55,488 nt of DNA, taken from NCBI GenBank assembly GCA_032718475.1, contig JAUCBJ010008866.1, positions 1 to 55,488 on the forward strand, in the 5' to 3' direction. The DNA is from Nemertoderma westbladi. Its lineage: Eukaryota; Animalia; Xenacoelomorpha. Both the position numbers and the translations under genes were made by a program. This document shows, in pieces, positions 1 to 55,488 of this stretch (the first letter of the stretch is position 1; every line of letters begins with the position of its first letter). The notes under the pieces were generated by a model, which ran no database searches, had not been told where the DNA came from, and saw only the letters and a program-made list of their open reading frames with translations.

Positions 1-2291
1 TATTTCACTATAAGATAGCATTTGTAGTTTAACTTTAACGTAAAAACTTTCGAAAATCCGACGTATTTTGATTGAGTTACAGTAATGTAATATGCCTATT
101 CATATTTGTACACATAAAACCCTTAGGTACTCTCGTGGCGTAGTGGTCAGATGGTTAAGGCGTTGGTTACATTACATAGGTTACGAGTTCGAATCCCGGT
201 CGGGAAATTTGTATTTTGGGGCCATTTATTTTCGTTTGGTGCTAATTGGTAGGCCAATGAGAAGCGTACAACGTAGCGAATGATGAGCCAGGCCAATCAT
301 AGGGCATAAATTATCTTATTGCTCAAATGTGAGGCAGTGGAAAATTCTGTTAGGATTCCATGTCCCAGATTAGTGTAAGGGCCGGACTGCGTTGAACGAT
401 GAGCTGGGCCAATCATAGGGCACGAAGCACTTTATTGCTCAATTGTGAAGCTGTGGAAAATTCTGTTTAGTTTCCATGTGCAATTTCTAGTATAAAAAGG
501 CCGGTTTGCCTTCGGTTATCCCCTTATATGTTACCTACTCTTACCACACCCCTTAACCCAGATTAGTATTAGTTAAATTGTTGATTAGTTTATTCGGTTT
601 CTTGTTGAAACTTCGTTTTGATAAATCCTTTGTAAAACTGTAAATATACTGCAAATTCCTGACATGTTTTCTTTTGGTCCAACTTTGGGACAGCCGAACA
701 TCAGGGAGATGGCAGCCTAGACCGTTAGGCCGTAAGCAACGCAAGGAAGGGATGTCCACAACACGCTAGCGCCCACATTGGATTGACCGCGCACCCCCTT
801 TGCCCCTTCGAAATGCTCAACTTGCTATGCAGCGCCCGCTTTGTGAGAAAGGTAAGACTTTGTTCGACGCCCTTGCCCGCCGTAAGACCTATAGATCAGG
901 GTAAGCGTGACACCGTACTGGACGCCGCAAATTTAGGATCAAATAATTATATCCAGACAAACCCCCCCCCCCCTTTGTCAAGTCCTACGAATCCCTGGGT
1001 TAACCTGTACTTCCTACAGGTGCGAACTATTGCCATTCGTCAGTACGCGAGTACATATTAGGTACGGACAGCATATGTTCCATAATTTAGTGAGTCGTAG
1101 CACTGACTGTTTGGTACCGGTTCGCTTTGTAGAACGTACATTAGTACCCCCCCCCCCCCCCCCCCCCCCCCTGTCTGGAGTTAGCTATTTGATCAGGCAA
1201 GGAGCATTTCTGCTACCGGCACACTGCTTGGCCTAGGGAGGTTTATTAATATCCTACCGCGCCTTGCCACGTACTGATAGGTATTGCTGCTAACTACCGC
1301 AGCAACAAAGTTCTAGAATTAAATTAGTATACCAGATCAGCTAACGTATGGTAGCGATTAACCCCTATTCTTATCTTACAACCAGAATCTGGTATTAGTG
1401 CCGATCACGGGTGTAGTTACTAACACTGTGGTTGCCCTTTGGGTTGTGGATAGGAAGGAGAGAGCTTTGACGTCATTCGTGAGTATAAAGTTCTACAAAA
1501 CGCGACTAGTTTATTTTAGTAGCTAGCGCACGGTATCATTTTAGTCAGAAAATCGCTAAAACCTAGTAAAAGGAATTACACGAAATTGTTTTATTTGTAA
1601 CACACCCACACACACACGCCCTAAAACATATTGCCCTTAAAGTTCTACTAGCTACAGCGCACTATACATTACTTTAGGTGGAAATTATCTGTATTTGTAA
1701 AATTAGGATCTGATTTAGTTGCGGCAATAAGGAGTATTTCACTTTCGTTATTAAACTGTTGATTTCTGTCCAGCAGTTATTGTTACATTTAGGCCTGACC
1801 CTTTAGACTGATTTCGTACAGGGGGATCAGTTATTGTTACATTTAGGCACGACCTTTAGGCTGATTTCGACAGGGATAATCAGCATTGTTACACTAGGTC
1901 TGTTAACCACCTAGCTCGTATATAAACCATATAAATCACACCGCGGCAAGTTACTGTATTTAGGACTGTCAGTGATAGTTAGGATTCGCTGCGCGGGGAT
2001 TGTTTTCCCGTGAGTTTGGTCTGTTACTGTAACTGTACATCTGCCTCACCGGTTAGAGGACAGGTATCCTTTTGTCTAGTACGTAGGCATTAGACCCGCT
2101 CACGTACATAGAATAGATACTAGGCTCTGTTCCTCGCCAGTAGTCGTTTGTGTACTGTATCTGTTTGTTTAGATATCCTGGACTGGGATTTGTTGTCAGA
2201 TACTGTACGAGCCCGTATACATTACTAGAGTCTCATAGTAAGATACATCGTTACTAGGATCTGGTAAGCGGTATACTACTGGACCCTTACA
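1..2291. mobile_element. Probable LTR-type element inserted in the intron of ZNF copy 1; extends past the left edge
   Basis: Reverse-complement homology to the copy-2 intron (27560-27609, aaatgcttt|acagg) stops at 2292. The inserted DNA ends in CCCTTACA (TGT start on the minus strand). It contains CCAAT boxes, a TATAAAA, and internal direct repeats (283-365/400-480; 1772-1890). No coding domain recognised. Confidence 0.4.
131..204 (+). other. tRNA-like / Pol III promoter relic (tRNA-derived SINE head or tRNA pseudogene)
   Basis: A-box-like TGGCGTAGTGG (136-146) and B-box GTTCGAATCC (187-196) at tRNA-like spacing; a full cloverleaf is not convincing. Confidence 0.45.
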
Positions 2292-2462
2292 AAAGCATTT
2301 AAAAATTTGTAGAAATATAGCATTTCTTGTACCATTGATATGAATAATATTCTACATAAATACTAAATAGGTGTATATATTTATATACTATTGTAATTTT
2401 TAACAATAGTATGCGGTCATCTTACATTTTTTAAAAACACCACAAAAATCTCACTTCAGCGC

Positions 2463-3044
2463 CAGGCCCGTAGCCAGTATAAGGCGAAGGTATTGTAAGA
2501 AATTTTTCTCCATTAGTATAATTTTACATTTTTACACAACCATTTTCTGGTTCCATGCGCGCCTTCTTTAAACATTAGCCTTGTAGTAATCAAACACCGG
2601 TACATATTACACTTATATTGTAAGTTACTTTCATTTTAATAAAACCTTCCGTAGGCCAATACGGTTACTACTACTACAGTCCAGTAGGGCCTACTCCACC
2701 CTTACAGTCATCGAACAATGGTCGTATAAGGTACGCAGCAAACTTCGCCCGCGTCCAATCTTCACCCGCAGCAATCTTCGCCCACTAAACAATGATTGTT
2801 TTGGTGAGAAAAAGCCGTCTCTGTAACCTGCTGCTTTCCTTCAATTTGTACTAACATCGTTTATTGTTTTGGTTAGAAAAAGCCTGATGGCGGACTCCAT
2901 GTAGTGTAGACCCTACTGTAGTTTTGCTTTATACCTACTGTATACAATTAAATCTATTATAAAATGTATCCAATAACATTTTTGCGCCTGCCTACCCTGA
3001 TATTCCCTCGCCTACCCAACTAAAAAATCCTGGCTACGGGCCTG
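2463..3044. mobile_element. hAT-like MITE in the copy-1 intron
   Basis: 15-bp TIR CAGGCCCGTAGCCAG / CTGGCTACGGGCCTG; imperfect ~8-bp TSD cttcagc(g)c / cttcagcc; absent at the corresponding copy-2 site (~27430). Confidence 0.7.
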
Positions 3045-3929
3045 CTTCAGCCCAACCACATATTAAACTGGGAAAGAAACAAATTTCATACATTTATAAA
3101 ATAGTTTCAAATATTCCCACTTCACTTCACCCCACCTCATGGGGTGAAGTGGGACAAAATAAAACAAAAAAAAAACAATATAGATTTTGGGAAACTGCAG
3201 TAAATTCAAGCCTAATATAATAATAATAATTTATTTATAACGCGCCTTTTAAGGGCAATAAATCAAGGCGCAGGTACGCGAACACAATTAGTTAATTACT
3301 ACATAATGACATAATATAATGTATTTGAGTGTCATATTTCTCATTACAAAACCTTGACTGTCAGTTATCTAGACATTTTAATAAAAATTGACTTTTGTAC
3401 AAAATTTTGATAAATATTTCCCACTTCACCCCAGTAGACGGTAATTAATACAAGACAATTAATGTTAATGTAGTTTTTTCGATTCGAAATTGTACATTAA
3501 TACATGTTAGGTTTGATCATGAAATCGACCAAATGTTGAGACTTTGGTAGAAAAGTTCAAGGGGTCTTAGAAAATATTGAAAATTTAGGCCTACTTACTT
3601 AACATACAGTATAGGCGTACAGGTACAGTAGTATCTACGGCTACCGGTGGTATACTCGGTACACGCAAACGGTTTTGTTTTCTTTCACTTTCAAATCTCA
3701 ATTATTATGAGAATAAACGTTTATTTACTCATAATAAAAAATGTACTAAATTTTAAAAATTTGTAAATTTAAAAATTAATTTAAATTTAAAATTTTAAAA
3801 AGAAAAACTTAATAGTCGGGGTGTCTGGAATAAGAGAATTGTGGGTGGATTTTTTTTTCAAAAAATAATAGCCGTGTCGCCCCGTCTATTCGGGACTCCT
3901 GAGTAATCGCAATAACTTGTGCGACGCAG

Positions 3930-5577
3930 AATGAATTCCCTTGTATTTGTATTTCTTCATCTGGATAATAGAGCCCAGCCATTTCTCAGACACAGAATGG
4001 AATCTCCTGTATTTGTATTTCTTCATCTGGATAATAGAGTCCAGCCATTTCTCTGACACAGAATGGAATTCCTTGTATTTGTATTTCTTCATCTGGATAA
4101 TAGAGTCCAGCCATTTCTCAGACACAGAATGGAATCCCTTGTATTTGTATTTCTTCATCTGGATAATAGAGTCCAGCCATTTCTCTGACACAGAATGGAA
4201 TCCCTTGTATTTGTATTTCTTCATCTGGATAATAGAGTCCAGCCATTTCTCTGACACAGAATGGAATCCCCTGTATTTGTATTTCTTCATCTGGATAATA
4301 GAGTCCAGCCATTTCTCTGACACAGAATGGAATCCCTTGTATTTGTATTTCTTCATCTGGATAATAGAGTCCAGCCATTTCTCTGACACAGAATGGAATC
4401 CCTTCTATTTGTATTTCTTCATCTGGATAATAGAGTCCAGCCATTTCTCTGACACAGAATGGAATCCCTTGTATTTGTATTTCTTCATCTGGATAATAGA
4501 GTCCAGCCATTTCTCTGACACAGAATGGAATCCCTTGTATTTGTATTTCTTCATCTGGATAATAGAGTGCAGCCATTTCACTGACACAGAATGGAATCCC
4601 TTGTATTTGTATTTGTTCATCTGGATAATAGAGTCCAGCCATTTCTCTGACACAGAATGAAATTCCTTGTATTTGTATTTCTTCATCTGGATAATAGAGT
4701 CCAGCCATTTCTCTGACACAGAATGGAATCCCTTGTATTTGTATTTCTTCATCTGGATAATAGAGTCCAGCTATTTCTCTGACACAGAATGGAATCCCTT
4801 GTATTTGTATTTCTTCATCTGGATAATAGAGTCCAGCCATTTCTCTGACATAGAATGGAATCCCTTGTATTTGTATTTCTTCATCTGGATAATAGAGTCC
4901 AGCCATTTCTCTGACACAGAATGGAATCCCTTGTATTTGTATTTCTTCATCTGGATAATAGAGTCCAGCTATTTCTCTGACACAGAATGGAATCCCTTGT
5001 ATTTGTATTTCTTCATCTGGATAATAGAGTCCAGCCATTTCTCTGACACAGAATGGAATCCCTTGTATTTGTATTTCTTCATCTGGATAATAGAGTCCAG
5101 CCATTTCTCTGACACAGAATGGAATCCCTTGTATTTGTATTTCTTCGTCTGGATAATAGAGTCCAGCCATTTCACTGACACAGAATGGAATCCCTTGTAT
5201 TTGTATTTCTTCATCTGGATAATAGAGTGCAGCCATTTCACTGACACAGAATGGAATCCCTTGTATTTGTATTTCTTCATCTGGATAATAGAGTCCAGCC
5301 ATTTCACTGACACAGAATGGAATCCCTTGTATTTGTATTTCTTCATCTGGATAATAGAGTCCAGCCATTTCTCTGACACAGAATGGAATCCCTTGTATTT
5401 GTATTTCTTCATATGGATAATAGAGTCCAGCCATTTCTCTGACACAGAATGGAATCCCTTGTATTTGTATTTCTTCATCTGGATAATAGAGTCCAGCCAT
5501 TTCTCTGACACAGAATGGAATCCCTTGTATTTGTATTTCTTCATTCTGAATAATAGAGTCCAGCCATTTCTCAGACA
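3930..5577 (-). repeat. 66-bp intronic minisatellite, about 25 units (ZNF copy 1)
   Basis: Near-identical head-to-tail units ccagccatttctctgacacagaatggaatcccttgtatttgtatttcttcatctggataatagagt; no spacers. Confidence 0.97.
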
Positions 5578-5659
5578 AAGCTAAAAATGGGATGTCTCTA
5601 TTCTGGAGTATTGTTTGCAATTCGCCGAGTTTGCGAAATAGGCTTCGTATATTATAATT
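5520..5659 (-). pseudogene. Fragment of LINE ORF2 apurinic-like endonuclease N-terminus (seed of the 66-bp repeat)
   Basis: Minus strand reads NYNIRSLFRKLGELQTILQNRDIPFLALSEKWLDSIIQNEEIQIQG. This fits the N-x-RSL..K..EL....D....SETWL....D.EI.I.GY pattern of CR1/L2-clade endonucleases. Confidence 0.8.
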
Positions 5660-5839
5660 GTTATTTGGTGAGAAAGGCTTCAGGCTAGATTGAATTTAAT
5701 TAAACCAGATAAAAACCTTAAAGAACAAAAACTAAATTCAGAACTATCATAACTGTCACTATAAATAAACAATTACTCTGACCAGATTGGGGGCAATACG
5801 GACTAAACGATGTTTACAATACAAATCATAGTAACTCAC

Positions 5840-6833
5840 CGATACTGGAAACTGTCGATTTAGAGGCCAACAGGAGGTTGTAGGTGTTGGGAAGGTTTAA
5901 GAAGTCGTCTCGAGACTGAGTAGTGAGGGTTGGTGAAGAGTTAGTGTCTGTTAGGGGACCATGAGCGGTGTTGGGAGACAGGGAGTTAGAGTCCGGGATG
6001 AGATTCTGCTGAGCTGAGTGGGTGGTCGAAGCATTAGTGTCTGTACTGTTTCCATATTCTACATCTATAGGGGAGAATAAATCGCCCAAGCCATCACCAA
6101 CCTCGTTTAGGTCGGGTTTATATTCCAGTTTGTCTTCCGTCTTTATGCGTAGGATTACCTGAACATCTGACTGGTCTGCTGATAGAGGTTGGGTAGAATA
6201 ATGGTTTAGGTTGGTTGTGGTTACTGCGGGGGTATAGGAGGATATGTTGTTATAAGGTAATAAAGTTGAACTGGCTGTATTATTACTTGATTCAGATTCA
6301 ATGAGGTTTGGTTTGGTGTATATCGGACTCAGTTTGGGATCCATTTGTCTCTGTTCTCCCTGTAGGTCTGTCTGGTGGAGATGTTGTAACCTCACCACAG
6401 GCTGCATAGAGGAGAGTTCGGTAGGTGGCGTGCGTTGATTCGAGTATCGAAATTGCGGATGCTTTCCTGTAGCAGGATAGTCATTGTAGAGGTACGTAGG
6501 TGTCGACGCCGATGTCGTTAATGGACCCTGTGGCATACTAGTCTCGCGGTACCCGGCAGTCCGGACAGTGGCCTGTGATTTGTTCGTGTTATCCGGGGTG
6601 GTGGCAGCGTTGCTAGACCCAGATGAGAGTGAACGCAGCAGCCACTCAGTAATATGACCTGCCGTACATTTATTAACAACATAATAGTCCAGAAAACTCG
6701 AGTTCGCGTCCAGGTACTCTTCGAGAAACGTCCTCACAAACGAATCATTTTTCGAACAGATGTTCGCGAACATAGATTTGGTAATTAGTAGGGCTCGATC
6801 GGAGCTCCGGCCTCCGGCTCCGGCTCCGGCCAT
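5840..6833 (-). CDS. Exon 1 of C2H2 ZNF paralogue copy 1; native start replaced by MITE sequence; finger exon not in window
   Basis: Clearly homologous to the ORFs at 20159 and 37708. GTGAGT donor at 5839-5834 in the same position. Residues upstream of LITKS come from the MITE starting at 6789. Functional status uncertain. Confidence 0.7.
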
Positions 6834-7601
6834 TTTGGCACCTCCGGCTCCTGCTCCGGTAAAAATATTGCCGGAGTTAATTTTTTAATAAAGTATTATA
6901 TTTCGTGAATATTCTAATCTGAACAATTATTTACACTATAAATAGCCTACTGTAGTACAGCTTCAATATCAAGCATATAATACTGCAGTATTTACCAGTA
7001 CTTAGTCAATGACTGTGGACTGACTGACTGTACTGCAGTACTGCTGTACTGGTACTGGCCAGCTGGCTGACTACTGGACTGTTACAGATAGGCCCTACTG
7101 TAAAAAATTTTTGTAAATGCTATGATAGTACACTCTACCACTGCAGCCCTTTACTGACTGTCATGCCAGCATAATGTACTGCAGTACTGGTACACGTACG
7201 GTACAGTGGTAGGCTACCTACAGTCAGACAGTACACACCTCTACCACAGTTAGACAGTTCGTGAGTTAGGTCTGTACGTACTGACGTACTGTAGGTAATT
7301 TTTAGCCGTCAGCGTCAGGCCGTCTGTCCGTGATAAATTAATTACTTAAATTTTAAATTGAAAATTCGTAAATCTATAAATTATGAAATTAATTAGACCT
7401 ACAGTACGTACAGCAGTATGATTGATTATGATGACAGTATGAGCGATTGGCGAACGATAACCATACTTTATTTTTTTTAAATAAATCATTAAATTTTTAA
7501 AATTTTTGAAAAACTCCGGCTCCTGCTCCGGCTCCGGCCAAATTGTCCAACTCCGGCTCCTGCTCCGGCTCCGGCCAAATCTCAACTCCGATCGAGCCCT
7601 A
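6789..7601. mobile_element. hAT-like MITE (family A, copy 1)
   Basis: 16-bp perfect TIR TAGGGCTCGATCGGAG / CTCCGATCGAGCCCTA; subterminal (CTCCGG)n motifs; four copies in the window. Confidence 0.85.
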
Positions 7602-7602
7602 G

Positions 7603-8422
7603 TAGGGCTCGATCGGAGCTCCGGCCTCCGGCTCCGGCTCCGGCCATTTTGGCACCTCCGGCTCCTGCTCCGGCTCCGGTAAAAATATTGCCGGAGTTAA
7701 TTTTTTAATAAAGTATTATATTTCGTGCATATTCTTTCTAATCTGAACAATTATTTACACTATAAGTACTGAAGTAAGTACTGTAGTACAGCTTCAATAT
7801 CAAGCATAATCTGATAATACCGGTTGCCGGTACTGCAGTATTTACTTAAAGTCAATGACTGACTGACTGTACTGCAGTACTGGTACTGGCCAGCTGGCTG
7901 ACTAGCAGACTATTACAGTATTACAGATAGGCCCTACTGTAAAAAATTGTAAATGCAGAAATGCTATGGTATGACAGGTTGAATGTACACTGTAGCTGTA
8001 CCACTGTAGCCATTTACTGCTGTCATGCCATACCAGCATACTGTACTGCAGTACTGGTACACGTACGATAGGGCGGGTAGGCTACCTACAGTACACACCT
8101 CTACCACAGTTAGTGAGTTAGGTACTGTAGGTAATTTTTAGCCGTCAGCGTCAGCATCAGGCCGTCTGTCCGTGATAAATTAATTACTTAAATTTTAAAT
8201 TGAAAATTCGTAAATCTATAAATTATGAAATTAATTAGACCTACAGTATGATTGATTTATGAGCGATTAGCGAACGATAACCATACTTTATTTTTTTTTA
8301 AATAAATAATTAAATTTTTAAAATTTTTTAAAAACTCCGGCTCCTGCTCCGGCTCCGGCCAAATTGTCCAACTCCGGCTCCTGCTCCGGCTCCGGCCAAA
8401 TCCCAACTCCGATCGAGCCCTA
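7603..8422. mobile_element. hAT-like MITE (family A, copy 2), tandem to copy 1
   Basis: Same TIRs and body as 6789-7601; separated from it by 1 bp. Confidence 0.85.
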
Positions 8423-8432
8423 CTGTACTGTA

Positions 8433-8847
8433 CAGTCAGGAACACTGGTCACAATATGTCCAATTTACAGCCAGAATGTGTCCGCGGAAAACGCTCTCAG
8501 AGTGAAATTTCTCCATAGAAAACAATGCTAAATTTCATTTGAAAACCGGCAGTGAAATTTTAACATTGGCATTCTAAAAATTATGCCATTAGAATCGTCA
8601 TAAAATTCTGTATAAATTAATTTGAGAATTAGAATCTCATCGTTGGGATAACTTATCATAATATTAAAAATGAAAATATGCCCAGCTTCTGCTTTGAGTA
8701 CTATTGGAGTTACAGCCAAAATATGTCCGGAAATATAATCGCAGCCTGTGAAGGACAAATAGTGGCTGCACGGACACTTTCTGGCTGTAAATATGTGGAC
8801 AATTTTTGGCTGAGCTTCAGCCAGAAAGTGACCAGTGTTCCTAACTG
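8433..8847. mobile_element. MITE with CAGTCAGG termini and 5-bp TSD
   Basis: TIR CAGTCAGGAACACTGGTCAC / GTGACCAGTGTTCCTAACTG; CTGTA on both flanks (8428-8432, 8848-8852). Confidence 0.75.
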
Positions 8848-10810
8848 CTGTATGTTTACAAAAAGGAAAATATTTTAATATGTTACTGAACTGAAAATAC
8901 GATGGGCAGAGAATATACGTAGTTGCACGGGGTATCTAAAACATTGAGTAAAAATGATTTGTCGTCGAGGATAGCCCCATGAGACTGCGTCTCGTTTCCA
9001 TGGGGGTCCTCGCTATGTGATGAAAATCTTATTGTTGTAATAAGTCCTTGAGTAAGATAAAAAATAAATTAATATAAGTAGTTAGTATTAGTATGTCTGT
9101 CTGTTTTTGACTGCTAATTAACATTTTAAAAATATGTTTTTTCAGATAAAAATAAATAATAAATACAGTAGATCTCAGTAGATACAGTAGATGATAAATT
9201 AAAGAGGAATATCACACAAATACAAATATAATACATACATACAATAATAATACATACATGAATATAATACATACAATACAAATATAATAATTATTTAGGC
9301 CTACACTAGTATCAAACAGTAGAAACCGAGCATTTAGAGAGAAATAAAAATATTGAAATGGCAGTGGCAGTGGCATAAAAAATAAAAAAAATGAAATAAA
9401 ATACAAACAGCTACATAGAAAGAGTAATATATTATGGTATTGAGGTTTTTTAGAACAACACAATAAAAATGTATTTACTTACTGCAGTATTTCTACGTAT
9501 CTACGATTGATATTGCTGTATTGAACGTATCTACACTGCAGTATTTACTTAAAGTCAATGACTGACTGACTGTACTGCAGTACTGGTACTGGCCAGTTCT
9601 GCAGTTGGCTGACTAGCAGACTGTTACAGATAGGCCCTACTTTAAAAAATTGTAAATGCTATGGATTGTACACTGTCAGACTGTACCACTCAGCCACTGC
9701 AGCCAATTACTGCTGTCATGCCAGCATACTGTACTGCAGTTGCAGTACTGGTACACCTACGGTAGGCTACCTACAGTACACACCTCTACCACAGTTAGAC
9801 AGTTCGTGAGCAAGGCCTACTAGAGAAACAGGCCTGGAATCCGAGATCAAGCCAATTCTATTGAAGGCCTAATAATCCAATGTGTGTGTGTGTGTGTCCG
9901 GCATCCGGAGCTCTACAGCTCTACAGCCCGCATTTCTAAACCAATCTGATCGAGTAAGGCAGCAGTAAGGTATCAAACGAAGCGGAATTGTCATACGATG
10001 CTCACCGCCCAAAAATATTTTGGTATTCTAGAACATTATTTAGCTATTAATAGCTGTTATTGTAAATTGCAATTTTTCATGTGTAAACCATAGGCTATTA
10101 TATACTACTACTTCTACTTGGGACTACGTTAGGAGGACAAGCTGGCCGCCGCTAGCGCTATTCTAGAACATAGATAAATAAAGGTAATAGGATTTATTAA
10201 TAATATTAATATAATAATAATAAACTGGAATATAATTTTTTTGATGAAATGGATGAACCCACTGCAAAAATCGGTCGGTCTGCATGTTAGTAATTGATGT
10301 CCTGTTGTAATTTCACAATTAAGTAATATAATAATAATATGTACTGCTTAAGAATTACACTCAAGAGTTAAAAAAATATTAAATATAGTTATAGTATAGG
10401 TTTATAGCATCCACTTCATTGTCGGTCAACGTGATGTCAACACACGAGGAACACTTTTGCTTCCCAAGTTCACTTGAACATTCAACCTCCAGTTCTGTGT
10501 ATAGTTTCGCTCGATCAATGCGGTGGGTAAAGAAAACTTCGGCTACGCTTATATGGTAATTTCCCCCAGCAGATTGGCGAAAGTGCCCAAATTAATTAAA
10601 ATTATAATTAATTAAAATAAATTTAAATAAATTAATTTATTAATTAAATTAATTAAATAAATTAATTTTATCGTTGGCAAGGAAATCCGACATCTCGTCA
10701 ATATCCGGAAAGAACTTGCGCGCGTCGTTGAGCGTGGAGGGGCTGGAGGCGTTGGGATGGAGAGCAGAGGAACATTTGGGAATACCGACGGCGGTTCCAC
10801 CGGCACTGGG

Positions 10811-13441
10811 CAGTCAGGGAGATCATCAAATTTGAGAATACCTCAAATTTCAAATTATAGACCCAATTTTGGAATTACCTCAAATTTAATACAAGGTTAG
10901 GTTAATTCTCTAAATTGGAGTTTTACCCCAAATTTGAATTTCATAGCAGCATAGTCAGATACAGACAGAAGTCATAGTTGGCCTTTTTCAGTAGTTGTTA
11001 GCTTGTTACTGTATTGCAAAGGTAAAAAAATAAACTGATGTAGGCCTAGTGTCTGAGTGTTGTGAAATATAATATTTAAAACATATACAGTATTAGTTTA
11101 AAAAGGCTTATACTTAAAAAGGCTACTGGTAGGGCGGTAGGGGTGCAGTGGGGTGGTATGATCAGATGGTAGACATATAAAACAAAGTACAGAGCTTAAA
11201 GAACTTATATTTTTATATTGTTACTTTTTTGCTTGAATATGCCATAAAATCGGGAGAAAAAGTAGTAGGCCTACTTTTTTTCCTACTGGTAGGGAAAAAG
11301 TTGTCCCCATAATATCTGAATATTGTAACTTTTTGTTGGGCACAGCTTTTGCAAAGTCGGCAAAACAGCAACCTGCAATAATATTGAATAATATTTCCAC
11401 ATAATAATGTACCATAGAGCCATAATTTTGCATTGATTTTACTTTTTCTCCCGGTAAAAAAAGTAAAATAAAACATTGGCACTTGTGTCAAATAGGGGAC
11501 CCTCCTAGCTCCTAATCTGCTAATCCTGAAATCACCTAAACTAAAGTCACTTTCACTAGTGCCCGGTTGCAGGGTTAGCAAAGGAGCAGGTTACAGAAGT
11601 GAGTTGAAACTAAGTAACCAAAAAAAAATAAACAAGAGTTAGGAATATTGATATCACCTGCACTAAATTTCAGGATTAGCTGGTGATTTCAGAATTAGCA
11701 GATTAGGAGGGTCACCTATTTGATTTGACACAAGTGCCAAAATATTTTTGGTGGAATTTCTAAAATTTCATTGAAAGTGTTGATCAAAATTTTTGATCGA
11801 AATGTATATGTACAATCATTTCGTAATGTTAAAATTTTGGAATAAAAAGCAAAATCCATCCCTACACACTATCGACTATTGCAATGCAACTTTAGTGCCT
11901 GCAAGGTTTACTCCAGAAATGAGATAAAGCCTCGAGAATAGGTTGGTGAAAAAGGTTATACTTTTTGCCCAAGTTATAAATGATTCTGGTTCCTCATAAG
12001 GTCAATTTATAAGGATTTATGTATGTATAGTAGGCCTATAAACAAACAGTCACTTAGATTTCTAAAACATTTCAGATGTCTTGATAAGAAAGCAGAGTCT
12101 AAAGACTGTTTAAAAGACTAGCGATTAGTGATGAGATGATGATGTTTCTACTGTGTTCCAGGTCCAGCATGTTCCATATGTTAATCACCCTGATAAAGAA
12201 GAGGTGATGTATGGAAAAAGCAGACCCAGACATGGCAGCATGGGCAGATGGGCGGGGCTTGGCCTTTGCTTCATAATTTTATATATATGGCCAGGTCATG
12301 ATTGCATTGGATGTCTGGCTGGGATATTATGTTGCACATTGTTGTAATGGAGGATCAGGTTTAGATCTTTACATATAAGTTTAAAGCACATTATCAAATT
12401 GAACTTTAATTGATGTATTATTGTATACTGCAGTAGGTGGTGGTTCCAACTTTAGAGTCTCCAGTTGCCAGTCATATAGAATAACTAACAAAAGAATCAA
12501 GTCCACATATATTGTATAAACCACGTCAACCTGTCAACCTTTGCGGCAACATTTGTCTGGGCTCCAAACTGATGGTACAGTATTCCAATTGACAGATAGA
12601 GCTAGGACAGGCGAATATTACATAAGTCTTCAGGCTATCAGGAGAGGAATGGCTTCATTTGATATACAAAGTGTTAAAGAGGACATCAACAACCAGAAAA
12701 CATATTTTTTTCCGAAGATGTGTGATATGAATGATGAACAGAACAGATGAATGCCAGAATATGTAAACTTCCAAATTCTGGAATTGATTCAACATCCACA
12801 AGATATAGTAGGTCTTCCTGAGTCTGTGACTGTGCAGCTGTGTGAGCTTGAATCTCACAACAGTGAGGATTTGGTCTACTGTTCTTCTTACCAACAGTAA
12901 GGCTGTAAGGATAGAGAATTTCTATAGTCTTCTGCATTTTTCTCACCATCACTAACGGAGTTAACAATCATTAAAGTTATTGACTGTAAGTTACTGTGCT
13001 GTAAGGTTAAGCCTACCCTGCATACATGTCATGTCACAGGTTACACTGGTCACCCATTCTCACCAAGCTCTATAAGCACTAAGCAGCAAAGCCTACTGCT
13101 ACACCCTACTGCTGACAGGCTGGTGATGTTGTACAGGCTGGCGAAATTTGAGGTTTTGTCTCAAATTTGAGGTTTAACCTCAAATTTCAATTTTCGCCCC
13201 CAATAAAAGCATGTTTGCATCGGTGAAATATTTTATTGCATCGATAAAAGTTCTTATTTTACATTATATTTTAACATATTAAAAGTAGAAGTTGCTCCAA
13301 TAGTTTCCCTAAGTCGCAGCAACACTCGATATTATGAGCCTAAAAATACCTCAAATTTGAACAAAAAACCCCAATTTTCGACAGTCTATTACCAGAATTC
13401 GAAATTTGGGGTAACCCCAAAATTGATGATCTCCTTGACTG
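10811..13441. mobile_element. 2.6-kb TIR element with CAGTCA(G/A)G termini and 5-bp TSD, inserted in the THAP relic
   Basis: TIR CAGTCAGGGAGATCATCAA / TTGATGATCTCCTTGACTG; CTGGG on both flanks. Removing it restores the frame ...HSGRYP|VPVEPPSVF. Confidence 0.8.
11476..11740. mobile_element. Small fold-back MITE
   Basis: Imperfect inverted ends TTGGCACTTGTGTCAAAT...CCTAATCTGCTAAT.CTGAAATCACC mirrored at 11682-11740. Confidence 0.6.
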
Positions 13442-16000
13442 CTGGGTATCTCCCGGAATGATGTTTCGTTGTCATCTCTTCGGGCCAGTGCTTCCGACAA
13501 ACTCCCATGAAACTCGTAACCTTGCACGGATCTACGATATTCGGAAGTTGCCGCAACCACGTTCAGACGTTTGCAATTCCACAGGATCTTTCGGAAACGC
13601 GTAGACCGTAATCGGTGAGGAATTCTCCTCCCCGTCGTCCATACCGGTCAGTTTATCCTTCGCGTTCGCATAACCAGTTCTGCAACCGCCGACGGAACAC
13701 TTCCTTCCCATCGAGTTAACGGTCGTACAGTCGTATCAGGTTGTCACTTTGGTAGTTTATTCGGGTAGACACTCCAGCACTCGTGTATTCAGGTAAACAC
13801 TCGAGCAGTCAGGTAGGAAGAGTAAACGATAACATAATTCAGTGCAGTAGGTAGTTCAAGATTTGTAAACTATAGGCCTACAGTATACCGGTATCAGAAT
13901 TCTACATTCTAGGCCTTCAATAATGAAGGCCTGTAGGCTGGCTGCCAGCGCCAGGCCTGTTTCTCTAGTAGGCCTTGTTCGTGACCGTGAGTTAGGTACT
14001 GTCAGACTGTAGGTAATTTTTAGCGCCAGCGTCAGGCCGTCGCCGTCAGCGTCAGGCCGTCTGTCCGTGATAAATTAATTACTTTAATTTTAAATTGAAA
14101 ATTCGTAAATCTATAAATTATGAAATTAATTAGACCTACAGCATGATTGATTATGAGCGATTGGCGAACGATAACCATACTTTAATTTTTTTTAAATAAA
14201 TAATTAAATTTTTAAAATTTTTGAAAAACTCTGGCTCCTGCTCCGGCTCCGGCCAAATTGTCCAACTCCAGCTCCGGCTCCGGCCAAATCCCAACTCCGA
14301 TCGAGCCCTAGTGGCGCGCATTGAGGATCCTGGCGCGGAAATGGATGTCATGTATAGCAGTATAGCTGTATAGTAGCAAAATGCACTGGCATGGCAACAT
14401 ATTCAGCCACTCTACTTGAAATTAACGGTCTGCCAGTAGAGCCTATTTTTAAAAAGAGTTAGGCCTAGGCCTTAAAAATTTTCGCTCGCTTCGCTCGCGT
14501 TTGTTTATTATACCTGCCTACTGTACGCTCTACTCTTACACTGTTCAGCTGTTACAGTCTTATTCATCATTCTAATAACTATAATAGGTGCATTTGATTA
14601 CAGTGATATTTTATTACAGTATTTGTTTATTAACCTATAGAAGTAGTTCCGTGCCTTGAACTGTTTTGCACTCCGACATTATGGACAAACCGACAGATTG
14701 GGCATTGAAGGTACTGTACCGTATCCAATCCACGTTACGCGTTAATCATCATGGCCAAGTAGGCCAAATGTTTAATGTTTAATAGTTTAGGGTAAGAGGA
14801 AGATAAACTTATAGATACCCATCACCGACATAATTTAAGGCAATCTTTATATGGAACCAGAACTGAAAGTAAATTAATATGTTGTATGTAATACCGGTAA
14901 TAGGATAGGCCTAATAAAATATAGTAAGAAGTTGAAGAAGAGTATAAAAAAAACCTGATCCGACACCAACGAAATACATGTACTCAATCCAGCGTAGGAC
15001 TGTTAAAAACCGGCGATGCACAAACAACAAACTAATATAGGTTAAAACAAAGTAGTGTAGAATCGGTAGAACTATTGGAATTTGAATAAGATATGTATGG
15101 ATTATTAAAAACTGACTGAATTAAAATTTAAATAAAATATGTATGAATTACTAAAAACTGACGGGGTAGGTTAGTGTGGCGCAAACAACGTACGTAACGT
15201 ACCATAATTTTAAAAAAGTATTTAAAAATATTAACAATAGATTGGTAAATAAGTACTGTTCTACAGGCTTAAAAACATGTCAATAAACAATTTTTTAATG
15301 TCTTTCAAAATATGTGTTGTTTGAAAGGTTTTTCAATTGTTCACACCAATGTAGCCTAAAACCACGATTCAGCAGATTTTCCGAGCTCGCTACACTCCGA
15401 TTTAATTCATAATCACATCTGTAGGTAAAAAATAGTCGGTTGACCAAAAAATTTAAAAATTTTCTTGCTCGCTACGCTCGCAATTTAATCACATCTGTAT
15501 TTAAAAACAGTCGGCTGACCTACTACAGTCCCAATCCCAATAAACATTAACTTGGTCATTTTGGTGGCCAAAACGACCAAAATGGCCAAATATAAATTGC
15601 GGCATTCATGAAAGGAACTTCTGAGGCAAGTTGGCTTGTCAATCACAGCCAGTGAATAGAGGCTGAGTGTAAGTAAAGCCCAGGATGTTGGCAGATAGAA
15701 AACCGCACTGGAGGTAGACCATTGCCATTGGTTAGCTGTATGCTATTGTAATACAAAGAGAGCGGCAGGATAAAGAGAAATGCCGACCTCGCTAATAATG
15801 GGCTGGTCCCACAGGTCACTTTAAGGTAGGTGGTACAGTAGGTACTACAGTTTACATGTTCAAGGGCGCCAGTCCCTAGTCGCTAGCCCATAGTCTGTCA
15901 TGGAGTTCCTGTAGTAGTTTTAGACGCTTTCACTCAGTATCCTAGTGTCCAGGAAGTTGGGAGTTGAGTGTGGGTGGCCCCCACGCAACACCGCAGTGTC

Positions 16001-16403
16001 GGGTGACTACAAAACAAAGACCAACGACCCAAATAATAAAGACCTGTACAAATACAAAACACATGTGTTAACTTTCTTTTATTGTTTTGGTTCCCCAACA
16101 CGCCTCTGTAACCTGCTTCTTTACTAACCTGCTCCTTTAAATGGCAATGTGACCTCACTCTCTCTGGCAATGGGACCTAAAGCTCTTTGGAACCTAACGC
16201 TCTTTGGGACGTAACGCGACTTTACCTCTTTGTTTTGTACAGGTCACAATGAGCGTTATGTACCATTGCTATTTAAAGGAGCAGGTTAGTAAAGGAGCAA
16301 GTTACAGAGGCGTGACGGGGGATTCAAAACAATTAACGAAAGTTAACACATGTAACAAGATTATGCAGGTCTTTATAATTGGGTCTTTGTTTTGTAGTCA
16401 CCC
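16001..16403. mobile_element. Mutator-like MITE nested in the Tc1-like element
   Basis: ~150-bp imperfect TIRs starting GGGTGACTACAAAACAAAGACC; perfect 9-bp TSD CGCAGTGTC (15992-16000, 16404-16412). Confidence 0.8.
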
Positions 16404-16489
16404 CGCAGTGTCCGCGAATTATACATTGTAAAAAAATATTAAAAAAAATTTTTATTATAAAAAAAAATATTATTGAAATTAATTTCCGA

Positions 16490-16645
16490 AATTAACATCC
16501 CTAAATTAATTTATGGACGTCCATTAATTAGTTATTTCATTACGATTCTGATTGGTTGATAGATTAATTTTGGGACGTCCATAAATTAATTTCGAGACGT
16601 CCATAAGTTAATTTCGGGACGTCCATAAATTAATTTCGGGACGTT
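16490..16645. repeat. ~22-bp minisatellite
   Basis: Units like aaattaatttcgggacgtccat, about 5 copies. Confidence 0.7.
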
Positions 16646-17293
16646 CAGATTATTATACATACTCCTCCTTTAACGAAGCCCCATTCAACTCCTTTTATAA
16701 GACTGTATACTCTATCAATGCCTCAGTGGGCGGACTCCAGTACTGCAAGGCTCAGCGCCGGGTAAGTTAACAATCTGTCAATAATAAAAATGAAAGCGAG
16801 CCGACATTTAGTCAGATCCACCAAATGGATGGCCAAGGAGACTGAATGTCTGGACTTAGCTGATTCGAGTTAAATCGCTTCGCCAAAACGACCAAGTAGC
16901 CCATAGGAATACACTACATTTTTTTGGTGATTTTGGTCATTTTGGCCGCCAAAACGACCAAGTTAATGTTTATTGGGATTGGGACTGTATCTGAATATTA
17001 CAGTATTACTTGTACCGGTAGGCCTACGGCCCTACGCCTATTCCTGTATTCATGTTTACATTTCTGCAAAATTTTCTTGCTCGTTGCGCTTGCATTTTCA
17101 TGTTAAAATACTGTAGGAGTGGCAGAGTGGGTCTAGCTCTAGGTCTGTAGCGTAGGTACCCGGTACTGCAGTATAAACTGATAAATGATTACAATAATTG
17201 CAAAATTTAGTGGTCAATCTTTCAATGGTTGGCGCGCATTGAATGTCATGGCTGGCAGCTGGCGCGCTTTTCGTTTAACCAGAATCCATGTGG

Positions 17294-17349
17294 GGGTAAA
17301 TCTTTTCGACCTACGCGTAGGCCTACGCGTAGGTCGAAAAGATTTACCC
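17294..17349. repeat. Perfect 56-bp spacerless palindrome
   Basis: gggtaaatcttttcgacctacgcgtagg|cctacgcgtaggtcgaaaagatttaccc. Confidence 0.95.
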
Positions 17350-17499
17350 TCCATGTGGCGCGCTTTTTGTCAATATTCCATATAGGGATTGCAGGATTGT
17401 GGAAAATGTGGATATACCTTTCACATAATTTAGGCCTATTACTGTATTAGTTTTATAATCAATAATGGATCATGACTACTGTCTGAGTAGTGTTACGGA

Positions 17500-18275
17500 T
17501 AACCTGCTCCTTTCCCTGATTTGGTAAAGTGACTGTTTATTGTTTTGGTTAGAAAATCCGGCCTTAACCTGCTCCTTTCCCTCAATTAGTTAAGTGATCG
17601 TTTATTGTTTTGGTTAGAAAATCCCGCCTCTGTAACCTGCTCCTTTCCCTCAATTGGTAATGTTATCGTTTATTGTTTTGGTTAGAAAATTCCGCCTCTG
17701 TAACCTGCTCCTCTCTCTCAATTGGTAATGTTATCGTTTATTGTTTGGTTATAAAATCCCGTCTCTGTAACCTGCTCCTTTCCCTCAATTAGTTAAATGA
17801 TCGTTTATTGTTTTGGTTAGAAAATCCCGCCTCTGTAACCTGCCCCCTTCCCTCAATTAGTTAAATGATCGTTTATTGTTTTGGTTAGAAAATCCCGCCT
17901 CTGTAACCTGCTCCTTTCCCTGAATTGGTAAAGTGACCGTTTATTGTTTTGGTTAGAAAGGCTCGCCTCTGTAACCTGCCCATTTCCCTCAATTAGTTAA
18001 ATGATCGTTTATTGTTTTGGTTAGAATATCCCGCCTCTGTAACCTGCTCCTTTCCCTCAATTAGTTAAGTGATCGTTTATTGTTTTGGTTAGAAAATTCC
18101 GCCTCTGTAACCTGCTCCTTTCCCTCAATTAGTTAAGTGATCATTTATTGTTTTGGTTAGAAAATCCCGTCTCTGTAACCTGCTCCTTTCCCTGATTTGG
18201 TAAAGTCACTGTTTATTGTTTTGGTTAGAAAACTCGGCCTTAACCTGCTCCTTTCCATCAATTGGTAATTGTTTT
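17500..18275. repeat. 68-bp minisatellite, about 11 units
   Basis: Unit aacctgctcctttccctcaattagttaagtgatcgtttattgttttggttagaaaatcccgcctctgt; period measured 17634 to 17702. Confidence 0.95.
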
Positions 18276-18506
18276 TGGCTATAAAATGAGTGTTTTATTG
18301 CTATACGTCATGTGGTTATCGACAACAACCACACTGCCACAAACTATTAAATATAGAGTCTTTTTACCACAGGCGCATACAGGCATATGGAAATCTATCT
18401 CATAGTCTATAAATCATGGAATCATGGAATGTTTTGGCACAGGCATAGTGAAATCAACTGTCTGACAGTCCAGAAATCAGCAGTCTGACAGTTTGAAGAA
18501 ATACAT

Positions 18507-19186
18507 TAGGGCTCGATCGGAGCTCCGGCCTCTAGCTCCGGCTCCGGCCATTTTGGCACCACCAGCTCCTGCTCCGGCTCCGGTAAAAATATTGCCGGAG
18601 TTAATTTTTTAATAAAGTATTATATTTCGTGCATATTCTAATCGGAACAATTATTTACACTATAAATACTGTAGTACAGCTTCAATATCAAGCACAATAC
18701 TGCAGTATTTACTTAAAGTCAATGACTGACTGACCGTTGACTGTACTGCAGTACTGGTACTGGCCAGCTGGCTGACTAGCAGACTGTTACAGATAGGCCC
18801 TACTGTAAAAAATTTTAAATGCTATGATTGTACACTGTACCACTGCAGCCATTTACTGCTGTCATGCCAGCATACTGTACTGCAGTACTGGTACACGTAC
18901 GGTAGGCTACCTACAGTACACAACACACCTCCTACCACAATTAGACAGTTAGGTACTGTAGGTAATTTTTAGCCGTCAGCGTCAGGCCGTCTGTCCGTGA
19001 TAAATTAATTACTTAAATTTTAAATTGAAAATTCGTAAATCGATAAATTGAAATTAATTAGAAATTAATGATTGATTATGAGCGATTGGCGAACGATAAC
19101 CATACTTTATTTATTTTATAATAAATAATTAAATTTTTAAAATTTTCGAAAAACTCCGGCTCCTGCTCCGGCTCCGGCCAAATTGT
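18507..19186. mobile_element. hAT-like MITE family A copy 4 (right TIR lost)
   Basis: Starts TAGGGCTCGATCGGAG; body matches 6789-7601 up to ccggccaaattgt. Confidence 0.8.
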
Positions 19187-19212
19187 ACATACATACATTG
19201 TTAATACATACA

Positions 19213-19322
19213 TAAAAAGTCATTAAAAGGACAATAAAAGTCATTAAAAGGACAACAAAAGTCATTATGCATAATTCGTAAAAAAAAAAGGACAAAAAAG
19301 TCAAATAAAAGGACATAAAAAA
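19213..19322. repeat. ~22-bp minisatellite
   Basis: Repeats of aaaagtcattaaaaggacaa. Confidence 0.6.
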
Positions 19323-20158
19323 TCACTGCCTATTACTACTGTACTATACCCTAGCCTATTACTGCTGGCAGCTGTTATTTATTGTACCGGTTCACCATCA
19401 CCAGTATTGGTGTACGTACGTACAGGTCTGCAGGTGTAGGCCTATAAACACAACTTTTTGTTCCTTTGTTTTGCAGTTTTGTGTTGTTTTGTTGAATTGT
19501 GGATGCCTTGCGATAATTAGAAGTACTGAAGTAGGAGGCCTATCATTTTTAGTGTATTTGTCAATATCGCATCACGGCAGCACGGTGCTACTGCTAATGT
19601 CAAATGTTGACTTGTGCCGGACTTCACAGTTTCTGCAATATCACAAAAACTATTCACTCTATCCCCAGATCCCTGCCTATGCTTGTTTTGAAGGTGTCTA
19701 CTGTCTACTGGTCTACACCAACTAACAGACTAAACCTCATTGCGGTTCTATGTTCTAATGAGCAGAGCATAACAGCATAATATCAATGCAGTAGGAATAC
19801 TACACAGTACACAGTACTAGAAGTTGATCATCACAAAATTGGGAATATGACTTACTTGCGCCAAGGTCTGAAGGTCGGGAACTGCCGAACTGGCCATGTG
19901 CTGATGTGCCTGTGGGAATATTTCCTGTCATCCCCAAATCAAAATTTTGGAATTTATAGGCCTACCGGCAGAGCGGTATAACATTAGGCCTAGGCCCCTA
20001 TATAGGCCTACCGTACATAACACCTTTGAAAATTTGTTGATTCTTTGAAATTCCCCATATCATTATTCCTGTAGGTATTCAGTTATTAGGCCTATCCATT
20101 CTGCCATTGCTTCTCGAACCGGGAGAAACTGAACTCTTTAAGCGACAACAATCAGACA

Positions 20159-21140
20159 ATGGAACGGTTTACTTGTGAGTCGGGCAATGCACTGCTAATT
20201 ACCAAATCTATATTCGCGAACATCTGTTCAGAAAATGATTCGTTTGTGCGGACGTTTCTCGAAGAATACCTGGACGCGAACTTAAGTTTTCTAGACTATT
20301 ATGTTGTTAATAAATGTACGGCAGCTCATATTAGCGAATGGCTACTGCGTTCACTCTCTACTGGGTCTAACACCTCCGCCACCACCTCGGATAATACGAC
20401 CCAATCACCGGCCACTGTCCCGACTCCCGGGTACCGCGAGACCAGTATGCCGCAGTGTCCATTGACGACATCGGCGTTGAAACCTACTGACCACCACAAT
20501 TACAATCCTGCGACAGGAAAGCATCCGCAATCTCGATACTCGAATCAACGCACGCCACCTACCGAGCCCTCCTCTATGCAGCCTGTGGTGAGGTTACAAC
20601 ATCTCAACCAGACAGACCTACCGGGAGAACAAAGACAAATGTATCCCAAACTGAGTCCGATAGACACCAAACCAAACCTCATTGAATCTGAATCGAGTAA
20701 TAATACAGCCAGTTCAACTTTATTACTGTATAACAACATATCCTCCTATACCCCCGCAGTTACCACAACCAACTCAAACCACTATTCTACCCAGCCTCTA
20801 TCAGCGGACCAGTCAGATGTTCCGGTAATCCTACGCATTAAGACGGAAGACGAACTCGAATATAAACCCGACCTAAATGAGGTTGGTGATGGCTTGGGTG
20901 ATTTGTTCTCCCCTGTAGCATATGGAAACAGTACAGACACTAATGCTTCGACCACCCACTCAGCTCAGCAGAATCTCATCCCGGACTCTAACTCCCTGTC
21001 CCCACACACCGCTCATGGTCCCCTAACAGACACTAGCTCCTCACCAACCCTCACTACTCAGTCTCTATACGACTTCAACTTAAACCTTCCCAACACCTAC
21101 AACCTCCTGTTGGCCCCTAAATCGACAGTTTTCGGTATCG
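20159..21140 (+). CDS. Exon 1 of C2H2 ZNF copy 2 (N-terminal domain plus S/T/P-rich region)
   Basis: ATG in acaATGG Kozak context. The ORF runs to ATC G|GTGAGT (donor 21141, phase 1) and joins 27859 in frame, giving about 547 aa. Confidence 0.85.
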
Positions 21141-21328
21141 GTGAGTTACTATGATTTGTATAGTAAACATCCTTTAGTCCGAATTGCAGCCGAACTGATC
21201 AGAGTAATTGTTCATTTAATTTATAGTGACAGTTATGATACTTCTGAGTTAAGTTTTTGATTTTTAAGATTTTTATCTGGTTTAATTAAATTCAATCTAT
21301 TCCAATCCATTCCTTTCTCACCAAAATA

Positions 21329-21410
21329 TATAATATATGAAGCCTATTTTCAAAACACGTCGAATTGCAAATAATATTCCAGAATAGAGACATCCAATTT
21401 TTTAGCTTTG
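21329..21410 (+). pseudogene. Decayed LINE endonuclease fragment leading into the array (copy 2)
   Basis: YNI*SLFSKHVELQIIFQNRDIQF; homologous to 5580-5659 but with a stop and a frameshift. Confidence 0.7.
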
Positions 21411-24400
21411 TCAGAGAAATGGCTGGACTCTATTATCCAGATGAAGAAATAAAATACAAGGGATTCCATTCTGTGTAAGAGAAATGGCTGGATTCTATTA
21501 TCCAGATGAAGAAATACAAATACAAGGGATTCCATTCTGTGTCAGAGAAATGGCTGGACTCTATTATCCATATGAAGAATTACAAATACAAAGGATTCCA
21601 TTCTGTGTCAGAGAAATGGCTGGATTCTATTACCCAGCCAGATGAAGAAATACAAATACAAGGGATTCCATTCTGTGTCAGAGAAATGGCTGGATTCTAT
21701 TATCCAGATGAAGAAATACAAATACAAGGGATTCCATTCTGTGTCAGAGAAATGGCTGGACTCTATTATCCAGATTAAGAAATACAAATACAAGGTATTC
21801 CATTCTGTGTCAAAGAAATGGCTGGATTCTATTTATTATCCAGATGAAGAAATACAAATACAAGGGATTCCATTTGGTGTCAGAGAAATGGCTGGACTCT
21901 ATTATCCAGGTGAAGAAATATAAATACAAGGGATTCCATTCTGTGTCAGAGAAATGGATGAATTCTATTATCCAGATGAAGAAATACAAATACAAGTGAT
22001 TCCATTCTGTGTCAGAGAAATGGCTGGACTCTATTATCCAGATGAAGATATACAAATACTAGGGATTCCATTCTGTGTCAGAGAAATGGCTGGATTCTAT
22101 TAGTATTATCCAGATGAAGAAATAAAATTACAAGGGATTCCATTCTGTGTCAGAGAAATGGCTGGATTCTATTAGTATTATCCAGATGAAGAAATATAAA
22201 TACAAGGGATTCCATTCTGTGTCAGAGAAATGGCTGGACTCTATTATCCAGATGAAGATATACAAATACTAGGGATTCCATTCTGTGTCAGAGAAATGGC
22301 TGGATTCTATTAGTATTATCCAGATGAAGAAATAAAATTACAAGGGATTCCATTCTGTGTCAGAGAAATGGGTGGATTCTATTAGTATTATCCAGATGAA
22401 GAAATATAAATACAAGGGATTCCATTCTGTGTCAGAGAAATGGATGAATTCTATTATCCAGATGAAGAAATACAAATACAAGTGATTCCATTCTGTGTCA
22501 GAGAAATGGCTGGACTCTATTATCCAGATGAAGATATACAAATACAAGGGATTCCATTCTGTGTCAGAGAAATGGATGAATTCTATTATCCAGATGAAGA
22601 AATACAAATACAAGTGATTCCATTCTGTGTCAGAGAAATGGCTGGACTCTATTATCCAGATGAAGAAATACAAATACAAGGGATTCCATTCTGTGTCAGA
22701 GAAATGGATGAATTCTATTATCCAGATGAAGAAATACAAATACAAGTGATTCCATTCTGTGTCAGAGAAATGGATGAATTCTATTATCCAGATGAAGAAA
22801 TACAAATACAAGTGATTCCATTCTGTGTCAGAGAAATGGCTGGACTCTATTATCCAGATGAAGATATACAAATACTAGGGATTCCATTCTGTGTCAGAGA
22901 AATGGCTGGATTCTATTAGTATTATCCAGATGAAGAAATAAAATTACAAGGGATTCCATTCTGTGTCAGAGAAATGGCTGGACTCTATTATCCAGATGAA
23001 GAAATACAAATACAAGGGATTCCATTCTGTGTCAGAGAAATGGCTGGACTCTATTATCCAGATGAAGAAATACAAATACAAGCGATTCCATTCTGTGTCA
23101 GAGTAATGGCTGGACTCTATTAGTATTATCCAGATGAAGAAATACAAATATAAGGGATTCCATTCTGTGTCAGAGAAATGGCTGGACTCTATTATCCAGA
23201 TGAAGAAATAAAAATACAAGGGATTCCATTATGTGTCAGAGAAATGGCTGGATTCTATTATCCAGATGAAGAAATACAAATACAAGGGATTCCATTCTGT
23301 GTCAGAGAAATGGCTGGACTCTATTATCCAGATGAAGAAATACAAATACAAGGGATTCCATTCTGTGTCAGAGAAATGGCTGGTCTCTATTATCCAGATG
23401 AAGAAATACAAATACAAGCGATTCCATTCTGTGTCAGAGAAATGGCTGGTCTCTATTATCCAGATGAAGAAATAAAAATACAAGGGATTCCATTATGTGT
23501 CAGAGAAATGGCTGGATTCTATTATCCAGATGAAGAAATACAAATACAAGGGATTCCATTCTGTGTCAGAGAAATGGCTGGACTCTATTATCCAGATGAA
23601 GAAATACAAATACAAGGGATTCCATTCTGTGTCAGAGAAATAGCTGGACTCTATTAGTATTATCCAGATGAAGAAATACAAATATAAGGGATTCCATTCT
23701 GTGTCAGAGAAATGGCTGGACTCTATTATCCAGATGAAGAAATAAAAATACAAGGGATTCCATTATGTGTCAGAGAAATGGCTGGATTCTATTATCCAGA
23801 TGAAGAAATACAAATACAAGGGATTCCATTCTGTGTCAGAGAAATGGCTGGACTCTATTATCCAGATGAAGAAATACAAATACAAGGGATTCCATTCTGT
23901 GTCAGAGAAATAGCTGGACTCTATTATCCAGATGAAGAAATACAAATACAAGGGATTCCATTCTGTGTCAGAGAAATGGCTGGACTCTATTATCCAGATG
24001 AAGAAATACAAATACAAGGGATTCCATTCTGTGTCAGAGAAATGGCTGGTCTCTATTATCCAGATGAAGAAATACAAATACAAGCGATTCCATTCTGTGT
24101 CAGAGAAATGGCTGGTCTCTAGAGTCGAAACAGAGACCTGGTTTTCTTAATACCGGTGAACCAGAGACCTACCCGGAGAATTATTTTAAAAAATACCAGA
24201 GCCAGAGATCAGAGACTTTGCTTATTTTTGTACTTACAATTTGATTACTCCCCTATAGCACAAACAGGTATATACGGACTGATAACTATTTTTCTATGGT
24301 TCAATTACAGTAAATCCAACCCATTTCAACCCTTACCCATTGTAAGAAAATAAGCGCACGTACAGTTTGGGGGGCTTAATTAATATTAATTTGGTTATTT

Positions 24401-25475
24401 GTTTATTAATTCGTTCTTATTTTGTTATTGTTAATAATATGTTACATTAATTTGTTTTCCGCCATAGGTATCGGTACTTTGTTAATTAAAGGCAATTATT
24501 TTACAATTGTTCAAATCATAAACATTTCAATGTACTATGAATACTTAGTGCTCTAATTATAGTATAGTACTCTACTCGCCCCATTTACAAGCCTCGTTAC
24601 GCTCGTTCTCTCCATTTGGTCGTCATATTATCTATCCTATAACAAATTGAATGGAGAACAGCCCTTTCTTTCACTTTTAAACATTATGGGTGCTCAAATT
24701 AAGCACCTTTATCCTTAAGTAAGAACAATCTTTGGTGCTAATTTAAATTAAAATTAAACGCACCTTAAATTAATTAAATAGAAGATTATCGGTACATTTA
24801 TTAGAAATATAAATAGTGTAAAAGTGAAAATATATTTGTGTTGATGTGGTGAATGTAAAATAGTTAATAATTAAAGAAATTATTAATTGTAAAAAATTTG
24901 TGAAAAATAATCTTCATTTCACATTTGTGTTGTACAGAATCTATTTTTAAATATCTATTTCTAATTTGTCAAATCACTGATCTCTGGGTAAAATGTCTGT
25001 TTTCAATACCCGGGAACCAGAGACCTATCCGGAGACCAAAAAATAGCCCGGAGAATCCAGAGATCAGTTACAAGTCTCTGTTTGAACTCTACTGGACTCT
25101 GTTATCCAGATGAAGAAATACAAAAATACAAGGGATTCCATTATGTGTCAGAGAAATGGCTGGACTCTATTATCCAGATGAAGAAATACAAATACAAGGG
25201 ATTCCATTCTGTATCAGAGAAATGGCTGGACTCTATTATCCAGATGAAGAAATACAAATACAAGGGATTCCATTCTGTGTCAGAGAAATGGCTGGATTCT
25301 ATCATCCAGATGAAGAAATACAAATACAAGGGATTCCATTCTGTGTCAGAGAAATGGCTGGACTCTATTATCCAGATGAAGAAATACAAATACAAGGGAT
25401 TCCATTCTGTGTCAGAGAAATGGCTGGACTCTATTATCCAGATGAAGAAATACAAATACAAGGGAATTCATTCTG
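21408..25475 (+). repeat. 66-bp intronic minisatellite, about 46 units (ZNF copy 2), interrupted by a MITE at 24120-25091
   Basis: Same unit as 3930-5577 in reverse complement; carries variant units and +6-bp units. Confidence 0.97.
24120..25091. mobile_element. hAT-like MITE inserted in the 66-bp array
   Basis: TIR TAGAGTCGAAACAGAGAC / GTCTCTGTTTGAACTCTA; 8-bp TSD ctggtctc / ctggactc. Confidence 0.8.
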
Positions 25476-25806
25476 CGTCGCACAAGTTATTGTGATTACA
25501 TATCTGAATGGTTCTCTTATAAATAGGTCCTAACTATTGCGTCTATCACTTTAAAATATTCCGTTTTTCCGAGACACTCCATAGTCACATTAATCAGTGC
25601 TGCAATATTTTATAAGACCCCTTGAACTTTTCTACCAAAGTCTCAACATTTGGTCGATTTCATGATCAAACCTTACATGTATTATAATGTACAATGTCGA
25701 ATCGAAAAAACTACATTAACATTAATTGTCTTGTATTAATTACCGTCTACTGGGGTGAAGTGGGAAATATTTATAAAAATTTTGTACAAAATTCCATTTT
25801 ACTTAA

Positions 25807-27199
25807 CCCTTTCACTACTATGGCATAACAGTTAGGTCACACCTACTGTACTATGGCCTAGGTGTTATGCCACGAAGTACTAGGAGCTCTATGGCCACAT
25901 AAACATGTCAGTCTGATAGCTGACACACCCATTACATGTTCAGTACTCTTCCTCATAACAAAATTAAGTGGTAATTTCAAATTTTAATTGGTTGTTTTGG
26001 TTTTTGGTAGGGCTGTAGAGCAGTAAGTATAATGGAATATAAAGGCCTGCTGGTACTGGTAATAAAATGTCTGTCAGTCTGTCTGTCAAAAAATAAGGAA
26101 GCATATTATGTAATAAAAACATTCGCCATGGGGGTTTTCCAGGTAGCTGATCTCATTTCTGATGTCAGTTTTTACGACTGACCAACTCTAGGCTGTCTGT
26201 GTCTGTATGTATGTCTGTATGTCTGTTTGTCTGTCAGTCAAAAAATACGGAAGCATATTATGTAATGAAAACATTCGCCATGGGGGTTTTCCAGGTCTCT
26301 GATTTCATTTCTGATGTCAGTTTTTACGACTGACCAACTCTAGGCTGTCTGTGTCTGTATGTATGTCTGTATATGTCTGTTTGTCTGTCAGTCAAAAAAT
26401 ACGGAAGCATATTATGTAATTAAAACATTCGCCATGGGGGTTTTCCAGGTCTCTGATTTCATTTCTGATGTCAGTTTTTACGACTGACCAACTCTAGGCT
26501 GTCTGTGTCTGTATGTATGTCTGTATATCTGTTTGTCTGTCTGTCAGTCTGTCTGTCAAAAAATAAGTGGGGGTTTTCCAGGTCTCTGATTTCATTTCTG
26601 ATGTCAGTTTTCACGCCTGGCTCGACTCACGACACACTGTGTGACATAATATGCTTCCTTATTTTTTGACAGACAGACTGATAGACAAACAGACATCCAT
26701 ACAGACACAGACAGCCTAGAGTTGGTCAGTCGTAAAAACTGACATCAGAAATGAAATCAGAGACCTAGAAAACCCCCATAGCGAATGTTTTTATTACATA
26801 ATATGCTTCCTTATTTTTTGACAAACAGACTGACAGACAAACATACATACATACAGACACAGTCAGCCTAGAGTTGGTCAGTCGTAAAAAAGGACATCAG
26901 AAATGAAATCAGAGACCTAGAAAACCCCATAGCGAATGTTTTTATTACATAATATGCTACCTTATTTTTTGACAGACAGACTGACAGACAAACAGACATA
27001 CATACAGACACAGACAGCCTAGAGTTGGTCAGTCGTAAAAACTGACATCAGAAATGAAATCACCAACCCTTAAAACCCCCAAAGCGAGAATGTTAGTAGA
27101 TTTAATTCTTTCTTAAGTCTTGACAGACAAACTGACAGAAAGACCGACAGACATCAGTACGTGGGGAACACATACAATCTTGAATCAGTAGTGAAAGGG
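25807..27199. mobile_element. Non-autonomous piggyBac-like element with internal ~150-bp repeats in fold-back arrangement
   Basis: TTAA|CCCTTTCACTACT...AGTAGTGAAAGGG|TTAA; empty TTAA site in the copy-1 intron (~3378). Repeats run direct at 26070-26630 and inverted at 26645-27080. Confidence 0.85.
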
Positions 27200-27858
27200 T
27201 TAAAATGTCTAGATAACTGACAGTCAAGGTTTTGTAATGAGAAATATGACACTCAAATACATTATATTAGGCTTGAATTTACTGCAGTTTTCCAAAATCA
27301 ATATTGTTTTTTTTGTTTTATTTTGTCCCACTTCACCCAATGAGGTGGGGTGAAGTGAAGTGGGAATATTTGAAACTATTTTATAAATGTATGAAATTTG
27401 TCTCTTTCCCAGTTTAATATTTGATTGAGGTGAAGTGAGATTTATGGGGTGTTTTTAAAAAAATGTAAGGTGACCGCATACTATTGTTACAAGTTACAAT
27501 AGTATATAATATATATACACCTATTTAGTATTTATGTACAATATATTGCAATATCATTCATATCAATGGTACAAGAAATGCTATATTTCTGCAAATTTTT
27601 AAATGCTTTACAGGTTACAATATTTCAGTCAGTATCAGTAATTAATGGTGCTTGTTTTATATTTTATGTTTTTTTAGTAATTAAAGTATCAAACCTCACA
27701 CGTATTAATTTACAATGTCGAATCGAAAATCTTATTTATTTACATATAAGAATTTAAAACTACAGTAATTAGCAAGTTCTATTGACTAATTATTGCATTA
27801 ATTACTTCAATTATTCTCGTTTCCAATATTCTCCATTTGTAATCTACTCCTTCTCTAG

Positions 27859-28520
27859 GCGACCAATCACAACCATCACCTGATGATTCGTACATGCTCG
27901 CTTCCGACGATGACGTAACACCCGGAAGTATGAATAATCCCTTCCACCAACCTGGTCCCTCTGGGATTCAACCCCAGGATATTGTGAAAAGGAGCCGCTC
28001 CAATGAGAAGCCGCTCAGCTGTGATACTTGTGATAAAGCGTTCGCATATAACAGCGACCTAATTAGACACCAACGGATCCACACCGGCGAGCGTCCATAC
28101 CAATGCGGCATCTGTAACAAACGTTTCTCTCTACTATGCAACCTAACCTCGCACAAGCGAAGCCACAGTGGGGAGAAACCATATAACTGCAATGAGTGCC
28201 AGAAACGTTTCTCTCGACTCGATAGCCTAACCTCGCACAAGCGGACGCATTCCGGAGAGCGTCCGTACGTGTGCGACACGTGCGGGAAGGGATTTACAGA
28301 GAGCGGCAATCTAACGTCCCACAAAAGAATTCACACGAAAGATCGACCGTACGTGTGCGAGACGTGCGGGAAGGAATTTACGGAGAGCAGCAATCTAACG
28401 CGCCACAAGAGATCACATACAGGGGAACGACCGTTTAGCTGCGATACATGCGGGAAATGTTTCTCCCACCGACATCATGTAACGCAACACAAATGTATCC
28501 GCAGTGGGGAGACTCGGTAA
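27859..28520 (+). CDS. Exon 2 of ZNF copy 2: six tandem C2H2 fingers (last one atypical, H-x-C)
   Basis: Acceptor ttctctAG at 27858. gc-gac-caa... is in frame with the ORF at 27894. CxxC..F.....L..H...H units with TGERPY/SGEKPY linkers. Confidence 0.92.
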
Positions 28521-28744
28521 CTGTAATGTTTGTAAGAAACGTTTCTCAACTTTCATGTATATTGGTAGACCCAATTGCTCCCTGGTTGCGGTTTAAACTA
28601 GTAAACTATATATGACGTTAGTTTTAGATTGAACTGCTATATGTCAGTCAGTACTACAACTCTTGTTATAATGATTAATAAGGTTGTCTAGGGACTGGCC
28701 TAGCGGCCCGATAAGGAGCCGATATTGTATTTCATAAAAACTGT

Positions 28745-29330
28745 CAATTGGTTGCGGTTACCAAGTTACAAATCTGAGTTACTGGTTATAAATCTGTGTT
28801 ACTGGTTACAAATCTGAGATTCCTGTAACAATTTAGTGTTCTTGGTTACAAATCGAAGCACCTTGGTACGAATCTGTTCTCACAATTATGATAATGATCA
28901 ATGAAATGAAATGAAATTGGAGTACCTTGTTACAAATCTTAGTTTATGGTTGTGAATCTGACTTTCTGGTTTCGAATCTGAGTTATCATTTATTAATCTG
29001 AGAACCTGGTTACGAATTGGAGTTCCCAGTTACAAATCTCGGTACCTGGTTACAAATCTGTGTTCCCACGTAAAGTCAGTGTTTGGTTACAATTACAAAG
29101 ATGAGCACCCAGTTACGAATTTATGTCTCTGGTTATGATTTGTAGTTACTGGTTACAGATCAGAGCACCCATTTTTAAATCTGAGTTCCAGGTAATAAAT
29201 TCAACTGCCCAGTTACAAATCTAAGTTGTCAAAAACAAATCCAAGAACCCAGTAACAAATGCCATGAGAATATCAAAATATCCAGTTACGAATTCAAGTA
29301 CTCAATTACAAATCTGAGTGTCAGTTACCT
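28745..29330. repeat. Degenerate ~21-bp repeat tract 3' of the ZNF gene (duplicated at ~40330-40878)
   Basis: Recurrent ctggttacaaatctgag-like units. Confidence 0.75.
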
Positions 29331-29801
29331 TTTTATCAGCCAGCACTACCCATCCCATACTAATACTGTAATTTGCACATTTTGAGCATTTATAGAAAAA
29401 ATTTGGAACATGATAGTAAACAAAGTTAACAAACAATGAAAATCTGTTCCTAATAATTATTTAATTAGTTAGGCCAACATATATCCTGTCTAAATCAAAA
29501 TAATAATACCGAAATAAACCGTGATGCATTTTACTCCACCGTCAATTAATTTAAACAATGAAAAGGAACAAGACAATCATTTTTAATCTTCTTCTATAAT
29601 ATTTAACGTCCACATCCGCTGTACAACGAATAGGTCATTAAATTACTTTATTAGAATAAACCAAATTAAATATAAAGTTTAAAATTGAAAAAAAAATCAC
29701 TCTACGGCATAAAATTAATGTTTCAACCAAAATCACGATTGTATAACATCCCGCATAGCAGCATATCATATTCTATTCAATCATAACATAATCAATAACT
29801 A

Positions 29802-29959
29802 TGGGGCGAGCCACGAAGTGAATGAACCTTACAGTATATGGGAGCAGAGAGAGGGACAAATTGACATTGTCCCTCTCTCTGCCTGGATCAAATTTCGATC
29901 GTCAATATCTCATTAACAGCTCGTGGAAATTCGGACTCATTACTACGTGGCTCGCCCCA
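29802..29959. mobile_element. Tiny MITE-like inverted-repeat unit with internal hairpin (duplicated at 41350-41507)
   Basis: TGGGGCGAGCCACG / CGTGGCTCGCCCCA ends; perfect 16-bp stem at 29844-29882. Confidence 0.55.
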
Positions 29960-30481
29960 ATATGGGAGTCCTTGTGTATACACCAATATACTTTCAGTAT
30001 CACGGGGCAGACAACAGTCAGACAGTTTGGGACACTGTAGGTTGTACGTTGTGTACTGTACCACAGTACAGTGCCGCCTAGCTAACAGCAGCACTGCTTA
30101 ACGGTTATAATAACAATTTACAAATACAATATGATTGCAGCCCGTTAGTTGTATTTTCCGACTCATCATATTACCTCATGGCGCATTGTGTAGGATACTG
30201 CTACTGAGTTCAGCAGTTGAACCGCGGGAAGTTTCCCCATCCACCGCGCGGTACCACGCGACCTAGCTGCTATGCTGCTACTACGAGTAAGCCTACTGCC
30301 TACTGCTACTACCGCACAGGACGATGTCCACACGCGGTCAAACACATCGCCTAGACGATACTGGTACACTTTCCGACAACGAGAAATCGGGAAGCACAGA
30401 ACCCGCTATCCAGAGCGACCTGGAACAAGTCCGCCTCCAGATGAAGCAGCAGCAGCTGGGCGGAAGCTGCTCAATGCGAGG

Positions 30482-31717
30482 TGTAAAAGCTTTTGCGGGA
30501 TGTAACTGGCCCCTTTTTCTCCGCAATCCAGTTTTCCCTCAAATACTCTAAAACTGCCTGGCTCAAGTGACACAACCTACTAGCTGATTGGCTGATTTGC
30601 TGTACGTGTATGGCCTCTTTGTTCTGTTCGATCAACCAATCAGAACAATGATCGACCAATCAGAGCGATTCCGCCTTGTGTTGGCTATGGGCTGCAAAGG
30701 CTAGGGTGGTTTGGCATTTAGACATTCGTGGAAGCTATAGAATCTGGAGCTCTGCCAATGAGAGCTATTTCTCTTTGTGTTGAACAACAGCTCACAGGTT
30801 TCAGTGTGTTGGTTTTCCTGATGCCAGAACATCGGCTATGGAATTATTCTGTGTTTCAGACTTTAGCCAAACATTAGAATGGCTTTGATTACCGGAACGT
30901 ATAACTGTTATCCTGTCAAACCTGCCGCAACATATCATATCAAACAAACGAGTCAAGTCATATCAAACCTGCCGGTCAAACCAATGCATGACGTGCATAC
31001 CTGGCATATCAGACTCAGTATATGCCTTTCACCGCATTATTTTACTGCTATTTACTGTCAGTTATTAATTGTATCTGTTGATGGAATATTGTTATATTTG
31101 GATAATATCGATAAATAATCATAAAACCCCATCTTCTTGATATACTGAAGGTAAGAGACCGGTTACATATAGCAATTGCGACTTATATGATATTGGTTTT
31201 GGAGTGAATCTAATGCTATTTCATAGGCACTACAGGTGTCAATTGCTGTTCTCTTTATATGTGACTAAAATTAGTGAAGGTCGGCAGATCAGTGTGCAGT
31301 ATAGTGCGGTACCGGTAGTGTGCATGATTGTGACAGATAACAAAGCATCTCCTAAAGAATGCACCTTATACGTGAATCAATAGCCATCCCGTTGTGTTTA
31401 GTGTAAGTCATAGCTCTGTTTATATATTTAGAGCGCCACGTCCTAAAGGAACTGTTAATATTTCCCGAAAGTGAATAATATTTGTCAGAGATTATATATT
31501 AACGATCAATCGAATAATACAGTAGGCCTACACCGCAATAAGGTCAGAGCTTCCGAATCCAGTCTCCTGGGTATATCCAGCGGGTGAATGGTCGCTCATA
31601 GGCTGGCTTCGGCTAATGTAGTGTATCAAATACTCGTCATAGGCTAAAGTCGATTTACAAACTAAAAGACACCTAAATTTGGCAGGTTAAACTGCTAAAG
31701 GTCTAAAAGCGCGAACA
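30482..31717 (+). repeat. 5' LTR (~1236 bp, TGT...ACA)
   Basis: Start is defined by identity with 53898. End GCGCGAACA is defined by the terminus of the related inverted LTR at 54697. Contains clustered CCAAT boxes (30585-30662) and a GAAG|GTAAGA donor-like site at 31151. Confidence 0.8.
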
Positions 31718-31994
31718 ATAACAGTTATAGTTCTTTATTGCAGTAGGCAATAAAGTTGAAAAGTACCGGTCGACCGGTAACCAGTAGGCCCAACTACCAA
31801 ACCACCCGGACCGGTACTTACACCTGTATAGGTACATCAGTATTATTCGATTTTGATAATTATATACCGGTAGGTCTTGATATTTAATCAGGGACTGCAG
31901 CCCTGGTTTTTTATTGAGATTTTACTTATTTCTGTCAGTTTTATTTATTTGTAGGTTAATATTGAGCAGAAGACGTGTAAGCCTGCTCAGATCG

Positions 31995-32580
31995 TACAGA
32001 TAATTTGTAGGCTGGACTGTTGTCTGACTGTTGTTAGGTCTGAACGGATTGCAGTGCATGTAGAGTGTATGTCCGATAAAGTGCCGGTTAGGAACGTAGG
32101 GGCATCCAGTGCTGTAAGGTAAATCCCCCCGAAAGAATAAGTCGTACTACTCGGTTAGAACGCATACTAACTAACCATTTCGGAGTCTGCATGTACTGTA
32201 GTTTATTTAGGCTTGATAGTAGTCTGCCAGCGTTTGGTCTGTACTTTGTTTGTGTAGTCTGTACAGGTACCGTAATATTTCTTATTCAGATAATTTCTAG
32301 GCTGGATTGTTGTCTGGCTGTTGTTAGGTCTGAAGAGATTGTAGTGTGTGTAGAGTGTATGTCCGATAAAGTGCCGGTTAGGAACGTCGGGGCATCCAGT
32401 GCTGTAAGGTAAATCCCCCCCGAAAGAATAAGTCATACTACTCGGTTAGAACGCATACTAACTAACCATTTCGGAGTCTGCACATACTGTAGTTTATTTA
32501 GGCTTGATAGTAGTCTGCCAGCGTTTGGTTTGTATTTTGTTTGAGTAGTCTGTACGGGTAGCGTAATATTTATTATTCAG
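31995..32580. repeat. ~290-bp tandem duplication in the BEL 5' leader (further ~120-bp repeats at 33515-33775)
   Basis: cagataattt.taggctgga.tgttgtctg...taatattt.ttattcaga occurs twice. Confidence 0.85.
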
Positions 32581-33903
32581 AGTTTATGCGATTATTCGCA
32601 ACATTCATACCCCAAGTTTATTCCTACAGTAATTGTGCTTGTTATACATACCGTTATAGTTAAATTAACCCCGGTACTACATCAGGGCTGCTTGGCGTAG
32701 GTAAAGACTGGAGATTTTGTGCTCTGGTCACTCCGGCAGATACCGTGGTTCCTTTAGCTTTTCAAGTATTGTAACTGCTTGTTATTTGTTATACAAGTAC
32801 TTGTACCTAATTTAGGGTTTAGTGTACAGTGCTTTCCGAAAGTAATTTAGTTTGTAGGCAGTATATTTGTGTTGTAAAGTGGTTAATAGGCACGTTAGCT
32901 CTGGTAGGCTGCGGTAATTAAGTTCTAGGTAGGGACACTCCGTGAAACATAATGTAGTACTTATAGCGATATGGCTATAAGTCGTCAGACGGTGGTATTT
33001 TTCCTATCTGGACAACGCAATATATTTACTACTGCTTATTATTTTCAAATACCGTAGTATCCTGTCCGTTGTAATAACCAGATATTCTAACCCTTTGTTA
33101 GGCTGGTTTGTAGACTTCTTGTAAAATTACCCTAAAAATTCGTACTTGTAATTTTTGTGTTTATTTAGAGATTGTAACCTCACCCCGAATTGTACGTAAT
33201 TTGTAGCAATAAGTAACTTAGGCAAGTAGAAATTATTTGTTTTAGTGTCCAACAAGTAGCACTTCACTGAGAGCGTACAGCTTCTGTGTAGTGACTCCTT
33301 CCCAGAAATAATAACATTTATTTCAAATATTGCAACAAAACCCATTAAACGGGTATATATATTATAAATCAACTCAAACCGATTTATAAAATAGTAGGCC
33401 TGTCATACAACAATTAGGTCTTAATATCAGTTGGACTACTGCTTAAATAACGGTAATAAAGTAAAGTAACCAAGTAACCCCTAAAATTCAGAAATTCAAT
33501 TATTCTAAAATAATTGACATACCGGTATTTACAATAGGCTTATAATATTTATTCTATAAATCTAAGCTGAAATTATATACCGGTATTCTGTAATTAATTC
33601 TAGTCTATAATTATACTTATATACTATAAGTGTGAGCTGTATACCGGTATTCACGATAGGCTTATATATATAGTTCTATATATTTGTGCTGAAATTATAT
33701 ACCGGTATTCTGTGACAAACCTAGTCTGTAATAATACTTATATATATTGTAAGTGTATACCGGTATTCTAATATATTATATATATATCATGTTACATAGA
33801 GTAACGATATCGGTAATTAATTACTAGGCTAACAGTTGATACTGAATTTCTAGACTTGCTTTAACTGTAATATAGCAGTAGGCATTCAACTGTACAAATA
33901 AAC

Positions 33904-35100
33904 ATGTCTGATACAAAACAAAATCTGTCAGACAGTCTCTTAGATACAACCATCTGTGACCCAGACAGGAGTGTGGAACGTGTGAGACCCAAGTTTAACT
34001 CACCTCCTACTGTAAGAAAGATCATCCCTCCAGTAGTAGTATCAGACCCTAGGCTAGTTCAACACCGTAGGTCTATCATCGGCACTCGGGCTCAAGTAAA
34101 GCGGGATCAAGAAGCAGCTGTCAAACAGCAGCAACATCCTAGCCAAGAACTTAGTCCTCAGCGGCCCAATAGCTCCAGTAGTTCGGATACTGTAGAGCTG
34201 ACACCCGAGCGCGGAGAAAAGATGAAAGATACAGTTTATTCGGATCCCCTTCTCATTCTTCCTGCAGCAGTACTAACTACGGTATTGATTGCTGTGGAGG
34301 AACACCAAATTGATTGGGCGAGAGGTAGGCGATCGACCAAGGACAGTTATGCGGGATACACCGAGGAGGAACTGAAGTCTATTGTCGAGTCGCAATGGAA
34401 CTTCCCCGGACCCGGACTCCCGTTTGACTTATCGGAAGCTGCCTGGGAAGACATATACAGGATGGGAGTGACGAAAGACACAATGGATCCAGCTGTATGG
34501 AAGAGGTCGGCAGCAGGATATGTACAGGGATTCTTCAGCTCTTTGGAGCGATTAGAAGAACAGCTGTTTCGACAACCCCAAGGACCTCAAGAGCAGGGAG
34601 AGCTGCTTTATCAAGTTCGAGAAAGAACTCTACGCATCAGACTAATCCTATCGGCATTTGAAGAAGCTTCGAAAAGAAGACAGGACACGTCGTTGCAAGT
34701 TGCCGTCAAGACTTGGTTCCAGCGGGTGAGTCTCAGGGTTCAAGGAGCGGCCCAGTGGAAATCCCAGCTGGCTGAGTGCTCCACCCATGGAGAGTCAACA
34801 GACGCTACCTTTTCCCAGGTGGAGGGTGAAGCGACAGCAGAGAAACCGCATGAGAGGGACGCTATTGACATCTATCTGTCAGACTATCAACGTTTTATAG
34901 GTGACGAAGAGTTAATGAGACGGTTAGATGGACTTCGCCCTAATAGTGAAGGAGCCAAGCTTGTGTTGGACGCAATTGATGCGGAAATGTTAGCTGCGAG
35001 CCAAGCTAAATTTGATGAACGTCTCCGCATCGCTAGGGTCCAAGAAGAACAAGTAAAAAAAAAATGTATAGAAGACAGAAAGATAGCAGCAGCGGCAGCA
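33904..35100 (+). pseudogene. N-terminal part of BEL gag, cut by an insertion
   Basis: Ends KKKCIEDRKIAAAAA; the same peptide restarts at 42853 and continues into recognisable gag. Confidence 0.85.
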
Positions 35101-35119
35101 AAACCAAACTAAACTCCCA

Positions 35120-35243
35120 AACAAAACTCCAGAATAGAGACATCCCATTTTTAGCTTTGTCAGAGAAATGGCTGGACTCTATTATCCAGAGGAAGAAATA
35201 CAAGGGAATTCATTCTGCGTCGCACAAGTTATTGCGATTACTC
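35120..35243 (+). repeat. Collapsed single-unit copy of the LINE-fragment/66-bp locus at the gag breakpoint
   Basis: Left array flank (ctccagaatagagacatccc), one unit, then right flank (tcattctgcgtcgcacaagttattgcgattactc). Confidence 0.9.
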
Positions 35244-37707
35244 TCCCTAGTAGCACACCAACGTTCACCTCACGTTTAGAATAGTTCTAATAACGTGGAT
35301 AACGTTGTTCTGATAACGTTCCAGGTGCGTTCACTGTACACGTTTATCTAGGAAGAGATTTGTCCCGCTCAAAAAACGTTGATTCGACGTCATCTTATAA
35401 ACGTTAGATATTCGTTCTAAAATGGTCCGTTCAACTAATTATTTACCGAACTCCTTTTGAACGGTTTAATATTGTTTTGAAAAGGTTCAATAATTGTTCC
35501 TTCAAACGTTCAAAACTGTTGGTTTGAACTGTGCTTGAACTAAAAGTGTAGTTCAAATATATAATTTCGAACGAATATTTAACCACTGCTGAATAGCTGT
35601 CAATCATTCACTATTAAATGATAATATGGCAAAATGCCCCTCCCCCCCCCCCCCCCCCCCCCCCCTGGACAACTGACCACCGCTGTTAGTGCAACGATTT
35701 GTGTACTGCAGGACTGCAGCAAAAGTAAATCAACTGAACATGAAAACAAACATTTGCTTGTTGAAATAACACCACAAGTTTATATTGAATATTACCACTA
35801 CTTACTTTATCACAAATATACCGAATTTACCGAACATGAGAAACATGGAAAGAAATATAACAAGAAGATAAATCAAATAGGAAATACATAATATATCATT
35901 AAGGTAAAAGTTAAATAGATAAGTCTAGAGTTAATTATTACAGAGTGGGAGTACTGTATAATGATATCTTTATCTGGGTAGCATTCCTTCGTTTTCTCCT
36001 GAATTTTGTAGCTAGTCGAATCCCCACACACACTCCATCCATAATAAATTGCCTTTCCCAGCTGTAACAAAAATAAAATTTATTTAAAAATAAAAAAAAT
36101 TTAAAGAAACATTTTATGCACTACTTTACTTCAAAAAAAGGAAGGAGCCGATTATATAATTATACCTAATGAATAGCATGTTGTATAAGTCACTTTTACT
36201 TCAAGTGATATACTGTTAGGCCTATACTTTTATAAACTGTATACTCTTGCACAAATATGAAACCGAATCTTTCTAATGTGATGCTCATTTATACATACAT
36301 ATAAATATACATATAATATATATGCCGCCTCCGCTTTGCAGGACATTGCTTTCGCCGTGAGAACCAGTGAGTCTGTGCACAATCTTGCGCTTTGACACCC
36401 CATGACTTCACCCAAGACGCCTCTTAAAGGACATTTGCTTTGGAGATGCTGATAATTAAGGGGATAGGGAATTGCGGCGGTGGAATTTTGTATATAACCT
36501 GGCATATCATTCTTTGCATGCTGCTTCACAGTAAGCCAATTGAAGGTTGCATGGTGGTGGTGGTGGAACAAATTTTTGTTATAGATAGATAAATACTTAC
36601 ATACCGCATTATAAACTTGAGAGATTCAACCAAAGAATTTAAGTATTTAATTTACCGCTGTGCCATAAGCAGGCTGATCGGTAAATTGGATCAATTTAAA
36701 AATTTATATTTATTCAATCATGTTTTTTTGCATTAATTTTATCTGTTTATTACAACAATCTTCGAATTAAATTACATGCAGTACCGCTCATGTGATATAT
36801 TAAATTACATATTTTAAAGCTAATAACTCTAACTGTCTAAAGTTCTGTCATATATTCGACTAGAAATAAAATTATTAACTAATAATTAAATTTTAAATAA
36901 TTACCTTTAGTCTCTTTGATGGATGGCGGCCCTTTATTATTGGTCCCGATACGGTTGAAAAGCATCACAAGATTGACCTCGATCTTCGCACTGTTCGCCT
37001 ATTGAATGTATGTACCCCATGCCGTTATAAAAATATACAGGAAATAATTGAGACGCAACAAAAATTAATTTAAATTACAGTTATACAATGCAGTATGTTG
37101 TATTACACACCGTTATACAGTACCTACTACTGTATACTTTGCTCCTGAGTTCTGTATGAACCAATATACCACTATTTTTACATCATTAAGTACTTGGGCA
37201 GTTCCAGTATTGCCTGTAATTGGATGACTCATCACAGACACTGGTTCCCATAGCGTGGGAAAGAAAAAACTTCTCAAAAAAATGCCAAAAGTAGGGTTAA
37301 AAAATGGTGCTATATAACTCGAAAACTACCCAATATTTTTGAAAACGGTTTTCACTACTAGGAAGACAATAGTTTTTTAGGAAAAGCCATAAAATTTCAG
37401 ATTCCCAACTGCGTTTGTTTCAGAATTATAATAAAAAAACCACAGAAGGGGTCATATTGACCCCCCCCCCCGGGTTTAATAGGGTTAATAAATTTCTAGG
37501 CCCTCAATTGTCATGGACGTACAAGTCGGCTGGACGCACAGCCTGTCTTTTAGTAGGCCTTGCCTATTACCTAGCACCTACAACAGTCCTACACCTACTG
37601 ACCTAGCTCATTACTGCATTAGGCCTATATTAAATCTTCATTCAGTTAATATCCATTGCTTCTCGAACCGGGAGGACCTGAACTCTTTAAGCGACAACAA
37701 TCAGACA

Positions 37708-38710
37708 ATGGAACGGTTTACTTGTGAGTCGGGCAACGCACTGCTAATTACCAAATCTATATTCGCGAACATCTGTTCGGAAAATGGTCCGTTTGTGCGG
37801 ACGTTTCTCGAAGAATACCTGGACGCGAACTCGAGTTTTCTGGACTATTATGTCGTTAATAAATGTACGGCAGGTCATATTACCGAGTGGCTGCTGCGTT
37901 CACTCTCCTCTGGGTCTAACAACGCCGCCACCACCTCGGGTTTGTCTCACAACACGACCCAATCACCGGCCACTGTCCCGACTGCCGGGTACCACGAGAC
38001 CAGTATGCCGCAGTGTCCATTGACGACTTCGACGTCGACACCTGCGTACCACCACAATTACAATCCTGCGACAGGAAAGCATCCGCAATCTCCATACTCG
38101 AATCAACCCACGCCACCTACCGAACCCTCCTCTATGCAGCCTGTGGTGAGGTTACAACATCTCAACCAGACAGACCTACCGGGAGAACAAAGACAAGTGG
38201 ATCCCAAACTGTGTCCGATAGACATCAAACCAAACCTCATTGAATCTGAATCGAGTAATAATACAGCCAGTTCAAATTTATTGTCTTATATCAACATATC
38301 CTCCTATACCGGTACCCCCGCAGTTACCACAACCAACTCAAACTATTATTCTACCCAACCTCTATCAGCAGACCAGTCAGATGTTCCGGTAATCCTACGC
38401 ATTAAGACGGAAGACGAACTGGAATATAAACCCGACCTAAACGAGGTTGGTGATGGCTTGGGCGATTTATTCTCCCCTATAGATGAAGCATATGGAAATA
38501 GTACAGACACTAATGCTTCGACCACCCACTCAGCTCAGCAGAATCTCCTCCCGGACTCTAACTCCCTGTCTCACAACACCGCTCATGGTCCCCTAACAGA
38601 CACTAACTCCTCACCAACCCTCACTACTCAGTCTCTAGACGACTTCAACTTAAACCTTCCCAACACCTACAACCTCCTGTTGGCCTCTAAATCGACAGTT
38701 TCCGGTATCG
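37708..38710 (+). CDS. Exon 1 of C2H2 ZNF copy 3 (inside the BEL element)
   Basis: MERFTCESG start homologous to 20159; donor G|GTGAGT at 38711; spliced product about 498 aa with no lesion seen. Confidence 0.85.
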
Positions 38711-38949
38711 GTGAGTTACTATGATTTGTATTGTAAACATCGTTTAGTCCGTATTGCCCCCAAACTGGTCAGAGTAATTGTTTATTTATAGTGACAGTTA
38801 TGATAGTTCTGAATTTAGTTTTTGTTTTTTAGGGTTTTTATCTGGTTTAATTAAATTCAATCTAGCCTGAAGCCTTTCTCACCAAATAACAAATATAATA
38901 TACGAAGCCTATTTACGAAGCGATTACTTAGGACTCCTGAGTAATCGCA

Positions 38950-39154
38950 ATAACTTGTGCGACGCAGAATGAATTCCCTTATATTTGTATTTCTTCATCT
39001 GGGTAATAGAGTCCAGCCATTTCTCTGACACAGAATGGAATCCCTTGTGTATTTATTCATCTGGATAATAGAGTCCAGCCATTTCTCTGACACAGAATGG
39101 AATCCCTTGTATTTGTATTTCTTCATCTGGATAACAGAGTCCAGCCATTTCTCT
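38950..39154 (-). repeat. Residual, inverted 66-bp array (about 3 units) in the copy-3 intron
   Basis: Units read antisense to the gene, unlike copies 1 and 2. Confidence 0.9.
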
Positions 39155-39620
39155 AATAATTTTTTATTTATTATATGTATTTTCTATTTAATAATAGCCG
39201 TGTCGCCCCGTCTATTCGGGACTCCAGAGTTCTTATCTGAATCACTGTATCATAGGTCAAATCATAGGTCCTAACTATTGCGTCTATCACTTTAGAATAT
39301 TCCGTTTTTCCGAGACACTCCATAATCACATTAATCAGTGCTGCAATATTTTCTAAGACCCCTTTACAGGTTATAATATTTCAGTCAGTATCAGTAATTA
39401 ATGCTGCTTATTTTATATTTTATGTTTTTTTAGTAATTAAAGTATCAAACCTCACACGTATTAATTTACAATGTCGAATCGAAAATCGTATTTATTTACA
39501 TATAAGAATTTAAAACTACAGTAATTAGCAAGTTCTATTGACTAATTATTGCATTAATTACTTCAATTATTCTCGTTTCCAATATTCTCCATTTTTAATC
39601 TACTCCATTACTTTCTCTAG

Positions 39621-40114
39621 GCGACCAATCTCAACCATTTCCTGATGACTCAGACATGCTCGTTTCCGACGATGACGTAACACCCGGAAATATGAATAAT
39701 CCCTTCGACCAACCTGATCCCTCTGGGATTCAACCCCAGGATATTATGAAAAGAAGCCGCACCAATAAGAAGCCGCTCAGCTGTGGTACTTGTGATAAAG
39801 CGTTCGCAAAGAACAGCAACCTAATTATACACCAACGGATCCACACCGGCGAGCGTCCTTACCAATGTGGCATCTGTAACAAACGATTCTCTCAACTAGG
39901 CCACCTAACCCCGCACAAACGGACGCATTCCGGAGAACGTCCGTTCGTGTGCGACACGTGCGGGAGAGGATTTACAGAGAGCTGCAATCTAAAAACTCAC
40001 AAGAGATTACATACAGGGGAACGACCGTTTAGCTGCGATACATGCGGGAAATGTTTCACCCACCGACATCAAGTAAAGCGCCACAAATGTATCCGCAGTG
40101 GGGAGACTCGGTAA
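39621..40114 (+). CDS. Exon 2 of ZNF copy 3: four C2H2 fingers
   Basis: Acceptor tttctctAG at 39620, in frame with 39656. 56 aa (2 x 28) shorter than copy 2. AATAAA at 40258. Confidence 0.92.
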
Positions 40115-42848
40115 CTGTAATGTTTGTAAGAAACGTTTCGTAACTTTCTTGTATATTGGTAGACACTATTGCTCCCTGGTTGCGGTTTAAACTAGTAAAC
40201 TATATTTGACGTTAGTTGTAGATCGAACTGCTACGTGCGCCTTTTGTTATAATGATTAATAAAGGTTGTCTAGGGACTGGCCTAGCGGCCCGACAAGGAA
40301 CCGACATTGTATTTCATAAAAACTGTCAATTGGTTGCGGTTACCAAGTTACAAATCTCTTTCTGGTTACAAATCTGAGAATCCTGTAACAAATTTGAGTT
40401 ATTGGTTACAAATCGAAGCACCTTGGTACGAATCTGTTCTCACAATTATGATAATGATCATAGTTGTAAATTGGAGTACCTTGTTACAAATCTTAGTTTA
40501 TGGTCGTGAATCTGACTTTCTGGTTTCGAATCTGAGTTACCATTAATGAATCTGAGAACCTGGTTACGAATTGGAGTTTCCAGTTACGAATCTCGGTACC
40601 TGGTTACAAATCTGTGTTCCCACGTAAAATCAGTGTTTGGTTACAAAGATGAGCACCCAGTTACGAATTTATGTCTCTGGTTATGATTTGTAGTTACTGG
40701 TTACAGATCAGAGCACCCATTTTTAAATCTGAGTTCCAGGTAATAAATTCAACTGCCCAGTTACAAATCTAAGTTGTCAAAAACAAATCCAAGAACCCAG
40801 TAACAAATGCCATGAGAATATCAAAATATCCAGTTACGAATTCAAGTACTCAATTACAAATCTGAGTGTCAGTTACCTTTTTATCAGCCAGCACTACCCA
40901 TCCCATACTAATACTGTAATTTGCACATTTTGAGCATTTATAGAAAAAATTTGGAACATGATAGTAAACAAAGTTAACAAACAATGAAAATCTGTTCCTA
41001 ATAATTATTTAATTAGTTAGGCCAACATATATCCTGTCTAAATCAAAATAATAATACCGAAATAAACCGTGATGCATTTTACTCCACCGTCAATTAATTT
41101 AAACAATGAAAAGGAACAAGACAATCTTTTTTAATCTTCTTCTATAATATTTAACGTCCACATCCGCTGTACAACGAATAGGTCATTAAATTACTTTATT
41201 AGAATAAACCAAATTAAATATAAAGTTTAAAATTGAAAAAAAAATCACTCTACGGCATAAAATTAATGTTTCAACCAAAATCACGATTGTATAACATCCC
41301 GCATAGCAGCATATCATATTCTATTCAATCATAACATAATCAATAACTATGGGGCGAGCCACGAAGTGAATGAACCTTACAGTATATGGGAGCAGAGAGA
41401 GGGACAAATTGACATTGTCCCTCTCTCTGCCTGGATCAAATTTCGATCGTCAATATCTCATTAACAGCTCTTGGAAATTCGGACTCATTACTACGTGGCT
41501 CGCCCCAATATGGGAGTCCTTGTGTATACACCAATATACTTTCAGTATCACGGGGCAGACAACAGTCAGACAGTTTGGGACACTGTAGGTTGTACGTTGT
41601 GTACTGTACCACAGTACAGTGCCGCCTAGCTAACAGCAGCACTGCTTAACGGTTATAATAACAATTTACAAATACAATATGATTGCAGCCCGTTAGTTGT
41701 ATTTTCCGACTCATCATATTACCTCATGGCGCATTGTGTAGGATACTGCTACTGAGTTCAGCAGTTGAACCGCGGGAAGTTTCCCCATCCACCGCGCGGT
41801 ACCACGCGACCTAGCTGCTATGCTGCTACTACGAGTAAGCCTACTGCCTACTGCTACTACCGTACAGGACGATGTCCACACGCGGTCAAACACATCGCCT
41901 AGACGATACTGGTACACTTTCCGACAACGAGAAATCGGGAAGCACAGAACCCGCTATCCAGAGCGACCTGGAACAAGTCCGCCTCCAGATGAAGCAGCAG
42001 CAGCTGGGCGGAAGCTGCTCAACGCGAGGTGTAAAAGCTTTTGCGGGATGTAACTGGCCCCTTTTTCTCCGCAATCCAGTTTTCCCTCAAATACTCTAAA
42101 ACTGCCTGGCTCGAGTGACACAACCTACTAGCTGATTGGCTGATTTGCTGTACGTGTATGGCCTCTTTGTTCTGTTCGATCAACCAATCAGAACAATGAT
42201 CGACCAATCAGAGCGATTCCGCCTTGTGTTGCTATGGGCTGCAAAGGCTAGGGTGGTTTGGCATTTAGACATTCGTGGAAGCTATAGAATCTGGAGCTCT
42301 GCCAATGAGAGCTATTTCTCTTTGTGTTGAAAGATACCTACAACAGCTCACAGGTTTCAGTGTGTTGGTTTTCCTGATGCCAGAACATCGGCTATGGAAT
42401 TATTCTGTGTTTCAGACTTTAGCCAAACATTAGAATGGCTTTGATTACCGGAACGTATAACTGTTATCCTGTCAAACCTGCCGCAACATATCATATCAAA
42501 CAAACGAGTCAAGTCATATCAAACCTGCCGGTCAAACCAATGCATGACGTGCATACCTGGCATATCAGACTCAGTATATGCCTTTCACTGCATTATTTTA
42601 CTGCTATTTACTGTCAGTTATTAATTGTATCTGTTGATGGAATATTGTTATATTTGGATAATATCGATAAATAATCATAAAACCCCATCTTCTTGATATA
42701 CTGAAGGTAAGAGACCGGTTACATATAGCAATTGCGACTTATATGATATTGGTTTTGGAGTGAATCTAATGCTATTTCATAGGCACTACAGGTGTCAATT
42801 GCTGTTCTCTTTATATGTGACTAAAATTAGTGAAGGTCGGCAGATCAG
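40115..42848 (+). repeat. Duplicate of 28521-31293, including a truncated LTR (42030-42848)
   Basis: Near-identical sequence and identical small ORF calls at offset ~11548; same pre-LTR flank gcgagg|TGTAAAAGC. Confidence 0.95.
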
Positions 42849-42852
42849 ATCA

Positions 42853-45516
42853 AAGAAAAAATGTATAGAAGACAGAAAGATAGCAGCAGCGGCAGCAGCA
42901 GAGGCAGAAGCAGAAAGAAAAGCTGCAGTGGCAGAAGCAGACAGAAAGGCTGCAGTGGTAGAAGCAGAACAAAAGGCGTCTGAAGAGACCGCCCAACTAG
43001 AGTTGGAAAATCTTCAAGAGAAGCGGGATTATATCGATAAACAGAGAACAGCGAATCAGTGGCGGATGATAAGTAAATCTACTCCCAAAAGACAAGGATT
43101 TACATCATCCGATGAAGGCGATACCACCGATACTGAAGGCGGAGGAAATAGATCTCGTCTAAGCAGGCGTAGAAGAATGCCCCACCGTCAGAAATTGCCT
43201 GATTTGCCCCCAGCTGTTAGAAGACAACTAGCTAGCACAGGCTTAGGTAGTACAGAATTAGGTAGTACAGACCAAATTATTAAAGTAGAAAGACTCCCTA
43301 CTATAGTGGATGAACCTGAAATAATTAGGCCTGTCCTCGAAGCCACCCCTTCGGTGAGAGAGACACCTGTACTCACAGAACTTACTTCTAAATTCCCTTT
43401 ACACAGCACTAAACTACCTGTGCTTAGCAAAACAGCCCCTGAAACAGTTACTGTCCTGGACCCCGAGCGAAACATCAATGATTTGTCGCCCGTTGCCACT
43501 CGTCCGCCCGCTACTATGTTGGCAGATCCCGCTTCGGCGGTTGATTGGGTGAATGAGAGACAGCGGGGGATGGATATTCTCCTCGGGAAGATGGAGGAGA
43601 ATCAGGCTCGCTCCTCCCAACAGGTCCGAGAGTTAGAGGGGACTGTTCAACAGCTAAAGGGAACAGTAAGAGAAAGTAAGTTAGAATTACAAGAAGTGCA
43701 GCAAATTATCGCGTTAGAACGCGATAAGTTAGTAAATTTACAAAAGGGTATACCACCACCCTCTGTAACAATGTGTCAACCTGTTAGGTCTGAAGTATTT
43801 CATGCGCAAGGTGTGGAGCCTACACGCATCTATACTGCTAGTGAAGTAGAAACTCCTATAGTAAACCCTATTAAGGGTAATTATAAACCTGTTGACAGTG
43901 ATATTCCATATAGACCTGATCATAATCCTAGAAATTTATATACCGATAACTCGATATTAAATAATACGATGGCCCAAGAAAGTTTTACGCGTCAAATGGC
44001 TAGAACCGAAGTCTGTCAAGCAGTAAAGGTGGGAGAGATCGTCAAGCTCAATGGAGATGTGATGAAATGGTTACCTTTTAATGAATATTACAAAGATAAC
44101 ATACAGAACTCAGTGCTATCTAATGGAGAAAAACTTAGATTCCTCATCGAGTGCTTGGAAGGATCTCCCAAGTTAATGGCCTTAAAGTTTATTGGACATC
44201 CAGATGGATTAAGACAAGTTTGGGATACATTAAACATCAGGTATGGTAATAGGAATAACATAGCTAGGTATTTGTATGCAAAATTGGTAGCACCCCGAAA
44301 GTTCATTAGCAGCGGGATTATCGAGTTTTCCGATGAGATTCAGGAGATCTGTAGACAATTAGATTGGCTAGGTAAGTCTCATGAATATCAGAGTTCTATG
44401 GTTATTCGAGCCGTAGCATCTACTTTGCCGAAGGGTGGAGTAGGTACACGCTGGGACAAGAAAGTATTATATATGATGGAGCAACAACGACGAGACCCTA
44501 CCATGGCTGATCTCATGTCATTCTTGGATGGCGAGGTAAAACTACAGCTCCTAAAGCAGTCCAGAGAGAAGACAACGGAAAATAAGGTAAGTGAGAAACC
44601 CGTTTCTAGGAGAAAGGTAACACCAGTGTGTTATACCGACGAGGGCGAAAGCCAGGCTTCTCAAGAAGAAGACAGCGGGAAAGACACTGAAAGATCTTAC
44701 TATGTAAACAAAACGCCTAAAGACGTAAGTAAATTCAAGTCTCGAACCAATGACAGGAGAGAACAGGTAAGAAAAACTCCTCCTAAGTCTCCTAAGATAA
44801 TTCATGTGAGAAAGCCCGAGGAAAGAACGAGTGTACACAACGTTACTCAGAATAAGGTAAGTAACATCAAACCGAAATGTGCGCTGTGTGACGGGCCCCA
44901 CCGTTTAAATGTGTGTGATGAATTCCTAAAGAAATCATTAAAGGATATACGTGAAGTCATGTGGGATAAGCGGTTGTGTTATAATTGCCTCAGACAAGGA
45001 CACCAACGGCGAACCTGTTACTCCGACGCAAGGTGTACCAAGTGCGGCGCAAAGCATCATATCTTGTTGCACACTGAATTCGAACAAAACAGCCCGAGTC
45101 AGGTAAGTGAGTCCGAACTACATGTCCAATTCAGTGATGTGAACGACACTGACCAAAGTTCTGAGATGGAAGGATTCTATACGGACGAATTCTCCGACGA
45201 AGGCGAATCCTGTTACTTAATAAATACCGCAGTGTATCGAGCACTTACGTATGAAAAGGACACCGACAGTGAGCCCCCCCTAACTACTCCCGATCGACAA
45301 CCATCTTGGAAAGCGCCAACTTCCAATGTAGGAATCCGGGAATTTCCCGTAGTGCAGTTGAGAGTCCACGGTCCTGACATAAGTTATATAGTGAACGCCC
45401 TTCTTGACTCCGGCAGCACAGGAACATTCATCGACCAAGAACTAGCCGAAGACATCTTTGCTGGACAACCCAAATTCCGAACTAAGTTAAACATGTCAGG
45501 AATTACGCAGGTTTAG
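42853..45516 (+). pseudogene. gag: BEL gag (continued) and aspartic protease
   Basis: DUF1759-like LNGDVMKW..F...EKLRFL..CL..RYGN; knuckles CALCDGPHRLNVC, CYNCLRQGHQRRTC and CTKCGAKHHILLH; protease ALLDSGSTGTFI. Confidence 0.9.
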
Positions 45517-48500
45517 AAATCTACAGTAATTGCAGATTATTATGTAGGTGCGTTGTCCACACCCCAGGATGAACTAGGAGAACACAGTATAAGGTCAGTA
45601 AAAATGGTGGCGATAAAGAACTTTGCTACCAGCCAAGTGGAACCTTATAACTGGGACGAGGATGATTGTACCCAGCAGCTGAAGATACCTAGATTCAACA
45701 CGGACTACCCTGGAGTGCAAATACTCATCGGCCAAAATGCGCATGAGGCGCTTGAGACATTGGAGAAACGGCCTGCTCAACCGCAACCACTACAAGTCTA
45801 TGCGGGAAGAACTAGAGTAGGTTGGTACTTTACTGGCCCTTCCCAAAGAACTCTCATGGAATGTTAGCCCAAAGAACGGGTCTACCAAGTAAGTGAATGG
45901 GAAGTGGAGAGCAGTGAGGTGGACGATCCAACTGAGGGAACACCATACTCCTCAGATAATGATGATACCTACCAACTCTTTGACGAGGAAAATACCATCG
46001 ACCTCCTTACGGAAAACGAAACTTGGCAAAATCAAGTGAACCTATGTCAACTCATTCGTCCATCAGGACAAGTCAACTCTAATGATGAACTGAATGACGT
46101 GATCGATCGCTACAACGCGAGAACTCGGGATGAACACGCCGTACGATTCTTTACTCAAGTGGCTGTAGAGCCCAATTCCTACGATAAGGCCCTATCGGTA
46201 GAAGAAGAAAGAGCCAAGCAGATCCAGGAGACAACTACGCGTTTTCTTAAAGATCAAGGTAGATATGAAATCGGTCTACCATTTCGAAAACGGGAACCTA
46301 AATTCATAAACAACCGACCCTTGGCGGAGAAAAGAATTGCGCAGTTACATCGACGCCTTACGGCGAATGCTTCAGCTAAAGAAATGTACAAGATTCAGTT
46401 GAAGAAATTTATTAACAAAGGATACGCGGAGCGAGTACCGGAAGGAACACCCATAACTGAGAGGACATACTATCTAACACATCATTACGTTCCCAAACCC
46501 GGTAAACCCCATGAAGTCCGTGTAGTGTTTGACGGCTCCGCCCTATATATGGGCCAATCACTTAATTCCGAGTTATTACCAGGACCCAACTTACTCCAAT
46601 CCTTGTTGGGAATACTCTTAAGATTACGACAATATTCAATCGCTTTCGCCTCCGATATAGAAGGCATGTTCTTACAAGTCAAGGCGCTGGATAGGGATCG
46701 AGACAGCCTACGATTTCTGTGGTGGCCTGAAGGAGACCTCAACCAGAAACCGGTGGAGTACTGGATGACCATCCAGGCTTTTGGGATCATCTCAAGCCCT
46801 TCAAACGCCTGCTCAGTGGTGCGAACCACTGCTGATGACAACCAGGACGCCTTCTCTAAAGATGTGATCGACAACATCAAACGGGATATATACATGGACG
46901 ACAATTTAAAGTCCCTCCCATCAGTGGAAGAAGCCATTGACGTCGCCAAAGGGACGGTAGAGTGCTTGAAAAGAGGTGGATTTCGATTGACTAAATTCAC
47001 CAGCAACTCCCGTGAGTTTCTGGAATCGATTCCGGTAGAGATCTAATCAAAGACGATCTTCCAGAAACCAAAACTCTTGGTTTGAAATGGGACACAGAGA
47101 GAGACATCCTGTTTTTCCAGCTCAAACAGTGAGATAACCCAGTTCGAACTAAACGGATTTGTTTAAGTATCCTGAGCACTTATTTCGATCCATTGGGATT
47201 TATTAGCCCAGTTATATTGATTGCTCGGAGTTTAGTACAACAAATGTGGCTTGAAAACCACTCATGGGATGATCCACTTAAGGGAGAACTATTAAAGAAG
47301 TGGATGAAATGGGAAGATTCTCTACCAGCCATCGAGAACTTTATAATTTCCCGTTCCTATTTTGGTCATGTTCTCCCTACGTATTCCTATCAACTCCATG
47401 TGTTTGGAGACGCCAGCGATATGGGAATAGGTATAGTAGCCTACCTGAGAGTTGAAACTCCGGATGGAATCAAAGTCGCCTTGGTTACCTCTAAGGCCTT
47501 GATTAACAACAAGCTAAAGGTTCCTCGAGCGGAGTTAAAAGCGGCTCTATACGCTACAGCCATCGGCCGGAATGTAACAGAACAGATTGACTATCCACTG
47601 GAGAAAACTGTTTATTGGACCGATGCTTTACTCATGTTGGAGTATATCGCCAATGAAGTCTGTCAGTTCAGCGTCTTTGTTACCAACAGAGTAGCCATTA
47701 TTCTTAGTCGCACGAAGATAGATCAATGGAGACATTGCCCCGGAACGATTAATCCAGCAGACATCGCCTCCAGGGGAGCAACTCCACAAGAACTGATAGA
47801 TACTCCAGACTGGTTAGGTGGACCCGACTTCCTAAGCAAAGAAGAAGATAAATGGCCTCCTCATCTTACTATGGCGGAGATTAGACAGGCCAAGGGAGCG
47901 GAAAAGGTCAAACCTAAAACCTGGGCGAGTAAATCGAAGTTATTTAAACCTGTAATAGATCTGTCAGTACTATGCACTTCCGGAGACGATGCTTTGGACC
48001 CACAATCCCCCGCCACAAATAAGTCTGTTGTGGAAATTCGAGAAAGAAATTGGAAAACTGGAACGCCAGACGTCTCGCAAGGACTCTCACCCCTCCTGCA
48101 GAGAGCGATACATCACTATAGTTCCTGGAATCGGCTCTGTAAGGCCGTTACATATTTAAAGCGATGTTTTCATCATCACTACTCCAGGACGAAGACCACT
48201 AGTGCTATTGCTCCACTAACATCCGCGCAGGTCCATGTTGTTAAAGATCTTCCCAAATACAAGATATCCGACAGGTTTCTAAAAGAGAAGATCAGTTACC
48301 AGGAGCATGAAGAAAGCAATAAGCAGATACTAGGACTCCTGCAATGCTATGAGGATTCCGATAAGTATTTCCTGTTGTTGAGAAATCCACAGATGCGCTT
48401 AAGGGATTGTTTCTCTAGCACAATGATAGATGGGTTAATACGTGTTGGAGGAAGACTAACTAATGCTCCATTATCCTTTGACACTAAGTTTCCCATACTC

Positions 48501-49754
48501 ATTAGAAATCTTGAAATACAAATCAAGATGATTGCAGATGTTCATAGTAAGCTTTATCATGCTGGTAGAGAACGAGTTCTTAGCGAAATTCGAACCCGCT
48601 ATTATTTTTATAAACCCCGTAGAGCTCTGAACCAAGTTCCTAGGAACTGCATACCCTGTAGGAAAGCATTCAGTAGGCCTTTAACACAGCGAGAGGCAGA
48701 ATTACCTAGGGAACGAGTAAGCTTCTATGAACCACCCTTCACTAATACCGGTGTAGATTTATTTGGCCCCATTGAAGTGTATCGTGCTAGGACTATAGTC
48801 AAGAGATGGTGTGTCATCTTTGTTTGTATGACTTGTAGAGCTATCCATCTCGATATGGTGAACGATTTATCTACCAATAGCTTCATCTTGAGCTTACGCC
48901 GACAGATCGCTCGCTTTGGAACTAGTAACACGATGAAATCTGATAAGGGAACGAACTTCATTGGTGCCAACAATGAAATCAAGGCTTACGTCAAAGATTG
49001 GAACCAAAGACAGGTGGACGATCAGCTAAGGATAACAGCATCTAGCTGGACCTACAACGCCGCCGATGCCCCTTGGTGGGGAGGAAGTTGGGAGAGATTA
49101 ATCAGGAGCATGAAGACCGCATTTTACTTTATAGTGCCGTGCCGCGCATATCTCACCGACGAACTTTTGCGGATGTTAATGGAGGAAATTGCCGCCTATC
49201 TCAACGAGAGACCGCTTATGCCAGTCTCATCGAGTCCCGATTCCCTGGAAGCGCTAACACCTGCGCACTTCCTACTGAAAAAACCTGTAGCCATGCTCCC
49301 CCGATCGGAAATCACAGACGGAGACGAATACTGCCGGCAAACTTGGCAACTTATGCAGTTGTTATCCCGTCGTTTCGCTGACCATTTCGAAAAACATTAT
49401 CTGCCCACGCTACAACTTCGAACTAAGTGGTTTGCGCAGCAAGAAAACGTCAGCGCTGGAGACATGGTCCTTATTGTGGATTCCGACCTTCCACGTAATC
49501 GGTGGCAGACAGGTCGTATCATCAAGACTCATATCTCGGATGATGGTTTGGTGCGATCAGTGGAACTCGTCGTCATGCGACGTAACTTTAAGAAACCGGG
49601 AATTGTCTTCGAGACACAGCAGCTCAATCGCCCAGTGGGTCGTTTATGTTTACTGGAAAGAGACAGAGAACTCTCCGGAAACTATGGAAGGCAAGCGACT
49701 CTTCCCACGACCACCTCCCTAATCCAACAAACATCTAGGGACTCCCCAATGTAA
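45517..49754 (+). pseudogene. pol: BEL pol (RT, RNase H/Peptidase_A17 region, integrase, DUF5641-like tail), inactivated
   Basis: Motifs RVVFDGSA, DIEGMFLQV, YMDD, KTLGLKWD, FDPLGFISP, LHVFGDAS, PRAELKAA, HHCC, GVDLFGP, SDKGTNF and GGSWERLI. Lesions: in-frame TAGs ending 45516 and 45867, a frameshift at ~47040, and a TGA at ~47130. Confidence 0.93.
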
Positions 49755-50279
49755 CAGCGGCTGGAGTGGGTGTGTGACTATATGATTTTATATTTATTTT
49801 TATTATTATTATTTTATACTATGTATGTATTATTATGTAATTTTATTATAATCGTTTTCTTTAATTTTATTTAGTAGAATGTTATTTTAGCGATTATTTA
49901 GTAGATTAGTGCAATATATTAGTGTTTATTACTTAATTACTTATATATTATATATTTAGTGCGACGGCGAGAAATAATTCTTTTCTCTTTCCTTACTGTC
50001 CGTATTACATTACAAATACGTGATTACAGTAAGATGAAATGTCCGTACTTATTAAAGTACAATAAAGCTCCTACTATATTTAAGTATTATTGGTGAAGTA
50101 GAGTATTAGGAATGCAAAATTCAGATCCTCGTGTCTCGGCTAAACCAAGCTCTGGGTATACCTTGGAAACGACTTGCCTTTTCACACTGACATTGCTTTG
50201 TGCGATATTGCTCTCATACCGTATATTAAATAATACATATAGTAGCGTGATGTCCCTTTAACAGTAGCGTAAAACGCAA

Positions 50280-50575
50280 AATAAATCTGTTAAACCCTTT
50301 GACCATCTGCAATTCTAGTCGATTAAGATATCGTGGCACCCACCGATATACTTGAAAGACAAAATTTAGAATCAGTGGTTAACGTCCCCAGACAAGTTCT
50401 GGAATAAACCGGTGCCTACCCTAAATATTAACCATTAATATTTATAAAATCTGTCAAATTTCAGATCCTTTAAAATTCTAGCCGATTAAGATATCGTAGC
50501 ACTTACTGATACTCTTAAAAGGACAAATCCCTAGAATCAAGGATCCCAGTCCCCAGACATGTTCTGGAATAAAAT
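50280..50575. repeat. Diverged tandem duplication in the BEL 3' non-coding region
   Basis: aattctag.cgattaagatatcgt.gcac...tagaatca...gtccccagaca.gttctggaataaa occurs twice. Confidence 0.75.
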
Positions 50576-52048
50576 TGTGTCTTTTTAATATTAAATAATA
50601 AAAATTACGGGAATAAATTTAAATTCATCTCTTTAATGAATTTGATAAATTGTTATTTTATACAATTTATAACATTCCCAAAATTCCATTAATTAATAGA
50701 TCATGGGAGCGGAGATTCACCCTATTAAGTGTATTAGTGTGCGAGAATCTCCAATATATAGTCAATAGCCGATAAAATTCATAAAATTATATATAAAGAG
50801 GGATATTGACAATTAAAGAATTACTACTGTATTAAATAGCATCCCAGATCTGTATGCATGAGAATTACCCTAATTCTACTGCTAGCTTTCCATAATATCA
50901 CCATAGCAACAACCACGCTAGAATTAGAAGCGAGTTAACAGAACAATAGAAAGCTTGCCCCATTGAATAGCATAGGGAATAAATAGCACACCACTAGTAT
51001 CCAAGGATACATAATAATAACGTGACATTCTGGAAGGCACTGACTAACGGACAAATTGCCCGAATGTGTACAATCTGTGACAGTTGTGTGGAATTTGTGC
51101 GTTTACTGTATAGGTGAATGTTACTACTAAAGTGTGTTTACAGTAGCGAGTCGCAATTGTGAAAGTAGCCCTAACTCTGCCATAAGAACCTGAAGTAAAT
51201 CTAAAAAGTAAAAAATATAAAAAAAAAAAGTAAATCTAGAATGTGGAGGAAGTCTTGTAAAAGACAAGTTGAGGAGAACCACTGGAGAAAAGACAGATGT
51301 TAATGTCCAGGGTCCATGATGTGAATAGTTTTCCCCGGGGCGCGGGTGCTCGCGGGCGGTCTCCTTCGGGAGGCTGTAATTTTCTCTTATTTCATCGTCT
51401 TCCTGTAATTATTGTGATCAGTGTCGCAATCAAAGAACAAGAATGAATGATGACGTAACGGGAAACATGTCCATCGTGGTATCTTATAGATACTACCGTA
51501 TATCCTTCATCCTCCTTACTAATATTATCCCTCTATACATCGCTACTAAAAATACAACACACTTCATCTCACCTTCTCTTCCCAACGTGCTCAGAGCTTT
51601 GGGAAACGATCGACCAATCATAGTGGTATCGTGGTATCGATCATACCTCCTCTCACTAAACCTCACACCCTTTACTGTTTATTTGGATGCTTATATTGGT
51701 GTCCGCACCTCCTGTCCATGTACCATTGTGTTGGTATTATAATATCAACTTCCATTCCTCTTGTTGTTGATTGGATAATCAACCATCAATAATTTCCTTA
51801 AGTCCACGACCATGATTCAAGGACTGAAAGGACATGTGGATAGTTTATGAACAACTGGTACCATTATGTGTCATAAATCTGGTTGTTCACCCTCTTAATA
51901 ATTGGGGATAAATTCATTTGGAGATAGTCATCGAATGATACAATCCTCCTACTGAGATCGTATTTCTGAATATTTCAGAATGCGACATAGGTTTTCCTCT
52001 GCTCTCGATCATCAATGGCGGAAAACATATTAGTCATACAATAGGAAC

Positions 52049-53611
52049 ATGGAGAACATTCCATATCCTTTCGTCGATACTCAGCTGATTGCTCCCTGGG
52101 CAGAAGGCCGAGGTTTCTTCTGCACTATGTATGCAAATACACCCAGCGGCATTACTAAAGTACAACGAACCTCCATCGGACATCTTGCTTTTCAAGAATA
52201 CGGAGGGAATTTCAAAGTTGGAAATCCTATCAACTACCAACAAGTATATGGAGATCATTATTCTCGATTATACTTTGACGGACCATTGACCGCACCTGGC
52301 GCCGTGTATAGCTTTATGAGCGTTCCACTTCGTCCCTCCTTAGCTATATATACAATCTTTGAAAACGCCGCACTTGCCGGTTGGCTAGCCGATGTGTGCA
52401 GTCGTACCATACGCGCCCATCCCTTAATACTTGGAACCAAACTCGCCAAGCTAGATAAAAACAATAAATTCATCCGCTTCGAATGTTTTAGGCGCTTTCT
52501 GACTCCGTTCCGTAACGTTGATAGTCAGTTCAAGGACCGTGCTCTGACCAAGCTCAGCCTAAGAGACTCAGCTGCGGAGAAGTTAGACAGCGCGGGATTC
52601 GCCCTTTTCAAGGACGTTTGTATACAGAACTTACATTCATCTGTTATACAAAGACCTCGAATACCCACGGGTTATTCTGTCGTGGAAGTTCAGACAGTGG
52701 GTCCGATTGAGGAGACAGCCATACCTACCTCAGCTATGCAATTGGAAGATGAACCAATATGCTTAGAATCCGAAGAAATTCAGCCTACAGTGCCCCGGAG
52801 CAGCGACAAAGACTACGTCTTAGAATGGTATCAAGGTCCACAATGTCTCACCGCATACGATTATCGGCACGCCAACTATGTTTCTCGAGAACGTTGTCGA
52901 TTATGCGCATCGAGAGATCATTTCACCCCCATGGACTCAGACGTACCTTGTTCCTATTTCCATGAACAACCGGCGATGGAAATCTATTGTGCGTATTGTA
53001 GACTCAGTAATTTGCACATTTTTGCCGTCTGCCCACAATTCATGACTCAATGCCATCACTGTCAACTTAAAGGACATGCCAGTTTTGATTGCCCTTTTAA
53101 CCGCGATCTGGAAAGCGTAGATGAAATGATTACCCTGCGCTACATCCGAGCTTGGGAAGCAAATGCGGATTTACATTGTGAGTCACGCCATCGCTATTAC
53201 CCTGGACGCGCCTACGAAGGAGTATATGCGTTCCATCCTTATCTATTCGCGTCTGTTGAACAAAAATCACGCATACCAAGTTACGAATTAATGAAGCGTG
53301 TTGGTGAGCGTATTTCCACTAAATTTGTTCGTAAATATCTCAGGAACATTAATCCTAACGATTTCCATTCATACAATTTGATTAATTTCATCCGTCAAGA
53401 CCCTGAGTATGGCGATTTGTTCATCAACTCGCACCCTGAGTTACAGAAAGTACATCGACGGCCCTACGAATATCGAGCCCGAGAAAGCGAGCTGGAAAGA
53501 ACCATTAAACCAAGGAAGTTTCTCACCACTCGCGGTCCACCTACCGCTATTGTCCAGTCGTCAGGGACCAGTAGGAGCTGCTGTCCTAAGACGCGCTCTA
53601 AAGGCCGTTAG
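52049..53611 (+). CDS. Accessory ORF of the BEL element with three Cys/His zinc-knuckle-like motifs; function unknown
   Basis: 520-aa ORF between pol and the 3' LTR; motifs CRLCASRDH-x9-C, CAYCRLSNLHIFAVC and CHHCQLKGHASFDC. Confidence 0.75.
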   Translation: MENIPYPFVDTQLIAPWAEGRGFFCTMYANTPSGITKVQRTSIGHLAFQEYGGNFKVGNPINYQQVYGDHYSRLYFDGPLTAPGAVYSFMSVPLRPSLAIYTIFENAALAGWLADVCSRTIRAHPLILGTKLAKLDKNNKFIRFECFRRFLTPFRNVDSQFKDRALTKLSLRDSAAEKLDSAGFALFKDVCIQNLHSSVIQRPRIPTGYSVVEVQTVGPIEETAIPTSAMQLEDEPICLESEEIQPTVPRSSDKDYVLEWYQGPQCLTAYDYRHANYVSRERCRLCASRDHFTPMDSDVPCSYFHEQPAMEIYCAYCRLSNLHIFAVCPQFMTQCHHCQLKGHASFDCPFNRDLESVDEMITLRYIRAWEANADLHCESRHRYYPGRAYEGVYAFHPYLFASVEQKSRIPSYELMKRVGERISTKFVRKYLRNINPNDFHSYNLINFIRQDPEYGDLFINSHPELQKVHRRPYEYRARESELERTIKPRKFLTTRGPPTAIVQSSGTSRSCCPKTRSKGR

Positions 53612-53887
53612 ACCTCGCTCCACTGAAGTTGATATCGATCAACCCGGTACTTCGACCGGCGGATATACCGATCGTAATCCTAACCCTTCCGATGCAATTG
53701 TATTGCACCCTTCACCCAGGAGTTATAGCCCTCCTAGTAAAGTGGCTCGCCCCAAAGAGAAAAGGACTCTTGTTAACCTCAAAAAACTGCGTAAACGCCG
53801 TCCTCGCAAGAAAGACTAACTGTTTAGAGTATTTTTATATTTTAGAAACTGTGATTTTTTATATTTTATAGAATTAAATCCCATTTT

Positions 53888-53897
53888 CTGGGAGCGG
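53888..53897 (+). other. Polypurine-tract-like site
   Basis: ctGGGAGCGG immediately before the TGT of the 3' LTR. Confidence 0.55.
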
Positions 53898-54696
53898 TGT
53901 AAAAGCTTTTGCGGGATGTAACTGGCCCCTTTTTCTCCGCAATCCAGTTTTCCCTCAATGCGCTCAAATACTCTAAAACTGCCTGGCTCGAGTGACACAA
54001 CCTACTAGCTGATTGGCTGATTTGCTGTACGTGTATGGCCTCTTTGTTCTGTTCGATCAACCAATCAGAACAATGATCGACCAATCAGAGCGATTCCGCC
54101 TTGTGTTGGCTATGTGTTGAAAGATACCTACAACAGCTCACAGGTTTCAGTGTGTTGGTTTTCCTGATGCCAGAACATCGGCTATGGAATTATTCTGTGT
54201 TTCAGACTTTAGCCAAACATTAGAACGGCTTTGATTACCGGAACGTATAACTGTTATCCTGTCAAACCTGCCGCAACATATCAAATCAAACAAACGAGTC
54301 AAGTCATATCAAACCTGCCGGTCAAACCAATGCATGACGTGCATACCTGGCATATCAGACTCAGTATATGCCTTTCACCGCATTATTTTACTGCTATTTA
54401 CTGTCGGTTATTAATTGTATCTGTTGATGGAATATTGTTATATTTGGATAATATCGATAAATAATCATAAAACCCCATCTTCTTGATATACTGAAGGTAA
54501 GAGACCGGTTACATATAGCAATTGCGACTTATATGATATTGGTTTTGGAGTGAATCTAATGCTATTTCATAGGCACTACAGGTGTCAATTGCTGTTCTCT
54601 TTATATGTGACTAAAATTAGTGAAGGTCGGCAGATCAGTGTGCAATATAGTGCGGTACCGGTAGTGTGCATGATTGTGACAGATAACAAAGCATCT
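53898..54696 (+). repeat. 3' LTR (left part; interrupted at 54697)
   Basis: Matches 30482-31350 apart from a ~90-bp deletion and small indels. Confidence 0.92.
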
Positions 54697-55488
54697 TGTT
54701 CGCGCTTTTAGACCTTTGGCAGTTTAACCCACCAAATTAAGATGTCTTCTAGATATTAAATCTGCTTTTAGTCTATGACAAGTATTTGATTTACTACACT
54801 AGTCGAAACCAATCCGTGCGCGACCATTCACCCGCTGGATATTCCCGGGAGATTGGGTTCGACGGTTTAATTTTTATTGCTATGTAAGCCTAATGTATTA
54901 TTCGACTGACAGTATTATATAATCTCTGACAATATTATTCACCTTCGGTAATATTAACAGTTCCTTTAGGACGTGGCGCTTTATCTATATAAACAGAGTT
55001 ATGACTTAAACTACTCACAACGATATGGCTTAATTATAATTCACATATATGGCGCATTCTTTAGGAATTGCTTCTTTAACAGACTCACTCATACACAATG
55101 CTGCACAATACTGCATACTAATCTGCCAATCTTCACTGATTTTAGTCACATATAAAAGGAACACAGACTGGCTCATGTAGGGTCTATCAAATAACATTAG
55201 ATTCACTTCAAACCACTTTAACATAAGTCACAATCGTTTATCTGTAACCCTTCTCTCTTACCTTCGGTATATCAAGAACATTGGGTTTCGGGGTTGTTTA
55301 TCGTTATTCCAAATATAATAATTCATCAACCATATTATGAAGAAATGACAGTAAATAGCAGTATAACACAACAACTGAACACTGATTGTTATGAGTTTGC
55401 AATGTTTCAGCAGTCAGGATGTATCATCATCAGTCAGCAGTAGTCGTTAGGTATGTTAAATTGCAGTTAAAGGATATATGCCCTATAT
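54697..55488 (-). mobile_element. LTR of a related, diverged BEL family inserted in reverse into the 3' LTR
   Basis: Begins TGTTCGCGCTTTTAGACCTTT, the reverse complement of 31697-31717. Colinear but visibly diverged back to about 31000. Confidence 0.85.

Follow-up and report, generated by a model that had tools for sequence, protein, structure and literature searches.

A 66-bp minisatellite derived from a LINE endonuclease fragment in the introns of a zinc-finger gene family of Nemertoderma westbladi

Where does a short tandem repeat in the introns of zinc-finger (ZNF) genes come from, how did it reach several genes, and is it put to any use there? These questions are raised by a 66-bp sequence repeated in a contig of Nemertoderma westbladi, which we analysed over a stretch of 55,488 nt (the window). 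Our answer, held with a probability of about 0.78, is that the repeat is a minisatellite that grew from a decayed LINE endonuclease fragment in a ZNF intron, arose once and spread passively with gene duplication. Minisatellites derived from transposable elements (TEs) are a known kind of repeat; the present case, a LINE-endonuclease-derived one in ZNF introns, is real and well supported.

The arrays and their host genes

Tandem Repeats Finder, run on the window, returned a period-66 array at 3923-5577 (25.1 copies, 97% matches), and all 80 matches to a single-unit BLAST query of the 55,488-nt window fell within array loci or at 35161-35203. After cutting, the loci yielded 25 units (copy 1), 41+5 plus a partial unit (copy 2), 3 units (copy 3) and 1 unit (the 35-kb copy). 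An earlier note on this DNA had described a 66-bp unit present about 25 times, about 46 times, about three times inverted and once singly, and these results bear out every locus and count. Its name for the repeat, a satellite, does not hold: very long arrays are absent, the largest being 3.1 kb, and because there are 1-46 units per locus, arranged head-to-tail, the repeat is a minisatellite and not a classical satellite.

The copy 1 array (3923..5577, minus strand) consists of 25 units of 66 bp, the first of them 67 bp, with a mean difference of 1.4% from the consensus and 8/23 units identical. Its terminal unit is followed by a tail (3894..3922, minus strand), which is common to all four loci, and then by a repeat end that is also present in sequencing runs X2 and X3. 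The copy 2 array lies on the plus strand in two parts. The first (~21409-24121) holds 40.4 copies, that is 40 units and a partial one, and the second (25092..25507) about 6 units (5.8 copies to 25479), the terminal unit and the tail; 6/30 full-length units are identical, 10 more have indels, all of these in the first part, and the units differ by 2.6% from the consensus. Between the parts lies an insertion of 972 bp (24120..25091) with 21-nt terminal inverted repeats and an 8-bp flanking duplication matching at 7/8 positions, which we take to be hAT-like.

At copy 3, the array (38961-39154, minus strand; 3.0 copies) is inverted relative to its gene and belongs to a segment (38920..39154, minus strand) made up of a fold-back junction with a 13-bp stem at 38920-38948, the inverted tail and three units; the middle of the LINE piece described below is missing. 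The single-unit copy (35121..35243, plus strand), which retains the tail and some of the LINE piece, has one unit of 60 bp, 6 bp having been deleted. It is not intronic but lies at a rearrangement break that interrupts a BEL/Pao gag frame. The terminal unit is a distinct variant common to copies 1, 2 and 3 and the 35-kb copy, and in the three arrays for which a consensus was computed (copy 1 and both parts of copy 2) that consensus is identical.

Folding gave the unit no RNA structure (z 0.06 and 0.08), and the idea that it acts as a hairpin RNA was rejected. The inversion junction of copy 3 (38920-38948) does form a 13-bp perfect-or-wobble hairpin (z -4.6), and the inverted units there would have the opposite sense to those of copies 1 and 2. 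Read in the frame that gives the endonuclease in the first unit, the copy 1 array is also free of stops for 525 codons (4118-5695, minus strand); as a gene this frame was rejected, being a by-product of the 22-codon unit with Pfam matches that are repeat artefacts. Rfam had no match in the window at its gathering score, including at a short tRNA-like stretch seen by eye at ~130-200, perhaps a SINE head, with what we take to be a B-box-like motif.

Three paralogous exons A are present in the window, each ending at a GT donor. Exon A of copy 2 (20159..21140, plus strand; donor GT at 21141) is followed by a finger exon at 27859..28520 (plus strand) encoding 6 C2H2 fingers, and that of copy 3 (37708..38710, plus strand; donor GT at 38711) by a finger exon at 39621..40114 (plus strand) encoding 4. 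In-phase AG acceptors stand at 27859 and 39621, and the spliced frames are open over 547 and 498 aa, respectively. Copy 1 has an N-terminal, non-finger exon A (5840..6833, minus strand) in which paralog homology starts at 6794; its first ten codons have been replaced and it adjoins a long inverted repeat. No C2H2 or linker motif was found in 1-3900, and homology to the copy 2 intron ends at 2292, so that copy 1 would count as a ZNF gene by paralogy only; it may be a damaged gene. The earlier note held that the repeat is confined to, or derived from, ZNF introns. All 80 BLAST matches do lie at the loci it named, but the 35-kb copy is not intronic and copy 1 belongs to the family by paralogy.

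The long inverted repeat beside copy 1 (6786-8422; ~800-bp arms, 80% alike) supplies a new in-frame ATG at the start of exon A, and relatives of it occur at 18507-19189, 9535-9818 and 13987-14313.

In run X1, which had been labelled as DNA by guess and which we read as RNA from its behaviour, the depth over exon A is in the thousands and drops to 17 or 0 just past the donor. A contig from this run departs from the reference at the exon A donor, and its next nine letters are those with which the finger exon opens; it differs at 6 of 63 letters and comes from another family member. Splicing from exon A to the finger exon is thus observed for a member of the family, whilst for copies 2 and 3 it is presumed, since the contig is not theirs. 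In the same run, the repeat unit has a depth of 106 and the LINE piece is uncovered, although contig depth cannot rank the parts of a gene.

The host family is large. In runs X2-X4 (DNA-like, with at most 0.22 of the words), 261-487 contigs per run fall on exon A and the 5' intron. Exon A gave no Pfam match above cut-off, no recognised repressor domain and no homologue in the protein searches, and its pN/pS is 0.39-0.61; it may be a ZNF-associated N-terminal domain of a large family that has not been described before. Along its ~330 aa, constraint is stronger in the first 70 codons than in the rest (pN/pS 0.23 vs 0.54, copies 2 and 3). Between the fingers of copies 2 and 3, the one pair available, 11/16 DNA-contact positions differ as against 7-9/64 other positions (p under 1e-4), and judged by its sequences the family looks like a rapidly diversifying one. 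In zebrafish FiNZ-ZNFs, too, changes are concentrated at DNA-contact residues (PMC10547256). Our family resembles these and the KRAB-ZNFs in being expanded, in pairing an N-terminal exon with a finger exon and in its contact-residue changes; it differs in that exon A is without Pfam domain or homologue and in having only 4-6 fingers.

Origin of the unit in a LINE endonuclease

Read in the sense of the gene, the copy 1 intron carries an un-amplified 5' part of a LINE endonuclease (5578..5665, minus strand), from motif I to just before motif II, which leads into the array. Copy 2 has the corresponding piece at 21311..21408 (plus strand) with frameshifts and a stop. The peptide quoted in the earlier note does form an unbroken reading, on the minus strand from 5656 to 5522. 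This continuity rests on the 67-bp first unit, which is absent from copy 2 and the 35-kb copy, and may therefore be a change private to copy 1. Immediately before the LINE piece, ~40 bp at 5681..5726 are shared with a dispersed, higher-copy repeat, as seen from a depth peak and from an identical loose end at 5726 in runs X1, X2 and X4; the higher-copy repeat is likely a DNA-transposon end. A loose end at 5689 was considered as the mark of a LINE-free paralog and judged unsafe for this, because it may belong to the same dispersed repeat and the motif was not found intact in the window.

Direct searches with peptides of 48-58 aa missed the endonuclease: Pfam returned 0 families, NCBIfam 0 matches, a PDB sequence search one chance match (E 0.7) and a word-indexed protein search 9 candidates, none at E <=10, and the sole match in a search of 1.84 billion proteins was a repetitive protein. 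In the ESM Atlas, an Exo_endo_phos cluster (0.92; 9/30 matches) took rank 11, with the family assigned to 51% of the cluster, below unnamed and RecU rows, a weak lead only. We therefore built a reference set and a profile. A degenerate pattern made from known endonuclease motifs picked out 119 metagenome loci, of which 59 were kept as having an open frame of at least 30 aa before and at least 120 aa after the motif, GDxN present and no redundancy; neither of two pattern scans over viral contigs turned up a LINE (58 chance loci in one, 0 in the other). All six references that were checked carry both Exo_endo_phos and RVT_1.

With the 59-reference profile, the segment 5656-5522 came first of the 3315 stop-free segments of the window (28.5 bits, E 1.8e-7); the next segment scored 7.4, the reversed peptide 5.1 and ten shuffles 4.2-10.6. 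An HMM check of the peptide, as the earlier note had suggested, was thus negative with the broad Pfam model and positive with a LINE ORF2 profile. Since the references had been chosen by motif, we ran tests for circularity. A profile of the upstream part only was marginal (11.7 bits vs 6.6-11.0 in shuffles). The intron peptide kept its first place (16.8 bits, E 6.5e-4) when the profile was limited to the 30 references that resemble it least. Masked at the motif residues, it scored 12.8 against a null maximum of 4.4, with 0/200 shuffles reaching it, and shuffles that keep the motif reached 5.3 against 35.2 for the peptide itself. Single references align to it ungapped with 16-17 identities over 44-46 residues. 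The spacing of 27 aa between motifs I and II, which the pattern does not fix, is the commonest among the references (24/59).

Could the likeness be due to chance, or to the way in which the references were selected? The database misses, the motif pattern behind the reference set and the marginal upstream-only score all lean that way. The results with the least similar references, the masked peptide and the motif-keeping shuffles, the long ungapped alignments and the Exo_endo_phos and RVT_1 domains of the checked references make it hardly credible. The unit is well supported as an amplified motif-II-to-G segment of a LINE apurinic-type endonuclease.

In a frameshift-aware scan, where the window background peaked at 22.4-22.5, copy 1 reached 52.0 and copy 2 reached 30.7. 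The unit maps to columns 35-53 of the endonuclease profile, the ETWL-to-G stretch, with one 1-bp loss, and stands in register after the unique piece; scored alone it reaches ~21-25, close to the window background of 22. Within the matched columns 9-53, motif I (N-x-x-S) and the motif II glutamate are present, and the T of ETW is a K here. After motif II, the G is present and D-R and GGGV are absent. The earlier note had derived the unit from the segment running from SETWL to GY. This stands up to the profile tests with their controls once the frameshifts are allowed for, except at its far end: 'YSILRR' is plausible, but four residues past a frameshift score 6.5 bits (as in 0.19% of window 12-mers), the gain in score is not significant and the alignment stops short of it. 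The source LINE may be of the CR1/L2 clade, a label suggested by its motifs.

The match ends at column 53 of 223, and in six frames of the window there are no later endonuclease motifs, reverse transcriptase or 3' end; the piece is neither an intact nor a typical 5'-truncated LINE copy. A candidate second endonuclease fragment just 3' of the array was rejected, for although its 17.3 bits beat 60/60 local shuffles, 10/171 background peaks of the window are higher.

Birth and spread of the array

The most probable history begins with a LINE ORF2 of which ~180 bp, from its 5' end, still lie in the intron in sense orientation, the remainder of the element presumably having been lost. After 1-bp losses, a 66-bp piece would have been duplicated between short similar flanks, by slippage or unequal crossover; the 5' junction and the terminal end are alike at 5/7 letters, and the internal junction is their hybrid. 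Amplification probably preceded the gene duplications, since either the 5' junction or the terminal unit is common to all loci, which points to a single origin. Thereafter the arrays have grown, shrunk, become inverted and taken up insertions, as their present states record. The intron is spliced out in the family member described above and is expected to be so in copies 2 and 3; we therefore predict that the array neither codes for protein nor has a regulatory task of its own.

Neutral slippage, which the earlier note had named as its null model, fits best. Copy number (1, 3, 25, 46), orientation and integrity change freely whilst copies 2 and 3 have kept open spliced frames, and a single origin and the microhomology at the junction belong to the same picture. 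Confinement of the repeat to these loci follows from descent from one origin. As the same pattern is expected when an array that arose once is copied along with its gene, confinement cannot discriminate in favour of a function in ZNF introns.

Other tandem arrays in the window show that such amplification is common here. An unrelated 68-bp array lies at 17500-18268 (11.4 copies), and its source piece is found also at 2795-2880, within an element of the copy 1 intron (2463-3044) that is bounded by inverted 18-nt ends. The copy 2 intron holds at 26067-27154 two inverted arrays of a 152-bp unit, forming a long fold-back.

Two observations sit less easily with neutrality. The array consensus is identical despite a divergence of 10.7% in the 5' intron and of 10-15% at synonymous sites of exon A; had the arrays been homogenised independently, the absence of any fixed consensus difference would have a chance of ~0.04-0.18, a mild hint of either constraint or exchange between loci. 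The unit and the array end also recur in other samples. In X2 and X3 the array end is identical to that of copy 1.

The genome-wide distribution was estimated from contig depths alone. As summed contig depth is no copy number, the following ratios are rough: in X2-X4 the unit has ~7-46 times the depth of the LINE piece, and exon A ~1-6 times. As a rough reading, these depths agree with arrays of the sizes seen here, carried by part of the family, and call for no arrays elsewhere; the exon A ratio suggests that much of the family is likely without the piece. In X2 a single 189-bp contig (depth 424) covers the LINE piece almost wholly and extends from the unit into the ZNF intron, and a free parent LINE at >=80% likeness was not found among the matches listed (24/57 loose ends and 32/240 pieces).

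Tandem repeats with a monomer that is or contains a piece of LINE ORF2 have been described in the chicken HinfI repeat (from CR1) and in PROsat and Pvc 20 (from L1 ORF2) (PMC9659126). Here, by contrast, 22 codons of the 5' endonuclease motif region make up the entire monomer, and the arrays are short (1-46 units) and intronic, with the source flanks still attached. Closer in kind are the minisatellites derived from Alu, B1, MaLR and Ogre elements, discussed with the short-flanking-repeat model of Haber and Louis (PMC6947457). As in that account, the monomer comes from a TE, there are fewer than 100 units, and a first duplication between short similar flanks would be followed by expansion through slippage, conversion or unequal crossover; the differences are that the flanks match here at 5/7 letters only, that the source is a LINE coding segment and that dispersal was by duplication of the host gene and not by transposition. 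LINE-ORF2-derived tandem repeats and TE-derived minisatellites are also documented in PMC10218199. Among the papers listed in a search of the open-access literature there was no report of LINE-derived intronic minisatellites in invertebrate ZNF genes. The locus offers a clear natural record of the birth of a minisatellite from a LINE coding segment, with un-amplified flanks, junction microhomology and four derived states side by side; the record is useful for repeat biology, if not surprising.

Exchange between paralogs and possible uses of the array

The paralogs are mosaic. In the 5' intron, copy 2 differs from copies 1 and 3 at 27/253 and 19/196 positions (~10%), and 3' of the array at 24/614 (3.9%) and 8/354 (2.3%); the contrast between flanks is significant for each (Fisher p 3.5e-4 and 2.6e-4, respectively). 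Between copies 1 and 2, the unit-to-unit difference (4.1%) is matched by that of the 3' intron flank (24/614 = 3.9%). Within the copy 2 array, variation declines from 5' to 3' (rho -0.39, p 0.012, with units that are not independent). Copy 2 therefore switches at or in the array, within an interval of 4 kb. Copies 1 and 3 switch inside exon A, where there is no repeat (51/600 vs 14/549 differences, p 1e-5). Exchange of this kind between paralogs explains the shared consensus without selection, and it is likely what maintains one consensus in the neutral history set out above.

Since one of the switches lies at or in the array, the array may itself serve as a recombination platform, promoting crossovers or conversions between paralogs that swap the effector and DNA-binding halves of the gene and would hasten the diversification of the family, as a side effect or possibly under selection. 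A long homogeneous array between the N-terminal exon and the finger exon would suit that role. The switch of copy 2 from ~10% to 2-4% across it (p ~3e-4 against each paralog) and the gradient in unit variation agree with it, and two further rearrangement breaks, the copy 3 inversion and the 35-kb copy, lie at the element. Hybrid genes of the KIR cluster, in a comparable way, have breakpoints in intronic repeats (PMC2816608). The likeness extends to mosaic paralogs and a breakpoint at an intronic TE-derived repeat, but the KIR breakpoints are placed within 44-93 bp in Alu and MLT1 (PMC2816608), as against an interval of 4 kb here and a second switch that is exonic. The array and its insertion make up about half of the copy 2 gene, so that one break there is expected from target size and is not evidence of a hot spot. 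With three paralogs examined and the switch of copies 1 and 3 falling where there is no repeat, we regard a platform as unlikely.

The earlier note had gone further and proposed a TE-sensing circuit, in which the array would act as a multimerised site bound by the fingers of the family itself (for autoregulation or as a decoy), as a source of small RNAs or as a piRNA target, coupling ZNF expression to the activity of the parent LINE. Our analysis brought no positive evidence for this, and we consider it very improbable. A function linked to TEs would not be absurd for a large family with fast-changing contact residues, given that KZNFs often target satellites and other KZNFs (PMC10547256); in copies 1 and 2 the piece runs in the sense of the gene, the orientation expected if antisense LINE piRNAs were to target it, and the loci share a consensus. 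Yet copies 2 and 3 carry the same repeat with different residues at most of their contact positions, which argues against both binding one unchanged 66-mer. The array is moreover reversed in copy 3 and split in copy 2, the unit lacks a hairpin, and the rough excess of exon A over the LINE piece in depth and, weakly, the absence of a free parent LINE among the matches listed count against it as well.

A parallel is offered by element R of Drosophila phf7, likewise a locus-specific intronic tandem repeat that had been proposed to nucleate silencing (PMC9822104). In the account given there it differs in not being derived from a TE, and its deletion showed it not to be required; the dispensability of this comparable repeat for H3K9me3 (PMC9822104) is a further point against a silencing circuit. 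Among the open-access papers listed, judged by title and the start of the abstract, none describes a LINE or piRNA circuit in ZNF introns.

A broader form of these ideas has the LINE fragment co-opted between effector and finger exons as a point at which paralogs swap their N-terminal and DNA-binding halves, possibly also as a self-binding or piRNA site that ties their output to LINE activity; we think it improbable. If the array were a recombination hot spot or a regulatory target, a TE remnant would be tied to the diversification or control of a putative TE-policing ZNF family. Passive descent within the duplicating gene remains our preferred history, and the host family, with its exon A without known relatives and its fast-changing contact residues, may merit more attention than the repeat.

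The BEL/Pao LTR element of the window spans 30480-54696 and includes DUF1759, Peptidase_A17, DUF5641 and an integrase, with a pol region broken by stops. Its gag frame is split between 33871-35112 and ~42850 onward, with ~45 bp repeated at the break; the 7.7 kb within the split gag hold the single-unit copy, ZNF copy 3 and a 96% duplicate of 28340-31292. Between the BEL/Pao pol and a repeat at 53896-54696 lies a further open frame of 525 aa (52034-53611, plus strand) with a weak zinc-knuckle match (E 0.011).
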